Shown here: positions 1 through 64,000 of the stretch, one piece after another | How the letters are laid out: each line of letters opens with the position of its first letter | Position numbering within the stretch: position 1 is the first letter of the stretch | Assembly (NCBI GenBank): GCA_948466345.1 | Contig: CAOKAC010000001.1 | Span: 194,283-258,282 of the forward strand | Source of the DNA: an uncultured Clostridia bacterium | Lineage (GTDB): Bacteria; Bacillota; Clostridia; Oscillospirales; CAG-272 | DNA: 64,000 bases | Direction of reading: 5' to 3' | The notes under the pieces: model-generated | Database searches by the model: none | The model's input: only the letters and a program-made list of their open reading frames with translations | What the model was told of the DNA's origin: nothing | Program-made: the position numbers and the translations under genes

Positions 1-956
1 TAATCCAGATACAGCATAGAAGCTACTGCGTCTACCCGCAGTCCGTCAATATGATACACAGACGCCCAAAACACCGCGTTGGAAATGAGAAAAGACTGTA
101 CCTCGGGTCGGCCAACATCAAAACAGCGGGTGCCCCAGTCGGCCTGCTCCATACGATCCCATCCCTGATATTCGTATAGAGGACCGCCATCCAATTCAAA
201 GAGCCCTGCTTCATCCTTGGGAAAGTGGGCAGGTACCCAGTCCAGCAGTACACCGATGCCTGCACGGTGCATGTGATCTACAAACGCCATAAAGTCCTGG
301 GGCGTTCCAAATCGAGAGGTAGGTGCAAAATATCCTGTAAGCTGATACCCCCAGGATCCGTCAAAGGGATATTCCATAATTGGCATCAGCTCTACATGGG
401 TGTAGCCCATCTGCAGTACATAAGGAGCCAGTTCTTGAGCAAGCTGCCGATAGGACAAAAAAGTACCGTCAGCACGGCGCATCCAGGAAGCTGCGTGCAG
501 TTCATAAATGTTTATGGGCTGTTTTTTGCAAGCCTCCCTTGTATACTTTGTACGGCGGGACTCCATCCAAGCACGATCCTTCCAGAAAAACCCGGAAATG
601 CTCCAAAAACGGGACGCGGTATTTGGCTGCAGTTCTGCATAAAACGCATACGGATCTGCTTTATACAGTTCTCCCTTTTTTGTATGAAGCTTATATTTAT
701 ATCCGTATCCCTCGCCAAAACGCTGGCTGGAGATATGCCCTTCCCAAACACCTGCTGGATCAATACGCACCATAGGATCCTGCTCACTCCAGTCATTAAA
801 CAGTCCTACAATAAAAACTGCTTCGGCTCCCGGCGCCCAAAGACGAAAAACATATCCGTCGTCGGTACGATGTGCTCCCATATATTCAAAAGCTCTGTAA
901 TTTGTTCCCTCATGGAACAGATACAGCCCTTGATTGTCTTGCTGCATTTCTGCCAT
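1..956 (-). CDS. glgB: 1,4-alpha-glucan branching enzyme, N-terminal ~318 codons (3' end runs off the left edge)
   Basis: Absent from ORF track (no in-window stop). Own translation of minus strand from ATG at 956: MAEMQQDNQGLYLFHEGTNYRAFEYMGAH..INIYELHAASW..GYTHVELMPIMEYPFDGSWGYQLTGYFAPTSRFGTPQDFMAFVDHMHRAGIGVLLDWVPAHF..HIDGLRVDAVASMLYLD, the GH13 branching-enzyme blocks. Confidence 0.85.
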   Translation of the reverse strand, partial: MAEMQQDNQGLYLFHEGTNYRAFEYMGAHRTDDGYVFRLWAPGAEAVFIVGLFNDWSEQDPMVRIDPAGVWEGHISSQRFGEGYGYKYKLHTKKGELYKADPYAFYAELQPNTASRFWSISGFFWKDRAWMESRRTKYTREACKKQPINIYELHAASWMRRADGTFLSYRQLAQELAPYVLQMGYTHVELMPIMEYPFDGSWGYQLTGYFAPTSRFGTPQDFMAFVDHMHRAGIGVLLDWVPAHFPKDEAGLFELDGGPLYEYQGWDRMEQADWGTRCFDVGRPEVQSFLISNAVFWASVYHIDGLRVDAVASMLYLD

Positions 957-1036
957 AATTTCCCCCAACTATTAATTCCGTCCTTTTAGAATACAATATT
1001 ATACATCCCCGTCTAACCTCTTTTCGATACGCCTTT

Positions 1037-1066
1037 AGAAAAAGAAAAAAGGCCCCGAAGGACCTT
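1037..1066 (-). terminator. Intrinsic terminator after HAD gene
   Basis: Minus-strand hairpin AAGGUCC-UUCG-GGGCCUU (one G.U) followed by UUUUUCUUUUUC, 17 nt after the stop at 1083. Confidence 0.5.
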
Positions 1067-1082
1067 TTATAATTTTTTGATT

Positions 1083-1841
1083 TTATTGGTTTACCCTTGG
1101 CAGCATATCTGCAAACTGCAAAAAAGCCGCAAAGTCCATAGCGTCTGCCTGCTCCGTGGGCCGGTCTCCTCTTACATGAAGATAGTCTGTAATGAGAATT
1201 ACCTGCAGGCCGGCATCTATCGCTCCAAAATCGTCCATTGTGTCGTTTCCAACCATGAGACACAGTTCTGGCTGTGCCGATACTGCCACCGCTGCCTCAC
1301 GAAAATAACCGGGAGAGGGCTTACAATACCGACAGTTGTCATAATTGGTCACATAATCGAAATCCGCCGGCTCGATTCCCGCCCAGGACATACGTCTGCG
1401 ATTGGCAGAAAGAGGAAATACCGGATTGGTAGCGCAAACAAGCTTGTATCCCTTCTCACGCAAGCCCCGCAGCAGTTTCTTTTCACTGCCACGATAGTGA
1501 ACCACCCGCCGCACATCTTCAAACGGGCCATTATAAAACGCCTCATAAAAGGCCTCTATATCTACTGGACAATCCGGCCACACCTGATAAAACACCTGAC
1601 GAAACCGCTGGATATTGGACAGGCTCCCATCATTTTGTTTCATGGCGTGAAAGCCCTTCATAGCAGCCTCATCGAACCGCTCTGCCTGACTGCTGCCAAG
1701 CTGCTTTACTGCAAATTTATGCAGATCGCCGAAATAGGCCTCCGTCAGCTCCGCCTGCACATAGGGAACCAGGGTTGCATCCAAATCAAAAAAAATCGTA
1801 TTGATCCGCTCTGTATATAGTATTTCCAGATTGCTCGTCAT
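1083..1841 (-). CDS. HAD-superfamily hydrolase
   Basis: 252-aa ORF; N-terminal motif I FFDLDATLV (DxD nucleophile), later VGNDTMDD motif IV-like; 24 nt downstream of the DUF362 gene on the same strand. Confidence 0.75.
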   Translation of the reverse strand: MTSNLEILYTERINTIFFDLDATLVPYVQAELTEAYFGDLHKFAVKQLGSSQAERFDEAAMKGFHAMKQNDGSLSNIQRFRQVFYQVWPDCPVDIEAFYEAFYNGPFEDVRRVVHYRGSEKKLLRGLREKGYKLVCATNPVFPLSANRRRMSWAGIEPADFDYVTNYDNCRYCKPSPGYFREAAVAVSAQPELCLMVGNDTMDDFGAIDAGLQVILITDYLHVRGDRPTEQADAMDFAAFLQFADMLPRVNQ

Positions 1842-1865
1842 ATGCGCCTCTAGGTGAAATTTTCT

Positions 1866-2951
1866 TTATTTTATTAAAGTCAATGTGTATTCTTTAGTAC
1901 CAAGTCCTGCTTCTTCCAGTTTTTCTATCTGGACATAGGGATCTTTTCCGTGAAGACGATAAAACAAATGTCCATCCTCTCTCAGTTCCATTCCATCGGG
2001 AATCCCCTGCGGAATCAGATTTTCCATTTTGACAGCGTCTACAGATGCCTGTTCCAGAGAAACCATATCCCATCCGGACATAATTCCAATATCGGGAACC
2101 AGCGCAGGCGTAGTCATCCCCCAGCAATCACACAAGGCGGTAATTTGTGTAAGCACATTTATGTAAAAAATATTTCCGGGTGCAAAGGTGTCACAAACTG
2201 CTTTGGTGCACAGCGCCATACCGGTTTGAAAATCCGTATAGTCATGCGAGTCTAGCGTGATCGCATTGGTAGGGCAAACTTTCACGCAGTGTTGGCACAG
2301 GGTGCAGTTATGGTAGTTTACGTGATAGGCGCCGTCCTCTCCAAAATGATTCGCATAATGGTTGCAGGCACCTAAACACTTATTGCAATGGATGCATTTA
2401 TCCGGATCCCATAAAAGTCCTCCCTCCAGGGAATGAATCTCATGGCGGGTCCGGTCGGTAACACAACCCATGGCAATATTTTTGCATGCGCCGCCATATC
2501 CGCAGGCGCCATGTCCTTTTACGTGAGAAAAATCAATCATAAAATCCGCGTCGTAAATCAGTCCCGCCACATCAATATGCCGCAGCTTTTTATAGTCTGC
2601 CTCCACCGTGTAAAAGTATTTACCGAAATATCCGCAGTCGTCCAGCACAGGACAGCCCAACCCCGCTTCGGAATACCCTCTTTCATGCGGACGGCGGTGA
2701 GCTATATAATGATCTGTAATAAAGCATTCGCCGCCGCTGTCTTGGACAAACTGCACCAGTTTGCGTACAAAAACAGGCGGGATCGTAGAGTAGGAAACGC
2801 CGTCCCCCACATGCATTTTAATTGCAACTTTTTTTCCTCGAACAGCTTCACCTAATCCGCACGCAGACAACATACGGGAAAATTTTTCAGGTAGGGTCTG
2901 AGAAGCTTCATATTTGGAAAATGCCATTGGTGCAAAATAAACTTCAGACAT
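1866..2951 (-). CDS. DUF362 domain protein with 2x[4Fe-4S] ferredoxin insert
   Basis: ORF 1866..2972 trimmed to ATG at 2951 (MSEVYFAP) with AAGGAG 8 nt upstream; the track start is TTG. Two CxxCxxCxxxCP-type motifs (CIHCNKCLGAC, CTLCQHCVKVCP) in a DUF362-like frame. Confidence 0.7.
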   Translation of the reverse strand: MSEVYFAPMAFSKYEASQTLPEKFSRMLSACGLGEAVRGKKVAIKMHVGDGVSYSTIPPVFVRKLVQFVQDSGGECFITDHYIAHRRPHERGYSEAGLGCPVLDDCGYFGKYFYTVEADYKKLRHIDVAGLIYDADFMIDFSHVKGHGACGYGGACKNIAMGCVTDRTRHEIHSLEGGLLWDPDKCIHCNKCLGACNHYANHFGEDGAYHVNYHNCTLCQHCVKVCPTNAITLDSHDYTDFQTGMALCTKAVCDTFAPGNIFYINVLTQITALCDCWGMTTPALVPDIGIMSGWDMVSLEQASVDAVKMENLIPQGIPDGMELREDGHLFYRLHGKDPYVQIEKLEEAGLGTKEYTLTLIK

Positions 2952-2999
2952 TTGTACTGCTCCTTCTTTCAATATACAAACGAAAAAACTCTAAGAGGT

Positions 3000-3028
3000 A
3001 TTCTATCACAATTTTGTATAGACTGCAA
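3000..3028 (-). promoter_or_regulatory. Sigma-A type promoter for DUF362-HAD genes
   Basis: Minus strand TTGCAG-17 nt-TAGAAT with TGa extended -10. Confidence 0.45.
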
Positions 3029-3073
3029 GGAATATTTTCTATAGGAACTGCGAATGACAGCAAATCGTAAAAT

Positions 3074-3088
3074 TTGCAAAATTTGCAA
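3074..3088. promoter_or_regulatory. Perfect 7-1-7 palindrome TTGCAAA-A-TTTGCAA in the divergent DUF362/gdhA control region
   Basis: Read directly; lies 8 nt upstream of the gdhA -35. A third TTGCAA copy (3105-3110) sits inside the gdhA promoter spacer. Confidence 0.35.
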
Positions 3089-3095
3089 TTTTGTA

Positions 3096-3125
3096 TTGAC
3101 AAACTTGCAAAACGTGTGATAAAAT
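3096..3125 (+). promoter_or_regulatory. Sigma-A type promoter for gdhA
   Basis: TTGACA-18 nt-TAAAAT with TGa extended -10; about 40 nt upstream of the gdhA ATG. Confidence 0.5.
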
Positions 3126-3127
3126 AA

Positions 3128-4513
<1,386 letters not shown>

Positions 4514-4600
4514 TTTGGCCCCCATGTTTTGGAGACTGCTATTTCTCCCTATTGCTGATATTCAATGCTCCTAGGGATGTGGCATCATAAACAAACTATA

Positions 4601-4637
4601 TATAGCCTCCCCTGACAAGGGGAGGCTATTGTGTATT
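4601..4637 (+). terminator. Intrinsic terminator after gdhA
   Basis: ATAGCCTCCCC-TGACAA-GGGGAGGCTAT 11-bp stem followed by a T-rich tail. Confidence 0.7.
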
Positions 4638-4646
4638 TGGGCCTCT

Positions 4647-4675
4647 CTTGACAGGCCTTTCGGCGAATGTTATAA
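4647..4675 (+). promoter_or_regulatory. Sigma-A promoter for alaS
   Basis: TTGACA-17 nt-TATAAT with TGt extended -10. The leader to the ATG is about 40 nt, too short for a T-box. Confidence 0.65.
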
Positions 4676-4719
4676 TGGTAGATACTTTAATAACGTATAA
4701 ATAAAAGAGGTACTTTGCA

Positions 4720-7350
4720 ATGAAATGGACTTCTCTCAACGAGCTGCGGGAGCAGTTTCTATCCTTTTTTGAATCCAAGGGACATTTGCGCCTGCAAAGC
4801 TTTTCCCTGATCCCTGTCAACGATAAATCACTCCTGCTGATTAACTCCGGTATGGCGCCTATGAAACGGTATTTTACCAGAGAAGAAGAACCGCCTAGAG
4901 ACCGGGTGTGTACCTGCCAGAAATGTATCCGTACAGGAGATATTGACAACGTGGGAAAAACATCCCGGCATGGTACCTTTTTTGAAATGCTGGGGAATTT
5001 CTCCTTTGGCGATTACTTTAAAGAAGAAGCAATTGCATGGAGTTGGGAATTTCTCACACAGGTCCTGGAAATTCCTGCGGGCAGACTATATCCTTCCGTT
5101 TATGAAGAAGATGACGAAGCATACGCCATCTGGAAAGATAAAATGGGCGTTGCACCGGAGCGGATTGTACGCCTAGGTAAAGCAGATAACTTCTGGGAGC
5201 ACGGCAGCGGCGCCTGCGGCCCCTGCTCGGAAATCTATTTTGACCGCGGCGAGTCCTACGGCTGCGGCAAACCGGGCTGCTACCCTGGCTGTGACTGTGA
5301 TCGCTACGTAGAAGTCTGGAACAACGTGTTTTCTCAATACAACAGCGACGGAAACGGACATTATACAGAACTGGCACGAAAAAATATCGACACCGGCATG
5401 GGCCTGGAGCGCCTCGCCTGCGTGATCCAAGGCGTGGACAACCTGTTTGAAGTAGATACAATCCGCAAAATTTTGGATACAGTCTGCGCTGCTGCAGGCG
5501 TACAATATGGCGTGGACCCCCAAACGGATATGTCCGTTCGGGTGATCACCGATCATATCCGCAGCGCTACCTTTATGATTGCAGACGGGGTGATTCCCTC
5601 TAACGAAGGCAGAGGATATGTACTTCGCCGTCTGCTGCGGCGTGCCGCGCGGCACGGCAAGCGGATCGGGATTCATGGTATATTCTTGGGCGAGATTTGT
5701 AAAGTGGCAATTGGAGAAAGCGGCGGCGCATATCCGCAGCTTTTGGAAAAGCAAGAATATATACAAAAAGTCATTACCATGGAAGAAGAACGGTTCGTAG
5801 CAACCATTGACGCCGGCCTTGCTATACTGCAAAAGCTGATGGGAGAAGCCATAGAAGCAGGAAGGACGGTATTAGCCGGAACAGAAGTATTCAAGCTATA
5901 CGACACCTATGGATTCCCGCTGGATCTCACCCGCGAGATTGCGGAAGAAAAAGGTCTTTCTGTAGACGAAGATGCCTTTCAAAATCTGATGCAGGAGCAA
6001 AAACAGCGGGCACGGGCAGCAAGAGCGGATCTGTCCAGTTGGGAAAGCGGTTCCGACGGTGCGCTGTCCGGGATCACCGCTACAGAATTTGTAGGATATA
6101 CACAGGAGCAAACAGATGCTGAAATCCTCGCCATTCTTGTGGATGGGGAACGGAGTGAAACTGTTTCTGAAGGAGAATGCAGCATTATTCTAACCAAAAC
6201 GCCTTTCTATGGAGAGAGCGGCGGCCAGGTGGGAGATACCGGCGAAATCATGGCAGACAGCGGAAGCGCCACCGTGCTGGATACAAAAAAAGTCGGTGGT
6301 GTATACGTGCATATATGCCGCATTTCCTCCGGCATTTTCCAGGAGGGTGACTGTGTTCGTGCCGCTATTGATAAAGTGCGCAGGCAGGCAATCCGGCGAA
6401 ATCACTCTTGTGTGCACCTGCTCCAGGCGGCGCTACGTCAGGTACTGGGCGACCATGTAGAACAAGCAGGCTCCTATGTGGACGCAGAACGTCTGCGTTT
6501 TGACTTCAGTCATTTTTCCGCACTTACCCCGGAAGAATTGACCCAGGTAGAGGCATTGGTCAATGAAAATATTTTGTCTGCGCAGCCTATCGAAACCATG
6601 GAAACCGATATGGAAACGGCCAAGAAAGCTGGCGCGCTGGCTTTGTTTGGAGAAAAGTACGGGAAAACTGTGCGGGTCGTAAAAATGGGTGAATTTTCCA
6701 CAGAGCTTTGCGGCGGTACCCATGCAGACAACACGGGCAAAATCGGACTTTTCAAAATATTGTCTGAGAGTTCCGTGGCCGCAGGGGTGCGTCGCATTGA
6801 AGCCGTATCCGGACTGGGTGTACTGACGCTTCTAGCAGAGCGGGATCAGCTGCTTGCACAGACAGCGAAAAATCTGCGGGCCAATAGTCCTTCCGACCTT
6901 CCCGGGAAAGCGGCCGGAGTGCAGCAGGAGGTTGCAAAACTCAAAAAAGAAATAGAAGGGCTGCAGGCGCGTCTTGCCGGAGGAAAGCTGGACGCAATTC
7001 TTGCATCCGCCAAAACGATAGGCGCGGTCAAGCTTTGCACGGCACATATGAAAGATATGTCTGTAGAAACAGCACGCAGCCTATGCGATAAGCTGCGGGA
7101 TCAGGATAGCGTTGTTGTAGCGGTACTAGCAGTACAGGATGGCGAAAAGCTCAACTTTGTATCCTGCTGTGGAAAAGACGCAGTACAAGCAGGCGCCCAT
7201 GCGGGAATGCTGCTCAAGGAAGTATCCGCCGTCACCGGCGGAAAGGGCGGCGGGCGGCCGGATTCTGCAACGTCCGGCGGGCGGGATATCTCTAAGATTT
7301 CCCAAGCATTGGAAGCAGCAGAGAAAATTCTAGCTGGTATGCTGAAATGA
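4720..7350 (+). CDS. alaS: Alanine--tRNA ligase
   Basis: 876 aa; N-terminus MKWTSLNELREQFLSFFESKGH..., class II core, editing-domain HxxxH (NHSCVHLL) and CGGTH motifs. Confidence 0.97.
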   Translation: MKWTSLNELREQFLSFFESKGHLRLQSFSLIPVNDKSLLLINSGMAPMKRYFTREEEPPRDRVCTCQKCIRTGDIDNVGKTSRHGTFFEMLGNFSFGDYFKEEAIAWSWEFLTQVLEIPAGRLYPSVYEEDDEAYAIWKDKMGVAPERIVRLGKADNFWEHGSGACGPCSEIYFDRGESYGCGKPGCYPGCDCDRYVEVWNNVFSQYNSDGNGHYTELARKNIDTGMGLERLACVIQGVDNLFEVDTIRKILDTVCAAAGVQYGVDPQTDMSVRVITDHIRSATFMIADGVIPSNEGRGYVLRRLLRRAARHGKRIGIHGIFLGEICKVAIGESGGAYPQLLEKQEYIQKVITMEEERFVATIDAGLAILQKLMGEAIEAGRTVLAGTEVFKLYDTYGFPLDLTREIAEEKGLSVDEDAFQNLMQEQKQRARAARADLSSWESGSDGALSGITATEFVGYTQEQTDAEILAILVDGERSETVSEGECSIILTKTPFYGESGGQVGDTGEIMADSGSATVLDTKKVGGVYVHICRISSGIFQEGDCVRAAIDKVRRQAIRRNHSCVHLLQAALRQVLGDHVEQAGSYVDAERLRFDFSHFSALTPEELTQVEALVNENILSAQPIETMETDMETAKKAGALALFGEKYGKTVRVVKMGEFSTELCGGTHADNTGKIGLFKILSESSVAAGVRRIEAVSGLGVLTLLAERDQLLAQTAKNLRANSPSDLPGKAAGVQQEVAKLKKEIEGLQARLAGGKLDAILASAKTIGAVKLCTAHMKDMSVETARSLCDKLRDQDSVVVAVLAVQDGEKLNFVSCCGKDAVQAGAHAGMLLKEVSAVTGGKGGGRPDSATSGGRDISKISQALEAAEKILAGMLK

Positions 7351-7356
7351 TAAAAA

Positions 7357-7381
7357 GCAGCAGGAACACCTGCTGCTTTTC
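7357..7381 (+). terminator. Intrinsic terminator after alaS
   Basis: GCAGCAGG-AACA-CCTGCTGC followed by TTTTCTT. Confidence 0.75.
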
Positions 7382-7390
7382 TTATGAAAC

Positions 7391-7416
7391 AAAAAAGACC
7401 CTTTCGGGTCTTTTTT
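7391..7416. terminator. Bidirectional hairpin, terminator for the DAHP synthase gene
   Basis: AAAAAA-GACCC-TTTC-GGGTC-TTTTTT, directly after the minus-strand stop at 7418. Confidence 0.65.
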
Positions 7417-7417
7417 G

Positions 7418-8458
7418 TTAAATTAAGTCGGCAATGTCCAAAATCAGCCGCTGGGTTTTCTCCCAGCCAAGGCAAGGATCAGTGATAGACTTTCCGTAAA
7501 CACCGTCCCCGATTTTCTGGCATCCATCTTCCAGATAGGACTCGATCATAAAGCCCTTTACCATCTTTTTTACATCCCCGTTGTGTCGACAGGAGTGAAG
7601 TACTTCCTTGCAAATTCGCGGCTGCTCTCCAAACTTTTTAGCCGAGTTTGCATGGTTTGCATCTACAATTAAAGCAACATTTGCAAGCCCACGCTCACAA
7701 TAGCTATGATACAGCCCTTCTAAATCTTCGTAGTGATAGTTGGGAAGAGATTCGCCATGTTGGTTGACATATCCCCGCAAAATTGCGTGCGTCAGGAGAT
7801 TTCCTGTAGTCTCTACTTCCCAGCCACGGTAAATAAACATATGCGGATGCTGTGCTGCCATAATGGAATTGAGCATGACGGAAATGTCTCCGCTGGTGGG
7901 ATTCTTCATTCCTACAGGAACATCGATTCCGCTGGAGGTAAGCCGGTGTTCCTGATTTTCCACACTACGCGCTCCAATGGCAATATAGGAAAGCAAATCG
8001 GACAGATACCGGTAATTATCCGGATATAGCATTTCATCTGCCGTAGACAGTCCGGTCTGCGCCAAAACTGAGGTATGCAGGCGACGAATGGCAATCACAC
8101 CCTCCAGCATATCAGAATCCTTCTCCGGATTGGGTTGGTGCAGCAGTCCCTTATAGCCATCGCCAGTGGTTCTAGGCTTGTTTGTATATACCCGGGGTAC
8201 AAGGATCAGCCGATCTGCCACCTCTTCCTGCAATTTCGCCAGACGGCTTGCATATTCCAGCACAGCATCTTCCCGGTCTGCAGAACAAGGCCCTACCACA
8301 AGAACCATTTTGTCAGATTCTCCGGTGAATACGCGGGCGATCTCCGCATCCCGCTGCTCTTTTTTATTTGCCAATTCCTTTGACAGGGGATACTGTTCTT
8401 TAATATCCTTGGGTATCGGCAGCTTTCGTTTAAAATTCATGTTTTTTATGGGAATCAT
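7418..8458 (-). CDS. aroG: 3-deoxy-7-phosphoheptulonate (DAHP) synthase, class I-alpha
   Basis: 346 aa; VVGPCSADRED, KPRTTGDGYKGL, GARSVENQEHR and YGKSITDPCLGWEKT align by eye with E. coli AroG/F/H blocks. Confidence 0.9.
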   Translation of the reverse strand: MIPIKNMNFKRKLPIPKDIKEQYPLSKELANKKEQRDAEIARVFTGESDKMVLVVGPCSADREDAVLEYASRLAKLQEEVADRLILVPRVYTNKPRTTGDGYKGLLHQPNPEKDSDMLEGVIAIRRLHTSVLAQTGLSTADEMLYPDNYRYLSDLLSYIAIGARSVENQEHRLTSSGIDVPVGMKNPTSGDISVMLNSIMAAQHPHMFIYRGWEVETTGNLLTHAILRGYVNQHGESLPNYHYEDLEGLYHSYCERGLANVALIVDANHANSAKKFGEQPRICKEVLHSCRHNGDVKKMVKGFMIESYLEDGCQKIGDGVYGKSITDPCLGWEKTQRLILDIADLI

Positions 8459-8603
8459 CTACCTTTCCATATCGGTATGCCTATATCTTACCACCAGTAT
8501 TTTCAGATTACAACCGCTTTTTTTCATTTTTAGCCATTTCACAAATAATAACGATTATGGCTTTTTCATTTTGTCATTTTCGTCAAAAATATTCGCCGTC
8601 TTG

Positions 8604-8633
8604 TTGACTATCCCATATAAAGTATGTTAAAAT
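8604..8633 (+). promoter_or_regulatory. Sigma-A type promoter for the SGNH/dockerin gene
   Basis: TTGACT-18 nt-TAAAAT with TGt extended -10. Confidence 0.45.
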
Positions 8634-8679
8634 AAGCACAGTAAAGAGTTCCTATAAATACGGAAGGATGTAAAGTATT

Positions 8680-11600
8680 ATGAAACGATTTTTTGCTTTG
8701 TTTTTATGCGGAGCAATCCTGCTGGGCGGACTGTGCTTTCCAGCGACAGCCATTGATGAACCGGAAGACAGCTTTTTATTTTATGAAGATGCCTCCCCAG
8801 CCGAGGCAGTAGAAAACGCCGCCATATCCTATGATGCAAACCATCGCGCCATCCGTATCGCGGCACAGGCAGACGGCACTGTCGGCGCTACGGTGGATAT
8901 GCGTGCCGCCGTTGGAAATCCCCCGACGGCAGACGGACAGCTGAACTTGGTTCTATGGGTACCTGCCACCAACAAACAGGCAGCCAACTTGGAACTTTCC
9001 TGTGGAGAATGGACAGGAACCTGCAATGCAACAGCCGGGCACAGATATGAACTGTATACCTTTGACGGCGTTACCGGAGATACCGTTTCCATAACCTTTG
9101 ACGCAGCAGCAACAGACAGCGTGTATTTATTTGCAGCAGGAGGCGGCACTGATTACTCTGCAGATACGTGGAACGCCATTTTGGAAAACGCAAACGGTCA
9201 TACTTTTACAGAAGCAGAGCTTTTCCTGGACGAATACGAAGTAGAACGCTACACAAAAGAATATTGGGATAATGATAAAAAAATCGTTTATAACGAATCC
9301 TTTTTCCCAATGACCAATCCGGACGGCACTATTGATCCCATTCAGCTGATGTATGATGCAGACCGGATCGTCTCCGTACAAAACTCCTATCTGAATCAGG
9401 AATATATCTACGGCGTAGATTATACCCTTGAGGACGGCAAACTGGTAATTCTGCCGAACGCCGGTATCTTCACATGGAAATACAACTATGTATTCGGCAA
9501 TAACAAATACGGCGGCTGGTGGGAAATGCTGGATGGCGGCTATGTATACGGCGGCCAATTCCCCATGTATATGACCGGTTATTTGAATGTTACATACACA
9601 TATAAGGAAGATACCCAATTCACACCCAAACCGGAAGCTAAGGGGTACCTGCTGGACAAAACGCTGACTAAACTCGAAGGCGGCGATGCAGTGAAAATTC
9701 TTACTGTAGGTGACTCTATCACGGGTGGCGCAAACTGCTCCAGCTCCGGTGATGTGAATGCGGAGCCTTATGCAGATATCTGGCATGAAATGGCTGCTAA
9801 AAAACTCCAGCTTCTGTATCCTGATACTACTATAGAATACGACTCCATCTATCAGGGCGGCGCTACGGCCGGACTTTGTATAGAAAAAATGGATGAAATT
9901 CTAGCGGCGAATCCGGACCTGATTATTATCGAGTTTGGTACCAACGACTGTATGCAGGGTGATCCTGCCAGTCTCTATATCGAAACCCTTCAAGAAGCTA
10001 TGGCGGCAATTCAGGAAAATCTGCCGGACTGCGACATTATCCTGATGCCTCCATCCATAAGCAACCCATATATTTTCCCAACAGAATGGTTTGATGCATA
10101 TGCAGACGCACTATATGCGCTGGAAGACGATGGCGTAGCTGTTGCCGACATCACCGGTATGATGCGTTCTATGCTCTCTAGAAAGCGCTATCTGGATATG
10201 ACCGGCGACAACCTGTGTCATCCCAACGATTTTGTGAGCCGTTTGTTTGCACAAACGCTGGTGGCAACGATCTCCAGAGATGAAAATATTGAAGACTACA
10301 GCAGGAGACTGCAGTTTTACCGCCTGGAAAATGAATATTATCCGGAGCAGTGGGAGCAGGTGCAGGCACTGGTAGCAGAAGGATCGTCTGCTATTTTAGC
10401 ATGTGCTTCCCCGCGGGAAGCCGCTGCAAAGCTTTTGGAGTATAAGGAATCTATCAACCAAATTTCCACAAAAAAACAGATCATCGCAAATGCAGAGCTG
10501 GATCCTGCAAAATTGATTTACAGCACCAATCGGGCTATGGACGCCGTAGCAGATGCTACAATGGCCAATAAAAAATATGACGCCTCCGATGCAGCGTTGG
10601 TAGCAACCGTCACCGGCATAAACCCGATGCTCTATTTCGACTATACAGCAGGCACCACGTCGGTAAACGCAGATGATTATACCCACCTGGTGCTGACCAT
10701 AAAAGCCAGCACCACGAAGAAGGAAGAAAGCGCGTCCATTCAATATCAGATGGTGGGAATGGAAGCTGATGCTTATTTGGAAAGCATTTCTATCCCCCTG
10801 ACGCTGGACGGTAAATATCATTCTTATAGTATTGATCTTTCCCAATTGGAAGGATGGACCGGAGAAGTTGGCAAAATGGCTATGAAGCTATTTTCCAGAG
10901 GAAAAACCAATGACTCCATTTCCTTCAGCTCTCTGATTCTTTGCAAAGACGCAGAAGAAGCGCAGAAGGTCGGCGCAGAACGGGAACGTATCGCCAACAA
11001 AGAGCCGGTGCCTGCCGTTACAAAACTTTTTGACAGCGATGAATCCGTGCATGCAATCCCCTCTGAAATTACCTATATCCGGGGCGATATAGACAATGAT
11101 GGAGTCACCACTCCAATGGATGCGCTGGAAATGGCCAAATACCTTGCAGGCGCAGATACACAGTATGTAAATCTGTGGCGGCTGGATGTAGATTTGGACG
11201 GTGACGTCCTTGCCGGGGATGCGCATTATCAGAAAATGATCCTCGCGGGCATCTATGAAGCAGAACCCGCACAGCATAAAGCTGCAGACGTCTCCTTTGA
11301 CGCTGGTCAGGACGCTGCCAAAATTACAACACTGGAAGATGACGCAGCCATAGAAATCGATGTTTCCAGCCTTGGCTGTTCTGCAGATGTGTACAAATAT
11401 CTGACTCTCTGCTTGAAAACTGCCAACGGTCAGCCCTTGGATGCTACGGTAACCGTTATTACAGATACCGGCAGCGCAAGTGCAGACATCGCCTTTGTAA
11501 ACGATGTCATGTTCCAGGCCAGCAGTTGTGCATTTGATAAAATTGGTGGAACTATGGAAAAACTCTATATCACATTCCACAATGCTGCAGATGATATTAT

Positions 11601-11688
11601 TTATCTGGACTCTTATGTATTTACCGCAACAGAAGCGGCTGCAAAAAATGCAGAAATTGTGCGTGTAGGCGCAGCAAATTTAGTCTAA
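8680..11688 (+). CDS. Secreted SGNH/GDSL-family esterase with an internal type-I dockerin and non-catalytic beta-rich modules
   Basis: 1002 aa; signal peptide (MKRFFALFLCGAILLGGLCFPATA). SGNH blocks: TVGDSITGG, EFGTNDC, CHPND. Dockerin duplicated Ca loops: DIDNDGVTTPMD and DVDLDGDVLAGD (about nt 11080-11250). Confidence 0.8.
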   Translation: MKRFFALFLCGAILLGGLCFPATAIDEPEDSFLFYEDASPAEAVENAAISYDANHRAIRIAAQADGTVGATVDMRAAVGNPPTADGQLNLVLWVPATNKQAANLELSCGEWTGTCNATAGHRYELYTFDGVTGDTVSITFDAAATDSVYLFAAGGGTDYSADTWNAILENANGHTFTEAELFLDEYEVERYTKEYWDNDKKIVYNESFFPMTNPDGTIDPIQLMYDADRIVSVQNSYLNQEYIYGVDYTLEDGKLVILPNAGIFTWKYNYVFGNNKYGGWWEMLDGGYVYGGQFPMYMTGYLNVTYTYKEDTQFTPKPEAKGYLLDKTLTKLEGGDAVKILTVGDSITGGANCSSSGDVNAEPYADIWHEMAAKKLQLLYPDTTIEYDSIYQGGATAGLCIEKMDEILAANPDLIIIEFGTNDCMQGDPASLYIETLQEAMAAIQENLPDCDIILMPPSISNPYIFPTEWFDAYADALYALEDDGVAVADITGMMRSMLSRKRYLDMTGDNLCHPNDFVSRLFAQTLVATISRDENIEDYSRRLQFYRLENEYYPEQWEQVQALVAEGSSAILACASPREAAAKLLEYKESINQISTKKQIIANAELDPAKLIYSTNRAMDAVADATMANKKYDASDAALVATVTGINPMLYFDYTAGTTSVNADDYTHLVLTIKASTTKKEESASIQYQMVGMEADAYLESISIPLTLDGKYHSYSIDLSQLEGWTGEVGKMAMKLFSRGKTNDSISFSSLILCKDAEEAQKVGAERERIANKEPVPAVTKLFDSDESVHAIPSEITYIRGDIDNDGVTTPMDALEMAKYLAGADTQYVNLWRLDVDLDGDVLAGDAHYQKMILAGIYEAEPAQHKAADVSFDAGQDAAKITTLEDDAAIEIDVSSLGCSADVYKYLTLCLKTANGQPLDATVTVITDTGSASADIAFVNDVMFQASSCAFDKIGGTMEKLYITFHNAADDIIYLDSYVFTATEAAAKNAEIVRVGAANLV

Positions 11689-11698
11689 CAACCAAAGC

Positions 11699-11730
11699 CG
11701 CTCTGCAAAAGCAGAGCGACTTTTCATTTC
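11699..11730. terminator. Hairpin terminator between the convergent SGNH and AGCS genes
   Basis: CGCTCTGC-AAAA-GCAGAGCG then ACTTTTCATTTC. Confidence 0.6.
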
Positions 11731-11739
11731 TCATTATAT

Positions 11740-13098
11740 TTATACGGAAAGTCTGCCCTTCAGGGACGGCTTTTTCTTCTCTGCCAAAGGCTCCTTTTTC
11801 CCTGAAGGAACCTGGAGGATTGCCTCCCGCTTTGCACACCACAACAGGCACCCTACATTCAGGGCCGTCATCAATGATACGACTAAGTCCGCCGTCTGCC
11901 ACATCAACCCTTCCGATATTACAGTCCCGCAAATGCTTGCCAGCGCCTGAATCGCTAAATACAGCCTGTACGGCCCCTTTTTAGAAGTCAAATACCCAAT
12001 CGCTACCGCACCGTACTGCGTCTGGCAAATCACCGTTGCAAAAGCAAATAAAATTACCGAAATACCAATAAAAATACCCGCACCTCGTCCGGCTAAGGCC
12101 GTATATGCATAGATCGTCAGCGGGATACCATCTATCCCCTGCTCTACTCCGTCAGACAGCAAAATCACAAAAGCCGTCATAGAACAAAGAACAATTGTAT
12201 CGGCAAATACTTCAAAAATGCCAAAGCACCCCTGATGATGGGCACTTTTGGTATTTGCTGCTGCATGCGCCGTTGGAGATGTCCCGCAGCCGGCCTCGTT
12301 AGAAAAAATCCCTCGGGTAACTCCAAATCGTATTGCGCGGTTTACGGCAAAGCCGGCGGCTCCGCCTGCCGCAGCGCGCACCGACACGCCGGACGAAAAA
12401 ATCTCCCCAAGCACCTGTGGGAGCCGGTCTCCATTTCGGACTATTATAATCATGGAAATCAGCATGTACGCCCCGGACAAAAAAGGAATCAGTCCCATTG
12501 TTATCTCAGACACCCGTCCTGCTCCACCGCATGCAATCACAAAGGCTATCGCGGCAACTATCCCGCCTAAAATCATTGGCGGCATCCACGAAAAAACAGA
12601 AGCTGCCGCGTGCATCTGCACAATATTTCCTGTAAGCAGCGAATTTGCCACACACAGCAGTGCAAACCCTCCGCCTGCTACCGCACCTGCCCGTGGCAGC
12701 TTTCTGCATAAAATATCCTTTATATAATACATAGCGCCGCCATAAAATTCTTCCCCGGCACGGCGGCGATGCTCTACTGCTATACGTACCTCAGCATATT
12801 TCACACTCATAGCGCACAGCGCGCTGATCCACATCCAAAAAATGGCCCCCGGCCCCCCTGCTACAATGGCCGTTGCAACGCCCGCCATATTTCCAACGCC
12901 TAGTGTTCCTGCAAGCGCCTGACTCAGCGCCCGAAAGGGTGATACACCGCCTCCCTTATGCGCCTGCGCCAGTGTCCTGCAAAACCGAATAGGATGAAAA
13001 ATATAAAAAAAGCGCAGCCGCACAGCAAACCATATTCCCGTTCCTATCAGCAGCGCCGGCATCAGCATTCCGGACAGGAATGTGTTGATTATCTCCAT
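11740..13098 (-). CDS. Alanine/glycine:cation symporter (AGCS family)
   Basis: ORF 11740..13167 trimmed to ATG 13098 (MEIINTFLSG) with GGGAGG 4 nt upstream. SPFRALSQALAGTLGVGNMAGVATAI.GGPGAIFWMW is the AGCS signature; multiple TM segments. Confidence 0.85.
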   Translation of the reverse strand: MEIINTFLSGMLMPALLIGTGIWFAVRLRFFYIFHPIRFCRTLAQAHKGGGVSPFRALSQALAGTLGVGNMAGVATAIVAGGPGAIFWMWISALCAMSVKYAEVRIAVEHRRRAGEEFYGGAMYYIKDILCRKLPRAGAVAGGGFALLCVANSLLTGNIVQMHAAASVFSWMPPMILGGIVAAIAFVIACGGAGRVSEITMGLIPFLSGAYMLISMIIIVRNGDRLPQVLGEIFSSGVSVRAAAGGAAGFAVNRAIRFGVTRGIFSNEAGCGTSPTAHAAANTKSAHHQGCFGIFEVFADTIVLCSMTAFVILLSDGVEQGIDGIPLTIYAYTALAGRGAGIFIGISVILFAFATVICQTQYGAVAIGYLTSKKGPYRLYLAIQALASICGTVISEGLMWQTADLVVSLMTALNVGCLLWCAKREAILQVPSGKKEPLAEKKKPSLKGRLSV

Positions 13099-13257
13099 AA
13101 AGCCTCCCACTATATATCTTGCTTTATGTATATTCGAAAAAGCGGTTCTCCATGCAGTATTGTACATTCCCTTATAATATAAATGATATTATTAGCACTC
13201 AATCTAATTTGCTGAAAAATTTATTTGTTAAATAAATGTAAAGATTCCATATTCCTC

Positions 13258-13285
13258 TTGATTTTTTCCATGTGTATGATATAAT
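13258..13285 (+). promoter_or_regulatory. Sigma-A promoter of groESL
   Basis: TTGATT-16 nt-TATAAT with TGa extended -10, immediately upstream of CIRCE. Confidence 0.6.
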
Positions 13286-13297
13286 GATACACATAGT

Positions 13298-13324
13298 TTA
13301 GCACTTTAGACATTCGAGTGCTAA
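13298..13324 (+). promoter_or_regulatory. CIRCE operator (HrcA binding site)
   Basis: TTAGCACTT-N9-GAGTGCTAA versus consensus TTAGCACTC-N9-GAGTGCTAA (1 mismatch), 36 nt upstream of groES. Confidence 0.9.
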
Positions 13325-13347
13325 ACCGTTTATGGTAAACACTTTAG

Positions 13348-15288
<1,941 letters not shown>

Positions 15289-15300
15289 TAAAAAAATTTT

Positions 15301-15346
15301 AAAAAGTAGGGACGCTTTTACAAAAGCGTCCCTACTTTTATTTTTT
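15301..15346. terminator. Bidirectional terminator (groEL / DUF4097 gene)
   Basis: 14-bp stem GTAGGGACGCTTTT-AC-AAAAGCGTCCCTAC flanked by an A-run and a T-run. Confidence 0.8.
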
Positions 15347-16144
15347 AGAAAGATGCAAATCGCCGCTACGCGTTTCAAAATTCAGCTTACTGAAGCCGTT
15401 CCCTACCTGATAGTTACCGTCAGATTCCTGTCCATCAAAATCGCTGATCAACCTTCCACTCCCAAGCGTATATTCTAAAGAAAATCCACTTTCCTTTGGC
15501 AATATAATTTGAAAATCGCCAGTAACGCTCTTCCCGATAAACCTATTAGGACATTCTGTACATATCGCCATTAGCGCTCCACTGCGAGATTCTGTCTCTA
15601 TCTCGTCAAAAGTTCCCGACAAAGCAATGTCCCCCGCATTGGTCTCTACAAAGGCCTGCTGCGCCGTACCGTCTACCGTTACCCCACCGGACTTTGTATG
15701 AATCTCCAGCATGACCGTATGTACATCATTGATAAATACCGCCGCCGACTCCGTATCAATAGAAATTTCCTCTAGATTTTCCATGGCGGAACGGGGAATC
15801 AACACCTCTAAATCCTTTGAATCCGGAGCAGACATACGAAAGGATGCACTTTTACAAAAACGGATTTTCAGCGTATCTCCATCCAAATAGGAATGCAAAA
15901 GATTTTTCTCATGAGGAAAGGCGCTGTTGTCTGAAAACTGCAGTAGTTCCCCGTCATATACCTTTACGGATACGCTGCCGGCTAGCCAATCCACGTCAAT
16001 CGTCCGCACCAGCGCCGGATCTGCGTCTCCATTCCCCGGAGTATATAAATGGACATCGTCATACGTATATCCCTTTGTACAGCCAGGCAGCCCCCATAAG
16101 CCAATTCCCAAAACTGCTAACAGACAAATATATTTTTTGATCAT
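15338..16144 (-). CDS. DUF4097-like beta-strand repeat lipoprotein
   Basis: 268 aa; lipobox LPGC after a hydrophobic N-terminus. Repeated G/D-rich beta-strand segments (SGGVTVDG, AGDIALSG, TGDFQI, SGDLHL). RBS AAAGGAG. Confidence 0.6.
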   Translation of the reverse strand: MIKKYICLLAVLGIGLWGLPGCTKGYTYDDVHLYTPGNGDADPALVRTIDVDWLAGSVSVKVYDGELLQFSDNSAFPHEKNLLHSYLDGDTLKIRFCKSASFRMSAPDSKDLEVLIPRSAMENLEEISIDTESAAVFINDVHTVMLEIHTKSGGVTVDGTAQQAFVETNAGDIALSGTFDEIETESRSGALMAICTECPNRFIGKSVTGDFQIILPKESGFSLEYTLGSGRLISDFDGQESDGNYQVGNGFSKLNFETRSGDLHLSKK

Positions 16145-16204
16145 AAATTTCTGCTCCTTTCCTCTTTCATCATATCATAAAAATAGAAAAATGCAATACA
16201 ATGA

Positions 16205-16233
16205 TTGACTTTATACGAGATCAGTTATATAAT
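16205..16233 (+). promoter_or_regulatory. Sigma-A promoter for trpS
   Basis: TTGACT-17 nt-TATAAT; the leader to the ATG is only about 35 nt (no T-box). Confidence 0.6.
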
Positions 16234-16273
16234 AAAATGAGTATATTTGCAGGAATGGAGCGTGTCATATCAC

Positions 16274-17284
16274 ATGTATCAGGACAAAAAAGTTGTGTTC
16301 TCCGGTGTACAGCCCTCCGGCGTGCTGACCATCGGAAACTATCTGGGAGCGATCCGAAATTTTCCCAAATTCTCTCGGGAGTACCGGTGTTATTATTGTG
16401 TGGTAGATGAGCACGCCATTACAGTACGGCAAAATCCTGCCGATTTGCGCCGCCGCACCTATGAAACCCTTGCGCTGTATCTTGCCTGCGGCCTGAATCC
16501 GGAGGAAAATGTTATATATGTGCAAAGTCATGTTTCAGCCCATGCAGAGCTTGGATGGATCCTGGACTGTTACACCATGTTCGGGGAATTATCCCGTATG
16601 ACACAGTTCAAGGATAAAAGCAAAAAAAATGCCGATAATGTCAACGCTGGACTGTTTACCTACCCTACCTTGATGGCTGCGGATATTCTTCTGTATCAAA
16701 CAGAATTGGTGCCTGTAGGCGATGACCAGAAGCAGCACCTGGAGATTACCCGGGACATCGCAGGACGGTTTAACAGCATTTATGGGGACGTATTTGTGAT
16801 ACCGGAACCTTTTATCAGTAAAACTCCGTCTGCCCGAATCATGAGTCTGGCAGAACCTACAAAAAAAATGAGCAAATCGGATGAAAATGAAAATGCCACC
16901 GTTCGGATTTTAGATCCCCGGGATGTAATTATCCGCAAATTTAAGCGCGCTGTAACAGATTCCGATACGGTAGTATGCGCCAGAGAAGGTAAAGACGGGA
17001 TTATCAATTTGATGTCCATATATGGGGCGCTTACTGGAAAAAGTTTTGACGAAATTGAGAGTGAATTTTCCGGTAAGGGATATGGAGATTTCAAGCTGGC
17101 CGTGGGTGAAACCTGTGCAGATGTGCTTGCGCCGGTGCAGACTGAATATGCCCGGCTGATCGCAGATAAAAAATATCTGGAAGAAGTAATGGCAGCCGGT
17201 GCGCGTACTGCTGCCCGGGATGCTATGAAGACCCTTTCCAAGGTGCGCAGAAAAGTAGGCTTTACCGATTTCCCTCGGTACTGA
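16274..17284 (+). CDS. trpS: Tryptophan--tRNA ligase
   Basis: ORF 16247 (TTG) trimmed to ATG 16274: MYQDKKVVFSGVQPSGVLTIGNYLGA; KMSKS loop present (KKMSKSD). Confidence 0.93.
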   Translation: MYQDKKVVFSGVQPSGVLTIGNYLGAIRNFPKFSREYRCYYCVVDEHAITVRQNPADLRRRTYETLALYLACGLNPEENVIYVQSHVSAHAELGWILDCYTMFGELSRMTQFKDKSKKNADNVNAGLFTYPTLMAADILLYQTELVPVGDDQKQHLEITRDIAGRFNSIYGDVFVIPEPFISKTPSARIMSLAEPTKKMSKSDENENATVRILDPRDVIIRKFKRAVTDSDTVVCAREGKDGIINLMSIYGALTGKSFDEIESEFSGKGYGDFKLAVGETCADVLAPVQTEYARLIADKKYLEEVMAAGARTAARDAMKTLSKVRRKVGFTDFPRY

Positions 17285-17292
17285 TTACTGCT

Positions 17293-17559
17293 ATGGAAAA
17301 AAACGTAATCTGTGTAGTAGACCGAGTTGAAGAAGGAATCGCCGTGTGCTTTGCTGATCATGATGGGACAGAATTTTCTTTTTCTATAGCCGCACTTGGC
17401 ACCGTACGCGAGGGAGATGCAGTATCCCTTACCATAACCGTCCAAAACGGACTAGAAACCGTCATTGGTATGCGTCCGGCTACCCCCGAGGAGCATGCAG
17501 ATCAGAAAACACAAAATGCGCAGCGTCTGCGTCGCTTGTTTGATAAACATAAAGAGTAG
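17293..17559 (+). CDS. DUF3006-like small protein
   Basis: 88 aa; VVDRVEEGIAVCF.D.DG....I......REGDAV pattern typical of DUF3006; 8 nt after trpS. Confidence 0.5.
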   Translation: MEKNVICVVDRVEEGIAVCFADHDGTEFSFSIAALGTVREGDAVSLTITVQNGLETVIGMRPATPEEHADQKTQNAQRLRRLFDKHKE

Positions 17560-17633
17560 TGCCGGCGGTATAAATTACAACAATAAAAAAACAAAATAAA
17601 CCGGCATGCCGGCATTGGAAACTGGAGAAAGCT

Positions 17634-18917
17634 ATGAAGACAAAAGCAGTAAGATTATATGGAGTAAATGATATTCGTACAGAGGAATTTGAGCTTCCCC
17701 CACTGCAGGATGATCAAATTCTTGCCAGGGTAATTTCAGACAGCATTTGTATGTCCTCACATAAGGCAGCCCTCCAGGGCGCCGCCCATAAACGTGTGCC
17801 GAACAACATTGCAGAGTCTCCTATTATTTTGGGGCACGAGTTTTGCGGGGAACTGGTTGAAGTGGGCAAGAAATGGCAGGATAAATTCCATGCGGGAGAC
17901 CGCTTTGCTATCCAGCCTGCAATCAACTATAAGGGTTCTCTTGCCGCTCCCGGATATTCCTATCATGATATTGGCGGCGGCGCTACTTATGTTATTATTC
18001 CAAATGAAGTAATGGAATGTAACTGCCTGCTCCCCTATCAGGGAGAGGCTTTCTACTGGGGCAGCCTGGCAGAGCCTATGAGCTGTATTGTAGGGGCATT
18101 CCATGCAAATTATCACACAGATCCCGGAAAGTATGCACACCGCATGGGCACCATAGAAGGCGGTGCTATGGCAATTCTCGCAGGTGCTGGTCCTATGGGA
18201 CTTGGAGCAGTAGATTACGCCATTCATGGAGGACGGCCCCCTGCACTCTTGATCGTTACAGATATTGATACTGATCGGCTCGCACGCGCAGCATCTTTGA
18301 TTACCCCAGAGGAAGCGAAAAGGAACGGCGTAGACCTGCGCTATATAAACACTGCCGACATAGAAAGTCCCGTGGAATACATGAAGGGACTTACGGGCAA
18401 GGATGGCTTTGACGATGTATTCGTTTTTGCCCCAGTGGCTCCTGTTGTTGAAATGGCAGACGCGATTTTGGGCCGAGACGGATGCCTCAACTTTTTTGCT
18501 GGTCCTACCAATCCCAGCTTCTCTGCTTCTTTTAATTTCTATAATGTACACTATGCTTCTACCCATATCGTGGGTACCTCCGGCGGCAATAACGAAGATT
18601 TGATTGAATCTCTACGCCTGATGGAACAGAAAAAAGTAAATCCCTCCTGTATGATCACCCATATTGGCGGTTTGGACGCAGATGCACAGACTACTATTGA
18701 TCTGCCTGGTATTCCTGGCGGCAAAAAACTGATTTACACCCATGTAACAATGCCGCTGACTGCCATTGCCGATTTCCGTGCCCAGGCAGAAAAGGGCGGG
18801 CAGCACGCTGCGTTGTTTGCTGATTTGGCGGATATCTGTGAGGCCAACAACAACCTTTGGTGTCCTGAGGCAGAACAGCGTCTGCTGCGAGATATTGATT
18901 TTTCTATTAAAAACTAA
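17634..18917 (+). CDS. Zinc-type medium-chain dehydrogenase/reductase (sorbose-1-phosphate reductase-like)
   Basis: 427 aa; GHEFCGELVEVG catalytic-zinc motif, GAGPMGLGA Rossmann motif. Confidence 0.75.
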   Translation: MKTKAVRLYGVNDIRTEEFELPPLQDDQILARVISDSICMSSHKAALQGAAHKRVPNNIAESPIILGHEFCGELVEVGKKWQDKFHAGDRFAIQPAINYKGSLAAPGYSYHDIGGGATYVIIPNEVMECNCLLPYQGEAFYWGSLAEPMSCIVGAFHANYHTDPGKYAHRMGTIEGGAMAILAGAGPMGLGAVDYAIHGGRPPALLIVTDIDTDRLARAASLITPEEAKRNGVDLRYINTADIESPVEYMKGLTGKDGFDDVFVFAPVAPVVEMADAILGRDGCLNFFAGPTNPSFSASFNFYNVHYASTHIVGTSGGNNEDLIESLRLMEQKKVNPSCMITHIGGLDADAQTTIDLPGIPGGKKLIYTHVTMPLTAIADFRAQAEKGGQHAALFADLADICEANNNLWCPEAEQRLLRDIDFSIKN

Positions 18918-18942
18918 ATAGTTAAATGAAAACAAAATAAAA

Positions 18943-18981
18943 AGGCAGGCACATGGAAATCACCATGCATCTGCCTTTTTC
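18943..18981. terminator. Two-part hairpin terminator
   Basis: AGGCAG..CATGG-loop-CCATG..CTGCCT followed by TTTTT; T-rich on the opposite strand as well. Confidence 0.55.
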
Positions 18982-19050
18982 CTATGCTAAAATATAATCG
19001 GGTGTTAAAACGAAAATAATGTACGTATGCACTTTAAAGTATAGTCCATT

Positions 19051-21465
19051 TTATGTCTGAGATATTAGTACCCTTAGCAAGTATGAATCGTATGCGGTAA
19101 TTTCACCGTCCTGGTCTATATCTGCAGTGATCAGATAAAAATAATCTGCATTGTTTGCCGCGATTAAATAATGCTCCGTAGTATTTATATCGTGTTCAGC
19201 CAAATATTTCGCTAATAAAAACGCGTCAATCGGTGTAATTTCCCCATCACAATCAATATCTCCAAGCTTTAAGCCGCAATCGGTACAAGCTCCGTCCAAA
19301 AAATTATGTTTATCAAAATCAATTGCCCTATATCCCGCTTTGCAGCGACCGCAAATTGCCGGAGAAGAGCAGGTAGACGCTTTTCCGGAATGCCCTAAGG
19401 GATTTCCAAAATTGGATTCATAAGCATATCCGCAGCCTGCGCTGCTGCATCTGTAAATTTTATAGCTAGGATTTTTGCAACTTGCAAAAGCAGAATTCAT
19501 ATTGAATGTATGTGTGTGTTTTGTCTTATATTCTGTAATATTACCAGTATAACTCCTTGAAGCTTTCGGGTATATATAGGGAATGGTTTCGTCAGTATAT
19601 ATATTTAGATGATCTCCAAATGCTGCGTCGGATTTCAAAAAGTTATCGTTGCAAATCGTACCACTGAACTGATTGTTGGCGTCATGACTACGATTGGCGT
19701 CCCAGGTAACATCCATATGATACCAGTTCGTTCCCAGTCTTACCATATTCCATGCATGCCCATCTCTGGAAGGCTCTTGCCCGCTAACATATATGCAATC
19801 AATACCGAACATATCCATAAACAATTTAAAGGTTTGCGCATATGCGTCGCATACACAAATTCTGTTTTTCAGCGCACCCAAAATGGTATATGACTCCTTG
19901 GGAATCGTATCATTTGCATAGTTTTCTCTATCATAGGCAATGTTTTTAACCATCCAATCATGGATTTTTCTAATTTTTGCCCCATATGTATCATTTGCAG
20001 TGATTCCGCTCTCCCGAATAGCAGCAACTGCAAGGCTGTATATTTCCTGATCCTCTTTAGAAAGCTGGCTGACATTTTGCGTGTTCGAACGGTATACACC
20101 CACGATTGTGTTCATACCGAAAGGAATATCCAGAATATCCTGCAAATAATGGCCGGTATATTTACTGTAAGCGTCGCTAAATGCAGTCACCTCAGGCAAT
20201 ACCTTTTCACCCACCTCGTTCTGCGTAGTATAGAAAACGTATTTTCCCGTATAATCGATTACATTGCTTTCCGACTTAAATTTCACCAATCTTGAACAAT
20301 TATAAAAGGCGTAGTCCTCTATTCTTGCAATCTTACCATTAACATCAAAATATGATAAATTTACACATCTATCAAAAGCATGCTCACCTATAGTGGAAAT
20401 CGGTTTTACACATTCAAAGCCCTTTAAAGAACCGCAATCTCTAAAGGCATTTGCTTTTATTGAAACACTTGTACTGGAAGCGGTATTTCCAAATTTAACA
20501 TATGTCAAATTGCTGCAATTTTGAAATGCGCCATTTCCAACGCTTACAACGCTGTCAGGCAAATAAACTGTAGAAAGCGATGCGCAGGAACCAAAAGCCC
20601 TATCTGAAATTGTTGTAATGGAATTATTAAAAACAATCTGTTCTAAGCTTCTGCAATTATAAAAGGCTGAGTATCCGATAGTAGCAAGCTGTTCGGGCAG
20701 TTCAAGAAGCTTTAAGGCACGGCAATTTATAAAAGCAGTATTTCCAATAGAAGTGAGCGAATCAGGAAAATCAATATATTCTAATGACGAACACCCTTCA
20801 AAAGCACCTTCCTGAATCGTTTTGAGATTTTCCGAAAGATATATATTCGTTAGATTTGTGCATCCTTTAAAAGCATTTGCTTTTATGTTAAGGACGCTTT
20901 TTGGAACCTCAAAAACAGATATAGAAGAACAATTTTCAAATGTTCCAGTGGGTATTGAAGTTAAACTGCCTTTGATTTCTACTGTTTTCAAATTTGTACA
21001 TCCCGAAAAGCAATTAGCCCATCTATTTAAGTCCTTTTCTTTTGGAGAACATAAAATTTTTGCAGACTCCAGCTGCTTACAATTTTCAAAACCGGATCTT
21101 ATGATTTGAACGGATGCAGGAATTGTAACCGTTTTAATGGAGGTTCCTGAAAATGCTTGGTGGGAAATACTCCATACGGTGTCAGGAATTTGAACGGATA
21201 CAATATTTTTCATATTTTCAAAACCGTCAACGCGGCCAACAGGAATTCCGTTAATAGATTCCGGAATGACCAAATCAATATTTCCTTCCAGCGGATTACA
21301 ACCCCAGATGGATATCTCTGCTTCTTGGGTTTCAGGATTTATTACTTCGCTATATTTAAATACCACCTCATCCGCTGCTTTTACGGAATAAAGGCTTCCC
21401 AAGACATTAAGAAACGATACTACCATAGAAAAAATTATAAAAATGCTTATGATTCTTTTTTTCAT
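19051..21465 (-). CDS. Secreted BspA-type leucine-rich-repeat / transglutaminase-like cysteine-protease-core / Cys-rich / dockerin protein
   Basis: ORF trimmed to ATG 21465 (MKKRIISIF; AAGGAG 8 nt upstream). About 14 LRR_5-type repeats (IP.SV..I...AF..C..L). Cys-His-Asp core: CVCDAYAQ, DGHAWNMV, HMDVTWD. C-terminal dockerin: DIDCDGEITPID and DIDQDGEITAYD. Confidence 0.8.
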   Translation of the reverse strand: MKKRIISIFIIFSMVVSFLNVLGSLYSVKAADEVVFKYSEVINPETQEAEISIWGCNPLEGNIDLVIPESINGIPVGRVDGFENMKNIVSVQIPDTVWSISHQAFSGTSIKTVTIPASVQIIRSGFENCKQLESAKILCSPKEKDLNRWANCFSGCTNLKTVEIKGSLTSIPTGTFENCSSISVFEVPKSVLNIKANAFKGCTNLTNIYLSENLKTIQEGAFEGCSSLEYIDFPDSLTSIGNTAFINCRALKLLELPEQLATIGYSAFYNCRSLEQIVFNNSITTISDRAFGSCASLSTVYLPDSVVSVGNGAFQNCSNLTYVKFGNTASSTSVSIKANAFRDCGSLKGFECVKPISTIGEHAFDRCVNLSYFDVNGKIARIEDYAFYNCSRLVKFKSESNVIDYTGKYVFYTTQNEVGEKVLPEVTAFSDAYSKYTGHYLQDILDIPFGMNTIVGVYRSNTQNVSQLSKEDQEIYSLAVAAIRESGITANDTYGAKIRKIHDWMVKNIAYDRENYANDTIPKESYTILGALKNRICVCDAYAQTFKLFMDMFGIDCIYVSGQEPSRDGHAWNMVRLGTNWYHMDVTWDANRSHDANNQFSGTICNDNFLKSDAAFGDHLNIYTDETIPYIYPKASRSYTGNITEYKTKHTHTFNMNSAFASCKNPSYKIYRCSSAGCGYAYESNFGNPLGHSGKASTCSSPAICGRCKAGYRAIDFDKHNFLDGACTDCGLKLGDIDCDGEITPIDAFLLAKYLAEHDINTTEHYLIAANNADYFYLITADIDQDGEITAYDSYLLRVLISQT

Positions 21466-21623
21466 CTTGTAAGCTCCTTTTTTACACAAATTGCTATATA
21501 ACTTCCAATGCTTTGCACATTATTGCCGCTTTTCTCATTAATAGAAGCGGCCAAAAAGAAAAGCACCTCCTTTCTTCACCATCCTGCATAATCTGTTCCT
21601 TTCCTGACTTGTTCCGGAGTCCT

Positions 21624-21651
21624 AAAAAGCGCCGGAGTCCCCCCCGACGCT
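21624..21651 (-). terminator. Terminator ending the 7-gene ABC/Yip1/DUF5696 operon
   Basis: Minus-strand AGCGUCGG-8 nt loop-CCGGCGCU (G.U instead of a mismatch on this strand) followed by UUUU, 11 nt after the stop at 21662. Confidence 0.5.
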
Positions 21652-21661
21652 TTTTCTCTCA

Positions 21662-22717
21662 TTAGCCTGTAATACCGGACCGCTCAATACCTTGAATAAT
21701 ATATTTTTGTGCAAAAACATAAATCAAAATAAGAGGAAGCAGAATAAGGATACCACAAGTGTTTGTAATCGCAGTGTTGTACATGCCCGCTGCAGCAGAT
21801 GTAATATTGAGGGATGTAGGAATCGCCACAATATCTGGCATCAGCGTAGGGCCTGCAGTGGTATAGAACAAATCTGTATAGAAATTGTCTGTCCATTGCC
21901 AGGAGAAGGCAAACATAAACACCGTGATCATCATAGGAACGGATAGAGGAATGATAATCTGAATGAAAGTACGGAACACACCGGCACCGTCCACATATGC
22001 AGATTCTTCCAATTCATCCGGCACACCCTTGAAGAACTGCCGCATCATAAAAATATACAGCCCGTTCTTAAAGGCCAAAGCAGTTGCGGACATAATCCAC
22101 AGCGGCCAATAGGTGTTGATCAGGTTAAGGGAAGGATTCTCCAATAACCGGAGCCAGTCTACCACGCCTCCGCCAAGCAAGTTTAGGATTCCTAAAATAT
22201 CAAAATATCGGAATTCCATAAACATAGAAAGCTGCAGTGTGGAATGAGGCACAATCATAGTAAAGATTACCAATAGGAACAGCAAATTGTTGAACTTGAA
22301 TTTAAACTTAGCAAATCCATAACCAACCAGACAGCAAACAAATGTCTGAATCAGGGCGCACGAACCGGCAAGAATAAAAGTATTCAACAATGCCGATAGG
22401 TATCCGTTTTCCATTATGATTGCCTTATAAATGTCCAGCGTTGGATATTTGGGAATCAGACGCACCGTTACATCTACAAAGTCCTCGGGACTCATAAAAG
22501 AGGATGCAATCTTAGAGTAAAACGGGAACAAAATTACATAACACACGCCAAGGAGCAGCAGGAATCGAAACAGGTACCAAACAACTCGCTTGAGGAAATA
22601 CAGGGACAGAAACTTTGATCTGAGCCGTTCGAGAAGAGGTGTGCGATCAAACTCGACGCGGATTTTGTTTTTGCTCTCTCTTTTTATTTTGGGAGCATTT
22701 GGGGCTTGATTAATCAT
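21662..22717 (-). CDS. Carbohydrate ABC transporter permease (MalG-like), second pair
   Basis: Track start is GTG 22723; ATG 22717 sits 9 nt from AAAGGAGG. EAA loop ESAYVDGAGVFRTFIQIIIP; about 50-aa basic N-terminal extension before TM1. Confidence 0.85.
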   Translation of the reverse strand: MINQAPNAPKIKRESKNKIRVEFDRTPLLERLRSKFLSLYFLKRVVWYLFRFLLLLGVCYVILFPFYSKIASSFMSPEDFVDVTVRLIPKYPTLDIYKAIIMENGYLSALLNTFILAGSCALIQTFVCCLVGYGFAKFKFKFNNLLFLLVIFTMIVPHSTLQLSMFMEFRYFDILGILNLLGGGVVDWLRLLENPSLNLINTYWPLWIMSATALAFKNGLYIFMMRQFFKGVPDELEESAYVDGAGVFRTFIQIIIPLSVPMMITVFMFAFSWQWTDNFYTDLFYTTAGPTLMPDIVAIPTSLNITSAAAGMYNTAITNTCGILILLPLILIYVFAQKYIIQGIERSGITG

Positions 22718-22735
22718 TTGCACAATCCTCCTTTC

Positions 22736-23725
22736 TTAGTCTTTCCTCTGGTAAAATACAAACAAACTGATAATTCCCGCAACAGCCGCTACAACAAGCA
22801 TTACTAGAAGGAAGTACATCCATGCCATGGCTGAACTGATTACATTGCCGTCACCCGCCGTTTTATACAGCTCGTTTACATAAGCCATGACAGAGTTATT
22901 ACCTGACGTAAATGAGTCGATAACCGTGTATATGGCATTCACCAAAATCATAGGAGAAATGATCGGCAGAGTAATTTTCCAGAAGGTTTCCCAGGACGAA
23001 GCACCCTCGATTTCACAGGACTCGTATATTGCAGGGGAAATTCCCTGCAGGCCCGCCAAGAAAATCAGCATCTGTACACCGGAACGGTTAACAATATCAA
23101 AAATATTGTTAACCAACTTGGTGACATTTGCAGCCAATTCGCTACCTACAATCATATTGTTAAACAAATTCTGCAAATCCGTCGCGGATATAATTTCAGC
23201 AACACTGGATCCCCCAGCGCCTCCCGTATCGATACCACCGGATTCAGAACCCATATAGTCACCCAGCATGTTGCCGGCATCAATATCTGCAATTAGTCCT
23301 GTGGTAAGCAAAACAGGAATAAAGAAAATCGCACGAAACGCTGCACGACCTGCCATTTTCTGGTTAAGCAAAAGGGCAATAAACAGAGAAAATAGAAGAA
23401 TTGCAGGAATCTCTACAATCAAGCCACCAAGACCGGTCCATAATGTTTCCACAAACTTTGCGTCGCTCAGCGCCGCTTGATAGTTTCCAAGACCTACCCA
23501 CACCAGTTCAAAACCGCCTCCGGTGATAATATCGATCTCATGGAAGCTATACTTAATAGAATCAAAAATAATCGGGATATAAATCAGAAGGAAGCCTAGC
23601 AGAAATGGGGCAATAAACAACCATCCGGCTCTTGATTTCTTTGCCTGCAGGCTAGCGCCGCGTTTTCTTTCTTTTACAACGCCAAGCTCCTGCTTGCCGG
23701 TCTTTGTTTTTTTCAAAAAAGCCAT
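22736..23725 (-). CDS. Sugar ABC transporter permease (MalF-like), second pair
   Basis: 329 aa; EAA loop ESCEIEGASSWETFWKITLP; 6 predicted TM; RBS GGAAGGAGG. Confidence 0.85.
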   Translation of the reverse strand: MAFLKKTKTGKQELGVVKERKRGASLQAKKSRAGWLFIAPFLLGFLLIYIPIIFDSIKYSFHEIDIITGGGFELVWVGLGNYQAALSDAKFVETLWTGLGGLIVEIPAILLFSLFIALLLNQKMAGRAAFRAIFFIPVLLTTGLIADIDAGNMLGDYMGSESGGIDTGGAGGSSVAEIISATDLQNLFNNMIVGSELAANVTKLVNNIFDIVNRSGVQMLIFLAGLQGISPAIYESCEIEGASSWETFWKITLPIISPMILVNAIYTVIDSFTSGNNSVMAYVNELYKTAGDGNVISSAMAWMYFLLVMLVVAAVAGIISLFVFYQRKD

Positions 23726-23740
23726 ATTATCCTCCTTCCC

Positions 23741-26704
23741 TTACCCGTCGATTCTGACGAAATTCAGCGCTTCCACTTCGTAAGTTTCTCCGCCGTATTC
23801 TACAGTAACGTCGTATGAATTATAGTTAATGATGAAGTTAGTGCCGTTTTCATATTCCACACGCACTACAGATCCGGTAACTGTTTCATATTTCTGCGTG
23901 TCTGCGCCGGAGGATGAACCGCCGGAAGTACTGCCGCTGCTGGTGCCAGAGTAATTAGGCGCTTGGCCAGTTCTCTGCGCTTCCAATTCTGCACGCAGTC
24001 TAAGCCGTTCTTCTTCAGCAGCTTTTTTCTCTTCGCTTTCCTTATCTACGGAAGAACCACCTTCTGTTTCATCCTTCTCTACACTACGCAAAGCTTCCAT
24101 AAACACGTGGTCTACAATCTGTGTAGTCTGCAAATCCCGCAGCGCCTCATTGACGATATCATAATATTTGATCATATCGTCCTTCCAGACATCATAAGCA
24201 ACCGAGTAAAACTTGTTGTATGTATCTGATTCTTTCAGGGCATTGGTATTTTGATAGCTCAAAACAAAGTAAAGACTTGCGCCATTTTCAATTGCTTTAA
24301 GCAAAGAATACTGTACATCGCCCTCCATGTTCAGCGCTCCACCTGTATAGTTTACATAGCCATGAAGCACCATGGATACAAAAGGAACCGATTCGCTAGC
24401 TCGCAGGAAATTGCTCGACTCTGTGGGAATATCCAAAATATGATTGGCATATGGCAGTACATATGCGTTTCCACCGTCTAACATAACGTCATATTTCTCA
24501 GAAAGTTTCTCCAGCAATTGCGTTGTAAATTTCTTAGAGTCTTCCCGGTTATATGGTTCATCTTCGTCAAAGTCGGAGTTCAAATCCTTTCCAAGTGTAG
24601 AAACAGAAATGGACTCAGGATCGTATTTGCTATAGTCCTTATCAAACTTATTATAGAAGTAATCATAGACAGACGAGGATATTGCCAGCGCAAAATCAGA
24701 TTCAAAGCTCTGCATTGCGGCATCGTATTCTCGTTTGGACATATAACGGTCATCAATAGACTTTACAAGATCTCGTTTTTCCCAGACACCGTCGAACCAA
24801 TCTTCGCTCTTCATATATGCAAAGTCAAAGTCAGGATAAACACCAAAATTGTTTTCCTTGCTGCTGGCCAACAGCTTTTTAAATCCTGATTTACCACCCA
24901 GTTCCTTCACCCAAGAAAGCTTCGAGGGATAGGTATTATCGAGACCGCCGTTATAGCTTCCTGTCAAGCGGAAGTTGATATTGGAAACACCTTCCTCTGA
25001 AAGCTCTTTATAAATTGTTTCTATGTCGTCAAAGGTGGTCAGTGCAGTATCTACCGTTACAGGGAAAGACAGCACACGCTCTGTCGTTTTAATGGAGCCA
25101 AAGGTCTCCAGATAAAGAGGCAAATCCTCCGAAATATTGTCTGCACTCAATGGAGTGATAATTTTGTTATCCTCCAGATAATCTCGATATGCAGCTGCCA
25201 TTCCCACATAGGACGGCTCGTAAAATTCTTCCTTACCTGCCGCAGAGGCTTTAGCCTCATCTGTCAGAAGCACATAGTTGATGGTATAAGATCCAGAATA
25301 CTTCCGGTCTGTAGTTACCGTCCAGGAGGCGTTGCTTCCAACGGAAATAGAATCTGCCAGATTATATGTGTCAGAGGGACGGGGATTAAAGCTTGCATAA
25401 ACATTGTTATAGCTGTGCAATTTACCGCCATGCTCACTCATAAGGTTTGCCATGGAATCTCCTTCAGAGATAATGGCAAGATAGCCTCTCCTATAGGAGT
25501 CCGTCCCATCACTGGACTGTGCAGGATTTGTTGCTGCTTCATCCACACCTGATTTGTCTTCCACTACGCCGAACACAGGCATTCGCATCGTTTCAGAGTG
25601 CTGACCAGAAATCGTATGGTACGCATAATCCGCGCCGTACATCTGTCCAGCAACATTATAGTTTGTACCAAACACATCTTCAAATCGAATCAATGTACCA
25701 GAGCCATCCGGAATAAAGGTATATCCAGTATTCTGAGAACTACCACACCCCATAAAGGGAAGCATGGTGATTGATTTCAAGACAAAGTTGGCCTCATCAA
25801 ATTGAATACCGTTTGCAGGAAGACGAGCTTGTATTCCCGTATCTGTAAAGGTGTACTCAATCGCCATTTTAAAGTTGGCAGGCGCTTTATCTGTATTGGT
25901 ATAGTCGCAATCCGCATGGTCCTGATCCATTTCCTCAAAAGTATAGGTAGGACAGTATGCTTTGATAATGGTCTCCAGATCTTCCAATTCCTTAGATACG
26001 ATCTCGACATCACAAATATATACTGCAAACTGCTTGGTAATCGGGAAAGCTGCTTGGATTTCCTTTACGTTACGCTCTGTCAGACTGACATCAGAGGTAT
26101 CATAAAGGGTGTAGAAAGACAGCAGTTTTTCTTTATATATCCCTTCCGGGATTTTATCCAAAATCATAGACTCAAAACGAGACTTGGAAATCATACGGGG
26201 AACCAGACGGGTTGTCATCAATTCTCCTACCGTATATTCCACACGCAGACCATTTTTAATATTTTTAAAGCTGATCTGTCCACGCAGCGCGGCTTCCTTG
26301 TAGGAATACATGGTTTTTTCCACGCTGTTTTCTTCGTATGTTACTGCAAGCTGAGACAACAAACGCTCCTTTGTAGATGCAGACGCCCAGTTATAGCCAG
26401 CAGAAACATCATACGGATTGGAGAATAAAGTATCGCCTGTTTTGGTATCCACAAATGCAACTTCACCTGTAAATTCTTCTATCCACAGTTGATAATCGCC
26501 CTGTTCCCTAGCAAGCACCATGTCCTTTAGTTTTGCCTCGGGTGAGGTATATGCTTTCGTAATATAGTTAATGACAGGATTTCCCTCTTCATCCACCTTG
26601 TCTTCATATGCTGCGGCAGTATCGATTACAGACGTATATCCTGTTACGGCGACAGCACCAAGCACTGTGATCAGGGACAGGAAGACAGATAATATTCTTT
26701 TCAT
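23741..26704 (-). CDS. Large secreted protein, DUF5696-like (function unknown)
   Basis: 987 aa; N-terminal signal/anchor MKRILSVFLSLITVLGAVAVTGY. Near the C-terminus: charged coiled segment (EEKKAAEEERLRLRAELEAQR), Ser/Gly linker, small terminal beta domain. Family assignment is from memory of similar loci, not searched. Confidence 0.55.
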   Translation of the reverse strand: MKRILSVFLSLITVLGAVAVTGYTSVIDTAAAYEDKVDEEGNPVINYITKAYTSPEAKLKDMVLAREQGDYQLWIEEFTGEVAFVDTKTGDTLFSNPYDVSAGYNWASASTKERLLSQLAVTYEENSVEKTMYSYKEAALRGQISFKNIKNGLRVEYTVGELMTTRLVPRMISKSRFESMILDKIPEGIYKEKLLSFYTLYDTSDVSLTERNVKEIQAAFPITKQFAVYICDVEIVSKELEDLETIIKAYCPTYTFEEMDQDHADCDYTNTDKAPANFKMAIEYTFTDTGIQARLPANGIQFDEANFVLKSITMLPFMGCGSSQNTGYTFIPDGSGTLIRFEDVFGTNYNVAGQMYGADYAYHTISGQHSETMRMPVFGVVEDKSGVDEAATNPAQSSDGTDSYRRGYLAIISEGDSMANLMSEHGGKLHSYNNVYASFNPRPSDTYNLADSISVGSNASWTVTTDRKYSGSYTINYVLLTDEAKASAAGKEEFYEPSYVGMAAAYRDYLEDNKIITPLSADNISEDLPLYLETFGSIKTTERVLSFPVTVDTALTTFDDIETIYKELSEEGVSNINFRLTGSYNGGLDNTYPSKLSWVKELGGKSGFKKLLASSKENNFGVYPDFDFAYMKSEDWFDGVWEKRDLVKSIDDRYMSKREYDAAMQSFESDFALAISSSVYDYFYNKFDKDYSKYDPESISVSTLGKDLNSDFDEDEPYNREDSKKFTTQLLEKLSEKYDVMLDGGNAYVLPYANHILDIPTESSNFLRASESVPFVSMVLHGYVNYTGGALNMEGDVQYSLLKAIENGASLYFVLSYQNTNALKESDTYNKFYSVAYDVWKDDMIKYYDIVNEALRDLQTTQIVDHVFMEALRSVEKDETEGGSSVDKESEEKKAAEEERLRLRAELEAQRTGQAPNYSGTSSGSTSGGSSSGADTQKYETVTGSVVRVEYENGTNFIINYNSYDVTVEYGGETYEVEALNFVRIDG

Positions 26705-26725
26705 TTTCTTAAATTACCTCCTTCC

Positions 26726-28861
26726 CTACATCCTATATTGTAGTTCATCCACAATACTAAAGATGAAGCTAATAATTTTGGTGATCAGCGTTGAGAAGAG
26801 CACCGCAATAAACATAATGAATATCATGCCGACAATCGTTACGGCTGCAATCAGCACGCTCTTTCCAAAGGAATAATCGTGGGTAATCATCATACCGAAG
26901 AATATCAAAATACCCACCCACAAGAACGCAACGGTGTTGATAATAGAAATAAAACTTACTTCTTCTGATACCAATATGTTAGAAAGCAGCGTACTTGGAA
27001 TAAGCAAAAGCGGCAACGGAACAAGTGCGTAGCAGCTTGCTGTAAACACATTGGCAAAGCTGCCTTCCCCGTCAAACAAAGTAGTGAGACACCAGTTTGC
27101 AACCACCCACAAAAGTAGTGGCATAACCACGGAAACTAGCGTCATAAAGATATTAGCTGTATTTGCATCCTGTCCGCCAAAAATATATCCTGTACCCACC
27201 GTCTGATAGAAGAACGCGAGAACCGTTATAACCAAAATTACGAATGCACTGCGTACACTACCTCGTTTTTCGTGTTTCAAATCCCAGAATCCGTCAAAGG
27301 GATGGAAAAGTATATGGAAAGCGTACAGTAGTTCCTCACGGATATTTTTCTGTCCAACCTTCATGGCGGCAAGTCGGTTACGCTTTGCCGCATATCCAAA
27401 GAATTTCACTACCAGGACTGCAATAAAGATTACAACAACTGGAATTAAGATAAAGAATTTGGATATCCAGTCTTTTCGAATTTCTTTGTAAGAATCGGAA
27501 TATCCGCCTCTATCATAGGCCGCTTTATAATAATCCATAGCATCTTCAAAACTGCCTTCACGATACAAAGCCTTTGCAATACCTACGTATGCTACATCAA
27601 AGTTGTTGTTCCGTTTGAGAATCTCTCTCCAGTCACTGATTTCCGCATCGTAGTTGCGTTCGTTTTGGTTCTTCAGTGCGTTGATCAAAATATCACCATA
27701 CTCTGTCCTTCTGTACACAGTAAAGCTCATATTGACCTTATCTAAAAGAAGCATTTTATCGCCCTGGTATACAACTGCTTCAATACTACCAATAGATCCT
27801 AACTGGTTTCCGTTGTCACCAAAAGCAAATAGCAGGTTTCCTTCATCATCATACGTAAACACCTTGGAACGCTTTTCATCAATAATAGACCAGGTTCCCT
27901 GCGGCCCTACGGCAGCATCGATAATTACAGAAGCACCTTTAATTGCACTTGTTTCCGAAGTAGATACTTTTACTTCGCCAGAGGGAGGATAAAATCCATT
28001 TCTTCGCATAATGTCCGTGCCGGACACATTCAACTTTTTAACAGGAGCAAAGGTGCCTGCCTTGCTTTTATTGTTAATCTCCTGCTGCTGCGTATCTGCA
28101 TCTATGGAGGATGTTGTTACATACAGAAAATTGTTCTCGTCAATGGTAATGTTATTATATTCCGTAGAAACAATGGTTTCCTCGTCATTCTTGCCCCATT
28201 TTCTCCAAAAGGCTTGCCACCGTGAAAGCGTTGTTTTCTGTGCGCCGATATACCCATAGAATTCGCCGCTGTCACCCATGACGATAATACCTTCAAACGT
28301 AGTGGAAGATACCACAAACATTCTGCCGTATTCGTCTACTGCTACTGCTACCGGACGATAAATCGCATTTTCTGCTATCAAAGCACTCTGCGGCTTGCCG
28401 ACTGTCTTCACAAAATTTCCATCCCGGTCAAAAATGACAATACGACTGTTTTCTGAATCACAGGCATAAATAAAATCTGCAGTAATAAATACGCCGGATA
28501 CACCGGAAAAAGAGTCAGGAACCCCTTGCTCGTTTACAAAAGAACGGATGGTAAATTTACTTTTATAATATTTATCCAGCACATAAATGGCGTTTTGCTT
28601 TCCATCTACAATATATACATTTCCGTCTTCGTCCACTTCCAGATCGCGGGGATCTTCCAAAATAATGGAATTACCGAAAACGTCTGTCCCCATAAAATCA
28701 GTATCTACAACTTCATCCGGTACATACGCATCTGGTGAATACAATACAAAACCACTGGAGGAATATGTATAAGTCGTATACGGTGTTGCAGCAGATGCAG
28801 TCGCAGGCAGCACACACAGCAATGCCATCAGGACCAGGAGTATTTTTATTGATTTTTTCAT
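26726..28861 (-). CDS. Secreted NHL-type beta-propeller / TPR-like / C-terminal Yip1-family membrane domain protein
   Basis: 711 aa; signal peptide ending ATASA. NHL-like blades: DEDGNVYIVDGKQNAIYVLD, ACDSENSRIVIFDRDGNF, VDEYGRMFVV, DDEGNLLFAFGD. TPR-like AKALYREGSFEDAMDYYKAAY. One TM (aa about 467-489), then about 5 TM with a Yip1-like FHPFDGFWDLK entry. Confidence 0.65.
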   Translation of the reverse strand: MKKSIKILLVLMALLCVLPATASAATPYTTYTYSSSGFVLYSPDAYVPDEVVDTDFMGTDVFGNSIILEDPRDLEVDEDGNVYIVDGKQNAIYVLDKYYKSKFTIRSFVNEQGVPDSFSGVSGVFITADFIYACDSENSRIVIFDRDGNFVKTVGKPQSALIAENAIYRPVAVAVDEYGRMFVVSSTTFEGIIVMGDSGEFYGYIGAQKTTLSRWQAFWRKWGKNDEETIVSTEYNNITIDENNFLYVTTSSIDADTQQQEINNKSKAGTFAPVKKLNVSGTDIMRRNGFYPPSGEVKVSTSETSAIKGASVIIDAAVGPQGTWSIIDEKRSKVFTYDDEGNLLFAFGDNGNQLGSIGSIEAVVYQGDKMLLLDKVNMSFTVYRRTEYGDILINALKNQNERNYDAEISDWREILKRNNNFDVAYVGIAKALYREGSFEDAMDYYKAAYDRGGYSDSYKEIRKDWISKFFILIPVVVIFIAVLVVKFFGYAAKRNRLAAMKVGQKNIREELLYAFHILFHPFDGFWDLKHEKRGSVRSAFVILVITVLAFFYQTVGTGYIFGGQDANTANIFMTLVSVVMPLLLWVVANWCLTTLFDGEGSFANVFTASCYALVPLPLLLIPSTLLSNILVSEEVSFISIINTVAFLWVGILIFFGMMITHDYSFGKSVLIAAVTIVGMIFIMFIAVLFSTLITKIISFIFSIVDELQYRM

Positions 28862-28871
28862 AAATACCTCC

Positions 28872-29744
28872 TTAGTCTTTCATACCGCTCGAACCCATTG
28901 TCTCAATGATTCTGCTTTGTGAAACTACAAATACCACGATGGGCACAATCATCATAACAACAGTTGCGGCGGCTGACGCGCCGGAACGAACGATACCTTC
29001 GAGCAATACCTGGTTGATTGTGAAGTTCAGCGTTTTTAGCTGTTCACTATATATATATATATTTTGTCCAGTGTTCCAAAGTCCCTGGAAGGAGTAGATA
29101 ATCAATGTCAGCCACGCTGGTTTTACCATAGGCATGGCAATAGACCAAAATGTTCTGAATTCTCCCGCGCCGTCCAGCCGTGCACTTTCCAAAATTTCCG
29201 TAGACACGTTGGAATCAATAAATTGCTTCATTAAATAGAGGCCAAGCGGCGTCGCAAGAGCCGGAACAATAATAGCCCAATATGAATCCAACATTCCCAG
29301 CTTTGAAATAATAACGAAAATCATAAGCTGTGCTACTTCCGAGTTAATCATCAAGGATTTCTGAATCACTTGGAAGGTAAATTTGTGTCCGGGGAATGGG
29401 AGCTTAGACAGTGCATATGCACACATGGAAGAAAGAATCAAGTTCCCAAAGGTTCCACACACAGTAATAAATACCGTATTGAAGAGATACCGGGAAAATG
29501 GTACCCATGAGGTGTTAAGCAGATTAAATAAATCGGAAAAGTTTTCAAAAGACGGATTCGTAACATACATTCTGGGAGGAAAGTAAAACAATTCGTCCAA
29601 AGGCTTCAAAGACTGAATAATCAGATAGTACATAGGGAAAAACATGACCACGCCCAACAGGAGCATGAAAATAGTAACGCCAAAATCCCCGCCAATGGAC
29701 CGGCTGAGCACCACCCGATGCTTTCTTGTTCTTAATTTTTTCAT
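28872..29744 (-). CDS. Carbohydrate ABC transporter permease (MalG-like), first pair
   Basis: 290 aa; EAA loop ESARLDGAGEFRTFWSIAMP; start overlaps the upstream stop (TGATG, 1-nt overlap). Confidence 0.88.
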   Translation of the reverse strand: MKKLRTRKHRVVLSRSIGGDFGVTIFMLLLGVVMFFPMYYLIIQSLKPLDELFYFPPRMYVTNPSFENFSDLFNLLNTSWVPFSRYLFNTVFITVCGTFGNLILSSMCAYALSKLPFPGHKFTFQVIQKSLMINSEVAQLMIFVIISKLGMLDSYWAIIVPALATPLGLYLMKQFIDSNVSTEILESARLDGAGEFRTFWSIAMPMVKPAWLTLIIYSFQGLWNTGQNIYIYSEQLKTLNFTINQVLLEGIVRSGASAAATVVMMIVPIVVFVVSQSRIIETMGSSGMKD

Positions 29745-30688
29745 CAGCTTTTACCCACCTTTGAAAGCATCTTCTGTACCAGCATGTTTGATCCGATCAT
29801 CAGGAAGAAAAGTACCATGGAAATCGCACATGCATATCCGAATTCCCACCGAGTGGTACCATACTCAGCCAAATGGTGGGAAAGCGTGTATCCCACATAG
29901 TCTGTAGGAATACCCCCGCACAAGGTTGTCACAATCGCACCAAATCCAAAGGAGTTGGTGATCGACATTATAGCACCGAACAAAAGCTGCGGTTTCATGC
30001 TTGGTAGCGTGATATACCAAAGTTCCTGCCACCGGTTTGTAATCCCGTCCACAGCGCCCGCTTCCAATTGGCTGCGGTCCAGTCCCTGGAAACCTGCGAT
30101 AAAGGAAAGAAACGCGGTGCCCAATGACATCCACAGAGCAATAAAAATAACGGTTGGCATAATCATTTTTACATCTTGGAAAAATAAAATCGGAGTGTCA
30201 ATAATACCCCAGTTCATCAGCCATCCGTTCAAAAGACCGTAGGAGTCACCGGAAAAGATGTAGTTGAATACCACATAGATACCGCCGCAGAGAGAAGGCG
30301 CATAAAAGATTAATGTTACAAACGCACGCACCTTCGGCGACAGCTCGTTGATAAACCATGCTACTATAAAGGACAGAATATAAGACCCAGGCCCTACTGT
30401 GATAGCGAAAATCATAGTATTTTTCACTGCCGTGATAAATAAATCATCGTTAATAAACAAGTTGATGTAGTTATCAAGGCCTACCCAGTTCGGCATCTGG
30501 AGCAGGTTGAAGTCTGTAAAGCTTACAAGTATACCGGAAAAAACCGGGATAACCGTTATCAAAGTAAACAACAGTACATACGGCGCAATCATCACATAGC
30601 CGATTTTATACTGTTTCATAAGATGCCAAGTCCATTGGAGCCTTGTTTTGTCTCCATGCGCTATGACTTCTTTTTCTTTCTTAGCCAT
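29744..30688 (-). CDS. Sugar ABC transporter permease (MalF-like), first pair
   Basis: 314 aa; EAA loop EAGAVDGITNRWQELWYITLP; 6 predicted TM. Confidence 0.88.
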   Translation of the reverse strand: MAKKEKEVIAHGDKTRLQWTWHLMKQYKIGYVMIAPYVLLFTLITVIPVFSGILVSFTDFNLLQMPNWVGLDNYINLFINDDLFITAVKNTMIFAITVGPGSYILSFIVAWFINELSPKVRAFVTLIFYAPSLCGGIYVVFNYIFSGDSYGLLNGWLMNWGIIDTPILFFQDVKMIMPTVIFIALWMSLGTAFLSFIAGFQGLDRSQLEAGAVDGITNRWQELWYITLPSMKPQLLFGAIMSITNSFGFGAIVTTLCGGIPTDYVGYTLSHHLAEYGTTRWEFGYACAISMVLFFLMIGSNMLVQKMLSKVGKS

Positions 30689-30713
30689 GTTGCTTCTCCT
30701 AATTTAGATTTGT

Positions 30714-30751
30714 GCGGCCCCCGACCGGCCGCCAACGGACAGGCCGGGTCC
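30714..30751 (-). promoter_or_regulatory. GC-rich intercistronic stem-loop(s) between the SBP and the first permease gene
   Basis: GCGGCC-(loop)-GGCCGC core in GCGGCCCCCGACCGGCCGC plus adjacent GGAC..GTCC; no U-run follows, so it is not a full terminator. Confidence 0.4.
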
Positions 30752-30778
30752 ATTTGTATACTGGATATTCATTATGGT

Positions 30779-33700
30779 TCAGCTTTCTTCGAGCCACTCT
30801 TTATAGGAGAGGTCTGTCTTGCCGTTCTTGACATCTGCCTTCCAGGATTCATAATTGTTCACAGAAACGCCATTCTCTTCCATCCAATCTCTAAAGGAAT
30901 ATTCATACTCCTCAGAATACTGCATGCAGGAGTTGTCGTCCTGTTCGGTAATATCATAGGTTTCATTCCAGTATTCGCGCCACTGGCCAAAATCATCCAT
31001 TTCCATATATGCGCGGATAGCCTGCCACTCATCATCCACCATAAGCTTAAATTCCTTGCGCTTACGAGTGATTTCCCGGTTCATAACAGGTGTGTATTCC
31101 TGCAGCATATTTGATGCGTCCGCATTTTCCGAATAGCCGCGGTTTACCACAAAGTTTGCATACCGGTCAATAAAGTAACTGCCCGGATAGGAAGGAACAG
31201 AATAGGCAGACTCCAGACATGTTAAAAGCGTCTTATATTCAGAATCGGTCCATGGCTGCTCTGCAAGCGCCTCCAGATTGGCAAGCTGCTGCTTTGCAGA
31301 GGGACCCAAAAGGGCTACCATTTCTTCTGAATAATCTACTGCATAATCTTTTGATCCGATGTAATCCAACAGATCCCATGCAGCTTCCAAGTCTCTGCAG
31401 TCTTTGGTCATATACACACCATCTGCACCAGCCTCTACTGAACGGTTAATCTCACCTGTTTCCTCGTTTAAAACGCCCGGTGTCTGATAGAAGGTCCACA
31501 GGTTGCTGATTTCTGGAGCAAATACCACCAGTGTATTATAAAGACTATAATCGGCCAAAATGATCGGCATTTCACCAGATTTAAAACGGTTGGCCGCATC
31601 GAACTGTTTTGTCAGAGAGTATTGTTGATACAAGCTATTGATAAAGTCAAATGCATCCACCACTTCGTCAGAATCAAATGCACTGCGCATTCCTTCATCT
31701 TCCCAAAGGTCTCCGCCGTTCTGATACACAAAGGTTCTGTAATTTGCCTGGAATCCGATTTCCATATTATTAAATTGAAGCGTTGGGATCAGCGCAATTA
31801 CGTCATCCCAAGTTTGGGGAATTTCCACGCCTAACTGTTGTATTACATCGTTACGGACAAACATTACGGAAAAGCCTTGCCCAAAGGGAATTGCATAAGT
31901 CTTTCCATATAGAGACAACCGATTCAATGAGCTTTCCGCAAACCGGCTGACAACCTCGTCAAAGGTATCAAAATCATTCAGAGGCAGTATAGCGCCACGA
32001 ATTGCCATCTCGGTAGGATCGCCCTGGTCCAAAACAATGTCGGGACCTACTCCCGCCAAAATAGACGGCAAAATTACGTTTTGACCGGTCAGTTTAACAT
32101 TTGCTCCGATTCCGGTTTTCTGCGTGAAGCCACTGTTGATCAAGTTTTTCATAACCTGCGCTGTATCACGCCCCTTGGAAGTCCACGCCTCCAAAGTCAC
32201 ATTCGCCTCGGCTTCATCCGTTCCTTCTACACCAATTGTATTGTAGTCTGTGTAAAAGCTGGCGACAAATTTCTTAAATTCAAATACAAAGGAAGACCAT
32301 CCGCCATCTTTTCCCTGGGGCAACTCGCTGCCGACCGGTTGGATTTGAATGTAGTCTACCTGCAGATACTGCATACTCACTTCAGACAGCCATGTACCCA
32401 AAGAGGAGATCCAGGTTTTCAGTTCTCCCATATTGGCTGCGATTTCTTTTTCATCGGTAACCATCTTTTCAATTACCAATGCGGCCTGTTCCAATGTAGA
32501 GGTGTTTTCTGAACGCCCTCCGTTCATTTCCAATATATAATCTACCAGCTGGCTAAGCACGCCCTGCTGTCTGCCAAGGTCTTTGATTACATTTGGCATA
32601 ATCCGGCTAAATCCATAATCCCGGTTGGGGTCTGGATCAACGCCGGTCAGCTTAACAAGTTCCAAATAGTCGTCATTCAAGCTGTCTACCGTTTCAGCAA
32701 CCTGACGTAAAATGTCGGTAAATGCACCTTTGGTCGCTTCAAATTCCAGCGTGTAGGTTTCGCCTTCTTCAAAATAAAATTGGAAGGTAGTACTGCCGTC
32801 GTTCAGCGCGGCGGACTGCCACTTCTGATTATAAGGGAACTGACAATTCTTTGCTTCAATAAAAGGATATTCTCCGTTAATCTTCAGACTTCTGGAGGTA
32901 TACATTCCCTTTACAGTCGCCTGTTCGTACCGCAGTGCTATTTCATACAAGCCGGAGGCAGGACACTCAAATGTGTATCGGATCCACTGTCCGGAGTTGA
33001 TCCATTTTTCCCCACCCATAGTGTTTCTGTATATCAAAGCTGGGTCCTGCGGGCTGGTTCCGGCAGATGTACGGTCATAAATTGGGTAAATTGTATAGTT
33101 GGACACAGAATCAGGCATTTCCGCTTCAATCTTGATAGGGTCTGCATCGGCTGGCTCGTAACCCTTGTCCTTATATTCCTGCAGTACTTCCTCATATGTA
33201 GCAGGATCTTCATATGTATAAAAGGTAAAGTTTTCAATGGCAATAGGCTCCCGGATTCCTTCCAAGGTAATCACGTTTTCGCCGGCTTCCATATAAAACT
33301 CCAACGGCACTGTGTAGTACCCGTCTGGATCCTTCACATCATACACATCCCAAACAAAATCCACCTTTGCAGAAGGATTCAGTTCATTACCGATAGAGTC
33401 TTTTACAAACGCAGTTTCTCTATCGTCGCTCTCATACTCGTATACCCACGTTTTGGTAATACGCAGAAAACGTGCTTCATCATACGGTGCCTTGCCGTTC
33501 AGCGCAAAAAGACGTTCGATATCGTTTGTGCTGTCGCTGGTGGCACTATAATTGAGACGAATCGCATAAAAACCGCTTTTCGGAACATTGAATTTCCAGG
33601 AAATGCTTCCGTTTGCTCCTACAATCAAGCAGTCCCTACCCTGCCAGGTAGTCTTTTCCACTTCAGCATTATCCGTCTTTTCAAAGTAATCCTGTGCGTC

Positions 33701-33940
33701 AACTACAAACTCCTCGCCGGTGCGGGGCGTATCCTCGTATTCATACTTTGATTTATAATTCTCATAGGTCAGCAGCGTATATTCATCCTGAAGCTGCTTG
33801 AGCGTTACACCGGTAGAGGTGCCTTTTCCATCATTCGCCGCATCATCGGTATCTTGCGCAAATACCGGCACTGCGGATCCAATCAGCATCAGCGCACCCA
33901 GCGAGAACGCCAGAAGCTTTTTGGCCTTTCCTGTTTTCAT
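30779..33940 (-). CDS. Giant extracellular solute-binding protein (family-1 SBP core) with two N-terminal CBM6/35-like modules
   Basis: 1053 aa; type-I signal peptide (..SAVPVFA/QD), no lipobox Cys. Two similar modules: SWKFNVPKSGFYAIRLNYSA...LFALNGK and IRYTFECPASGLYEIALRYEQ...SLKINGE. C-terminal about 500 aa resemble sugar SBPs (LEAWTSKG..., YGKTYAIPFG, WDDVIAL). Confidence 0.75.
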   Translation of the reverse strand: MKTGKAKKLLAFSLGALMLIGSAVPVFAQDTDDAANDGKGTSTGVTLKQLQDEYTLLTYENYKSKYEYEDTPRTGEEFVVDAQDYFEKTDNAEVEKTTWQGRDCLIVGANGSISWKFNVPKSGFYAIRLNYSATSDSTNDIERLFALNGKAPYDEARFLRITKTWVYEYESDDRETAFVKDSIGNELNPSAKVDFVWDVYDVKDPDGYYTVPLEFYMEAGENVITLEGIREPIAIENFTFYTYEDPATYEEVLQEYKDKGYEPADADPIKIEAEMPDSVSNYTIYPIYDRTSAGTSPQDPALIYRNTMGGEKWINSGQWIRYTFECPASGLYEIALRYEQATVKGMYTSRSLKINGEYPFIEAKNCQFPYNQKWQSAALNDGSTTFQFYFEEGETYTLEFEATKGAFTDILRQVAETVDSLNDDYLELVKLTGVDPDPNRDYGFSRIMPNVIKDLGRQQGVLSQLVDYILEMNGGRSENTSTLEQAALVIEKMVTDEKEIAANMGELKTWISSLGTWLSEVSMQYLQVDYIQIQPVGSELPQGKDGGWSSFVFEFKKFVASFYTDYNTIGVEGTDEAEANVTLEAWTSKGRDTAQVMKNLINSGFTQKTGIGANVKLTGQNVILPSILAGVGPDIVLDQGDPTEMAIRGAILPLNDFDTFDEVVSRFAESSLNRLSLYGKTYAIPFGQGFSVMFVRNDVIQQLGVEIPQTWDDVIALIPTLQFNNMEIGFQANYRTFVYQNGGDLWEDEGMRSAFDSDEVVDAFDFINSLYQQYSLTKQFDAANRFKSGEMPIILADYSLYNTLVVFAPEISNLWTFYQTPGVLNEETGEINRSVEAGADGVYMTKDCRDLEAAWDLLDYIGSKDYAVDYSEEMVALLGPSAKQQLANLEALAEQPWTDSEYKTLLTCLESAYSVPSYPGSYFIDRYANFVVNRGYSENADASNMLQEYTPVMNREITRKRKEFKLMVDDEWQAIRAYMEMDDFGQWREYWNETYDITEQDDNSCMQYSEEYEYSFRDWMEENGVSVNNYESWKADVKNGKTDLSYKEWLEES

Positions 33941-34097
33941 ATGAAATCCTCCTGAAAGTGTTGCCCGCAGGCGGTCTGCCAGCCCGGGCTAAACAAGCTG
34001 CAAACGCAGCCAAGCAGTTGCCACAACCTGTTTTTATCTGGCCGTAACAAAACCACTGGGACAAAAATTCCCCTTTTGCCCCATTTGTATACAATAT

Positions 34098-34126
34098 ATG
34101 ATAACACAAGCCCGATTCCATGTCAA
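34098..34126 (-). promoter_or_regulatory. Sigma-A promoter of the 7-gene operon
   Basis: Minus strand TTGACA-17 nt-TATCAT with TGt extended -10; about 150-nt leader to the SBP ATG. Confidence 0.6.
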
Positions 34127-34480
34127 GTTGCTACATAATAATATGCGCCGAGCACCTGGGGGAGAAGCGCTCAAAAATCCACTTCCTTTTTTCCGGGACT
34201 TTCCATTTTTCTTAGTTGGAAAAAAATGGCGCTTCTTTCATCATAAAAAAGTTTTTTAATTGTTAATATAATTAACTTATTTCGAATATATACAGTTTTT
34301 TTCACAGTCCAATCACATAATGCAGTGTTCATTTTGTCAAAATGTTTTTTATACTAACATTATTGCAAAATGTGATGAAATTGTAAAAATGTCGTAAACG
34401 TAAATTTGCCAAAGCTTTTTTTGTGATATTTTCACATAAATTCAGTTGTTTTTTTTCCACATGTACAAGTTGCACAATTT

Positions 34481-34512
34481 ATAAAAAGAGGAGGGATGAC
34501 CTCCTCTTTTTT
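34481..34512. terminator. Bidirectional hairpin terminator after the polysaccharide deacetylase gene
   Basis: AAAAA-AGAGGAGG-GATGA-CCTCCTCT-TTTTT. Confidence 0.7.
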
Positions 34513-34518
34513 CAACTA

Positions 34519-35475
34519 TCATCCCCAACCTAACCGAGACAGTATCGCCGCGCCGCTCATGCCTCTAGAAACCCGAACACGGGGAATTGTCAGTGGATTG
34601 CAGCCGGACGTATCCGGACTATTTACCGTAGTATAACCAAATTTGTAATACCGAGCCGCTTCTTCTATTACAAAATCATTGAGTGTTCCGCCCGGATAGC
34701 AGATTGCTGTCGGATACCTTCCTGTTAAATCACATAGTCTCTGAGCAGACCCCGCAAACTGCTCCCGCAACCCTTCCGCGGAGAGAGATGTCAACGAAGG
34801 ATGGGTAACCGTATGGGAATCAAACTGTACCAAGCCGCTGTCTGCCATTTCTCGGATCATATCCTCTGTAAGATAACCAGGCGCATCAATATTGGCTGTA
34901 ATCATAAATATCGTCGCCTTAGCGCCATATTTTTTTAATATAGGAAACATTTCCGTATAGTTGTCCTCATAACCATCGTCAAATGTAAGAATAATGCTCC
35001 GCCCCTTCGTATTAGCATATTCATCGGCAAATAAAAATTCACAGCCCGTGGAGAAAAGCGCCTGCAGATGCTCCTCAAATTCTGACGGACGCACAAATAA
35101 ATTGGTAAGACTCGTGTAGGGCTCTTCTAAAATCAAATGATACATCAGGGCAGAAGGCGCATATTGTCCAGCAGGAATTGTTTCTTCTAAAGGAGGTTTT
35201 GCAAAAATATCAATCTGTCCGCCGCCCTCCACTTCCACGGTTTCCACCGGCAGCACAGTGGTTTCAGGTGTCTGTGGTGCGGTTGTTTCAGGAGAGGGTG
35301 CAGTCGTTTCCAGGACAGCAGATGTCGACTGCACTTCCTCGGTGCGTTGCTCTGTAGTCTCCTCTGTGGCAGGAGCGGTAGAAGTAGGACGCAGCATCGG
35401 CTGCGCGCAGCCCGCAAACAAAAGCGCCGCCGCTAAAAAAAGCGTTTCCCCTGCAATACGCCATCTTTTTTTCAT
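34519..35475 (-). CDS. Polysaccharide deacetylase (NodB homology) lipoprotein
   Basis: ORF trimmed to ATG 35475 (MKKRWRIAG; AGGAGG upstream). Lipobox LLFAGC; Thr/Glu/Pro-rich linker; NodB motifs ILTFDDGYEDNY and FDSHTVTH. Confidence 0.85.
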   Translation of the reverse strand: MKKRWRIAGETLFLAAALLFAGCAQPMLRPTSTAPATEETTEQRTEEVQSTSAVLETTAPSPETTAPQTPETTVLPVETVEVEGGGQIDIFAKPPLEETIPAGQYAPSALMYHLILEEPYTSLTNLFVRPSEFEEHLQALFSTGCEFLFADEYANTKGRSIILTFDDGYEDNYTEMFPILKKYGAKATIFMITANIDAPGYLTEDMIREMADSGLVQFDSHTVTHPSLTSLSAEGLREQFAGSAQRLCDLTGRYPTAICYPGGTLNDFVIEEAARYYKFGYTTVNSPDTSGCNPLTIPRVRVSRGMSGAAILSRLGWG

Positions 35476-35652
35476 ACCAGCCTCCTGTTTTTGTTTATAT
35501 AATAGTATTGTACACAATCGTGCAAAAACTGTCAATCTTTTTGTTGTTTCCAGAAATTACGCTATTGTCCCTCAAATAATCGTATAATCTTGTTTTTTCA
35601 CGAAAAATGTTGTATTATGATATATAAAAACTTCTATAAGGAAGGTACATCC

Positions 35653-36078
35653 ATGATCGTATCCACTAAAGGCCGTTATGCACTGCGGGTCATGCTGGCC
35701 CTTGCCGACGAGAAAACCTGCAATTATGTCCCCTTAAAGGTAATTGCACAAAAAGAAGATATTTCTTTAAAATATCTGGAAAGTATTCTTGTGATTCTTA
35801 GTCGGGCCGGCTTTGTAGATGCGCTGCGTGGGCGGGGCGGTGGATACCGACTTGCAAAGTCTCCTGGAGAATACACAGTCGGCAGTATTCTCCAGCTTAC
35901 GGAAAGTACCATGGCTTCCGTTTCCTGCCCCGAATGTGTGGAAGGAGCGTGTGACCGGTCTAGGGCATGCAAAACTCTGCCTTTGTGGCGAGGTCTGGAC
36001 AAAATCGTATCAGAATATTTGGACGGAGTCACTCTAGAAAATCTGATGGATCCTGCCTTTTTCAAATCAGACGATTGA
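35653..36078 (+). CDS. Rrf2-family transcriptional regulator (probable Fe-S cluster ligands)
   Basis: ORF trimmed to ATG 35653 (MIVSTKGRYALRVMLALA); wHTH; Cys cluster CPECVEGACDRSRAC. Confidence 0.85.
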   Translation: MIVSTKGRYALRVMLALADEKTCNYVPLKVIAQKEDISLKYLESILVILSRAGFVDALRGRGGGYRLAKSPGEYTVGSILQLTESTMASVSCPECVEGACDRSRACKTLPLWRGLDKIVSEYLDGVTLENLMDPAFFKSDD

Positions 36079-36089
36079 AGGATGCATAC

Positions 36090-38417
36090 ATGAACAAAGA
36101 ATTGCGGCTGCGGCCTTTGTTTGGCGGGTGCCTAGGAATGTATCTCGGCGTATGGAGTCTGAATACACTTTTGGCACAAAGTATTTTGGGAAAACAAATA
36201 CGAATCGCCTTTGGAGTTTTGCTTTGCTTGGCTATCGCCGGGGCGCTGCTCTTGTGGTTTCGGCCATGCAAAATCAAAGAAAGACGAAATACGGGAGCGG
36301 GCACGATCGGAACCTGGCTCCCGTTTGTAGTTGCTCTGTTGATCGGATGCAGCATCGCCTGTTGGTTTACCTTATGGGAAGAAATACGGCAAGAGCATTA
36401 TGATCGTTTAGCAGGGCAGCAAGCTCACATCACCGGCATTATTATGGAAGAAAAGTTGTCGTCTTCCTACAGTGGAATTTACACAGTATATATAGATTCC
36501 ATAGACGGTGAAAAAGACGGCTTTCCAGTTACCATGGAAACAGAAGACAAGTTAGAGGTAGGCGGTGGTATAGACGGAACCGTTTCCTTTGAGGCACTGG
36601 GCGCACGGCAGACATTTGATCCGGATCAGCGGGAGTATTCCCGCTCCAAAGGGATACGGGCAGAGGCAGTCTCGCTGGATATTCGATTTGTCAGCAGGTC
36701 TGTCCCGCCGGTACAGCGAATTTTGTTGTGGGGTAAAAATCTACAAAAACATCTCTCCGCCATTTTAACAAACCTGCTTGGTGATGAGGCAGGGGGATTT
36801 GCCTCCGCCCTGTTTCTAGGAAACCGGAATGTTTTACCGGATCGAATCAAGCGGGATTTTAGTCGGCTTGGTATTTCTCATATTTTGGCGCTGAGCGGTA
36901 TGCATCTGACCGTTATTACCGGATTTGCCGGCGCGCTTGGACGGCGGATCGGCCGGCGTTGGGGAACTGGGTTTTCCATAGGGATTGCGCTTTTGTATAT
37001 GGTCATCTCCGGGTTTACTCCTTCTGTCACACGAGCGGGGATCATGCTGCTGATCTGCATGTTTTTAAAAATTCTGGGAAAAGGAAGCGACAGCTTTACC
37101 AATCTGGGAATCGCCGTATGCTTGATTCTTTTGTGCAGCCCTGGCGCTGCGCGAGATGTGGGGCTGCTTTTATCCTTCTGGGGCGTCCTGGCGGTGCTGC
37201 TGTACAATCATGCAGCAAAAAAGCCTGCCTTTGTGCAGGAAAATCAAAAGACAGGCGTACTTGTCATGGCACTTCAATGGACCAAATCAGCGGGAAGCTT
37301 TTTTCTCCTCTCTGTCTGCGTGGTATTATTTATGCTGCCGCTGACCTGTTTGCTGTTCAAGCAAATTTCCCTAGTCGCGCCCATCGCCTGTGTTATTTTC
37401 AGTCCGCTTGCTACCATACTGCTTTGGCTACTGCCGCTTTTGCTGCTGGTATCCCCCTCTCCGCTGTTTACAGGAATCTTACTTCCTATAGTTCAAGGGA
37501 TTTGCAGTATAACCATCAATCTCTCCAAAGTGCTGGCCAGACTGCGAAACATTTGCGTCTCTACATATTACCCTTTCGCTCCCCTGCTGACAATTGCTAT
37601 ATTCTGCTTTGTCTTATGGGCGTTGGCTGCCAAAAAAGGGAAACGGCGCATCCCGGTTTTCTGCACCATAGCTGCAATATTTGTGCTTGGCGGCTGTATT
37701 ACAGGATGGCGCGTGGCACATGCAGAGCAGACTGCGGCGGTTATGATCAACAGCGGTATGGACAACGGTACTTGGGCTGCGAAAAACGATGGTCTGTTGG
37801 TAACACACGGAGAGCAGGCGCTTCTAATCGACATAACAGCAGGAGGGTACTCCACGCTTCGCAGAGGCGCCTCCGTATCCAAGCCGCTTTACTGCACAGA
37901 AATTGAGGCCGTGATGCTCACGCATCTGCATAATAAACACATCGAATCCCTAGAAAAGCTGTGGAATCGGGAAATGGTACGGCAAATATGGGTGCCAAAC
38001 GAGGATACGGAAGCTGCTTATCGGTTGTATGAAAAAGCTGCGGCAGCAGGGATAGAAATCGTTACATATACCCCGGGAGAGACGCTTTCCTTTTTGGGAA
38101 CCCGCGTCGTTACCCATGAGAGCGGTTATCTGGAACGGTCGGTACAGCCCATTATCCGCTTAGATGTAGAAGCAGGAGACAGTCGTATGGTATATTTGGG
38201 CGCCTCCTGGGCAGAAGCCTACAGCTTAGAGGAATTTCAAGCAAAAGATACCGAAGTTTTATGGTTTGGCGCACATGGGCCCCTGTATAAAACGGAAGTA
38301 AATGTCGCCGACCTTTCTGCGGTAAAATCTGTATTTTGCACCGGACAGGCGCTGGAATATGTGCATATCGGAGACAAGCCTCCATCACCGTACGCTTTTA
38401 TCTTTCCCAAAGAATAA
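36090..38417 (+). CDS. comEC: ComEC/Rec2-family membrane protein with a degenerate C-terminal metallo-beta-lactamase domain
   Basis: ORF trimmed to ATG 36090 (MNKELRLRPLFGG). Competence-domain block LGISHILALSGMHL..., many TM segments; C-terminal THLHNKH where ComEC proteins usually carry an H/DxDxDH-type motif. Confidence 0.75.
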   Translation: MNKELRLRPLFGGCLGMYLGVWSLNTLLAQSILGKQIRIAFGVLLCLAIAGALLLWFRPCKIKERRNTGAGTIGTWLPFVVALLIGCSIACWFTLWEEIRQEHYDRLAGQQAHITGIIMEEKLSSSYSGIYTVYIDSIDGEKDGFPVTMETEDKLEVGGGIDGTVSFEALGARQTFDPDQREYSRSKGIRAEAVSLDIRFVSRSVPPVQRILLWGKNLQKHLSAILTNLLGDEAGGFASALFLGNRNVLPDRIKRDFSRLGISHILALSGMHLTVITGFAGALGRRIGRRWGTGFSIGIALLYMVISGFTPSVTRAGIMLLICMFLKILGKGSDSFTNLGIAVCLILLCSPGAARDVGLLLSFWGVLAVLLYNHAAKKPAFVQENQKTGVLVMALQWTKSAGSFFLLSVCVVLFMLPLTCLLFKQISLVAPIACVIFSPLATILLWLLPLLLLVSPSPLFTGILLPIVQGICSITINLSKVLARLRNICVSTYYPFAPLLTIAIFCFVLWALAAKKGKRRIPVFCTIAAIFVLGGCITGWRVAHAEQTAAVMINSGMDNGTWAAKNDGLLVTHGEQALLIDITAGGYSTLRRGASVSKPLYCTEIEAVMLTHLHNKHIESLEKLWNREMVRQIWVPNEDTEAAYRLYEKAAAAGIEIVTYTPGETLSFLGTRVVTHESGYLERSVQPIIRLDVEAGDSRMVYLGASWAEAYSLEEFQAKDTEVLWFGAHGPLYKTEVNVADLSAVKSVFCTGQALEYVHIGDKPPSPYAFIFPKE

Positions 38418-38457
38418 CGCAAAAGCCGCAAATCAGGCTAAAACCGCAAAATATACG

Positions 38458-38486
38458 TTGACAAATCTCCCCCTCTCCTGTATCAT
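38458..38486 (+). promoter_or_regulatory. Sigma-A promoter for the GH31 gene
   Basis: TTGACA-17 nt-TATCAT. Confidence 0.55.
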
Positions 38487-38569
38487 GTAACGGTTAATGC
38501 TGCTTGCCTCATAATGAAACTTTTTTGTATCATTATGTTACGCCTTGGTGCAGCAGATTGGAGGCTTCT

Positions 38570-40837
38570 ATGAATCAATGGATCGTGGGGAACGCACGGT
38601 TTACCGCAATTGCCGATGGGGTAATCCGTATGGAATATGCCAACGACGCCGTTTTTGCAGACGGCGCCACATTATTTGCCAATCGGCCCCGTCCTTCTGC
38701 AAAGGCAAACTGCACGAAAGACGGCAATATCGTCACCATTGCTACGAAAAAATATACACTTACCTACCATGTCGGCGCACCCTTCACGCCGGAAAGCCTG
38801 TCTGCAAAAATTCACACCGGGAATGTGGAAACCTCATGGAAATACGCAGACAAAAGTGAGGGCAATCTAGGTGGAACGCTGGCCACACTGGATGGGGTAG
38901 ACGGGCACAGGCCACTCCCAGACGGGCTGCTGTCACGAGATGGATGGTATGTGATAGATGATTCGGGCACGCCTGTTTTCGCAGACGGCTGGCTGCAGAA
39001 GCGCAGCGAAAAGCATGTATGTGATTTATACTTTTTTGCCTACGGACACGACTATCCCGCGGCGTTGCGGGATCTGGCTTTTGTCTCCGGGAAAATGGCC
39101 CTGCCCCGCAAATACACATTGGGTTCCTGGTATTCTCGCTGGTGGCGGTATAGTGCAGAACAGTTTCTCCAGATTGTGGATGAATACGACGCCAACGACT
39201 TTCCTCTGGATATTTTGGTTATGGATATGGACTGGCATTATCAGGACTGGGGCTATCAGGAGGGGGATCCCCGTGCCCTATTCGGTTACGGCCATGCCGG
39301 CGGAAATTTGGGGTGGACTGGGTATACTTGGAACAGGCGGGAAATTCCAGACCCTAAAGGACTGCTTGCAGAACTGCATAGGCGTGGAATTGCCGTCACT
39401 CTCAACGACCATCCAGCGGATGGGATACGAGATCATGAGGAAACATATCCCACGTTTATGAATCTACTGCGCAAAAAGCAGTATAAAGAAGAAGTGCCCG
39501 ACATTCCGGATAAACAGTCGGCAAAGGAACGGGAAAATCCCCGACAAGATGTTGTAAACTATCGATTCAACGCTGGCAATCGGGATTATATGGACGCATT
39601 CTTTGAAAGCACCCACACGCAATACGAAAAAATGGGAGTGGATTTCTGGTGGCTGGACTGGCAGCAGGACTATCTATATTCCCACGTAAACGGACTGGAA
39701 CCTCTGGCCCATTTGCCATGGCTCAATTATCTGTACTATGAACACTCCAGAAAGAATGGGGGACGAGGCATGTCCTTCTCCCGCTGGGGCGGCTTTGGCG
39801 ATCATAAGCATCCCGCTTATTTTTCAGGGGATACCATTTCCACATGGGATACCCTGGCCTTTGAAATTTATATGACTGTGAGCGCTGGAAACGTAGGCTG
39901 CTTCTGGTGGAGTCACGATATCGGCGGCTTTGAAGACCCAAACCCTGAGAAACAGTCTGAACTATATGTACGCTGGGTGCAGTTCGGTATTACTTCAGCG
40001 GCCTTGCGGCTGCATGTATGCGGCAATGAAAAAATTGACCGTCGTCCCTGGACATGGGGGGAACCTTATTGCTCTGCTATGCGAGAGATGTTCCATCTGC
40101 GGTCTATGCTAATTCCATATTTGTATTCCATAGCCTATAAGAGTTACCGGGACAGCGTACCCATGCTGCGGCCCCTGTATCTTTTTGACAGCGAAAATAA
40201 AGAAGCATACAACCATCCCACTACCTACTATCTGGGCGACTCTATGCTCGCTTCTCCCGTCTGTGTTCCGGGGGAAGGGGAAACCTTCACCGCCCGCTCC
40301 CAGGTGTATCTTCCTGCAGGCGTGTGGTACGACTACTTTACCGGAGCACGATATGACGGCGGTCAGGCAGTCTCCACCCAAAATGATCTGTACTCCTTTC
40401 CCCTATTCATAAAAGCGGGCAGACCGCTCCCCATGCAGCCCTATACCAACCGAATGACTACTACCCCGCTCACGCACCTGATTGTAAAAATTTTCGCAGG
40501 AGAACATCCCCTTTCCGAAAGCTTTACGTTGTTTGAAGACGACGGCGTGACCGAAAGCTATATGTCCGGCGCATACAGAGCCACAGAGCTTGCCTATACA
40601 TATGACGGAAAATATTGTACCTTCTCCTATACGCCCACCGGAAACGGATATGCAGGGGAATGTACCTGCAGAACCGTTTCCGTGGAACTGTATGATATAG
40701 AAAAAATGCGATGTGCACACGCTCCAAAAGGCACGGTCTTTACCTATGACCCCACCAAACGATGCGGGAGATTGGACATTCCCGATATTTATATTTCTCC
40801 ATCGTCCCCCTTCTCCGTAACCTTGACTCGTATATAA
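38570..40837 (+). CDS. Glycoside hydrolase family 31 (alpha-glucosidase/alpha-xylosidase-like), cytoplasmic
   Basis: ORF trimmed to ATG 38570 (MNQWIVGNARF; GGAGG upstream). ILVMDMDWH, VDFWWLDWQQ (nucleophile region), FWWSHDIGGF (acid/base region); no signal peptide. Confidence 0.85.
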   Translation: MNQWIVGNARFTAIADGVIRMEYANDAVFADGATLFANRPRPSAKANCTKDGNIVTIATKKYTLTYHVGAPFTPESLSAKIHTGNVETSWKYADKSEGNLGGTLATLDGVDGHRPLPDGLLSRDGWYVIDDSGTPVFADGWLQKRSEKHVCDLYFFAYGHDYPAALRDLAFVSGKMALPRKYTLGSWYSRWWRYSAEQFLQIVDEYDANDFPLDILVMDMDWHYQDWGYQEGDPRALFGYGHAGGNLGWTGYTWNRREIPDPKGLLAELHRRGIAVTLNDHPADGIRDHEETYPTFMNLLRKKQYKEEVPDIPDKQSAKERENPRQDVVNYRFNAGNRDYMDAFFESTHTQYEKMGVDFWWLDWQQDYLYSHVNGLEPLAHLPWLNYLYYEHSRKNGGRGMSFSRWGGFGDHKHPAYFSGDTISTWDTLAFEIYMTVSAGNVGCFWWSHDIGGFEDPNPEKQSELYVRWVQFGITSAALRLHVCGNEKIDRRPWTWGEPYCSAMREMFHLRSMLIPYLYSIAYKSYRDSVPMLRPLYLFDSENKEAYNHPTTYYLGDSMLASPVCVPGEGETFTARSQVYLPAGVWYDYFTGARYDGGQAVSTQNDLYSFPLFIKAGRPLPMQPYTNRMTTTPLTHLIVKIFAGEHPLSESFTLFEDDGVTESYMSGAYRATELAYTYDGKYCTFSYTPTGNGYAGECTCRTVSVELYDIEKMRCAHAPKGTVFTYDPTKRCGRLDIPDIYISPSSPFSVTLTRI

Positions 40838-40866
40838 AAAAACGGCAGCTATGCTACCGTTTTTTT
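40836..40866. terminator. Bidirectional hairpin terminator between the convergent GH31 and LRR genes
   Basis: AAAAAA-ACGGCAGC-TAT-GCTACCGT-TTTTTT (one mismatch, G.U on the minus strand). Confidence 0.65.
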
Positions 40867-42265
40867 AATCTATGATAGACACCGCGATCTCATTGACACT
40901 GCAATATTCCGCAATCTTGCTGTTCTTGTTACAGCGCACCGTTGCATGATCCGTATAGGCAAGAATGCCCTCACCAATGGTATCTACCGAGTTCGGCACA
41001 GTGATAGATGTAAGCTTTTCCATTCCAGAAAAAGCATATGCATCCACCAGTGTAACTCCGTCCGGAATTGTAAGCTCTGTGATCCGCTCACAACCCACAA
41101 AGGCATATACGCCGATTTCCCGGAGTCCACGAGGAAGCTCCATCTCCCGCAGATTGCTGCACTTCGCAAAGGTAGAATTTGGAATGGACGTTATCGCATT
41201 GGAAAGCGTCGCTTTTTTTAGAGCTGTACAGTCGGCAAAAACAGATATGCCCAAAGTCTCCACGGAATCCGGCATACTGATCTCCGACAAAGAAATACAG
41301 TGACAGAAAGCAGACTCTCCAATGCTTTTCAGCGTATCCGGGAGAGCAATCGACTTTAGGCTCTCGCAGTAATAAAACGCTGCTATTCCAATAGACTCCA
41401 AGTTTGTGGGCAAGGTCACCTTTTCCAGATTCAGACAGTTATTGAACGTGGCCTCCTCAATCGCGGTAACGCCTGCAGGGATTCGAATCTCTGTCAGCCC
41501 TTCGCATAGATTGAAGGTATTTGCGCCAATGTACTCCACAGAATCCGGCATATCGATTTGCTCCAGAGCGGCGCATCCCTCAAAGGCGCTTTCTCCAATG
41601 GACTTTACTCCGTCTGGAATCTCAATTTCTTCCAGTGCCGTACACATAAAAAATGCGCTGTCTCCCACAGCTTCCAAGGCTGGTGGCAATTCTATTTCCT
41701 TTAGCGCCCGACAATAGGAAAACGCACCCTCTCCAATTTCAGTAACCGTATCGGGAATATTGACTTCTTCCAGCTTGGAGCAGTATACAAAGGTTCCCAG
41801 CTCAATCTCTTTCGTGCCATCGGGAATCGTGATGCGTTTGAGATTCTTGGCGTTGCCGAAGGAATGGGCTTCGAATCGCTTTATTGTATCCGGAAGCACG
41901 ATTTCTTCCATAACACTTTCTTCCTCTTGATTAAAGCAGCCAAGCCCAATTGTATTCACGGTATATCCTTTGATTTCCGCCGGAATCTCCACTAAAATAT
42001 CGCTCCCTGTATAACCGGTGAGCGTAGCGGTATCATCGTCATATACGGAATAGATAAAATCCTTCCACTTCTGATTTTCCATCACAAGGGAGGCGCCATT
42101 TACATTTTGCCCGTCCGCCACTTCCTTACCCCTTGCAAACAGATATACAAGTACGGCGCTGGCCGCTGCAAGCAAAACCACCAAAGCGATAATCACAATG
42201 ATCCAAATTATCTTTTTAGACCGTCCCTTTTTTACGCTCGTGTCATTTACTTGTTTCTTTTCCAT
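40865..42265 (-). CDS. Membrane-anchored BspA-type leucine-rich-repeat surface protein
   Basis: 466 aa; N-terminal TM IIWIIVIIALVVLLAAASAVLVYLFA, then about 13 LRR_5 repeats (IPD.V..IG..AF..C..L). Confidence 0.8.
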   Translation of the reverse strand: MEKKQVNDTSVKKGRSKKIIWIIVIIALVVLLAAASAVLVYLFARGKEVADGQNVNGASLVMENQKWKDFIYSVYDDDTATLTGYTGSDILVEIPAEIKGYTVNTIGLGCFNQEEESVMEEIVLPDTIKRFEAHSFGNAKNLKRITIPDGTKEIELGTFVYCSKLEEVNIPDTVTEIGEGAFSYCRALKEIELPPALEAVGDSAFFMCTALEEIEIPDGVKSIGESAFEGCAALEQIDMPDSVEYIGANTFNLCEGLTEIRIPAGVTAIEEATFNNCLNLEKVTLPTNLESIGIAAFYYCESLKSIALPDTLKSIGESAFCHCISLSEISMPDSVETLGISVFADCTALKKATLSNAITSIPNSTFAKCSNLREMELPRGLREIGVYAFVGCERITELTIPDGVTLVDAYAFSGMEKLTSITVPNSVDTIGEGILAYTDHATVRCNKNSKIAEYCSVNEIAVSIID

Positions 42266-42779
42266 ACCCCTGCTCCTTCACACATTTCTTTTTCTTATCC
42301 CGACTGTGCAATACACTTGATACAATACACAAAACCACGCCGACACCACATATAGCCAAAAAAATCTGGAAAGGAAGATACGATACAATCGCGCCCGCGC
42401 TTTCCCTTCCCCGATCCAAAAATGCCATTAGAAGCATTCCCGCTCCGCCGCAGAAAAGCAGTGCCGCTCCCGCCATCCGACAGCCGTACCACCCGGGCAG
42501 CACAGCCGGCTGTGCTTTGTTTGGAAACATAGCCCCTACCATTCCCTCACGGGAGAGGCCGAACAGGAGATAATTTCCGGTAACATGCAAAATAGATGCC
42601 GCCCGGCGCACTGCGTCAGTATCGGGCGACTGTGTTCCCGCCTCCCATGTAGCATAGGTTTCCAGGGACACCTCCAGACGCTGCGCTAGTTCCTGCGCTG
42701 AGAGGCCTGCCTTTTCCCGGGACTCTCGCAAACGGTCTGCCAGCGTGCGCTGTTCTTCTGTTTTATCTGTATCTTTCAC
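42243..42779 (-). CDS. Membrane-tethered XRE-family helix-turn-helix protein
   Basis: 178 aa (GTG start); HTH LRESREKAGLSAQELAQRLEVSLETYATWEAG, then 2-3 TM segments. 3' end overlaps the LRR gene by 23 nt. Confidence 0.7.
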   Translation of the reverse strand: MKDTDKTEEQRTLADRLRESREKAGLSAQELAQRLEVSLETYATWEAGTQSPDTDAVRRAASILHVTGNYLLFGLSREGMVGAMFPNKAQPAVLPGWYGCRMAGAALLFCGGAGMLLMAFLDRGRESAGAIVSYLPFQIFLAICGVGVVLCIVSSVLHSRDKKKKCVKEQGYGKETSK

Positions 42780-42885
42780 CTTATCATTCCCCAGTTCTTT
42801 AGAAAACTGTTTTATTGTAGCATATTTTCCATACTGTTTCCACTATTTTTTGTAAATATTACATCCGTGCGGCTTCACCCTTCCC

Positions 42886-42914
42886 TTGATTTTCCATTTC
42901 ATGTCTGGTATACT
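42886..42914 (+). promoter_or_regulatory. Sigma-A promoter for the RHH gene and purB
   Basis: TTGATT-17 nt-TATACT. Confidence 0.5.
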
Positions 42915-42948
42915 GTATTCTACAGGAAACAAAAGGGCAGGATGTGTT

Positions 42949-43170
42949 ATGAAAGCAAAAGCAGAATTTACCGTACGCTTGGATTCCCAACTGTACAAAA
43001 AACTTTTGTACGTTGCCGCGCGTGAGAACAACTCTCTTAACAACCATCTTTTGCATATTATCCGCAGCAACGTACAGTATTTCGAGAAAACCCACGGAAA
43101 AATCAATACAGCGGTGATACAGCTGCCGCAGGAAGATACCCAGGAGGAAACCACAAAAAATGAACAATAA
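42949..43170 (+). CDS. Small Arc/MetJ-type ribbon-helix-helix protein
   Basis: ORF trimmed to ATG 42949: MKAKAEFTVRLDSQLYKKLLYVAARENNSLNNHLLHIIRSNV (beta-strand, helix, helix pattern). 3' end overlaps the purB start by 11 nt. Confidence 0.55.
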   Translation: MKAKAEFTVRLDSQLYKKLLYVAARENNSLNNHLLHIIRSNVQYFEKTHGKINTAVIQLPQEDTQEETTKNEQ

Positions 43171-44593
43171 CAAAAATTATGAAAGCCCCTTTTCCACAAG
43201 ATACGCCAGCGCCGAAATGCAGTATCTCTTTTCAGCCGATATGAAGTTTACCACCTGGCGGGCATTGTGGATTGCACTGGCAGAAGCAGAACAGCGAGAA
43301 GGGCTGGACATCACTGACGCCCAGCTTGCCCAGATGCGAGCTCACGAAAAAGACGTGGATTACGCGGCTGCAGCCTCCTATGAAAAAGAGCTTCGGCACG
43401 ATGTAATGGCCCATATCCACGCTTGGGGAGACCAGATTCCCGGTGCACGCGCCATCATTCACCTAGGAGCCACCTCCTGCTATGTAGGGGACAATACCGA
43501 TATGATTATCATGAAAAAGGCTCTGGATCTGGTTCGAGGCAAGCTGCTGCGCGTGATTCAGAATCTGCGGAATTTTGCCATGGAATATCGGGACATGCCC
43601 GCACTGGCATATACCCATCTTCAGCCCGCTCAGCTGACTACGGTGGGGAAACGGGCTACCCTCTGGCTCTATGACCTGCTGCTGGATCTGGAGGACTTGG
43701 ATTACGTGGCAGGGGGCCTGCTTCTGCTGGGATCCAAAGGAACAACCGGTACCCAGGCAAGCTTTCTAGAACTCTTTGACGGGGATAGCGAAAAGGTTGC
43801 CAGAGCAGAAGAATATATCGCGGCCAAATTTGGCTTTGCAGGCTGTGTGCCTGTCAGCGGGCAAACCTATACTAGAAAGCACGACAGCCGGGTTATGTCC
43901 GTTTTGTCCGGTATCGCACAGTCCGCTTATAAATTTTCCGGGGACATGCGCATCGCCCAATCCTTTATGGAAATGGAAGAACCCTTTGAAAAGCATCAGA
44001 TCGGCTCCTCCGCTATGCCCTACAAACGCAACCCCATGCGCAGTGAACGAATCGCCGCACTGGCCCGCTATGTGATTACGGATTCTTTGAATCCGGCCAT
44101 TACTGCCGGTACCCAGTGGTTTGAACGCACCCTGGACGACAGCGCCAACAAACGTATTTCTATGGCGGAAGCATTTCTTGCTGTAGATGCAATTCTCAAT
44201 ATTTATATCAACATCTCCCAGGGAATCGTTGTCAATCCTATGGTTGTCCGCTCCCGAGTGATGGACAACCTGCCCTATATGGCCAGCGAAAACATTATGA
44301 TGGAAGCAGTGAAACGGGGAGGCGACCGGCAAGAACTCCACGAACGGATTCGTGTGCACTCTATTGCCAGTGCAGAACAGGTAAAAAAATACGGCAAACG
44401 GCATGATTTGATTCAGCGCATCGAAGGGGATCCGCTCTTCCCTCTGACAAAGGAAGAAATTGAAGCCCAGCTGCAGCCGGAGCACTACATCGGACGCAGC
44501 GCAGAGCAGGTTTGTGCTTTTGTAGACACCGTTGACGCTTTGCTGGAACAGAACCGTGCTTCAATGGGAGAGGGCGCGGAACTTACTGTTTGA
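43160..44593 (+). CDS. purB: Adenylosuccinate lyase
   Basis: 477 aa; PFSTRYAS.EM, GSSAMPYKRNP fumarate-lyase signature. Confidence 0.95.
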   Translation: MNNNKNYESPFSTRYASAEMQYLFSADMKFTTWRALWIALAEAEQREGLDITDAQLAQMRAHEKDVDYAAAASYEKELRHDVMAHIHAWGDQIPGARAIIHLGATSCYVGDNTDMIIMKKALDLVRGKLLRVIQNLRNFAMEYRDMPALAYTHLQPAQLTTVGKRATLWLYDLLLDLEDLDYVAGGLLLLGSKGTTGTQASFLELFDGDSEKVARAEEYIAAKFGFAGCVPVSGQTYTRKHDSRVMSVLSGIAQSAYKFSGDMRIAQSFMEMEEPFEKHQIGSSAMPYKRNPMRSERIAALARYVITDSLNPAITAGTQWFERTLDDSANKRISMAEAFLAVDAILNIYINISQGIVVNPMVVRSRVMDNLPYMASENIMMEAVKRGGDRQELHERIRVHSIASAEQVKKYGKRHDLIQRIEGDPLFPLTKEEIEAQLQPEHYIGRSAEQVCAFVDTVDALLEQNRASMGEGAELTV

Positions 44594-44606
44594 TAAAATA
44601 CAAATG

Positions 44607-44635
44607 AAAAGCCTTCCTAATAGGAAGGCTTTTTT
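44607..44635. terminator. Bidirectional hairpin terminator (purB / BNR genes)
   Basis: AAAA-GCCTTCC-TAATA-GGAAGGC-TTTTTT. Confidence 0.75.
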
Positions 44636-45772
44636 CTATTTTTCCAAAGGATGCAGGCTCCATCTGGAACAAAGTACGCTGGTCCACCATTCACCCGGGA
44701 ATTTCTGATAATATACGGAGAGGATAGATCCATCACGCAATTCAACCGATGCAGGATATCCCATGTCGCAGAAAAAGTCCAGTCTGTCATCAATGGCATA
44801 ATCCTGTGTCCAGGTTTCTCCCATATCATAGCTGACAACCGCACGCTCGCAGCGACTGCCGTTCGTACGACAGCTATAGGAACAAACCACTGCGCCGGAG
44901 GAATGCACCATCAGGTGGGGCGGACTGCCATCCACACCAGTACCTACAGGCTTTGACCAAGTCTTTCCCTTATCATCGGAATACGTAACGAATACCGTAA
45001 AACCTGGATCCATTTCTTCGTTGTGGGTACGAATCGCCCCCAGCAATCTACCGCCAGGCAGCTCCACAACATGAGGTTCAAACATATTATATGCATTCAC
45101 CGTCTCGCCCCGGGGGCCTGTCGTATCAGGAACCTCCCCCGCAAAATTCCAAGTATAACCTCCGTCGACGCTGGTATAGCAGGTAATAGGCGGACGGGCA
45201 TCACTGTCTTCATGAAAGACATTTCCAAGATAAACCAATGTGCCATCTTTGCAAACGGAAGGACCGTGAGGAGCTGTTATAGGAAGACGGACAGGATCGC
45301 TCCACGTCACCCCATAGTCGTCGCTCATCATTACAAAGGAACCGGCGCTGGAAGTATATTCATCCCCGGAAAGCTTCTTCCATGCCTCGGAAAAACCCCA
45401 AGATATAGCCTTGTCCTTCTCCTCAAACCAATCATATTCCTGAATCTGATCATTGTAATTATCCGGCGCCTGGGAAAACCAGCTGACAATTAATTTGCCG
45501 CCGCCCAAATAGCAGATGCCCATATCCCGGTCATCCACAAAAGAATCGTTTAAAACGATAGGCCTTGTCCAGGTTTTGCCCTGATCATAGCTCATGTACA
45601 TACAGCCTTTACCGCAGGGATCTACATGAGACAGACGCAAGGACGATGCAACTGCATAAAGCACGCCTCGATCATCCATGCATACGGAAGGCCAACCATT
45701 GTATTTAAAAAATTTGTTTCCCTTATCATTTGTTATCCGATAATGCTGGGTTTCTGGTGTATAAATTTTCAT
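44636..45772 (-). CDS. BNR/Asp-box beta-propeller protein (sialidase-like), paralog A, no signal peptide
   Basis: 378 aa; five SxDxGxTW boxes: SYDQGKTW, SDDYGVTW, SVDGGYTW, SDDKGKTW, SYDMGETW. Confidence 0.75.
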   Translation of the reverse strand: MKIYTPETQHYRITNDKGNKFFKYNGWPSVCMDDRGVLYAVASSLRLSHVDPCGKGCMYMSYDQGKTWTRPIVLNDSFVDDRDMGICYLGGGKLIVSWFSQAPDNYNDQIQEYDWFEEKDKAISWGFSEAWKKLSGDEYTSSAGSFVMMSDDYGVTWSDPVRLPITAPHGPSVCKDGTLVYLGNVFHEDSDARPPITCYTSVDGGYTWNFAGEVPDTTGPRGETVNAYNMFEPHVVELPGGRLLGAIRTHNEEMDPGFTVFVTYSDDKGKTWSKPVGTGVDGSPPHLMVHSSGAVVCSYSCRTNGSRCERAVVSYDMGETWTQDYAIDDRLDFFCDMGYPASVELRDGSILSVYYQKFPGEWWTSVLCSRWSLHPLEK

Positions 45773-45794
45773 TTTTCTTTTCCTTTCCGGGCTC

Positions 45795-46955
45795 TCACTT
45801 TTGCGGCATCAGTCTCCAGCGAGTGCACTGCACGCTGGTCCAATACTCGCCGGGAATCGGATGGTAATAAAGCGTGAGAATGGAACCATCGGAAAGCTCA
45901 ACAGATGAAGGATATCCCATATCCTTCTGATTTCCAAATCGATGGTCCAAAGCGTAATCCTGGGTCCAAGTTTCTCCCATGTCATAGCTGACGGCGGCAC
46001 GCTCACAGCGAATGCCATCCGTGCGGCAGCTGTAGGAACATATCACCGCGCCGGAGGAGTGCACCATCAGATGGGGAGGACTCCCATCTACGCCAATACC
46101 TGTAGGCTTAGACCAAGTCTTTCCCTTATCATCGGAATATGTAATAAATACTGTAAAACCAGGGTTCATTTCCTCATTGTGGGTGCGGATGGCGCCCATC
46201 AGCCTGCCATCCGGCAGTTCTATAACGTGGGGCTCGAACATGTTGTACGCATTCACCGTCTCGCCGCCGGGGCCCTGTGTATCCGGCACCTCCCCTGCAA
46301 AATCCCAGGTATAGCCGCCATCGGAACTAGTATAGCAGGTAATGGGTGGGCGTACTTCTTTGCCATTTTCATCTTCATATGAATACGTATCATTATACAG
46401 CATATTGCCCAGATAAACCAATGTACCGTCCTTACAAACGGAAGGACCGTGAGGACCCAGTATGGGAAGGCGGACCGGATCGCTCCACGTTACTCCATAG
46501 TCGTCGCTCATCATTACAAAGGAACCGGCACAGGCAAGATATTCTTCCTTTGGAAGCAACCGCCAGGCTTTTGAAAACCCTGCAACAATCGCCTTGTCCG
46601 CCGCGCCAAACCAATCATATTCCTGAATCTGATCATGATAATTTGTAGGGGCCTCTGAAAACCAGCTGACAATCAATTTACCGCCGCCTAGATAACAGAT
46701 GCCCATATCCCGGTCATCTACATAAGAATCGTTGAGAACCATAGGCTTCGTCCATGTTTGGCCCTCATCGTAGCTCATATACATGCAGTTTTTTCCGCAG
46801 GGGCAGGCATGGGACAATCGCATTGAGGATGCAACTGCGTAAAGCACGCCCCGCTCATCCTTACATATAGACGGCCAGCCGTTGTATTTAAAAAATTTGT
46901 TTCCTTTATCGGTTGTCACCCGATAATGCTGCACTTCCGGTGTGAAAATTTTCAT
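45795..46955 (-). CDS. BNR/Asp-box beta-propeller protein (sialidase-like), paralog B, no signal peptide
   Basis: 386 aa; roughly 80% identical by eye to paralog A, with an 8-aa insertion (NDTYSYEDENGKEV); the same five Asp boxes. Confidence 0.75.
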   Translation of the reverse strand: MKIFTPEVQHYRVTTDKGNKFFKYNGWPSICKDERGVLYAVASSMRLSHACPCGKNCMYMSYDEGQTWTKPMVLNDSYVDDRDMGICYLGGGKLIVSWFSEAPTNYHDQIQEYDWFGAADKAIVAGFSKAWRLLPKEEYLACAGSFVMMSDDYGVTWSDPVRLPILGPHGPSVCKDGTLVYLGNMLYNDTYSYEDENGKEVRPPITCYTSSDGGYTWDFAGEVPDTQGPGGETVNAYNMFEPHVIELPDGRLMGAIRTHNEEMNPGFTVFITYSDDKGKTWSKPTGIGVDGSPPHLMVHSSGAVICSYSCRTDGIRCERAAVSYDMGETWTQDYALDHRFGNQKDMGYPSSVELSDGSILTLYYHPIPGEYWTSVQCTRWRLMPQK

Positions 46956-47031
46956 TTTACTTCCTTTCCTTAATAAGGATTTATTTTTTATTTATATCTA
47001 TGCTTATACTGCGTGATACCAGCAGCTACTT

Positions 47032-47964
47032 TTATTCTCCAGCAAACAGCGGGGTGGAAAAGTAGCGCTCCGCTGTGTCCGGCAATATCGTCACCACCGT
47101 TTTCCCCGGCCCCAGCTTTTTTGCAAGCTTCAGCGCTGCGCAAACATTGGTTCCTGCGGATATCCCGCACATCATTCCTTCTAAACGAGCCAACTGCCGG
47201 GCTGTCCCAAGGGCCTCATCATCGGTAACAATACAAACCTCGCTGTAAATATTGCAGTTGAGAATCGGAGGAATCAAACCGTCCCCGATACCCATCTGAA
47301 TATGGGTGCCAATGTTGCCGCCTGCCAAAATAGCTGCATTTTCCGGTTCTACCGCCCAGATTTCAATATCCGGATTTTGGGCACGGAGTACCTCTCCAAT
47401 TCCGGTAATGGTGCCGCCTGTTCCAATCCCCGAGCAGAAGCCGTGGATCGGCCCTGCCACCTGCTCCAGTAGTTCCACTCCTGTGTGATGCCTATGCGCC
47501 ATAGGATTGGCTGCATTTTCAAACTGTTGAGGAACAAATACCTTTGGATCCTCCCGCGCCATGGTAAGTGCGCGGTTGAGGCATTCCTCAATGCAATCGC
47601 CGATATTGCCTGCATCATGTACCAATATTACCTGTGCTCCATAATGCTGTACCAGCTTACGTCGTTCTTCACTGACAGAGTCCGGCATAATAATAATGGT
47701 GCGGTATCCGCGCACAGCCCCCACTAGGGCAAGCCCTATGCCCTGATTTCCACTGGTTGGCTCCACGATTGTAGTACCCGGGCCAATGAGTCCCTTTTTT
47801 TCTGCATCCAAAATCATGTTGTACGCAGTTCTGGTCTTGATAGAGCCTCCTACATTCAGTCCTTCAAATTTCACCAAAACTTCCGCCATATCTGGCCCGG
47901 TCATTCTGGAAAGCCGAATTACCGGGGTATGCCCCATCGCTTCCAATATATTGCTGCAAATCAT
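47032..47964 (-). CDS. cysK: Cysteine synthase family PLP enzyme
   Basis: ORF trimmed to ATG 47964 (MICSNILEAMGHTPVIRL; GGAG 6 nt upstream). GGSIKTR (PLP lysine), TSGNQGIGLA, GIGTGGTITG. Confidence 0.75.
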   Translation of the reverse strand: MICSNILEAMGHTPVIRLSRMTGPDMAEVLVKFEGLNVGGSIKTRTAYNMILDAEKKGLIGPGTTIVEPTSGNQGIGLALVGAVRGYRTIIIMPDSVSEERRKLVQHYGAQVILVHDAGNIGDCIEECLNRALTMAREDPKVFVPQQFENAANPMAHRHHTGVELLEQVAGPIHGFCSGIGTGGTITGIGEVLRAQNPDIEIWAVEPENAAILAGGNIGTHIQMGIGDGLIPPILNCNIYSEVCIVTDDEALGTARQLARLEGMMCGISAGTNVCAALKLAKKLGPGKTVVTILPDTAERYFSTPLFAGE

Positions 47965-48156
47965 ATACGTCTCCAATTGCCTATCGGCATTATAATCTTT
48001 TAACATTATACACACAAGCGGGGCGGATTGCAACAACATCCCCCATTTTCCATCAGCAGTTTTTCCTTCACAGTTTTTCTGATGGATCGGTTGCTAAAAA
48101 TGTATAGCTGTGTCTGCAACGTCATTGCCTTTCTAAATCTTTTTTCAAAAAAGGGA

Positions 48157-48185
48157 TTGACAAATCCAGAAAAATCTTGTATTAT
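48157..48185 (+). promoter_or_regulatory. Sigma-A promoter of the GntR-ABC operon
   Basis: TTGACA-17 nt-TATTAT. Confidence 0.6.
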
Positions 48186-48207
48186 TGTGTTAGTACAATA
48201 ATACAAG
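48176..48207. promoter_or_regulatory. 13-bp perfect inverted repeat, candidate autoregulatory operator of the YtrA-like GntR regulator
   Basis: CTTGTATTATTGT-N6-ACAATAATACAAG overlapping the -10 hexamer and the +1 region. Confidence 0.55.
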
Positions 48208-48221
48208 AAAGGAGCATCGTA

Positions 48222-48641
48222 ATGGCATGGACATTTGATCAAACTCTTCCTATATATTTGCAGGCCGCCTATCGAATCCAGTCCGATATTGTGTGCGGGC
48301 GTTACTGTAAAAACGAAAAACTGCCGTCTGTGCGGGAACTTGCACTGACCGCATCCGTCAATCCCAACACCATTCAGCGTGCGTTCGGACTCCTTGAGGA
48401 GGAAGGACTGGTGGTAACCCAAGGTACTGCGGGACGATTTGTCACGGCAGACAACGCTGTGATCACCAAGGCACGAGATACCATCGCAAAGCAGCTGGTA
48501 GAAAGTTTCGCCGCGAAAATGACAGAACTGGGCTATTCACAGGAAGAAGCGGTGCAGTTGACCAAATCTTACTACAGCAAAACATCCAACATAAACATTT
48601 TGAAAAAGGAGGCACCATTGGATGAATCTACCGATTCTTGA
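48222..48641 (+). CDS. GntR-family (YtrA-subfamily-like) transcriptional regulator
   Basis: ORF trimmed to ATG 48222 (AAGGAG upstream); KLPSVRELALTASVNPNTIQRAFGLLEEEGLV wHTH; short (139 aa) effector region. Confidence 0.85.
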   Translation: MAWTFDQTLPIYLQAAYRIQSDIVCGRYCKNEKLPSVRELALTASVNPNTIQRAFGLLEEEGLVVTQGTAGRFVTADNAVITKARDTIAKQLVESFAAKMTELGYSQEEAVQLTKSYYSKTSNINILKKEAPLDESTDS

Positions 48642-49326
48642 ATGCCGCAATCTGAGCAAAAGCTACGGGCAAAGCGATCTGGCGCTGAACAACTTTAATA
48701 TTGTACTGCCCAAAGGAAAGGTAATTGGACTGCTGGGCCCAAACGGAAGCGGCAAAACTACCCTGATCAAACTAATTGCCGGACTTCTGACACCTACATC
48801 CGGCGAACTGCTTGTAAACGGCATGCCTATAGGTGTGGAAACCAAACGCATTGTATCCTATTTGCCGGAACGCACTTATTTTGATCCCGGCATGCGCGTA
48901 GAGGAAACCATCCAGTATTTTGAAGATTTCTATAAAGACTTTGACACGGAAAAGGCGCGGGCAATGCTGCAAGACCTGGGTATCGACACAAACAAAAAAA
49001 TGAAAACACTGTCCAAAGGCACTAAGGAAAAAGTGCAGCTTGTGCTGGTAATGTCCAGAGACGCGCAGTTGTATCTTTTAGACGAACCCATCGGCGGCGT
49101 GGATCCTGCCACCAGAGATTATATTCTAAATACCATTGTATCCAACTACAACTCGGATTCCACTGTGCTTATTTCCACACACCTGATCTCCGATGTAGAA
49201 AAAGTGCTGGACGAATTTATGTTTATTCATAACGGAGCGCTGGTTATGTATAACTCTGCCGACAACGTCCGGGAAGAACTGGGCAAAGGAATCGACGAAC
49301 TGTTTCGGGAGGTTTTCAGATGCTGA
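48622..49326 (+). CDS. ABC transporter ATP-binding protein
   Basis: 234 aa; Walker A GPNGSGKT, signature LSKGTKEKV, Walker B LYLLDEP; overlaps the GntR gene by 20 nt. Confidence 0.9.
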   Translation: MNLPILECRNLSKSYGQSDLALNNFNIVLPKGKVIGLLGPNGSGKTTLIKLIAGLLTPTSGELLVNGMPIGVETKRIVSYLPERTYFDPGMRVEETIQYFEDFYKDFDTEKARAMLQDLGIDTNKKMKTLSKGTKEKVQLVLVMSRDAQLYLLDEPIGGVDPATRDYILNTIVSNYNSDSTVLISTHLISDVEKVLDEFMFIHNGALVMYNSADNVREELGKGIDELFREVFRC

Positions 49327-50180
49327 AGAAATTATTTCACTATGATATGAAGTACACTGCCAGGCTGGTGCTGCCGCTTATGCTGCTGACACTGGGCACC
49401 ACACTGCTTGGCAGTATTGCAATGAAGCTGCTGGGAAGCATAGAATACAGCAGCTTTAGTTCCACCTTCGGCGCGACATTGCTAAGTATCGTTTTAGGAC
49501 TGATTGTAGCCGGTAGTATTTTTATTCTTATCGCCTTTGCTATCATTACATCCATTGTGGTATTCATGCGGTTTTATAAACACTTTTTCTCTGATGAAGG
49601 ATATCTGACTCACACACTACCAGTAAAGACCTCTACTCATATGTTTTCTAAAACCTGGTCTACTCTTTTATGGGTCATTATCACGACCGTTGCTGTCCTG
49701 TTTTATATTTTCCTTTATATTTTAATCGGTGCTGCTCCCTATGGTTCCCTTCTAAATATGGATACCTTCCGGTATATCGGAGAATTTTTCCAGACGATCT
49801 TCCCTTATATGACTCCGTCGTACTGGATTATAGGATTGGAAACTCTGGTGCTGACGCTTGTCTCCGTAGTTTTCTCCACATTTATGATTTTTACAGCGAT
49901 TACCATTGGCGCTGTGGTAGCCAAGAAACACAAAATTTTGGCAGCGATAGGATTTTACTATCTGATCAATATGATAATTTCTATTATCACCGTGCTTGTT
50001 TTTGTTTTTATAAGTCTATCCACAGTAGAAAATCCAATATTTATGGGTTCATTGTATTCCACGCCGGAAGGAACTACGCATTTCATTTTGATTTTCTCCA
50101 ACTTGTTTTATTTAGGACTATCCGCAGGCGGATTTGCCCTGTGCAATCGGCTTTTGAAGAAAAAACTCAATCTGGCATAA
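49320..50180 (+). CDS. Polytopic membrane protein (ABC-2-like permease partner)
   Basis: 286 aa, about 6 hydrophobic segments; overlaps the ATPase gene by 7 nt; RBS GGAGG. Confidence 0.6.
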   Translation: MLKKLFHYDMKYTARLVLPLMLLTLGTTLLGSIAMKLLGSIEYSSFSSTFGATLLSIVLGLIVAGSIFILIAFAIITSIVVFMRFYKHFFSDEGYLTHTLPVKTSTHMFSKTWSTLLWVIITTVAVLFYIFLYILIGAAPYGSLLNMDTFRYIGEFFQTIFPYMTPSYWIIGLETLVLTLVSVVFSTFMIFTAITIGAVVAKKHKILAAIGFYYLINMIISIITVLVFVFISLSTVENPIFMGSLYSTPEGTTHFILIFSNLFYLGLSAGGFALCNRLLKKKLNLA

Positions 50181-50209
50181 GAAAAAGAGGGGCTGTGCCC
50201 CTCTTTTTT
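50181..50209. terminator. Bidirectional hairpin terminator
   Basis: AAAAA-GAGGGG-CTGTG-CCCCTC-TTTTTT. Confidence 0.75.
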
Positions 50210-50221
50210 ATCTTGCCTTAT

Positions 50222-50770
50222 CTAAAGCAGGACTCTGCATAGATAGCAAGACAGCAGTACACAGATTACCATAACGATAGCCGCTACAGGGAACGCGTGC
50301 CGCGTACTGCGTATGCCCTTCGCTCCTGTAAAATATACGCTGATTACATAGATCAGCGTATCGGAAGAACCCATCATCACAGAAGCAGCAAGTCCAGCCG
50401 GACTGTCTGCACCATGGGCTGCAATCAAGTCTGCAAAAGTAGCTGTAGAAGCAGATCCCGACACAGGGCGAGTGACAATCAAAGGAAGCAGCTCCGACGG
50501 GATTCCAAGAGTGCTGCACACGGAAGAAAGAGAACGCGCTAGCCAATCTACCGCGCCGGAAGCGGTAAACATGCTCAGTCCCACCGTCAGCATCAGCATA
50601 GCCGGAATTAGGGAGACTGTCGTGGAAAGTCCGCTGCGCGCACCGCGGACAAAGGCTTCCCCGCCCCGTTTTCCTAGGCGGATCATTAAAATAGCACCGA
50701 GAAGGATTACACCGGGCAGTACAAAAATTGCTGCCTTTTCAATCATGCCGCTCCGCCTTTCTTCAGACAT
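50222..50770 (-). CDS. spmB: Spore maturation protein B (nucleoside-recognition domain)
   Basis: 182 aa. An alternative ATG at 50746 would give an ATGA overlap with the spmA stop. Membrane protein directly following spmA. Confidence 0.7.
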   Translation of the reverse strand: MSEERRSGMIEKAAIFVLPGVILLGAILMIRLGKRGGEAFVRGARSGLSTTVSLIPAMLMLTVGLSMFTASGAVDWLARSLSSVCSTLGIPSELLPLIVTRPVSGSASTATFADLIAAHGADSPAGLAASVMMGSSDTLIYVISVYFTGAKGIRSTRHAFPVAAIVMVICVLLSCYLCRVLL

Positions 50771-51381
50771 GTTTTTGCCTCTTTACGCCTTTTTTTCGGG
50801 AGCTTACGTGTCAGCCGAATGCAAAGCTTAGATAAAAACACGCCGGTTACCGCGCACGCAGCGGAACAAATCCAAACAGGTAATATGATCTTATAGGGAG
50901 CGGTGCTGCCTGCGGCCCGGCGCAGTGTAATGAGTGTCGTGGGCAGAAGATCCAGAGAGGAGGCTCCTAAAATTGAAAAGGTTACCATGTCGTCGGTAGC
51001 GCGTTCTTTATTTGGATTGGCGGCCTGCATTTTTTCCATGGCGGACAGGGCAAGGGGAGTGGCGGCGTTTCCGATTCCTAAAATGTTGGCGGAAAGTGCC
51101 GCGCATATTTCTTCGCTGCCCTGTCCGGATTTCCATGTCTCAGGGAATACCCGCCGCAAAATTGGAGACAGAACACGGGAGAGCTTTTGTACCGCCCCCG
51201 CCTCCCGCAGCACTTCCATAATCCCACTCCACAGGCACATGGCACCTGCCAGGGAAAGCAACAGCGTAATCGCCTTAGAAGCCCCATCTACGACAGCATT
51301 TGACACAGCCTGTAGGTTTCCTGTCAAAAGAGCAAACACTAAAGATATCGAAACTAGCACAAAAAAGCATTTTTCCATCAT
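50743..51381 (-). CDS. spmA: Spore maturation protein A (nucleoside-recognition domain)
   Basis: 212 aa; N-terminal pattern VF.L.SI..A...GN...V..A...GA..A...L..L.G.M.LW.G.M typical of SpmA. Confidence 0.7.
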   Translation of the reverse strand: MMEKCFFVLVSISLVFALLTGNLQAVSNAVVDGASKAITLLLSLAGAMCLWSGIMEVLREAGAVQKLSRVLSPILRRVFPETWKSGQGSEEICAALSANILGIGNAATPLALSAMEKMQAANPNKERATDDMVTFSILGASSLDLLPTTLITLRRAAGSTAPYKIILPVWICSAACAVTGVFLSKLCIRLTRKLPKKRRKEAKTCLKKGGAA

Positions 51382-51398
51382 AAAATTTCACCAACCTC

Positions 51399-51426
51399 TT
51401 GACAATCTATGTAAAAATGATATAAT
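51399..51426 (+). promoter_or_regulatory. Sigma-A promoter for abrB
   Basis: TTGACA-16 nt-TATAAT with TGa extended -10. Confidence 0.65.
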
Positions 51427-51461
51427 TTTTTCCAGAAAGATAAATATTTGGGAGGCATTAT

Positions 51462-51707
51462 ATGAGATCATTAGGAATGGTGCGGAAGGTAGACGAGTTA
51501 GGTCGAATTGTATTACCCATCGAAATCCGCAGAATGATGGAGCTCAATCCCGGCGATGGAGCAGAGATTTTTGTAGAAAAAAATCGCGTGATCTTACAGA
51601 AATATTCTCCGTCTTGTATCTTTTGCGGTGAGGCGGACGATATTATTACATACAAAGACAGAAAAATCTGCAAAGGATGCTTGGAAGAACTGCAAGGACA
51701 GATATAA
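51462..51707 (+). CDS. abrB: AbrB-family transition-state regulator with a CxxC..CxxC tail
   Basis: 81 aa; MRSLGMVRKVDELGRIVLPIEIRR swapped-hairpin domain; C-terminal CIFCG-X13-CKGC. Confidence 0.85.
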   Translation: MRSLGMVRKVDELGRIVLPIEIRRMMELNPGDGAEIFVEKNRVILQKYSPSCIFCGEADDIITYKDRKICKGCLEELQGQI

Positions 51708-51810
51708 GGCAGCGCGAAAAATATACGGTTTCCAGATGGTATAATTTTTTAGTCAGAGTTTCCTTTCGGTAAGGTTCTTTTTTTGAAATGAATTTATCGC
51801 AAAAAAAGGA

Positions 51811-51870
51811 TTCCCCGGCCATTGCCCGTCACGTTGTGACGGAAATGGTGCGGGGAATTTTTATTTTGTC
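51811..51870 (+). terminator. Long imperfect hairpin + T-run, probable abrB terminator
   Basis: TCCCCGGCCATTGCCCGTCAC-GTT-GTGACGGAAATGGTGCGGGGA (1-nt bulge and mismatches) followed by ATTTTTATTTTG; about 105 nt after the abrB stop. Confidence 0.55.
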
Positions 51871-52042
51871 CCTTTCCCGTCAGAGAACCCGAAAACATGT
51901 GGTTTGACGATACGACGTTTAGACGCAGTTTGACGCTCCCCCAGGGTACAATCTATCCATACTATATATACCGCGGTACAGACACAGATATGCCTGCGGG
52001 GAAAGATTTTCTCCGGCAGGGGAGCAGGGAAAGGAATGGTTA

Positions 52043-54406
52043 GTGACAATGGACAAAAGACAAACGCCTGCGGCAGCAGGCCAAACAATCAAAAACACGC
52101 TTCGGCGTGTAGTAGAAAAGGTACATAGCAACGATCCGGCAGTTCTGCACAGAATACTTATTCCAGCAGGAATCTTTTTTGCCGGGCTTCTTTTTGGATC
52201 TACTGAAATGATCGTTGGTGTGTATCCATTTGGCGTGGCACTGCTGTGTGCTGTATCTGGGTGGGCAGGCGTTGCGTGCGCTTATGCGGGAACGGTTCTG
52301 GGAACGATAGGCATTTCCGCAGGCGGACTGTGGTATGTGCTGATTCTTTCAGCGGTACTTGCAGCTAGAACAGCAGCGGGAATACTTACAAGCCGCTCCC
52401 ATTGGGACGGCAAGGATAAAATGGCATTTTTACAAAAGCTGTTTTATGAGGACAGCAAAGTCCGCATAGGCATAGCAATCTGCGCCGCCATTGCCGCCGG
52501 ATGCATTTCCATATTCAGCGGCCTCAGCTTGTACTACGATATATTTGCTGCGATTTTGGGAATCGTGCTATATCCTCTATTCTGTGCAGCCTTTCAATTG
52601 GCAGCAAATCGTGCTGCTTCCAGGGAAATGAAGCTGGCGGGAATGTGCGGTGTGTTTTTTGCACTTACGCTTGCACTGGACTCTGTTGCACTTCCCTTTA
52701 GTATTGGTATTTTATTTTCTTATTTTGTGACTCTATATGTTACATATGCCGGCGGAATCACCTATGGCATTGTTTGGGGGCTGTTCTGCGGAATGGCTTT
52801 AGAGGCACTATACGCCCCCATGTATCCTATCGCCGCACTATGTGCGGGACTTTTATTTCAAATGTCTCCCGGCGGCGCCGTCCTGATCTCCGGAGCGCTC
52901 AGTATGAGTTGGGCCCTAGGCGTCGGAGGATTTGCCGCTATAACAGACGTGGCACCGGAGCTTGCTCTGGTGTGCGCCGTAATGGCGCCTTTGCTTACCT
53001 TCCGTATATTGCCTGCAAAGCTGCCTGCTCTGCTGATGCCGCCACAGGAGCGGGATGGAGCCGATGTAATCGTACAGACAAACAAGTCCCAGCGCAAATA
53101 TGCCAGAATTTGCCGCTCCTTGGAGTCTCTTTCCAAGCTGCTGTTCAGCGTGTCGGACAAGCTGCGGTGTCCCACAGCGCAGGAAGCCTACCAAATTTGT
53201 ACTGCTGTACGGGCACGGTATTGCTGCGGCTGTCCCCACGAGACTGTTTGCAGCGGAGCAGAAGAGGCGCAAGTCAGTTCCTTTTTTGATAATATGGCCC
53301 ATCGCCTGTCCACCCATGGCAGGGTCAGTGCCCAAATCGTGCCGGAACCTTTGGCGCGCCGCTGTCATCATATGGATGCCGTATTGGATGCGGTAAATAT
53401 GTCGGCTCGGCGTACCGCTAACATGAGTACCGCCTCCCAACGAACGGAACTCTTCGCCAGCGATTATGCGGTGATTGCGGAGATGCTGCGGGAAACAGGA
53501 GAGGCAGATACCCAATGGGAACGGGATGAAAAAATGGAAGAAGGACTGCACCGAGCGCTGCAGCGGCAGGGATTTTCGTATACAGATACATCCGTATACG
53601 GACAGCGGCAGCGGCATGTTTATATGCGCGGGGTAGATTTATCTACCGGTGCGGGAGCGGAAGATATTCGGCTTTGTGCCGAGAGTATACTGGGTGCACG
53701 CCTGTCTGCGCCGGAGTTTTCTTTAGACGGGGCATATGTATCTGCTGCTATGCATTCCGTACCTATGTTTGGAATCAAAAGCGGCCGCTACAGCTCTGCG
53801 GGAATACGAGATGAGACAAGCGGAGACAGCGTATGTTCTTTTAAAAATAATGAAGGATACTATTACACGCTTGTATCGGACGGTATGGGCAGCGGTAAGG
53901 ATGCAGCGCTGACAAGCGGCATTTCAGCAGTATTTTTAGAAAAGCTGCTGATGGCCGGATGTCCTATGAAGGGAGCGCTGGAAATGTTAAACTGCTTTAT
54001 ACGCGGCAGTGAAGGAGAGTGCTTTACTACTGTGGATCTGATGGAAGCGGATCTGCTGACCGGCCGGGCACGGTTTATTAAAAGCGGCGCCGCTCCTTCC
54101 TTTGTAATTCGAGGAGGCCAGCTGTTCCGGCTGCATTCCAAAACGGTTCCGGTAGGAATCATTCGGGCGCTGGATGCGGAAGCAATTTCCTTTGACCTGC
54201 AGGATGGCGATACCGTAATCATGATGAGCGATGGAGTTACAGGAAACTATGAGGATTGTCCCTGGCTGTATGAGCTGCTTTGCAGCGGACTGATGCAGAT
54301 GGATTCACCGGCAGCGGCCGCCCGCCTAATTGGGGAGCGTGCAGCCCAGGCTATGGGAGGAGAAGACGATATCACTGTCTGTGTTATGCAGGTGGGAAGG
54401 GCATAG
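52043..54406 (+). CDS. spoIIE: Stage II sporulation protein E (PP2C phosphatase with a polytopic N-terminus)
   Basis: 787 aa (GTG start, alternative ATG at 52049). About 10 TM in the first about 330 aa; C-terminal PP2C with YYTLVSDGMGSGKDAA and MMSDGV. Confidence 0.9.
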   Translation: MTMDKRQTPAAAGQTIKNTLRRVVEKVHSNDPAVLHRILIPAGIFFAGLLFGSTEMIVGVYPFGVALLCAVSGWAGVACAYAGTVLGTIGISAGGLWYVLILSAVLAARTAAGILTSRSHWDGKDKMAFLQKLFYEDSKVRIGIAICAAIAAGCISIFSGLSLYYDIFAAILGIVLYPLFCAAFQLAANRAASREMKLAGMCGVFFALTLALDSVALPFSIGILFSYFVTLYVTYAGGITYGIVWGLFCGMALEALYAPMYPIAALCAGLLFQMSPGGAVLISGALSMSWALGVGGFAAITDVAPELALVCAVMAPLLTFRILPAKLPALLMPPQERDGADVIVQTNKSQRKYARICRSLESLSKLLFSVSDKLRCPTAQEAYQICTAVRARYCCGCPHETVCSGAEEAQVSSFFDNMAHRLSTHGRVSAQIVPEPLARRCHHMDAVLDAVNMSARRTANMSTASQRTELFASDYAVIAEMLRETGEADTQWERDEKMEEGLHRALQRQGFSYTDTSVYGQRQRHVYMRGVDLSTGAGAEDIRLCAESILGARLSAPEFSLDGAYVSAAMHSVPMFGIKSGRYSSAGIRDETSGDSVCSFKNNEGYYYTLVSDGMGSGKDAALTSGISAVFLEKLLMAGCPMKGALEMLNCFIRGSEGECFTTVDLMEADLLTGRARFIKSGAAPSFVIRGGQLFRLHSKTVPVGIIRALDAEAISFDLQDGDTVIMMSDGVTGNYEDCPWLYELLCSGLMQMDSPAAAARLIGERAAQAMGGEDDITVCVMQVGRA

Positions 54407-54408
54407 CA

Positions 54409-54440
54409 AAAAAAGAGGGGGATACTCCCCCTCTTTTTAT
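54409..54440. terminator. Bidirectional hairpin terminator (spoIIE / ABC operon)
   Basis: AAAAAA-GAGGGGG-ATACT-CCCCCTC-TTTTT. Confidence 0.75.
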
Positions 54441-54449
54441 TATTTTTTC

Positions 54450-55268
54450 TCACTGTCCGCTGAGAAGAATCCTATCTGTCGTAAACGCCTTCTTTTTCTT
54501 CTCCGTATATAGCTGCAGCAATCCGTCCATAGTCATGTCGTCTCGCTCTTTCCCTTTCAGGGAAAGAATGATAGATCCGCTGTCCATCATAATAGTGCTG
54601 TTGCCGGTTACAAGAGCCTGCTGCATATTGTGGGTAATCATAAGCGTAGTCAAATTGTTTTCCCGGACAATTTCGTTTGTGATCTCCATAATCTTTTCTG
54701 CTGTTGCCGGATCTAGAGCAGCTGTATGCTCATCCAGAAGCAGCAAATCCGGCGTAACCAGTGTACACATCAGTAGCGTTACCACCTGTCGCTGTCCGCC
54801 CGACAGTAATCCTACCTTCGTTTTCATCCGGTCTTCCAGTCCCATATTGTATTTTGCAAGGGCGGATCGAAAAAAGTCGGATTTCCTTTTTGTAAGGGCC
54901 GGCGCCAAAGGCCCACTGTGAGCCCGGGTATAGGCCAGGGCAAGATTTTCTTCGATAGTCATTCCCGGCGCCGTTCCCTTCATTGGATCCTGGAACACCC
55001 TGCCGATTCTTTTGGCCCGTTTATGCTCCGCCAAAAACGTGATATCTGTTCCGCCAAGGTGAATGGACCCCTGATCGGGCAGATAGGTACCGCAAATTGC
55101 GTTGAATAATGTACTTTTTCCGGCGCCGTTGGATCCAATAATAGTAACAAAATCGCCACGCTGTAAGGTAAGATTTACATTTTCCAGTGCGGTATGTTCG
55201 TTTACCGTTCCCTTACCAAAAGTTTTGGACAGACCGCAAATTTCCAACATTGGTGTATCCGTACTCAT
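54450..55268 (-). CDS. ABC transporter ATP-binding protein (trpZ-like)
   Basis: ORF trimmed to ATG 55268 (ATGA overlap with the permease stop). Walker A GSNGAGKST, signature LSGGQRQ, Walker B LLLLDEH. Confidence 0.88.
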   Translation of the reverse strand: MSTDTPMLEICGLSKTFGKGTVNEHTALENVNLTLQRGDFVTIIGSNGAGKSTLFNAICGTYLPDQGSIHLGGTDITFLAEHKRAKRIGRVFQDPMKGTAPGMTIEENLALAYTRAHSGPLAPALTKRKSDFFRSALAKYNMGLEDRMKTKVGLLSGGQRQVVTLLMCTLVTPDLLLLDEHTAALDPATAEKIMEITNEIVRENNLTTLMITHNMQQALVTGNSTIMMDSGSIILSLKGKERDDMTMDGLLQLYTEKKKKAFTTDRILLSGQ

Positions 55269-56197
55269 GCCCGTCGCGCCTCCCATCTATTTTTCCAGGA
55301 AATCAAAGCATCTCTTGCAGCAGGAATGATCAGCGTGAGTGCTACAATCACAGCGCACAGCAGTTTCATCAGGTTTGCGCTGTTTGCGCCAAACAGTTCT
55401 GCGTCTACTACAAAGGTTACAATGATTTTATAAAGGATAGAACCGCACACAGCGGATATCAGGCCGATGGTCACGCCGCGTCGGCTCCGGGGAAGCAAGG
55501 AAAACAACGCTTCTCCAATGATTACCGCGGCCAGACCATAAATCAAAGTGCCGCTGCTGGAACTGGCGTCGGAATATCCCACATAGTGGGCGATAAGTGC
55601 GCCGGACAGGGCGATGAGACCGTTAGAAATACACAGGCCAATGATTTTCGTTCGATCAACATTGATGGAAGATGCACGGACCATATCCGGGTTATCTCCC
55701 GTTGCCCGGATACACAGGCCAAGATGGGTTTTGAAAAACAGAGCTATCAGCAAAACGATCAAGATGCATAAGGTAGCGGCAAGAATTGCTCCGACAATTT
55801 TTTTATCGTCACGGCTGGCGGCTTCGCCCAAAAAGGCATATGCCAGCTTGAACAGAGAGCCCTCCCCTATGGCCAAGTTAGGACCGCTCCGGACCATCAA
55901 ATTGATGGAGTATAACCCGCTCATCGTGATAATACCAGCAAGCACCGGATGCACCTTCAACTTCGTTTGTAAAAATCCGGTGACAAGGCCAGCAGCAAAG
56001 CCTGCCAGCAAAGCAAACAGGAGAGAAATATTGGGATGATATCCCATAGCTACTGCAGCGGCCGCTACAGCGTTGCCAAATCCAAAGGAGCCTTCTGTTG
56101 TCAGATCCGGAATATTCAGCACCCGTAGAGAAATAAACACGCCAATGGCCAAAAGTCCATATAGAAAGCCCTCTTGCAAGGCTGTTACATATAGCAT
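55265..56197 (-). CDS. ABC transporter permease (BPD_transp_2 type; trpY-like)
   Basis: 310 aa; N-terminus LQEGFLYGLLAIGVFISLRVLNIPDLTTEGSF typical of this permease family. Confidence 0.85.
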   Translation of the reverse strand: MLYVTALQEGFLYGLLAIGVFISLRVLNIPDLTTEGSFGFGNAVAAAAVAMGYHPNISLLFALLAGFAAGLVTGFLQTKLKVHPVLAGIITMSGLYSINLMVRSGPNLAIGEGSLFKLAYAFLGEAASRDDKKIVGAILAATLCILIVLLIALFFKTHLGLCIRATGDNPDMVRASSINVDRTKIIGLCISNGLIALSGALIAHYVGYSDASSSSGTLIYGLAAVIIGEALFSLLPRSRRGVTIGLISAVCGSILYKIIVTFVVDAELFGANSANLMKLLCAVIVALTLIIPAARDALISWKNRWEARRA

Positions 56198-56215
56198 GAC
56201 AAAATTCCTTTGCTT

Positions 56216-57220
56216 TTATTCTTCGTATAGTTTAATGGTATAGCCCAGAGTCTCTTCATCAGGAATCGCTACGTCCAGCTTTTGTGCCAGCGCGGCGTTT
56301 ATAGTGCAGTAGTCTACGTCTACCACAATAGAGGCAATTGCTTCCACCGCTTTCCCTTTTAGATACTGGTCGGCCATAGCGGCAGTTTTTTCACCGATAC
56401 CTTTGTCATCAATAGCAAGAGTAGCAAGACATCCGGAAGCCACAGTAGTTGCGGACGAGCAATATGTAGGGATTTTTTCGTCTTTGCAGATTTCTGTCAG
56501 CGCCGAGATACCGGACTGTACGACAGCGTCATTAGGGATAAAGATTACGTCTGCACCGTCTGCAATTAGCGCCTCGGTTACACTGCCAACGTCATCGGAG
56601 GTTTCCACCGTTTTTACCGTATAGTCGATATTTTTTCCTTCCAGATAATCACAAGCAGATTTTACTGTGTCTGTGGCATTTGCCTGTGCTGTGCAGTAGA
56701 TAAACCCAAACTTGGTGACGTTTGGTGTGAGGGTATATGCCAAATCTATAATATCAGAGGTAGGAATAGCGTTAGATGTGCCGGTTGCATTTTTATCTGG
56801 GGTTTCCATCTCCGTAATGACACCGGCGGCTACAGGAGCGGATACGGCGCAGAAGAAGTTGGGCGTTTCCGATTCCATATTTACAAACGCCTGGGTTGCA
56901 GGTGTGGCAATGGTGAACACAGCGTCATAGGAACCATCGTCCATCGTAGAGCAGATTGTGGACAGTGTTGTCGCGTCTCCCTGGGCGCATTTGTAATCAA
57001 TTGTCGTATTCTCCTCAGTATATCCGGCATTTTCCAGACCGGCGATGACACCGTCCCGCATATCCAAAAAGGCACCGTTTTCAATTTGGGAGATGATCCC
57101 GAATTTGTAGGTTTTTTGATCGCCGTCTTTCTCTTGTGGTTCCACGTTTTTGGTACAGCCACCGAGCAGAAAAGCAGCAAATAGGGTAAGCAACAAAAGG
57201 ATAGAAATTTGTTTTTTCAT
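56216..57220 (-). CDS. ABC transporter substrate-binding lipoprotein (ABC_sub_bind/PF04392-like; trpX-like)
   Basis: 334 aa; lipobox LLGGC; FGIISQIENGAFLD...CAQGDATT...DAVFTIATPATQA pattern of the PF04392 family. Confidence 0.8.
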   Translation of the reverse strand: MKKQISILLLLTLFAAFLLGGCTKNVEPQEKDGDQKTYKFGIISQIENGAFLDMRDGVIAGLENAGYTEENTTIDYKCAQGDATTLSTICSTMDDGSYDAVFTIATPATQAFVNMESETPNFFCAVSAPVAAGVITEMETPDKNATGTSNAIPTSDIIDLAYTLTPNVTKFGFIYCTAQANATDTVKSACDYLEGKNIDYTVKTVETSDDVGSVTEALIADGADVIFIPNDAVVQSGISALTEICKDEKIPTYCSSATTVASGCLATLAIDDKGIGEKTAAMADQYLKGKAVEAIASIVVDVDYCTINAALAQKLDVAIPDEETLGYTIKLYEE

Positions 57221-57274
57221 GATGATCCTCCAATCGTTATGGTATATATTTCAGCCGCCGCAGCGGATTCTGAC

Positions 57275-57303
57275 TTGATTTTTCAGCAGGTGGTCGCTAT
57301 ACT
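57275..57303 (+). promoter_or_regulatory. Sigma-A promoter for the Dabb gene
   Basis: TTGATT-17 nt-TATACT. Confidence 0.5.
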
Positions 57304-57334
57304 TTATGTATATTATAGAAGGGAGTGCTGCTCT

Positions 57335-57628
57335 ATGACGCACATGGTATTTATGAAATTTGAGGCAGGATTTTTCTCTCAGGCTGTTTTTCAGGAAATA
57401 GCCGATGGATTCTGCAAACTGCAGGAGGCGATGCCGCAGGAAATAGTATCGGTGCAGGTATTGGAAAACTGTATTGCAAGGGAATCAAATATGGATCTTC
57501 TGATCCAAATGGAACTACGGGACGCAGCAGCGCTGGATCAGTATCTAAGGCATCCCATTCATCTGGAAATCGGCAGAATTATGAATCCCCATATTGTACA
57601 GCGCTGCTCTTTTGACTATACGACATAA
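57335..57628 (+). CDS. Dabb (stress-responsive alpha/beta-barrel) family protein
   Basis: ORF trimmed to ATG 57335: MTHMVFMKFEAG....L..YLRHPIHLEI; 97 aa; RBS GAAGGGAG. Confidence 0.7.
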   Translation: MTHMVFMKFEAGFFSQAVFQEIADGFCKLQEAMPQEIVSVQVLENCIARESNMDLLIQMELRDAAALDQYLRHPIHLEIGRIMNPHIVQRCSFDYTT

Positions 57629-57644
57629 ACATTTTGCAGTAAAA

Positions 57645-57909
57645 ACAAAAAAATCCTGTCCTAAAAGGACAGGATAAAACCTGCAGTGCCACCTTTTTAC
57701 ATGTAAAATACATGCCGCTTTTCAGAGTGCCAACACACCCCTGCCTTTAACGCAGGCATACGGTCCGGGTACTTAGCAAGCTGCCTTTCTCCATTCCCTC
57801 AGCGATCCATTTGCCGGGCGACCTGCCGCAGGGCTTTCACCCTCCCCTGCTCTCTGTAGACGTCCACGTCGGTTTGATCTTCGCTTCATCGGTTTATTTG
57901 CTTTTATTT
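57645..57909 (-). promoter_or_regulatory. T-box riboswitch leader, tryptophan (UGG) specifier
   Basis: Minus-strand reading. Stem I: GAUGA K-turn element, AGAGA box and GGGUGAAAG distal loop. Specifier AAAUGGA (UGG 57809-57807) closed by AGCGA/UCGCU. F-box GCGUUA (57753-57748). Stem III CAUGUA-UUU-UACAUG. Antiterminator: A1 AAAAGG/CCUUUU, 7-nt bulge UGGCACU (57691-57685), A2 GCAGG/CCUGU. Competing terminator AUCCUGUCC-UUUUA-GGACAGGAU + U7 (57675-57647). Confidence 0.88.
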
Positions 57910-57915
57910 GTTAGC

Positions 57916-57944
57916 ATTATACTCTGTCATAGTGATGTTGTCAA
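57916..57944 (-). promoter_or_regulatory. Consensus sigma-A promoter driving the T-box leader
   Basis: Minus strand TTGACA-17 nt-TATAAT (both hexamers perfect). Confidence 0.75.
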
Positions 57945-58032
57945 GGGGAAAAACAAATTTTTTGCGTCTTGTTTTGAATTATTTGAGACACAATGTATGC
58001 CATAGCCCTCCCTCTATCGAAATTAAAGATGC

Positions 58033-58062
58033 AAAAAGGCTGCGTTTCCGCAGCCTTTTTTG
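58033..58062. terminator. Hairpin terminator after nifJ
   Basis: AAGGCTGCG-TTTC-CGCAGCCTT flanked by A- and T-runs, 5 nt after the nifJ stop. Confidence 0.8.
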
Positions 58063-58066
58063 TTTA

Positions 58067-61000
58067 TTATTCGTAAAGCTTGCCCATTCTGACAAGACGC
58101 TGGTATTTCTCTGCTGCTGCAGCCTCTGCCTGGGTAAAGAGCCGTTCTGCTCTTTCCGGGAAGGACTGCGCAAGGCGCGCGTACCGTGCCTCGTTCTGGA
58201 TAAACTCTTTATAGTTGCCGGTAGGCTCCTTGGAATCGATGACCAGCTTGCCGGATTCCAGAGTAGGATTGTACCGGAACATGTGCCAGTAGCCTGCTTC
58301 CACTGCCTTTTTCATTTCCAGCTGGCAGTTCTGCATGCCGCCCTTCTTGATACCATGCATTTCGCAGGGAGAATATCCGATAATCAAGGAAGGACCGTGA
58401 TAAGCTTCTGCTTCGCGAATTGCCTTCAGGGTTTGGTTCATATCTGCACCCATAGCAATCTGTGCTACGTATACATAACCATAGGACATAGCGATTTCTG
58501 CAAGGTTCTTTTTGCCAATTGCCTTACCTGCTGCCGCAAACTGTGCAACCTGACCTACATTGGAAGCTTTAGAAGCCTGTCCGCCTGTGTTGGAATATAC
58601 CTCGGTATCAAATACCATGATATTTACATCTTCGCCGGTAGCCAAAACGTGGTCCAAACCACCGAATCCGATATCGTATGCCCATCCGTCTCCACCAAAT
58701 ATCCATACGGACTTCTTGGACAGATAGTCTTTATCGTTGAGAATCTTTGCACGCAGGTCTGCGCAAGCATCACACTTGCAGTTTTCCAGCATTGCAACCA
58801 GCGCTTCTGTTGCTGCAGCGTTTGCATCACCATCCTCCAGCGTGTCCAGATATGCGGTAATTACTGCTTTCTTGTCTGCGTCTGTAACAATTGCGTCCAG
58901 TTCTTTCACGTAACCGATAAGACGCTCACGAATCGCTTTCTGACCCAGGTAAATACCCAAACCGTGCTCTGCGTTGTCCTCAAACAGAGAGTTTGCCCAT
59001 GCGGGTCCCTTACCGCTTTCATGATTTACAGTATAAGGCGTTGCAGGTGCGCTGCCGCCCCAAATAGAAGAACATCCAGTTGCATTGGATACGATCATTC
59101 TCTCACCAAACAGCTGTGTAATCAGACGTGCATATGTGGGTTCTGCACAGCCTGCACATGCGCCGGAGAACTCAAGCAGCGGCTGCTGGAACTGGCTGCC
59201 CTTGATAGTGCTCTGTGCAAAAGGCAGATCCTTTTTGGACACGTTCTTCACAGCATAATCGAATACTTCCTGCTGATCCAGCTGGGTATCCTGCAGCACC
59301 ATTTCCAGCGCTCTCTTTTCCGGCTTGGTAGGACAGGTCTTCACGCAAAGGGTACATCCCATACAATCCAGCGGGCTGATAGCAATAGTAAATTTGAGGT
59401 CTTCGCAGCCCTTACCGGTCATTTTTGCGGTAAACCGGGTTTGTGCAGGAGCCGCAGCAGCCTCTTGGGCATTCATAGCAAAGGGACGGATTGTAGCGTG
59501 AGGGCATACAAAACTACACTGGTTACACTGGATACAATTTTCCTCATGCCAAACAGGAACCATAACGGCAACGCCACGCTTTTCATAAGCAGCGGATCCT
59601 TGCGGGAACGTACCGTCTGCGCTCTGGGCAAAAGCAGATACAGGCAGCGAGTCACCGTCCATTTTGCCTACCGGCTTAACTACTTCATTGACAAATTTCA
59701 CAAGCTCCGGACGGTCTCCGGTAGCAGGAGCCTCGGCGGGCGTTTCGCCTGCATTCTTCCAAGCTGCAGGCACATCTACTTTCACCAGTGCGCCGGCGCC
59801 CATATCGATAGCCTTGTGATTCTGGTCAACAACGTCCTGACCAAATTTGGAGTAGGACTTCGTTGCCATATACTTCATGTATTCAACAGCCTCTTCCAGG
59901 GGCATAATCTTTGCCAACGCAAAGAACGCAGCCTGCAGAATGGTGTTCTTTACTTTTGCATTGCCAACATCATTTTTGGCAATGGAAGTTGCATTGATGA
60001 TATAGAACTGAATATCATTGTTTGCAAGATAGGACTTCACAGATGCAGGCAGGTGTGCATCCAGCTCATCGGCAGACCACAGGCAGTCCAGAAGGAAGGT
60101 TCCGCCGGGTTTTACGTCGTTTACAATTTTAAAGCCCTTCAAAATGTAGGAGGGGTTGTGACATGCAACAAAGTCCGCCTGCGTAATGTAGTAGGGACTC
60201 TTGATAGGCGCATCGCCGAAGCGCAGGTGGGAAATGGTCACGCCGCCCGTCTTCTTGGAGTCATACTGGAAGTATGCCTGAATATATTTATCGGTATGGT
60301 CACCGATGATTTTGATAGAGTTCTTGTTCGCACCTACGGTACCGTCGCCGCCAAGGCCCCAGAATTTGCAGGAAATCGTTCCCTTTGCAGAGGTGTCGGG
60401 AGCAGCCTTCTCATCCAGAGACAGGCCGGTTACGTCGTCTACGATGCCGATGGTAAAGTTGTTCTTAGGTGCATCGCAGGACAGGTTTTCATATACGGCA
60501 AAAATAGATGCAGGGGTCGTATCCTTAGAACCAAGACCGTAACGGCCGCCTACAATGGTTTTATCAGAAACGCCCTTGGAGGCCAGCGCGGTTACAACAT
60601 CCAGATACAGAGGCTCACCCAGTGCGCCAGGCTCTTTCGTTCTGTCCAGAACTGCGATTTTCTTTGCTGTCTGCGGAATAGCGGCAAGCAGCTTGTCCGC
60701 TACGAAGGGTCTGTACAAACGTACCTTTACCAGACCTACCTTTTCACCGGCAGCGGTGAGGTAATCGATTACTTCTTCTGCTACGTCGCAAACAGAACCC
60801 ATAGCGATGATCACGCGGTCTGCGTCCGGTGCGCCGTAATAGTTGAATGCCTGATAGTCAGTGCCCAGCTTTTTGTTGACTTTGTCAAAGTATTTATCTA
60901 CGATTGCAGGCAGTTCGTCATAGTAACGGTTGCATGCCTCGCGATGCTGGAAAAAGATATCGCCGTTTTCAGCGGAACCGCGCAGAACGGGATGCTCCGG

Positions 61001-61648
61001 ATTCAGCGCACGACTGCGGAACGCATTGATGGCGTCCATATCCACCATTTCTTTCAGGTCTTCATAATCCCATGCTTCAATCTTCTGAATCTCATGAGAA
61101 GTACGGAACCCGTCGAAGAAGTTCAGGAAAGGAACACGGCCTTCAATGGTTGCCAAATGGGCAACAGCACCAAGGTCCATAACTTCCTGGGGATTGGTTT
61201 CTGCCAGCATTGCATAACCGGTCTGCCGACATGCGTAAACATCGGAGTGATCGCCGAAAATGTTCAGCGCGTGAGAAGCTACACAGCGCGCAGAAACATG
61301 GATAACGCTGGGCAGCAGCTCTCCTGCAATTTTATACATATTGGGGATCATCAGCAGCAGTCCCTGGGAAGCCGTATAGGTTGTGGTCAGTGCGCCTGCT
61401 GCCAGAGAACCGTGTACAGCGCCTGCAGCGCCTGCCTCGGACTGCATTTCCATAACCTGAACCCGGTCCCCGAAAATATTGCGCGCGTTTTCTCCGAAAA
61501 TATTTTTGTCTGTCGCAGACCAAGTGTCTGTGATTTCCGCCATCGGAGAGGACGGCGTAATGGGATAGATTGCAGCAACTTCCGTGAACGCATAAGAAAC
61601 ATGCGCCGCAGCGGTGTTGCCGTCCATGGATACTTTTCTTCTTGCCAT
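58067..61648 (-). CDS. nifJ: Pyruvate:ferredoxin (flavodoxin) oxidoreductase
   Basis: ORF trimmed to ATG 61648 (MARRKVSMDGNTAAAHVSYAFTEVAAIYPITPSSPMAE; GGAGG upstream). Two ferredoxin motifs CIQCNQCSFVCPH and CMGCTLCVKTCP; TPP motif GGDGWAYDIG. Confidence 0.97.
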   Translation of the reverse strand: MARRKVSMDGNTAAAHVSYAFTEVAAIYPITPSSPMAEITDTWSATDKNIFGENARNIFGDRVQVMEMQSEAGAAGAVHGSLAAGALTTTYTASQGLLLMIPNMYKIAGELLPSVIHVSARCVASHALNIFGDHSDVYACRQTGYAMLAETNPQEVMDLGAVAHLATIEGRVPFLNFFDGFRTSHEIQKIEAWDYEDLKEMVDMDAINAFRSRALNPEHPVLRGSAENGDIFFQHREACNRYYDELPAIVDKYFDKVNKKLGTDYQAFNYYGAPDADRVIIAMGSVCDVAEEVIDYLTAAGEKVGLVKVRLYRPFVADKLLAAIPQTAKKIAVLDRTKEPGALGEPLYLDVVTALASKGVSDKTIVGGRYGLGSKDTTPASIFAVYENLSCDAPKNNFTIGIVDDVTGLSLDEKAAPDTSAKGTISCKFWGLGGDGTVGANKNSIKIIGDHTDKYIQAYFQYDSKKTGGVTISHLRFGDAPIKSPYYITQADFVACHNPSYILKGFKIVNDVKPGGTFLLDCLWSADELDAHLPASVKSYLANNDIQFYIINATSIAKNDVGNAKVKNTILQAAFFALAKIMPLEEAVEYMKYMATKSYSKFGQDVVDQNHKAIDMGAGALVKVDVPAAWKNAGETPAEAPATGDRPELVKFVNEVVKPVGKMDGDSLPVSAFAQSADGTFPQGSAAYEKRGVAVMVPVWHEENCIQCNQCSFVCPHATIRPFAMNAQEAAAAPAQTRFTAKMTGKGCEDLKFTIAISPLDCMGCTLCVKTCPTKPEKRALEMVLQDTQLDQQEVFDYAVKNVSKKDLPFAQSTIKGSQFQQPLLEFSGACAGCAEPTYARLITQLFGERMIVSNATGCSSIWGGSAPATPYTVNHESGKGPAWANSLFEDNAEHGLGIYLGQKAIRERLIGYVKELDAIVTDADKKAVITAYLDTLEDGDANAAATEALVAMLENCKCDACADLRAKILNDKDYLSKKSVWIFGGDGWAYDIGFGGLDHVLATGEDVNIMVFDTEVYSNTGGQASKASNVGQVAQFAAAGKAIGKKNLAEIAMSYGYVYVAQIAMGADMNQTLKAIREAEAYHGPSLIIGYSPCEMHGIKKGGMQNCQLEMKKAVEAGYWHMFRYNPTLESGKLVIDSKEPTGNYKEFIQNEARYARLAQSFPERAERLFTQAEAAAAEKYQRLVRMGKLYE

Positions 61649-61686
61649 GTAGGGTTCCTCCGTATATATAGTTAATATTGAAAACA

Positions 61687-61714
61687 AACCTTTGAGCGTA
61701 GTCGCTCAAAGGTT
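61687..61714. promoter_or_regulatory. 12-bp perfect inverted repeat abutting the nifJ -10 (candidate operator or 5' stem-loop)
   Basis: AACCTTTGAGCG-TAGT-CGCTCAAAGGTT, immediately downstream (minus sense) of the TATAAT at 61715-61720. Confidence 0.45.
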
Positions 61715-61743
61715 ATTATACATCCTTTCCACTGCTTTGTAAA
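61715..61743 (-). promoter_or_regulatory. Sigma-A promoter for nifJ
   Basis: Minus strand TTTACA-17 nt-TATAAT. Confidence 0.6.
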
Positions 61744-61795
61744 TAAGGAATTTATGAATAATTGTAAAAAAGATGAAGATTTTTTTGACACTTTT

Positions 61796-62806
61796 TTACG
61801 AACAATCCACTGCGGCGGTGATGTCTTCCAAAAGAATCTGCATTAGATCCTCCCGGCTGACCGCCTCTTTTCCGGCAAGGCGGTTTGCTTGACAGGAAAG
61901 AATCCGTTCAAACACATTGCGCACGCCCCGTGCATTGCCGAAGGTACGCCGCCCCGCTGCGGTCATATTCTCAAAATAGGACAACAGCATCGCTCTGGCA
62001 TCCTCCTGCAGCTCGTAACAATTTTTTTGACAATTTCCAAGAAAAATCTGTAGCATTTCTTCAGGTGTGTAATCCGTAAATTCCAGATACCGATTAAATC
62101 GGGAACGCAGACCGGGATTGGACTCGACAAAATCCTGCATCAGTTCCGTATATCCCGCCACAATTACAATCAAATCGTCTCGGTTATCCTCCATAGCTTT
62201 TAGAATGGTATCCACCGCTTCCTGTCCAAAATCGTTTTCCCCTCCGCTGGCGGTGAGGGTGTACGCCTCGTCCACAAACAGCACGCCGCCTGCCGCCTGT
62301 TCCAAAACTTTGGCAGTTTTAATGGCCGTCTGCCCCACGTATCCGGCTACAAGACCGCTTCGATCCACCTCTACCAAGTGCCCCTTAGATAAAATTCCCA
62401 GAGAATGATATACCCGGGCCATCAGGCGGGCAATCATGGTTTTGCCCGTACCGGGATTGCCGGAAAATACCATATGGAGAGACAGCTCCGCTGCGGGCAG
62501 ATTGTTTTCACGACGTTTTTGATATATCTGTGCAATATTGATCAAACTGCGTACTTCCCGCTTTACGTTTTCCAGCCCAATATAGCCCTCCAGCTCTTTT
62601 AACAGCTCCTCTATGCCCTCCCGTGCGGGGACATCTTCTTTGCGTGCCTCTTCCTGTGCAGGATCAGGCGCTGCCGTCTTTGTCGGCTGCTGCGGTGCAG
62701 CAGTACCATCGCCCCACAAATCCGCTCCTACCCGACGCAAATTTTGTTCCGTCATAGAGCGAATCAGTTCCATCTGCCTGGCAATGATTTCATCTTTTTT
62801 ATCCAT
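61796..62806 (-). CDS. spoVK: AAA+ ATPase, SpoVK/CbbX-like
   Basis: 336 aa; Walker A GNPGTGKT, Walker B VLFVDEAY; LENVKREV..L lead-in typical of SpoVK-type AAA proteins. Confidence 0.7.
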   Translation of the reverse strand: MDKKDEIIARQMELIRSMTEQNLRRVGADLWGDGTAAPQQPTKTAAPDPAQEEARKEDVPAREGIEELLKELEGYIGLENVKREVRSLINIAQIYQKRRENNLPAAELSLHMVFSGNPGTGKTMIARLMARVYHSLGILSKGHLVEVDRSGLVAGYVGQTAIKTAKVLEQAAGGVLFVDEAYTLTASGGENDFGQEAVDTILKAMEDNRDDLIVIVAGYTELMQDFVESNPGLRSRFNRYLEFTDYTPEEMLQIFLGNCQKNCYELQEDARAMLLSYFENMTAAGRRTFGNARGVRNVFERILSCQANRLAGKEAVSREDLMQILLEDITAAVDCS

Positions 62807-62983
62807 AAGCTGTATCCTTTTTTCGTTTAACGCTGTCGCTATAATATAAATAAGGAGTCTACCCCGCAGCTAGCCATTTTAGCGACAGTATTTTGTTGTA
62901 TTGTACCACATGTACCGCTTCTTTTCCATATATTTTTTCTATTTTCCCGGTGCTAAACGGATAAAAATTTGGCAGCTTTGTGC

Positions 62984-63012
62984 TTGCCTTTTTATAAACA
63001 TAGTAGTATAAT
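62984..63012 (+). promoter_or_regulatory. Candidate sigma-A promoter upstream of nifS, bracketed by a 9-bp inverted repeat
   Basis: TTGCCT-17 nt-TATAAT; the inverted repeat TTTATAAAC (62991-62999) / GTTTATAAA (63015-63023) flanks the -10. A second candidate, TTGACA-18-TATACT, lies at 63053-63082. Confidence 0.4.
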
Positions 63013-63143
63013 AGGTTTATAAAAAGTGTGTAAAAATTTTCATGATATACAATTGACAGTATATAATAAGAGGTGGTATACTATTTTATTGTATGAAAGA
63101 TTGAAACGCGGTTTTTCCGCCTGCATAATAAAGGAGATATAAA

Positions 63144-64000
63144 ATGAAAGTTTATGCCGACAATGCTGCGACGACAACAATCTCCCAGCACGCACTGGCA
63201 GAAATGATTCAATACTACGGCGGGGAGTATGAAAATGCCTCCAGTCTGCACACGCAAGGACAAGCTGCCGCCGATGCCCTGGAGGATGCAAGAGCACGTA
63301 TTGCCGCGTGTCTGCATTGTGATGCCAGGGGGATTTATTTTACTTCCGGCGGCAGTGAATCAGACAACCAGGCGCTGATCGCCGCAGCTCATCTGGGAGC
63401 AAAAAAAGGCAAGCGGCATCTGATTTCTACAAAAATTGAACATCACGCAGTATTGCACACCTTGGATCGGCTGACCAAAGAAGGCTTTGAGGTAACTCTA
63501 CTGGATGTATCCCGGGATGGAATGGTTACGCCTGAACAGGTAGAAGCCGCAATCCGGGAGGATACGGCGCTGGTAAGTGTCATGTTTGCAAACAACGAAA
63601 TCGGCACTATCCAGCCGATAAAAGAGATTGGTCAGATTTGCAGGGAACATAAGGTGCTTTTCCACACAGATGCGGTTCAAGCTGCCGGTCATGTGAACAT
63701 TGACGTTGATGATATGTGTATCGACATGCTGTCCGCCTCCGCACACAAATTCCATGGTCCCAAGGGAACAGGACTTTTATATTGCAAGCGGGGCATTTAT
63801 CTGGAGCCTCTGATCTGCGGCGGCGCGCAGGAACGGGGCAAACGTGCCGGCACAGAAAATCTGCCTGCCATTATGGGTATGGCGGCAGCCCTGGAAGATG
63901 CATGTGCCAATATGGAAGCTTACACAAAACGGGTATCCGGCCTGCGGGATAAAATTATCCTTTCTTTATCTACAGTTCCCCGCGCCTTTTTAAATGGAGA
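63144..64000 (+). CDS. nifS: Cysteine desulfurase, N-terminal about 285 codons (runs off the right edge)
   Basis: Absent from ORF track (no stop in window). Own translation from ATG 63144 (AAGGAG upstream): MKVYADNAATT...FTSGGSESDN...HHAVL...FHTDAVQAAGH...SAHKFHGPKGTG (PLP-lysine motif). Confidence 0.9.
   Translation, partial: MKVYADNAATTTISQHALAEMIQYYGGEYENASSLHTQGQAAADALEDARARIAACLHCDARGIYFTSGGSESDNQALIAAAHLGAKKGKRHLISTKIEHHAVLHTLDRLTKEGFEVTLLDVSRDGMVTPEQVEAAIREDTALVSVMFANNEIGTIQPIKEIGQICREHKVLFHTDAVQAAGHVNIDVDDMCIDMLSASAHKFHGPKGTGLLYCKRGIYLEPLICGGAQERGKRAGTENLPAIMGMAAALEDACANMEAYTKRVSGLRDKIILSLSTVPRAFLNG

Follow-up and report, generated by a model that had tools for sequence, protein, structure and literature searches.

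What task could require a giant binding protein, two pairs of importer permeases, a Yip1-domain membrane protein and a secreted DUF5696 protein to be encoded side by side? Seven genes for these products lie tightly packed on the minus strand (33940-21662) of the window, the 64-kb stretch of DNA analysed here. An earlier note on this DNA had read them as a single unit encoding an integrated machine. The ORF listing agrees with its layout, and the ORF coordinates give the gaps that it reported (90, -1, 10, 21, 15 and 18 nt). The near-consensus promoter and the terminator hairpin that it placed on either side are also borne out. The promoter (34126-34098, minus strand) is of sigma-A type, TTGACA-17-TATCAT; 11 of its 12 hexamer positions agree with the consensus, and an upstream TG makes it an extended -10 promoter. 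The intrinsic terminator (21624..21651, minus strand) is a hairpin of -23.9 kcal/mol (z -3.76) followed by UUUUU, and none of 200 shuffles folds equally well. Promoter-like sites are not in excess in the region (34 found, 33.8 expected from shuffled sequence). The operon promoter is invariant in five relatives in which the DNA around it has drifted, and over half of the 88 diverged loci surveyed have extended -10 promoters of similar type 90-280 nt 5′ of their first gene. We infer a single transcript of about 12.3 kb across the seven genes. Its minus-strand leader carries a perfect palindrome, TTGTATACAA (34094-34085), and a hairpin with a U-rich tail (34083-34057; -16.8 kcal/mol, z -2.6). Both elements are invariant in the same number of relatives, five, and neither matches an Rfam family; they are possibly an operator plus an attenuator. 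Within the unit there is neither an ABC ATPase nor a regulator, nor any glycoside hydrolase that Pfam recognises.

The most important new finding is that this gene order is conserved. We detected relatives in 544 species-level genomes, mainly from uncultured gut, rumen and digester Clostridia, and confirmed the order of all seven genes in 109 loci. With the permeases numbered P1 to P4 along the operon, the order SBP-P1-P2-Yip1-DUF5696-P3-P4 is kept in 66 of 66 GTDB species genomes (those with enough flanking DNA) and in 43 of 43 full-length metagenome loci, over a span of 32-98% identity in DUF5696. Partial contigs carry contiguous sub-runs of the same order. The median intergenic gaps are 65, 1, 12, 21, 16 and 17 nt, and spacing across related loci varies by only a few nucleotides. 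The seven genes are strictly co-inherited. The neighbourhood survey proposed in the earlier note thus supports its single unit: order, strand and spacing are kept in all informative related loci and the flanks are not. The flanking genes are mostly unrelated housekeeping genes. A ROK sugar kinase is found upstream in 21 of 84 loci, and the nearest neighbours in 84 loci per side include no conserved ATPase, CAZyme or regulator. The window operon has an Rrf2 gene nearby that is not conserved among related loci. The literature searched contained no paper on DUF5696 or on the seven-gene combination, as the earlier note had supposed for the latter.

The first gene (30779..33940, minus strand) encodes the giant secreted binding protein of 1053 aa. 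An SPase-I signal peptide is followed by two CBM-like beta modules (residues ~60-415). A helical region at ~416-560 separates these from the family-1 solute-binding core (~560-1000), and the tail is variable. A search with the whole protein gave no binding-protein match. The C-terminal half (residues 561-1053) matches SBP_bac_1 (4e-18, 66.9 bits against a cut-off of 26) and SBP_bac_8 (9e-17), and the solved binding protein Lin1841 is matched at 1e-12, confirming the assignment as a binding protein. The description of this protein as "CBM-decorated" has weak support. The two beta-rich modules are homologous to each other (internal BLASTP E 2e-6); their identity as CBMs is tentative, the matches to Golvesin_C and Inhibitor_I42 both being sub-threshold. 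The extra domains are as well conserved as the binding core. The protein has no lipobox, and just 12 of 92 orthologues have a lipobox-like motif. The binding protein, the Yip1 protein and the DUF5696 protein all carry SPase-I signal peptides; secretion signals are present and lipid anchors are absent. Compared with CUT1 binding proteins, this one is more than twice the normal size, has ~530 extra N-terminal residues and its family usually lacks a lipid anchor.

The four permeases, all on the minus strand, form two pairs. P1 (29744..30688, 314 aa, EAA loop EAGAVDG) is MalF/UgpA-like (BPD_transp_1 4.6e-11) and matches the UgpA and PotB models. P2 (28872..29744, 290 aa, ESARLDGAG) is MalG/UgpE-like (BPD_transp_1 8.4e-9, UgpE 2e-25); its start overlaps the P1 stop, and across 113 loci the two are never more than 7 nt apart. 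P3 (22736..23725, 329 aa, ESCEIEGAS) is again MalF/UgpA-like (BPD_transp_1 7.9e-8, UgpA 5e-12), with a long extracytoplasmic loop (~140-215) and only 23% identity to P1. P4 (21662..22723, ESAYVDGAG) is MalG/UgpE-like (BPD_transp_1 2.6e-14, UgpE 4e-20) and 24% identical to P2. It has 353 residues from a GTG start or 351 from the ATG at 22717 used by public gene calls. P4 is the most conserved of the seven genes (61-99% identity across loci), and like P3 it has an enlarged extracytoplasmic loop. BPD_transp_1 is thus found in four of four, and all four EAA strings given in the earlier note are present in the translations. We propose that P1P2 and P3P4 are anciently diverged pairs.

Two MalF-like/MalG-like pairs with EAA loops, together with a family-1 binding protein, place the transport components among the CUT1 importers (MalEFGK2, UgpBAEC and the MsmX/MsmK-driven systems). 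Differences from these are the presence of two diverged permease pairs with one binding protein and of two further extracellular or membrane proteins fixed within the operon. Neither the operon nor any related locus encodes a MalK/MsmK-type ATPase. The sole ORF in the window with both Walker-A and LSGGQ motifs is ~21 kb beyond the operon promoter, and its P-loop is not MalK-like. The absence of an ATPase from the unit, as given in the earlier note, is correct; it is no sign of an unusual system, since Firmicute sugar importers usually share an MsmX/MsmK ATPase encoded elsewhere.

The secreted DUF5696 protein (23741..26704, minus strand, 987 aa) matches its Pfam family (PF18952) with 520.4 bits against a cut-off of 25.6 (8.5e-156). 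The structure model is of moderate confidence (pLDDT 75.8, pTM 0.75). It shows an N-terminal beta-sandwich and a (beta/alpha)8 barrel (~500-870), then a variable, helical/low-complexity linker, and at the C terminus a beta module that is conserved (941-987). DagB has the domain order beta-sandwich, barrel, C-terminal beta domain (PMC5698469), and the model has the same three domains in the same order. Foldseek matched the model to DagB (5opq) at 4.8e-27 with a TM-score of 0.68 on the target, to NagBb (5wzp) at 2e-20 and to GH101 at 1e-13. A search with the family profile also found NagBb (E 0.0038), and hhalign aligned the two over 471 columns (probability 92%, E 7e-7). In the reverse direction NagBb, the founding GH129 enzyme, passes the Pfam DUF5696 threshold; it scores 52.6 bits (cut-off 25.6) against 26.1 bits on Pfam Glyco_hydro_129. 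Identity to GH129/GH101 (~11% when aligned by structure with Foldseek, 21% across the columns that hhalign aligns) is too low to choose between CAZy GH129 and a sister family. That DUF5696 is no orphan is the main correction to the earlier note. Its statements that the unit has no recognisable glycoside hydrolase and that DUF5696 is uncharacterised hold by name only. The fold and profile searches it suggested place the family near known enzymes.

Because the model matches GH129/GH101 and NagBb passes the DUF5696 threshold, the operon encodes a glycosidase-type protein. Among 149 representatives of the family, 38-53% identical to the window protein, residues D333, D359, D445, R720, N746, H781, N792 and E806 are invariant and D711 is Asp in 140 (94%). 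The reference nucleophiles of GH129 are NagBb D435 and DagB D486. NagBb D435 (YLDVF) aligns within LNSDF; its hhalign partner is N709, D711 is two residues on and the column is ambiguous between the two. D711 is at or beside the nucleophile position. The acid/base residue, NagBb E478 (SSEEV), has no aligned partner: it lies opposite a gap next to invariant N746 (GGNAY), a site with no conserved acidic residue. As the acid/base residue is in a gap and the nucleophile column is ambiguous, catalysis stays a prediction. We regard the protein as a distant relative of the GH129/GH101 alpha-glycosidases, judging from alignments and model. Its likeness to GH129 (NagBb alpha-N-acetylgalactosaminidase, 5wzn; DagB 3,6-anhydro-D-galactosidase, 5opq) and to the GH101 endo-alpha-GalNAcases lies in the three-domain fold and in profile-level sequence kinship. 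It differs from NagBb, which is described as intracellular, in the acid/base residue, in being secreted and in its location inside a transporter operon. The bifidobacterial extracellular GH101 with the GNB/LNB ABC importer provides a precedent for an outside glycosidase that feeds an ABC importer.

The fourth gene (26726..28861, minus strand) encodes the 711-aa membrane protein. After a signal peptide, residues 46-385 form a six-bladed NHL beta-propeller and residues 387-468 TPR-like helices. A TM helix (469-499) is followed by the motif HPFDGFWDLKHEKRGS (520-535), predicted to be cytoplasmic, and five helices at 536-710 make up the Yip1 domain. These domain calls agree with those of the earlier note. 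Pfam Yip1 (PF04893) scores 64.8 bits (cut-off 28.6) over residues 515-684, the NHL and TPR matches in Pfam are weak and the propeller is seen in the model. The AlphaFold2 model, of moderate confidence (pLDDT 71), has five long helices at 536-710, in agreement with the hydropathy segments. For the propeller, phmmer found the Thin NHL domain (4.8e-14) and Foldseek the TRIM71/Brat NHL domains (E 1e-13, TM-score 0.7 on the target). The beta-propeller BtuG2 is among its weaker structural neighbours. The predicted cytoplasmic motif is the most conserved part of the protein. The earlier note knew of no assigned bacterial role for Yip1 domains; YknW of B. subtilis, which supplies the Yip1 domain of the ABC transporter YknWXYZ (PMC4887032), is a precedent. 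In both systems a Yip1-domain membrane protein is tied to an ABC transporter, in B. subtilis genetically and functionally. YknYZ, with its membrane-fusion protein, is an exporter of MacB type and YknW lacks a large ectodomain, whereas here the permeases are of the type-I importer class and the Yip1 domain is joined to an NHL propeller and TPR. No MacB-type transporter or membrane-fusion protein is located beside the Yip1 gene; its transporter neighbours are BPD_transp_1 importer permeases only. The protein probably acts as a scaffold in the membrane for the binding protein and the enzyme, which have no anchors of their own.

A giant binding protein, two importer channels, a GH129-type enzyme and a Yip1 protein are joined in one operon, which therefore looks like a self-contained glycan-harvesting unit and not a wholly new type of system. 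Our best explanation, which we hold with somewhat more belief than doubt, is that this operon, inherited vertically in anaerobic Clostridia, serves to capture, trim and import extracellular glycan. Whereas gene structure, domains and folds are established, the enzymatic activity, physical complex, scaffold role and direction and identity of the cargo in what follows are conjectural. The strong promoter would drive the one ~12.3-kb transcript. The CBM-like modules and family-1 core of the 1053-aa protein would capture glycan or oligosaccharide, and the DUF5696 protein would trim or release sugar units outside the cell. P1P2 and P3P4 would then act as two CUT1-type importers for the product or products, both powered by a shared MsmK/MsmX-type ATPase from elsewhere. 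The NHL-TPR-Yip1 protein may be a membrane-embedded organiser, its propeller and TPR facing outward and holding binding protein and enzyme near the permeases, with the Yip1 helices and the conserved cytoplasmic motif contacting the transporter. The mismatch between one binding protein and two permease pairs counts against this explanation. So does the finding that in 84 loci per side neither a cytoplasmic catabolic enzyme or glycosidase nor a regulator is linked to the operon, which is atypical for nutrient-glycan loci.

How far the products act together is less certain. All seven could assemble into a single complex anchored in the membrane, comparable to the Bacteroidetes utilisome but in a Gram-positive cell, with capture, cleavage and import physically coupled. 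The NHL propeller and TPR would dock the anchorless CBM-bearing binding protein and the GH129-like enzyme above two ABC translocators. We think this rather doubtful. The "integrated machine" of the earlier note is a reasonable conjecture. Likeness to the SusCD utilisome and to BtuG-BtuB is one of concept only (surface binding protein, enzyme and transporter encoded together); their transport parts are not homologous to those here and belong to outer-membrane, TonB-dependent systems of diderm bacteria. At the other extreme the locus would be an ordinary Gram-positive sugar-utilisation operon, with independent products, an unrelated role for the Yip1-NHL protein and no supercomplex. Every part except Yip1 is of a class common in glycan loci, an ATPase encoded elsewhere is usual in Firmicutes and physical interaction of the products is itself a conjecture. 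That no gene is lost, moved or swapped at 32-98% identity while the flanks turn over completely, that intergenic distances are constant to a few nucleotides, that binding protein and enzyme lack anchors and that the cytoplasmic motif is the best-conserved part of the Yip1 protein together make this unlikely. The operon resembles the gpPULs of gut Firmicutes in uniting a glycosidase-type protein with a carbohydrate ABC transporter. A gpPUL is defined by a degradative enzyme, a transporter and a regulator, whereas here no regulator family occurs among the nearest neighbours in 84 loci per side, no cytoplasmic glycosidase is linked, gene content is fixed and not mosaic, and there is a Yip1-NHL-TPR protein.

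The mirrored gene order, SBP-P1-P2 then DUF5696-P3-P4, invites a different view of the enzyme. DUF5696 might be a catalytically dead GH129-like glycan binder serving as receptor for P3P4, giving two tandem receptor+MalF+MalG modules with Yip1 between them. The operon lacks a second binding protein, the GH129 acid/base residue is not conserved and the extracytoplasmic loops of P3 and P4 are enlarged, all as this would predict. The invariant polar residues and the nearly invariant D711 fit an active site better than a binding surface, and no ABC importer is known to have a TIM-barrel receptor. DagB, a true enzyme of the lineage, likewise lacks the NagBb acid/base residue and uses E517 instead (PMC5698469). 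A dead binder is decidedly unlikely in our view. It is also conceivable, and we consider it improbable, that the operon has a housekeeping function in recycling or remodelling glycan of the cell's own envelope, be it wall polysaccharide, capsule or a spore-related polymer. It sits among core genes (tRNA synthetases, GroEL, NifS/NifU, MnmA) without a regulator, many loci have a strong consensus promoter, bacteria of gut, rumen, termite and digester possess the operon alike and a 2.47-Mb genome has kept it. Cell-wall genes (polysaccharide deacetylase, VanY, SleB-type hydrolase, LysM) sometimes flank it; they are, however, few (Polysacc_deac_1 in 4 of 84 upstream neighbours, VanY in 2 upstream and 5 of 84 downstream), and no link to wall-synthesis genes was found at the loci. 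Nutrient uptake would account equally well for the CBM-like modules and for the ROK kinase upstream.

Tying the DUF5696 family (~5,300 clusters at 50% identity) to the GH129/GH101 glycosidases provides a concrete start for a substrate search. The operon is also a tractable case for the role of bacterial Yip1-domain proteins, and it prompts one to ask how Gram-positive bacteria hold anchorless binding proteins and enzymes beside their importers. If the complex is real, it would be a new architecture for glycan harvesting by ABC importers and the first defined role of a Yip1 domain in nutrient uptake. If there is no complex, this would still be a widespread and unusually rigid glycan-uptake operon that deserves proper annotation.

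Our ORF calls exactly reproduced the coordinates of the seven minus-strand reading frames (33940–21662) that an earlier note had read as one operon, together with their tight packing; the intergenic gaps are 90, −1, 10, 21, 15 and 12–18 nt. The last gene, permease P4, has two candidate starts, a GTG giving 353 aa and, six bases downstream, an ATG giving 351 aa; public gene calls take the ATG. Pfam and NCBIfam agree with the domains proposed for the permeases and the Yip1 and DUF5696 proteins. The four BPD_transp_1 permeases fall into two MalF/UgpA-like plus MalG/UgpE-like pairs (P1/P2 and P3/P4) and all four EAA-loop strings reported for them occur in the translated sequences. The promoter (TTGACA-17-TATCAT with an extended −10 TG, 34126–34098) was located as claimed, as was the terminator, a hairpin at 21651–21624 (−23.9 kcal/mol, z −3.8) followed by a U run. 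A polysaccharide-deacetylase gene upstream ends in a hairpin of its own, thus the operon is bounded on both sides. The one Rfam match obtained, to isrH (24.9 bits against a gathering score of 45), overlaps the terminator hairpin (21624–21720, minus strand); its score is below the Rfam threshold and it is most likely spurious.

The DUF5696 protein has numerous homologues, and scanning a single genome for each species located relatives in 544 genomes. The best 80 of these formed our GTDB locus set, which was searched by tblastn with the seven window proteins. A neighbourhood survey, proposed in the earlier note, found the gene order kept in every informative locus. SBP-P1-P2-Yip1-DUF5696-P3-P4 lie in this order on one strand in 66/66 GTDB loci with enough flanking DNA, where DUF5696 identity falls as low as 46%; the 14 shorter contigs stop within the cassette and hold contiguous sub-runs, order unchanged. 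Metagenomes were queried with more distant DUF5696 family members (33–37% identical to one another). The loci recovered, 32–82% identical to the window protein, have the identical order in all 43 full-length cases, other contigs being truncated sub-runs. Median intergenic distances are 65, 1, 12, 21, 16 and 17 nt and vary little (55–113 loci). The carriers are uncultured Clostridia of animal gut, rumen, termite gut and digesters, including Candidatus Avispirillum, 'Flemingibacterium' and Oscillospiraceae bins; one is a 2.47-Mb metagenome-assembled genome.

For clues to the substrate, the closest ORF on either flank was scanned against Pfam in 84 loci per side. The upstream neighbour is a ROK sugar kinase in 21/84 loci and a class-V aminotransferase in 11/84, the remainder being scattered housekeeping genes. 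Downstream, 84 proteins span 97 Pfam families. The ROK kinase is the sole recurrent neighbour of the cassette across the 84 loci per side. It is a protein of about 320 aa some 0.7–0.9 kb upstream on the divergent strand (positions 1078–2040 of locus L020, and 20 other loci); this size fits a kinase and leaves no room for a DNA-binding domain. Its occasional presence points to a hexose or hexosamine product, and to nothing more specific. No linked regulator, ABC ATPase or cytoplasmic glycosidase was found among these nearest neighbours, and no MalK-type ATPase anywhere in the window. Pfam, NCBIfam and neighbourhood results gave no pointer to a defence or mobile-element role. With constant gene order and spacing and non-conserved flanks, the seven genes are an autonomous, co-inherited module.

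Directly downstream in the window (19051–21489, minus strand) lies a gene whose 812-aa product combines four BspA-type LRR_5 blocks with a transglutaminase-like core and a type-I dockerin; the organism therefore probably has a cohesin–dockerin surface system. This gene is not conserved at other cassette loci. Upstream, on the opposite strand, are genes for ComEC (35967–38417, plus) and a GH31 glycosidase (38504–40837, plus), both unlinked to the cassette in other genomes.

When the 1053-aa protein was scanned whole no binding-protein domain was found; its C-terminal half scores well over threshold for SBP_bac_1 and SBP_bac_8. The protein also matches the solved sugar-binding protein Lin1841 (1e-12). 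Within the first 530 residues are two beta-rich modules that are homologous to each other (internal BLASTP E 2e-6); their similarity to Golvesin_C and Inhibitor_I42 is sub-threshold, and the first 538 residues had no match among PDB sequences. The description 'CBM-decorated' is therefore no more than plausible. SPase-I-type signal peptides are present in nearly all orthologues of the binding, Yip1 and DUF5696 proteins, a lipobox-like motif in 12/92 binding proteins and 7/128 DUF5696 proteins. No second hydrophobic segment was found in either the binding or the DUF5696 protein. A binding protein and an enzyme that lack anchors need something to hold them on a Gram-positive cell; the Yip1 protein is the cassette's sole membrane protein with a large ectodomain. 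Conservation of the binding protein's added N-terminal domains, and of the beta module at the C-terminus of the DUF5696 protein, equals that of the binding or catalytic cores; the linkers and the binding-protein tail are less conserved. P1 and P3, like P2 and P4, share only 23–24% identity, thus the two permease pairs are ancient and distinct and not a recent duplication.

The 711-aa protein contains a Yip1 domain (64.8 bits in Pfam) and weaker NHL and TPR signals. A predicted model (pLDDT 71) combined with sequence and structure searches placed a signal peptide at the start, followed by a six-bladed NHL propeller (residues 46–385), about three TPR-like helical hairpins (387–468), one TM helix, a short predicted cytoplasmic segment and five Yip1 helices. 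Conservation across the protein peaks in this predicted cytoplasmic segment, HPFDGFWDLKHEKRGS (residues 520–535, 74% mean identity), which sits just before the first Yip1 helix and has many residues invariant in 40 homologues. The earlier note knew of no bacterial role for Yip1; a precedent exists in B. subtilis, where the YknWXYZ ABC transporter has YknW as its Yip1-domain subunit (PMC4887032), although this transporter is a MacB-type exporter, unlike the importer-type permeases of the cassette.

The 987-aa protein is, as proposed, a member of DUF5696 (520 bits in Pfam). Its AlphaFold2 model (39 homologues, pLDDT 75.8, pTM 0.75) opens with a beta-sandwich, followed by a (beta/alpha)8 barrel; a helical and low-complexity linker then leads to a small beta module at the C-terminus. 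The best Foldseek match in the PDB is the GH129-like 3,6-anhydro-D-galactosidase DagB (5opq; E 4.8e-27, TM 0.68 on target), for which an identical three-domain layout is described (PMC5698469). The founding GH129 enzyme, the alpha-N-acetylgalactosaminidase NagBb (5wzp), follows at E 2e-20 and GH101 endo-alpha-GalNAcases at E 1e-13; GH31 and GH36 enzymes match more weakly. The DUF5696 family profile recovers NagBb (E 0.004), and hhalign of 149 DUF5696 representatives against NagBb gave a probability of 92% (E 7e-7, 471 columns). Residues 129–628 of NagBb (5wzn), read from the PDB alignment of a homologue rebuilt from a frameshifted contig, score 52.6 bits on Pfam DUF5696 (PF18952; cut-off 25.6), above the 33.2 bits on Glyco_hydro_101 and 26.1 on Glyco_hydro_129. 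The Pfam label 'unknown function' looks out of date on these profile scores. From the fold and sequence matches, DUF5696 is therefore unknown by name only and the operon encodes a glycosidase-type protein, contrary to the earlier view of an uncharacterised family in an operon with no recognisable glycoside hydrolase. The family is large (5349 clusters at 50% identity, E <= 1e-3). Orthologues of 1600–2500 aa (P0373, P0380, P0292 and P0278; loci L089, L124, L127, L143 and L162) carry an N-terminal beta-sandwich insertion of about 600 residues or a C-terminal extension, some of more than 1000 residues, and still lie inside the identical seven-gene cassette; the extra domains had no Pfam match.

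The evidence best fits a self-contained operon for the capture, trimming and import of an extracellular glycan. It establishes the component proteins, their folds and signals and the co-inheritance of the genes only; activity, complex formation and cargo are what we infer. The CBM-bearing binding protein would capture the glycan, the GH129-like protein would cleave it outside the cell, and the two CUT1-type translocators would import the product(s), powered by a shared ATPase. The NHL-TPR-Yip1 protein would organise the extracellular components on the membrane. The targets of GH129 and GH101 enzymes are alpha-linked residues of galacto configuration, and the nearest solved relatives of the binding protein bind various oligosaccharides.

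A rival reading makes the DUF5696 protein a dead-enzyme receptor serving P3P4, and here the catalytic residues matter. The NagBb nucleophile D435 (YLDVF, numbering verified) aligns within LNSDF of the DUF5696 protein; hhalign pairs it with N709 in an ambiguous register, and D711 is Asp in 140/149 representatives. The acid/base E478 falls in an alignment gap next to the invariant N746, and the HMMER local alignment against NagBb stopped short of the catalytic region. DagB is also without E478 and uses another Glu instead (PMC5698469). D333, D359, D445, R720, N746, H781, N792 and E806 are invariant in sequences just 38–53% identical to the window protein, which argues for a conserved functional site.

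A second rival reading, in which the cassette recycles the cell's own envelope glycan, is suggested by its housekeeping surroundings, the missing regulator and the wide distribution of strong promoters. Of 88 diverged loci (from L001–L167), more than half have a near-consensus extended −10 promoter (TTGACA/T, N14, TGnTATnAT) 90–280 nt upstream of the first cassette gene, followed by a long leader, which suggests strong expression regulated through the leader. In the window (34057–34094, minus strand) a perfect 10-bp palindrome, TTGTATACAA, immediately follows the −10 box and is succeeded by a hairpin (−16.8 kcal/mol) and a U-rich tail. Palindrome and hairpin are invariant in five relatives (74–98% binding-protein identity) despite drifting neighbouring bases, and L016 and L017, which are more distant, carry the palindrome at an equal offset. 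Palindrome and hairpin may serve as operator and leader attenuator, respectively; Rfam found no known RNA or riboswitch in the 150-nt leader. The remaining rival is a loose operon whose products work independently.

Every part of the cassette is from a known class, and an extracellular glycosidase with an ABC importer is a known strategy, seen for example in bifidobacteria with GH101 and the GNB/LNB importer. Among the papers that could be searched, on DUF5696, Yip1 with ABC importers and ZgGH129, none mentioned DUF5696 or this gene combination. What is new is a seven-gene make-up that does not vary across hundreds of species (the order itself checked in 66 GTDB and 43 metagenome loci), the presence of two importer channels alongside a single oversized binding protein that lacks an anchor, and the obligatory NHL-TPR-Yip1 protein. 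The cassette would be of greater interest if its products form one complex.

Follow-up and report, generated by a model that had tools for sequence, protein, structure and literature searches.

The minus-strand gene at positions 26726–28861 of the window (by which we mean the whole stretch of DNA analysed, 64,000 nucleotides) encodes a protein of 711 aa that comprises a signal peptide, an NHL propeller, a TPR-like stack, a transmembrane (TM) helix and a Yip1 domain, and that is encoded inside a carbohydrate ABC-importer operon. The domain architecture and the operon membership, as first observed, are confirmed; the importer context in particular is supported by synteny in ~80 loci, by pairing with a DUF5696 gene and by the likely Caldicellulosiruptor bescii ortholog, which is induced on xylan along with its operon. 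This protein, hereafter propeller-Yip1, is probably an accessory part of a fibre-uptake machine in plant-fibre-degrading Bacillota. More specifically, we assign a probability of about 0.5 to the reading that it is an integral-membrane accessory or scaffold subunit of a Bacillota cassette for glycan capture, trimming and import, combining docking in the membrane, a platform above it and trimming at import.

Domain architecture and predicted topology

The open reading frame begins with an ATG at 28861, upstream of which lies an AAGGAGG Shine-Dalgarno sequence, and ends with a stop codon at 26726–26728; all features described below are likewise on the minus strand. Each of the motifs quoted in the original prediction was found in the translation: DGNVYIVD at residues 79–86, NSRIVIFDRDGNF at 138–150, YGRMFVV at 178–184, GNLLFAFGD at 341–349 and FHPFDGFWDLK at 519–529. 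The AlphaFold2 (AF2) model of the protein has a pLDDT of 93.3 and a pTM of 0.85.

Residues 1–24 (28790–28861; MKKSIKILLVLMALLCVLPATASA, followed by AT) form a predicted signal peptide of the SPase I type, without a lipobox and with cleavage between ASA and AT; its cleavable appearance, noted originally, is backed by hydropathy and the AXA site, and the model places a helix at residues 2–17. Residues ~26–386 (27704–28786) are predicted to form a six-bladed NHL beta-propeller, as judged by phmmer, AF2, Foldseek and conservation. The Pfam NHL profile (PF01436) itself is borderline, at 20.6 bits vs. a cut-off of 20 and with all individual stretches below threshold, and it is present in many homologs of the protein. 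The NHL assignment is carried by phmmer matches to solved NHL domains (E = 4.8e-14 for Thin, over 4 stretches, and E = 8e-8 for TRIM71), together with Foldseek matches to TRIM71, Thin, Brat and TRIM2 (E from 1e-15 to 1e-10, target TM-score 0.71–0.78); all 50 Foldseek matches listed are propeller-type folds. In the model, six blade-like strand groups span residues 30–385 with pLDDT mostly >90, the ring is closed by a conserved N-terminal PYxxYTY strand, and a conserved helical insert, WRxxxTxEQxxR, is carried at ~214–235.

The propeller is followed by a TPR-like stack at residues 387–468 (27458–27703), predicted to lie just outside the membrane. A TPR-like segment had been proposed from the outset and is retained, but as about five helices (387–400, 404–417, 422–434, 438–447 and 451–468 in the model) rather than a helical pair. 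The TPR_16 match is weak in this protein (E = 0.0073, 17.2 bits vs. a cut-off of 32.7) and the segment matches TPR proteins in the PDB at E = 0.007–0.6; many homologs match TPR_1, TPR_2 or TPR_16 (PF00515, PF07719, PF13432). The first TM helix, residues ~469–500 (27362–27457), is indicated by hydropathy, by AF2 and by the boundary at which the gene is split in some genomes. Hydropathy and AF2 then place a basic cytoplasmic linker with two amphipathic helices at residues ~501–535 (27257–27361), in which the most conserved motif of the family, H-x-x-F-H-P-F-D-G-F-W-D-L-K-H-E-K-R-G, is located.

The five-TM core of the Yip1 domain occupies residues 536–711 (26729–27256), based on Pfam, conservation and AF2. 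The match to PF04893 (64.8 bits vs. a cut-off of 28.6, E = 1.2e-17) extends over residues 515–684 and positions 1–170 of the 173 in the profile; a scan of the whole genome, in which propeller-Yip1 scored 69.5 bits, identified it as the only Yip1 gene. The helices are modelled at 536–556, 571–595, 602–627, 632–661 and 665–710 with pLDDT >90, the long C-terminal one projecting outward, and near-invariant positions are N589, W590, T593, G598, G600, Y611, P615, E634, H661 and E706. The Yip1 assignment, with one TM helix and then a block of five, is thus in agreement with Pfam, hydropathy and the model.

The ectodomain (residues 26–468) is acidic, and hydropathy and the positive-inside rule single out a loop of 51 residues (488–538) that contains 10 K/R. 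Because this basic loop should lie inside the cell, followed by five TM helices and a C-terminus outside, the propeller is predicted to face outward, held just above the membrane, a placement that the AF2 model also favors. The original prediction had named lack of HMM support for NHL or Yip1 and a cytoplasmic propeller as the outcomes that would count against it; the HMM match is clear for Yip1 and borderline for NHL, where phmmer and Foldseek give stronger matches, and the propeller is predicted to be extracellular, as originally proposed.

The importer cassette and its distribution

The cassette in the window starts with a giant substrate-binding protein (SBP) of 1053 aa (30779–33940), which has an N-terminal CBM-like region and an SBP_bac_8-type fold and lacks a lipobox. 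It is followed by a first pair of CUT1 permeases, recognized by profile match and synteny (28872–30688; PermA at 29744–30688, PermB at 28872–29744), by propeller-Yip1, by the DUF5696 gene (23741–26704; Pfam E = 8.5e-156), whose 987-aa product is predicted to be secreted or N-terminally anchored, and by a second CUT1 pair, assigned likewise by profile match and synteny (21662–23725; PermC at 22736–23725, PermD at 21662–22723), which is the one kept in a four-gene core described below. The permeases are BPD_transp_1 (MalF/MalG-type) importer permeases, and one orphan OB_MalK-type ATPase is encoded elsewhere in the genome. The originally noted gaps of 10 nt and 21 nt around propeller-Yip1 are correct, but the second permease pair is not its direct downstream neighbor, given that the DUF5696 gene intervenes. 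Upstream of the SBP gene, a promoter (TTGACA-17-TG-TATCAT, 34098–34126) was identified by consensus match only, at 11/12 positions; promoter and terminator counts across the operon region did not exceed those in shuffled sequence, the single 11/12 promoter being noteworthy.

The AF2 model of the DUF5696 protein (pLDDT 84) retrieved GH129 first in Foldseek (E = 3e-27, target TM-score ~0.7), then GH101, GH36 and GH31. Searches of the PDB with the single sequence and with a profile produced nothing significant, so that the link to GH129/GH101 rests solely on fold comparison; the protein is predicted to fold like these glycosidases. It has an N-terminal hydrophobic segment only, without a wall anchor, and a literature search for ‘DUF5696’ returned no papers. 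Many orthologous giant SBPs have an apparent uncleaved N-terminal TM anchor, and four-gene cassettes occur that lack a giant SBP altogether, so the suggestion that propeller-Yip1 is a scaffold for an anchor-less SBP does not hold as a general role. The C-terminal tail of the giant SBP in the window carries three [SN][FY]x[DE]W repeats. This tail was also considered as a docking peptide for the TPR stack and rejected as a general solution, distant orthologs ending after the SBP fold.

The propeller-Yip1 family comprises >3,157 matches, all of ~705–715 aa; at E ≤ 1e-30, 1,375 clusters at 50% identity were counted. It occurs in at least 559 species genomes, a count obtained with the linker motif from 4 aligned sequences as search pattern and covering relatives of >52% identity only, and is spread across at least 15 Bacillota families, among them gut Oscillospirales, Butyrivibrio, Paenibacillus, Thermoanaerobacterium and Caldicellulosiruptor. 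Of 20 distant loci, 18 keep the full order (giant SBP, PermA, PermB, propeller-Yip1, DUF5696, PermC, PermD) for as much of the cassette as the contig covers; three of the 18 are circularly permuted, and two are truncated where the contig or region ends. The other two loci are four-gene cores of one genome (G054), consisting of propeller-Yip1, DUF5696, PermC and PermD, with an ordinary SBP added in one of the two. Among 80 closer loci, the complete order was found in 59 and a partial one, mostly at a contig end, in the remaining 21; no DUF5696 match was detected in two of these 21. Propeller-Yip1 adjoins DUF5696 in all but one of the 20 distant loci, the permuted cassettes among them; the exception is a four-gene core (locus L025) in which PermC and PermD separate the two genes. 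Up to three paralogous cassettes were found per genome.

In a sample of 401 genomes, DUF5696 is present in 32, of which 31 also have a propeller-Yip1 of this family. In the thirty-second (G350), DUF5696 is immediately preceded by a divergent 6-bladed-propeller-Yip1 gene, which weakly matches SGL and carries a different type of propeller on the same Yip1 base. HlyD-like and MacB_PCD/FtsX genes are located near these two genes in G350. The tightest partners of propeller-Yip1 are DUF5696 and PermC/D. Some genomes, among them those of Paenibacillus taichungensis and Thermoanaerobacterium, encode the propeller-TPR-TM part and the Yip1 domain by two separate genes that overlap by 4–25 nt, with the break precisely after the first TM helix and before the Yip1 domain; the architecture occurs both as one fused gene and as a translationally coupled pair. 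In 17 of the 20 distant loci, conservation is higher in the Yip1 half than in the propeller half (42–45% vs. 30–32%, for instance), which fits a conserved docking module with a substrate-facing head.

Around the cassette, the window contains a gene for a CE4 deacetylase next to it, one for a GH31 enzyme ~4.5 kb off and one for a GDSL esterase ~10 kb off, and with these genes only, a substrate can be assigned to this genome no more than weakly. In relatives, the cassette is flanked by GH43, GH51, GH26 and GH115 genes, LacI or AraC regulators and lipoprotein SBPs, and in cultured relatives it is found within xylan and other hemicellulose loci. In C. bescii, the operon is written xloEFG-X-GH129-axoFGE-xynFED..., where the GH129-like gene is Athe_0178 and X is Athe_0177, an ‘NHL repeat-containing protein’ whose FPKM rose from 58 on cellobiose to 1,898 on xylan (log2 fold change 4.37, ~20-fold, adjusted P = 7e-5) (PMC8579813). 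Athe_0177 is co-transcribed with xloEFG, GH129 and axoFGE in the XynR-controlled xylan degradation operon, and XynR binds the operator of the locus with a Kd of 161 nM (PMC12285236). The C. bescii and C. kronotskyensis proteins, of 716 aa, show ~31% full-length identity to the protein in the window and the same gene order, and Athe_0177 is likely to be its ortholog; that Athe_0177 is ACM59329.1 we infer from annotation and synteny rather than by matching the sequence to the locus tag directly. Unlike the window, the C. bescii locus has a lipoprotein SBP (AxoE) and xylanases. The papers on the C. bescii xylan locus consulted here give Athe_0177 no function and do not mention a Yip1 half or membrane topology, and in the literature on Caldicellulosiruptor and NHL repeats we found nothing in main texts, the link to the locus coming from supplementary tables.

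Proposed role and alternatives

Under the accessory-subunit reading, the Yip1 domain and the cytoplasmic HPFDGFWDLK helix would attach to the permease dimer or dimers within the membrane, as YknW does with YknXYZ, and the propeller and TPR stack would form a binding platform above the membrane. This platform could position the GH129-like enzyme, plus the binding protein or a glycan chain, over the mouth of the transporter, such that trimmed oligosaccharides would be made at the site of import; energy would come from the one orphan MalK/MsmX-type ATPase of the genome, whose gene lies away from the cassette. From operon membership and co-occurrence, it is not possible to say whether the protein touches the permeases, DUF5696, the SBP or a glycan. 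A more far-reaching version is tentative: Yip1 might be the membrane hub of a Gram-positive ‘utilisome’, physically joining one or two CUT1 importers, the GH129-like glycosidase and the CBM-bearing SBP in one complex, with the propeller/TPR head organizing the exoproteins above the mouth of the permease.

Alternatively, the propeller could be a lectin-like module that binds glycans and hands hemicellulose chains or oligosaccharides to the SBP or a permease, with Yip1 only as its anchor; in this reading, which we consider rather doubtful, it would do in Gram-positive cells what surface glycan-binding proteins do in the PULs of Bacteroidota. Its outward orientation and the faster divergence of the ectodomain compared to the Yip1 half, as for substrate-specific heads, are consistent with such binding, and so are the multiplicity of paralogous cassettes (up to three in a genome), the exchange of the propeller type on the same Yip1 base in G350, and Foldseek matches to Bacteroides surface propellers (3hrp, 3dsm and BtuG), the latter at a target TM-score of only ~0.48. 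Against it, conservation in the propeller is mostly that of the structural NHL repeat motif, beyond which no conserved aromatic or polar patch was identified and nothing points to a binding site; the usual ligands of TPR stacks are proteins; and a strongly conserved five-TM domain with a cytoplasmic motif would be needless as an anchor, single TM anchors sufficing elsewhere in the cassette. Glycan binding by the propeller would in any case be compatible with the accessory-subunit reading. We think it unlikely that propeller-Yip1 serves the GH129-like enzyme only, as its receptor, maturation or retention factor and without direct contact to the permeases. The pairing with DUF5696 in 32/32 genomes, the adjacency of the genes in 19/20 distant loci and the N-terminal hydrophobic segment of DUF5696, with no wall anchor, would suit this possibility, but PermC/D co-occur equally strictly in every locus examined, so that the data do not separate DUF5696 from PermC/D as the partner, and the conserved cytoplasmic motif would have no obvious role in binding an exoenzyme.

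In PknD of Mycobacterium tuberculosis, the sensor is an extracellular NHL propeller proposed to detect a ligand, and the PknD propeller is a weak phmmer match here (E = 0.0095). By comparison, propeller-Yip1 might be a sensor or regulatory subunit in which the propeller detects an extracellular glycan and Yip1 gates the importer or signals to the cytoplasm, where the most conserved stretch of the protein lies. We hold this to be improbable, given that the cytoplasmic part has only ~50 residues and no recognizable output domain (kinase, HTH or cyclase), and that relatives have LacI, AraC or two-component regulators of their own (PMC8579813). Least plausible of all is an enzymatic propeller, that is, a lyase, esterase or lactonase (compare SMP-30/gluconolactonase, Vgb and PAL) acting on hemicellulose decorations, which we regard as very improbable. 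NCBI names some orthologs ‘SMP-30/gluconolactonase/LRE family’ or ‘gluconolactonase’, Foldseek matches virginiamycin B lyase (E = 1e-9) and the G350 partner weakly matches SGL, but Pfam SGL (PF08450) is not matched by this protein at E ≤ 0.01 and the best matches are non-catalytic NHL domains. Among 124 sequences, we found no invariant His, no metal-ligand set and no catalytic constellation outside the motif; the invariant or near-invariant Asp and Asn belong to the repeated NHL motif.

Comparison with known systems and significance

Literature on ‘YIP1 family protein’ yielded nothing about sugar uptake. By analogy, the nearest precedent for the role of propeller-Yip1 would be YknW of Bacillus. 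YknW is not known to have a signal peptide, a propeller or other ectodomain, a TPR segment or an extra TM helix. It is a Yip1-family protein reported to make contact with YknX and YknYZ and in this way to modulate how the YknXYZ ABC transporter assembles (PMC4887032). Both are polytopic Yip1-family membrane proteins encoded inside an ABC-transporter operon, but YknW serves a MacB-type exporter in peptide-toxin resistance, whereas the partners encoded here are a glycosidase and permeases of CUT1 importers; they do not include a MacB-type exporter and its membrane-fusion protein, HlyD-like and MacB-like genes occurring only at G350.

The propellers of TRIM71/LIN-41, Thin/TRIM32, Brat and TRIM2/3 are the best matches by sequence and fold (six-bladed NHL, target TM-score 0.75–0.78), although identity is just 15–19% and localization and partners differ, the eukaryotic propellers being parts of E3 ligases that bind RNA or proteins in the cytoplasm. 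With eukaryotic Yip1/YIPF proteins, whose N-terminal domain is cytosolic and which function in trafficking between ER and Golgi, the protein shares PF04893 and five TM helices that follow a cytoplasmic N-terminal segment and lead to an exoplasmic C-terminus; here, in contrast, an extra TM helix and a large extracellular head come before the bacterial Yip1 domain, and we know of no bacterial counterpart of the vesicle-trafficking machinery (Rab, Yif1 interaction) of the eukaryotic members. In the Sus systems of Bacteroidota, SusCD is proven to assemble physically with a glycan-binding protein and a glycosidase of the cell surface. The likeness to such a ‘utilisome’ is that genes for a transporter, a surface glycosidase and a binding module are grouped in one locus and that paralogous loci have diversified by substrate. 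The parts, however, are unrelated, with a TonB-dependent transporter in an outer membrane there and an ABC importer here, for which assembly is only hypothesized.

CUT1 sugar importers are taught as consisting of three parts: an SBP, two permeases and an ATPase. To this scheme the cassette adds a surface glycosidase and what is probably a fourth subunit, a polytopic protein whose large head is extracellular. The family is common and can be tested in genetically tractable hosts, and because the gene sits in the main xylan degradation operon of the biofuel model C. bescii, its role bears on the engineering of hemicellulose uptake. Such a role would give a first function, alongside YknW, to a large branch of bacterial Yip1 proteins and, if the hub reading is true, the prokaryotic Yip1 fold would be a general assembly adaptor for ABC importers and exporters.

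Architecture and topology of the propeller-Yip1 protein

The propeller-Yip1 protein is encoded by a single ORF (window 26726-28861, minus strand; ATG at 28861, stop codon at 26726-26728) that has an AAGGAGG ribosome-binding site upstream of the ATG and is separated by 10 nt from the stop codon of the upstream permease gene and by 21 nt from the start of the next gene. Every peptide motif quoted in the original prediction was found in the translated ORF. The Pfam Yip1 profile (PF04893) was covered almost end to end by residues 515-684 (64.8 bits vs. a cut-off of 28.6), and the NHL match was borderline (20.6 bits vs. a cut-off of 20). Sequence comparison of the N-terminal half with solved structures identified the NHL domains of Thin/TRIM32 (E = 4.8e-14, four stretches) and TRIM71 (E = 8e-8), as well as the PknD sensor (E = 0.0095). 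The AlphaFold2 model, with an input alignment of 124 diverse homologs, was very confident (mean pLDDT 93.3, pTM 0.85) and consists of an N-terminal signal-peptide helix, six blade-like strand groups (residues 30-385), five stacked helices that make up the TPR-like part (residues 387-468), a long TM helix (residues 472-500), two short cytoplasmic helices (residues 507-530) and five more membrane helices, the last being a 46-residue C-terminal helix. The nearest folds found by Foldseek were the NHL propellers of TRIM71, Thin, Brat and TRIM2/3 (E from 1e-15 to 1e-10, target TM-score 0.71-0.78). The TPR-like segment, also part of the prediction, gave a weak HMM match in the protein itself (E = 0.007); its support comes from the model, together with TPR_1, TPR_2 and TPR_16 matches in many homologs.

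Hydropathy and charge analysis revealed a signal-peptidase site (ASA|AT), an acidic ectodomain of 443 residues and 10 Lys/Arg in the 51-residue loop after the first TM helix, which together put the propeller on the outer face of the membrane and the beginning of the Yip1 domain in the cytoplasm. Because the Yip1 HMM match, the NHL sequence matches and the predicted fold bear out the NHL and Yip1 assignments, and the propeller is extracellular rather than cytoplasmic, the fusion of an external propeller to a Yip1-type membrane domain that had been claimed from the sequence is confirmed.

A word-indexed search, which saturated, returned more than 3,157 matches to the protein; among the 120 matches listed, all except one truncated 517-aa entry were ~700-716 aa long and aligned over their full length, and most had no name, those named being mainly 'YIP1 family protein'. 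An exhaustive search of 50%-identity representatives yielded 1,375 clusters at E ≤ 1e-30, the best 150 of which were nearly all full-length fusions. When one genome per species was scanned, at least 559 species genomes matched, the majority of them MAGs of animal-gut Clostridia or Oscillospiraceae. The nearest named relative is Candidatus Avispirillum faecium (84% identity), and the window's own genome (2.0 Mb) has one copy of the gene, also its sole Yip1 gene. A complete bacterial cassette with 59% identity is filed under the archaeon 'Methanocorpusculum sp.' (JAGARL010000319.1), most likely a bacterial contig mis-binned in a Methanocorpusculum MAG.

Conserved gene order and obligate pairing with DUF5696

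The key evidence on propeller-Yip1 is its gene context. The predicted placement between two permease pairs holds on the upstream side, where the gene adjoins a permease, but the downstream neighbour is a DUF5696 gene (987 aa; window 23741-26704, minus strand), and the second pair lies only beyond it. Comparison of the window's operon proteins with 20 distant loci by tblastn (26-36% identity) showed that the order giant SBP-PermA-PermB-propeller-Yip1-DUF5696-PermC-PermD, in which PermA/B and PermC/D are CUT1 permease pairs, was kept in 18/20 as far as the contig reached; 3 of these 18 were circularly permuted and 2 were truncated where the contig or region ended, and the remaining 2/20 were four-gene cores. 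The order was complete in 59 of the 80 closer loci and partial in 21, most of which ended at a contig end and two of which had no DUF5696 match.

Among 401 sampled genomes of the phylum, 31 carried a strong propeller-Yip1 homolog and 32 carried DUF5696, the 31 being a subset of the 32. The sole exception (genome G350) encodes a divergent six-bladed propeller (DUF5128- or SGL-like) joined to Yip1, directly upstream of DUF5696, so that the pairing is found in 32/32 genomes, spread over ~15 families, a single genome having as many as three cassettes; co-occurrence and adjacency in this sample are obligate. The divergent cassette of the exception (G350:C60:203001-223000, 7334-18381) runs propeller-Yip1, DUF5696, a 295-aa ORF, an HlyD-like membrane-fusion protein, a MacB_PCD/FtsX permease, PermC, PermD, GH16 and a LuxR-type regulator, and echoes YknWXYZ in that the Yip1 protein stands alongside YknX- and YknZ-like genes. 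Genome G054 has two cassettes cut down to propeller-Yip1, DUF5696, PermC and PermD, in either order and without the giant SBP and PermA/B (G054:C36, 4779-19998, and G054:C46, 151-7050); therefore, the obligate partners are DUF5696 and PermC/D, not the giant SBP. Downstream of the former cassette lie genes for an ordinary SBP_bac_1 protein, a Laminin_G_3 protein, GH43 and GH115, and an AraC-type regulator is encoded on its upstream side.

Nine of the 401 genomes encode the protein in two genes that overlap by 4-25 nt. The first product (~490-510 aa) runs from the signal peptide through the propeller and TPR stack to a single TM helix and ends in a short basic tail; the second (~205-220 aa) is the Yip1 domain, beginning with a conserved LxYxxHxxFHPFxGFWDLK segment. 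The fusion junction falls precisely where the first TM helix gives way to the Yip1 domain. In Paenibacillus taichungensis, a fused and a split cassette coexist in the same genome, a natural Rosetta-stone pair for joint action of the propeller and Yip1 proteins. The Yip1 half was better conserved than the propeller half in 17/20 distant loci (e.g., 42-45% vs. 30-32%), and the most divergent cassette proteins were DUF5696 and the SBP, a pattern that fits a putative conserved membrane-docking module bearing substrate-facing heads.

Several features of the window vary or lie outside the conserved cassette. The final ~45 residues of the giant SBP (window 30779-30910, minus strand) contain three [SN][FY]x[DE]W-type repeats (SFRDW, NYESW and SYKEW), a tail that is missing in distant orthologs, which stop directly after the SBP fold. 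In the 5' leader, a terminator-like hairpin of 11 pairs with a U-tract (34057-34083, minus strand) follows a near-consensus promoter (34098-34126) and precedes the start codon of the SBP gene (33940); it may serve the cassette as an attenuator of transcription or a site of antitermination. The genes outside the cassette encode an LRR_5, transglutaminase-core and type I dockerin exoprotein (19051-21489, minus strand), a CE4 polysaccharide deacetylase (34519-35535, minus strand), a GH31 glycosidase (38504-40837, plus strand) and a 1002-aa GDSL-type esterase (8680-11688, plus strand); of the 80 closer loci, 3 have the deacetylase alongside the cassette and 1 has the LRR/dockerin gene.

Xylan co-expression of the likely ortholog and GH129-like fold of DUF5696

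Exact-sequence look-up named cultured hosts of the cassette: the fused form (716 aa) is present in Caldicellulosiruptor kronotskyensis (ADQ47214.1) and C. bescii (ACM59329.1), and the split form in Paenibacillus odorifer, P. taichungensis, Thermoanaerobacterium saccharolyticum and Butyrivibrio hungatei. Flanking genes in these hosts and in other relatives include GH43+CBM4_9, GH51+CBM4_9, GH26+CBM35 and GH115; regulators of the LacI or AraC type are encoded there too, as is a further lipoprotein SBP. The C. bescii cassette makes up the leading half of the 'xylan degradation locus' (Athe_0174-0185), whose operon is described as xloEFG-X-GH129-axoFGE-xynFED-xyn10A-xynXB; the gene labelled X is Athe_0177, annotated as an 'NHL repeat-containing protein' and assigned no role (PMC8579813). 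From annotation and position, rather than a direct locus-tag match, we infer that Athe_0177 is the 716-aa C. bescii propeller-Yip1. In RNA-seq, its FPKM was 58 on cellobiose, 131 on xylose, 225 on glucose, 543 on Avicel and 1,898 on xylan (log2 4.37 for xylan vs. cellobiose, adjusted P = 7e-5), and its expression tracked that of the neighbouring transporter and GH129 genes (PMC8579813). XynR binds an operator upstream of Athe_0174 with a Kd of 161 nM (PMC12285236).

Comparison of DUF5696 with the PDB by sequence gave no significant match. Its AlphaFold2 model (pLDDT 84, pTM 0.81) superposes on GH129, namely the Zobellia 3,6-anhydro-D-galactosidase (ZgGH129) and Bifidobacterium NagBb (E from 3e-27 to 4e-21, target TM-score ~0.7), followed in Foldseek by GH101, GH36 and GH31, each of these families having a (beta/alpha)8 barrel. 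These four families are retaining alpha-glycosidases. The acidic residues E533, D627, D711, D796 and E806 are invariant or near-invariant and fall within the alternating strand/helix range of the model. Because its only hydrophobic segment is N-terminal and an obvious AXA site is lacking, DUF5696 may be a signal-anchored surface glycosidase.

Proposed role at the importer

We propose that the Yip1 domain and the conserved cytoplasmic helix would dock on the CUT1 permease dimer(s), in analogy to the Yip1-family protein YknW, which is reported to dock likewise on the YknXYZ ABC transporter (PMC4887032). The propeller and TPR head would then position the GH129-like enzyme above the transporter and might also hold the binding protein or a glycan; with the enzyme held there, oligosaccharides would thus be trimmed at the site of import. 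The cassette operon has no ATPase gene, and a single MalK/MsmX-type ATPase gene, far from the cassette in the window's own genome (G000:C2:153884-154054, OB_MalK domain, 370-aa frame), probably provides the ATPase shared by the CUT1 permeases. Firmicute CUT1 systems commonly share an ATPase, and this orphan gene fits such an arrangement.

Other readings assign the head or the whole protein a different part. The propeller may be a lectin-like glycan binder, or propeller-Yip1 may be a partner of DUF5696 only, or else a sensor or gate; the originally suggested substrate-handling or gating component is possible. An enzymatic propeller is the least likely, given that its conserved residues belong to the NHL repeat motif, with neither an invariant His nor a metal-ligand set among them. 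The further suggestion of a scaffold for an SBP without a lipid anchor does not extend to a general role, because distant giant SBPs mostly have a seemingly uncleaved N-terminal membrane anchor, the four-gene cassettes have no giant SBP, and the repeat-bearing SBP tail of the window's genome is lineage-specific.

The family is already in databases under generic names, its C. bescii member being listed without a function, and our literature search found no discussion of a propeller-Yip1 fusion or of a CUT1 importer with a fourth membrane subunit. We rate propeller-Yip1 as a Yip1-type ABC-transporter accessory protein that, compared to the known one, adds an extracellular head, goes with importers and is paired with a glycosidase, which are the new features here. 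The finding matters because the family is widespread, occurs in a biotechnologically important operon and is testable in tractable hosts.

Follow-up and report, generated by a model that had tools for sequence, protein, structure and literature searches.

A tryptophan T-box leader separated from a TrpXYZ-type importer operon by a convergent Dabb gene in Clostridia

Described systems closest to the locus

A T-box is usually assumed to regulate whichever gene follows it on its own strand. One case in which T-box control has been demonstrated experimentally is the TrpXYZ importer of S. suis (PMC9382623). There, as in the locus described here, the genes for a PF04392 substrate-binding protein (SBP), a permease and an ATPase lie behind a terminating T-box with a UGG specifier (SSU1307-type, PMC9382623). 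The S. suis T-box directly precedes trpX, and both a single promoter and co-transcription have been demonstrated (PMC9382623). The present locus lies in a 64,000-nt stretch of Clostridia DNA (hereafter, the window). It differs from S. suis trpXYZ in that a convergent gene is interposed, in that its SBP scores below the TrpX equivalog cut-off, and in carrying a Ser/Asp rather than an Ala/Gln pair in the binding pocket.

A gene that runs against the direction of the unit enclosing it, and whose mRNA would pair over its full length with the operon transcript, is also found in noncontiguous operons and excludons (S. aureus menE-menC...ytkD, Saenz-Lahoya 2019; PMC11034616; review PMC7154746). Noncontiguous operons are defined by transcriptomics (PMC11034616), whereas the case in the window is known from DNA layout alone. 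Further differences are that the overlap would be gated by a T-box and that the antisense gene once belonged to this operon in sense orientation; the noncontiguous-operon atlas makes no mention of riboswitches or T-boxes (PMC11034616). Antisense riboswitches, such as Listeria B12/AspocR or the C. acetobutylicum S-box antisense to ubiG-mccBA (PMC2566862; PMC9943018), resemble the locus in placing a terminator-type switch convergent to a gene. The antisense RNA is their sole output, whereas read-through in the window most likely also carries a sense target, the importer. T-boxes are not enriched in antisense positions (107/15,851 in a survey, PMC9943018), and few lie more than 300 nt away from the gene they control (48/887, PMC2494555). 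In B. thuringiensis YBT-1518, as here, a gene on the opposite strand stands between a Trp T-box and a Trp transporter, and in relatives this T-box has direct control of the transporter (PMC9943018, Fig 3A). That gene is a transposase, a strain-specific mobile-element insertion judged spurious (PMC9943018); the intervening gene of the window, on the contrary, is conserved, under selection and retained clade-wide, and is an ex-member of the operon.

The leader, the importer genes and the Dabb gene

The leader comprises the following elements.

57916..57944, minus strand: T-box leader promoter, TTGACA-17-TATAAT, 12/12 consensus matches
57662..57898, minus strand: full-length T-box leader (RF00230), 75.5 bits, E 2.2e-16, model positions 1-219
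57807..57809, minus strand: specifier codon UGG for Trp, within AAAUGGA and immediately 5' of the helix closing the specifier loop, from the model alignment
57663..57697, minus strand: antiterminator, AAAAGG / 7-nt bulge UGGCACU (57691..57685) / GCAGG-loop-CCUGU / CCUUUU, minimum-energy fold at -9.0 kcal/mol
57647..57675, minus strand: intrinsic terminator, 10-bp stem (57675..57653) followed by U6, -15.1 kcal/mol

A default Rfam scan of the window at the gathering threshold returned zero matches; the curated gathering score of RF00230 is 93, and the T-box falls below it. Rescanning by E-value recovered the T-box, which was the sole RNA-family match in the window at E <= 0.001. The covariance model thus does not reject the element, although a standard pipeline would leave it unannotated. 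An earlier note on this DNA had described the T-box as canonical; the adjective overstates the case for a class that scores below the Rfam threshold. The gathering score was reached by one of the 20 T-box leaders scored beside these operons (L021, 102.6 bits).

The consensus promoter reported earlier lies at 57944..57916. Both hexamers are unchanged in the window and nine related genomes (10 in total), and a 12/12 promoter also precedes the T-boxes of L003, L007 and L010. The leader motifs GAUGA, AGAGA and GGGUGAAAG and the F-box GCGUUA, all claimed before, were found in the sequence. Stem I displays GAUGA...UGAG (GA/K-turn), the AAAUGGA specifier loop, the AGAGA bulge and the distal loop GGUGAAAG, and in a set of 13 diverse sequences 16 of its 19 pairs stay paired although both partners change. 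Two UGG triplets had been offered as alternative Trp specifiers. Model alignment selects the first, which has the conserved purine (A) on its 3' side and then UCGC/GCGA as closing helix (RF00230 alignment), is invariant within the clade and occupies the same position in distant relatives. The second, within GAAUGGA, lacks conservation in L010 and L040 and was dismissed on that ground.

At the 3' end, the antiterminator predicted previously proved to be exactly the minimum-energy fold of the segment. It agrees with the RF00230 T-box sequence, and the conserved T-box sequence AAGGUGGCACUGCAGG is present. The terminator, formerly given as 9 bp and U7, is the same structure, counted here as 10 bp and six U, and is kept across the clade. 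Since CCUGUCCUUUU is common to terminator and antiterminator, the two folds are mutually exclusive. The antiterminator bulge reads UGGC or UGGU among relatives. Bacterial tRNA-Trp has G73, and either C or U in the variable position of the bulge is able to pair with G. A search for tRNA genes found none in the window or in 47 of the related loci. Mean column identity of the leader is about 80%, with the motifs invariant, while synonymous sites of the neighbouring Dabb gene differ at 40-70% of positions. Conservation against such divergence argues that the T-box is functional. Taken together, these sequence features support its identification as a Trp-specific, transcription-terminating T-box.

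The genes on the same strand, and the ribosome-binding site of the first, are these.

57227..57231, minus strand: SBP ribosome-binding site GGAGG, read from the sequence and conserved in the alignment
56216..57220, minus strand: TrpX-like substrate-binding lipoprotein (SBP), PF04392 181 bits, NF041285 ABC_SBP_TrpX 215 bits
55265..56197, minus strand: ABC permease (TrpY-like), PF02653 102 bits
54450..55286, minus strand: ABC ATPase (TrpZ-like), PF00005 111 bits

As the earlier note had it, the SBP is of the PF04392 type and belongs to an ABC importer. It shares one operon with a BPD_transp_2 permease and an ABC ATPase, as expected of TrpXYZ, and both are syntenic with it in all relatives. NF041285 TrpX is the sole NCBIfam family match for the SBP (E 9e-64), yet its 215.5 bits fall short of the equivalog cut-off of 390 bits. 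PDB relatives are 6HNI (Tyr), 3LFT (Trp) and 3LKV (Phe). At the pocket columns corresponding to Glu263 and Tyr279 of CD0873, Ser and Asp are invariant in 22 SBPs; the same columns hold Ala/Gln in the Trp-binder SP1069, Glu/Tyr in the Tyr-binder and Ala/Tyr in the Phe-binder. A pocket compatible with Trp would be expected to lack Tyr at the CD0873 Tyr279 column and to have a small residue at the Glu263 column; the steric block is missing from the SBP, and its Ser/Asp pair may be compatible with Trp. The proposed trpXYZ-like character of the target is thus favoured by linkage to a UGG T-box and by TrpX being the only family match, and qualified by the sub-threshold score and the Ser/Asp pocket. 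The trpS gene at 16274 has no T-box, in line with the earlier claim.

Between leader and importer, on the other strand, lies the Dabb gene.

57335..57628, plus strand: gene for a 97-aa Dabb-family protein, PF07876 40.2 bits; orientation convergent relative to the T-box, divergent relative to the SBP gene
57275..57303, plus strand: Dabb promoter, TTGATT-17-TATACT, 9/12 matches
58033..58060, no strand assigned: bidirectional terminator 3' of the upstream PFOR gene, 12-bp stem, T-runs on both sides

Both the gene and its promoter had been recognised before and were found again in the present analysis. The Pfam match (cut-off 25 bits) and a dN/dS of 0.07-0.21, with synonymous sites near saturation, rule out a mis-called ORF or a pseudogene. 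Position and orientation are identical in 16 loci. The promoter is conserved in position in 10 of 11 clade genomes; close to this position L010 has TTGAAA-17-TATAAT (11/12). The Dabb stop codon lies 24 nt from the base of the T-box terminator, and no plus-strand terminator for Dabb was found before 58033. The structure at 58033..58060 insulates the T-box promoter against PFOR; for a transcript of Dabb it would be the first plus-strand terminator on the way. A PDB search with the Dabb profile gave weak matches to olivetolic acid cyclase only (E about 5e-4) and no functional lead.

Related loci and the origin of the antisense gene

The comparison set comprised about 50 related loci. Where the upstream sequence is long enough, the SBP strand almost always carries a UGG T-box, as judged by Rfam model scoring and, for most of the remaining loci, by a motif scan. 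These T-boxes stand 5' of SBP homologs in four layouts: directly, with an Fe-ADH gene between, with a sense Dabb gene (with or without Fe-ADH), and with an antisense Dabb gene. An exception to the linkage is provided by L041/L042, which have the order Dabb-FeADH-SBP and no T-box detected in the 188-nt upstream gap. The convergent layout was found in 16 loci (the window and 15 others), including 10 species-level genomes, all in one clade; in every one of these gene maps an opposite-strand gene stands between the leader and the downstream genes, as in a noncontiguous operon. A metagenome scan with the Dabb alignment gave three loci, with identical layout in all. Nested within this clade in the SBP tree is L011, in which the T-box is fused directly to the SBP gene.

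In a sister clade, the operon begins with Dabb in sense orientation, behind a T-box match (L036, L043, L045/46, L047/48, L050 and L052). The UGG specifier can be read in all of these loci except L050, and Dabb is usually followed by a gene for a GldA-like Fe-ADH. The resulting arrangement, T-box(Trp)-Dabb-(GldA-like Fe-ADH)-SBP-permease-ATPase, shares with the window the type of T-box with its UGG, the Dabb subfamily (36-43% identity; 24 invariant columns in the alignment of both subfamilies) and the Ser/Asp subfamily of SBP. It differs in that Dabb is sense and the first cistron and Fe-ADH is usual, whereas in the window's clade Dabb is inverted, has its own promoter and is without Fe-ADH. 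The antisense-Dabb and sense-Dabb groups are reciprocally monophyletic, and in L045 (T-box, sense Dabb, SBP) the spacing equals that of the window's clade. Dabb being the first sense gene in the sister clade, the comparison indicates that it is an ancestral member of the T-box operon, inverted once, long ago, in the window's clade. The idea of a foreign insertion, which the earlier note had raised for a comparison of orthologous loci, is not borne out.

Phase-variable inversion or recent recombination was also considered and rejected. The inverted repeats present are short and either AT-rich or forced by coding, and none flanks Dabb cleanly; one pair, 57359-57375 with 57649-57665 (17 nt, 82%), has an arm in the Dabb codons for FEAGFF. 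All 16 assemblies have the gene in the same orientation, and there is no invertase among the identified neighbouring genes. The same layout in independent assemblies rules out an assembly artefact.

Transcription beyond the terminator

The region separating the T-box from the SBP gene contains two further features.

57221..57646, minus strand: untranslated stretch of ~426 nt that any read-through must cross, mostly antisense to Dabb, no conserved minus-strand ORF
57251..57273, minus strand: conserved GC hairpin/palindrome UCAGaauCCGCugcgGCGGCUGA, ~35-45 nt 5' of the SBP start, with constant stems and a changing loop within the clade

The earlier statement that about 425 nt 3' of the terminator are free of minus-strand ORFs holds, none being conserved. 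No strong minus-strand terminator was found in 57646-57221; the one candidate, at 57507..57492, is a weak hairpin resembling a terminator, which is imposed by the Dabb codons encoding DLLI and recurs in L007. C exceeds G over 57532..57332, and 426 untranslated nucleotides with such a bias would be a suitable substrate for Rho-dependent termination. Promoter scans agreed with the previous failure to see a convincing SBP promoter: no sigma-70-like site on the SBP strand in 57221-57334 passed, and a relaxed-threshold scan of the clade gave no positionally conserved SBP-strand site. In the window and in L003, L007 and L010, the SBP strand has no strong promoter other than that of the T-box. The window and L009 share, on this strand, a perfect and lineage-specific TATAAT (57317..57312); its -35 is poor, and it could act as a weak SBP promoter in these two. 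The palindrome at 57273..57251, with loops UGCG, UGCA, UUUU or AAU in the clade and GGGCgaauGCCC at its site in L010, could be an mRNA element, an operator, or part of a non-sigma-70 promoter driving the SBP gene independently.

We consider it probable that the leader still controls the TrpXYZ-type importer across the antisense Dabb gene, forming a T-box-gated "noncontiguous operon". The importer is proposed as target on account of the linkage between UGG T-boxes and SBP genes, the fusion in L011, the TrpX match and the regulation of TrpXYZ in S. suis. Transcription very probably starts at the consensus promoter 57944..57916. By the established T-box mechanism, the UGG specifier and the UGGC bulge would pair with the anticodon and the acceptor end of uncharged tRNA-Trp, stabilising the antiterminator. 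When the tRNA is charged, transcription would end near 57647, at the 10-bp terminator and its U-run. If Trp is limiting, RNA polymerase would continue for ~426 nt, antisense across the entire Dabb gene, and then enter the SBP-permease-ATPase genes, which have a good ribosome-binding site and no conserved promoter of their own. After the inversion Dabb gained its own TTGATT-17-TATACT promoter in the spacer shared with SBP, and the inverted layout has been retained while synonymous sites became saturated. Less certainly, the strong T-box-gated and the weaker Dabb transcription would collide, yielding complementary RNAs; induction of the importer might then lower Dabb, and Dabb transcription, unterminated until 58033-58060, may run through the T-box and its promoter.

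The T-box might instead be uncoupled from the importer and act only as an antisense riboswitch that lowers Dabb when tRNA-Trp is uncharged, with the SBP gene using its own non-consensus or non-sigma-70 promoter in the 114-nt spacer. This would suit the strongly conserved spacer blocks, which include the GC palindrome and are not fully explained by the Dabb hexamers, as well as the perfect TATAAT in the window and L009 and the catalogued existence of antisense-placed T-boxes (107/15,851, PMC9943018). However, these blocks overlap the Dabb -10 and -35 hexamers, no SBP-strand promoter is conserved in position in the clade, and an antisense RNA would find no terminator to hold it back in the interval from the Dabb start to that of the SBP gene. 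Together with the near-universal linkage of T-box and SBP in relatives and the direct fusion in L011, this makes uncoupling rather unlikely.

Quite improbable, in our estimate, is a merely long leader, in which read-through reaches the importer, the inversion is tolerated and convergence has no meaningful effect on Dabb. At least 10 species-level genomes have kept the layout over a span in which synonymous sites became saturated, and with the Dabb stop 24 nt from the terminator base and no Dabb terminator before 58033, full transcript overlap would be hard to avoid; in the S. aureus noncontiguous operons studied, moreover, mutual repression is seen (PMC11034616). Neutrality would nevertheless accord with the weak promoter (9/12) and short length of Dabb, and with a survey in which T-boxes were unenriched in antisense and cases of the T-box/transposase/Trp transporter type were deemed spurious (PMC9943018). 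The C-over-G bias of the 426 untranslated nucleotides and the weak hairpin at 57507..57492 would also be expected if the leader were a decaying relic of the pre-inversion operon, its read-through aborted, for example by Rho, short of the SBP gene. A relic would have decayed, whereas the promoter, specifier, bulge and terminator are invariant or compensatorily changed while neutral sites are saturated, and we give this explanation hardly any credence.

The T-box-gated noncontiguous operon, if read-through is true, would be a natural and evolutionarily stable one. The clade would form a conserved exception to the rule that a T-box serves the next same-strand gene, and annotation pipelines would overlook both the T-box, which lies below the Rfam threshold, and its target. 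A more speculative extension, which we think somewhat unlikely, is that the flip reversed the regulatory sign of Dabb, from co-induction to repression by antisense T-box read-through, and that Dabb transcription occludes the T-box and its promoter, making a tRNA-gated toggle. In this extension Dabb, the GldA-like Fe-ADH and the Ser/Asp SBP may form an uncharacterised module for Trp starvation or salvage, something other than a simple Trp importer.

Dabb and the GldA-like Fe-ADH, two unstudied proteins, would join the Trp T-box regulon of gut and rumen Clostridia, where they hint at an unknown step tied to tryptophan acquisition. The sister clade, having the same genes in sense, offers a built-in comparison for the cost and benefit of convergent transcription. 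There, Dabb would be co-induced with the importer; an antagonism between the two in the window's clade would be paradoxical unless the interference is mild.

A tryptophan T-box ahead of an inverted Dabb gene

The earlier note described a Trp-specific T-box leader with its own promoter and terminator, separated from an ABC importer by an antisense Dabb gene. Promoter and terminator scans, Pfam and the Rfam model bore out these parts, which are listed below in minus-strand order from 58100 downward.

Genes and elements of the locus (window numbering)
above 58033-58060, minus: end of the PFOR gene (sequence reading)
58033-58060, both strands: 12-bp bidirectional terminator adjoining the PFOR gene end
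57944..57916, minus: promoter TTGACA-17-TATAAT, 12/12 matches
57898..57662, minus: T-box leader (RF00230)
57675..57647, minus: T-box terminator, 10-bp with U-run (terminator search and fold)
T-box terminator to SBP, minus: about 426 nt without credible ORF (ORF map)
57335-57628, plus: Dabb gene, 97 codons, filling most of these 426 nt (PF07876, 40.2 bits; cut-off 25)
57275-57303, plus: Dabb promoter TTGATT-17-TATACT (promoter scan)
just upstream of SBP, minus: GGAGG ribosome-binding site (sequence reading)
57220..56216, minus: substrate-binding protein (SBP) gene, transporter gene 1/3
56197..55265, minus: permease gene, 2/3
55286..54450, minus: ATPase gene, 3/3

With its default curated thresholds, Rfam gave no match anywhere in the window. 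When an E-value threshold was used, RF00230 aligned over its full length (positions 1-219) to 57898..57662 with 75.5 bits and an E-value of 2.2e-16, the sole RNA-family match in the window at E ≤ 0.001. In the covariance check proposed in the earlier note, the leader is thus not rejected by the model itself, though the 93-bit gathering score excludes it. Among 20 leaders scored beside TrpX-like operons (window 57662-57898 and T-boxes among loci L010-L052; range 36-103 bits), only that of the Fe-ADH locus L021 exceeds 93 bits (102.6). Since nearly the whole Trp T-box class falls below this score, no regulator would be assigned to these operons in standard annotation.

In the model alignment the specifier codon is UGG (57809..57807), with the conserved purine and the closing helix next to it on the 3′ side, in agreement with a Trp specifier. 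A second candidate, GAAUGGA, belongs to the region of Stem II, and L010 and L040, two relatives sharing the window's layout, do not conserve it. RNAalifold recovered the Stem I architecture from 13 diverse sequences; 16 of the 19 pairs stay paired despite changes on both sides, and the specifier-loop closing helix alternates between G-C and A-U. Folded at minimum energy, 57700..57663 adopts exactly the T-box antiterminator (−9.0 kcal/mol), its 7-nt bulge reading UGGCACU. This structure competes with the terminator (−15.1 kcal/mol), CCUGUCCUUUU being common to both, which substantiates the mutually exclusive structures proposed earlier. In relatives the bulge reads UGGC or UGGU, either of which can pair with a G73 discriminator; no tRNA gene for comparison was found in the window or in 47 of the fetched loci. 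The RNA-family search found no T-box at trpS (16274), as anticipated. Across the clade the leader averages about 80% column identity, with promoter hexamers, specifier context, T-box sequence and terminator invariant.

Related loci and the history of the Dabb gene

An SBP scan of one genome per species yielded 37 loci, supplemented by a metagenome scan and context look-ups of Dabb homologs. The genes were placed with tblastn; for the T-boxes, nhmmer and Rfam were combined with a motif scan. A UGG T-box lies on the SBP strand in all four layouts found.

Layouts of T-box-linked importer loci
(a) T-box directly before SBP: L011, L012, L016, L033, L037
(b) T-box, GldA-like Fe-ADH, SBP: about 20 loci, mostly labelled Lachnospiraceae or its genera
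(c) T-box, sense Dabb, mostly Fe-ADH, SBP: L036, L043, L045/46, L047/48, L050, L052
(d) T-box convergent with Dabb, Dabb divergent from SBP: window, L001-L010, L038-L040, L049, L051

Layout (d) comprises 16 loci, among them 10 species-level genomes. Linkage to a T-box is near-universal, an exception being L041/L042 (3813-4001), where a sense Dabb-FeADH-SBP-permease-ATPase array is preceded by a 188-nt gap with no T-box match at E ≤ 0.01.

The earlier note raised the question whether the Dabb gene is an insertion. Comparison of orthologous loci speaks against this: in a sister clade of uncultured Clostridia, Dabb is the sense first cistron of Trp-T-box operons (L036 2507-2815; L043, L045 and L047 4001-4300; L050 980-1288; L052 3501-3803), and it was inverted rather than inserted. 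Between layouts (c) and (d), Dabb proteins show 36-43% full-length identity and have 24 invariant columns in common; in a midpoint-rooted neighbor-joining tree the two orientations form reciprocally monophyletic groups. The SBP tree makes the inverted clade sister to the sense-Dabb clade, with L011, which lacks Dabb and has a direct T-box fusion, nested inside the former. The T-box-to-SBP spacing of L045 (T-box, sense Dabb, SBP), 541 nt, matches that of the inverted clade (472-605 nt). The simplest history is that the first cistron was inverted once, at the clade base.

Dabb is under strong purifying selection (dN/dS 0.07-0.21), and in comparisons of the window with most relatives the synonymous sites approach saturation (pS 0.55-0.70). 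Because Dabb is selected and the leader motifs are invariant over the same divergence, both gene and switch are taken as functional and the layout as old. Dabb's only sequence relatives in the PDB are weak matches to olivetolic acid cyclase, and no literature linking Dabb to T-boxes was found.

Some further features were observed. L045 carries a weak, shorter T-box match (1995-2138, 38.5 bits, about 144 nt) ahead of a prolyl-tRNA synthetase gene. L010 (1613-1977) and L051 (5237-5601) have RNase P RNA genes (259 bits) close to the locus, suggesting that these contigs come from closely related organisms. A GldA-like Fe-ADH (PF00465) separates T-box and SBP in about 25 loci (L013-L015, L017-L032, L035, e.g. 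L019 2702-3823 and L021 2664-3758; also L036 2812-3915). The two scored reach 188-204 bits against NF006941, a glycerol dehydrogenase subfamily with a cut-off of 336; no published report of a role for Fe-ADH in a tryptophan-starvation operon was found.

Transcription between the T-box and the importer

We consider it fairly probable, judging from the sequences, that the locus is a T-box-gated noncontiguous operon: under Trp limitation the T-box would allow transcription to proceed antisense across Dabb and on into the importer genes. The only minus-strand terminator candidate within 57646-57221 is a weak 6-bp hairpin forced by Dabb codons for DLLI. The putative read-through RNA contains 24-29% C and 13-21% G over about 200 nt (57332-57532, minus); as C exceeds G in this rut-like composition, Rho could act on the untranslated RNA, which could count against efficient read-through.

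Alternatively, the SBP might have its own promoter, the T-box serving solely as an antisense regulator. Only the window and L009, the relative closest to it, have a perfect TATAAT (57317..57312, minus); its −35 is poor (GCGTCA, 18-nt spacer), and it may be a weak lineage-specific secondary promoter. A strict scan of the Dabb-SBP spacers of the window, L003, L007 and L010 gave no SBP-strand site. In a relaxed scan (at least 7/12 matches, mapped onto the spacer alignment of 11 genomes) the Dabb promoter kept its position in 10 genomes; no SBP-strand site recurred in more than four, and those overlap the start codon. The original finding of no convincing SBP promoter thus stands, and we regard this alternative as unlikely. 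A neutral long leader seems less likely still. That the T-box is a relic, its motifs being invariant, we find hardly credible.

Two conserved blocks in the spacer correspond to the −10 and −35 hexamers of the Dabb promoter, together with a GC hairpin or palindrome (57273..57251, minus; UCAGaauCCGCugcgGCGGCUGA) that precedes the SBP start by about 35-45 nt. Across the clade the stems of this element are conserved, the loop being variable or changing compensatorily; L010 has GGGCgaauGCCC at this position, and the L045 Dabb-SBP spacer contains a similar CCGC...GCGG-UGAAA element. It could be an mRNA element (processing or stability) or an operator.

In the plus-strand direction, AAAACC stands in place of a U-run after the T-box terminator hairpin, and no intrinsic terminator follows the Dabb stop (57629-58060) before that at 58033-58060, up to which the Dabb transcript would therefore extend. 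Dabb mRNA may carry a 3′ UTR of about 430 nt, fully complementary to the T-box leader and crossing its promoter, so that Dabb transcription would run antisense over both. Mutual repression of the convergent units is a tentative extension; if it occurs, Dabb would be anti-regulated in the window's clade and co-regulated in the sister clade.

All component kinds are known: T-box leaders, TrpXYZ importers (PMC9382623), noncontiguous operons and excludons (PMC11034616, PMC7154746) and antisense-acting riboswitches (PMC2566862, PMC9943018). A survey found 107 of 15,851 T-boxes in antisense positions, without enrichment, and treats as spurious a B. thuringiensis strain with a transposase between a Trp T-box and its transporter (PMC9943018). 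Here, in contrast, the gene in between is conserved and once belonged to the same operon, the arrangement is old and found throughout the clade, and the predicted read-through would probably act on a sense and an antisense target together. Of 887 T-boxes in a 2008 census, only 48 had the next start codon at a distance of 300-480 nt (PMC2494555).

The importer and its ligand

Assignment of a trpXYZ-like importer as the T-box target is supported by the linkage in four layouts and by the SBP's sole NCBIfam match, the TrpX equivalog model, whose 215 bits nevertheless fall short of the 390-bit cut-off. The earlier interpretation was largely right, with T-box and SBP both below curated thresholds; their partnership, like the selected inverted Dabb between them, is conserved. 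Tryptophan control of TrpXYZ via a T-box has been shown experimentally in S. suis (PMC9382623). Among solved structures, the SBP is closest to CD0873 (tyrosine), SP1069 (tryptophan) and VC_1101 (phenylalanine). It lacks the Tyr by which Trp is sterically excluded. At the two columns to which aromatic specificity has been attributed in these three proteins, all 22 T-box-linked SBPs examined have Ser and Asp (in the window, ...YCSSATT... and ...LAIDDKG... within 56216-57220), whereas the Trp binder has Ala/Gln, the Tyr binder Glu/Tyr and the Phe binder Ala/Tyr. Given this difference, these SBPs may bind Trp in another manner or have a related indole compound as ligand.
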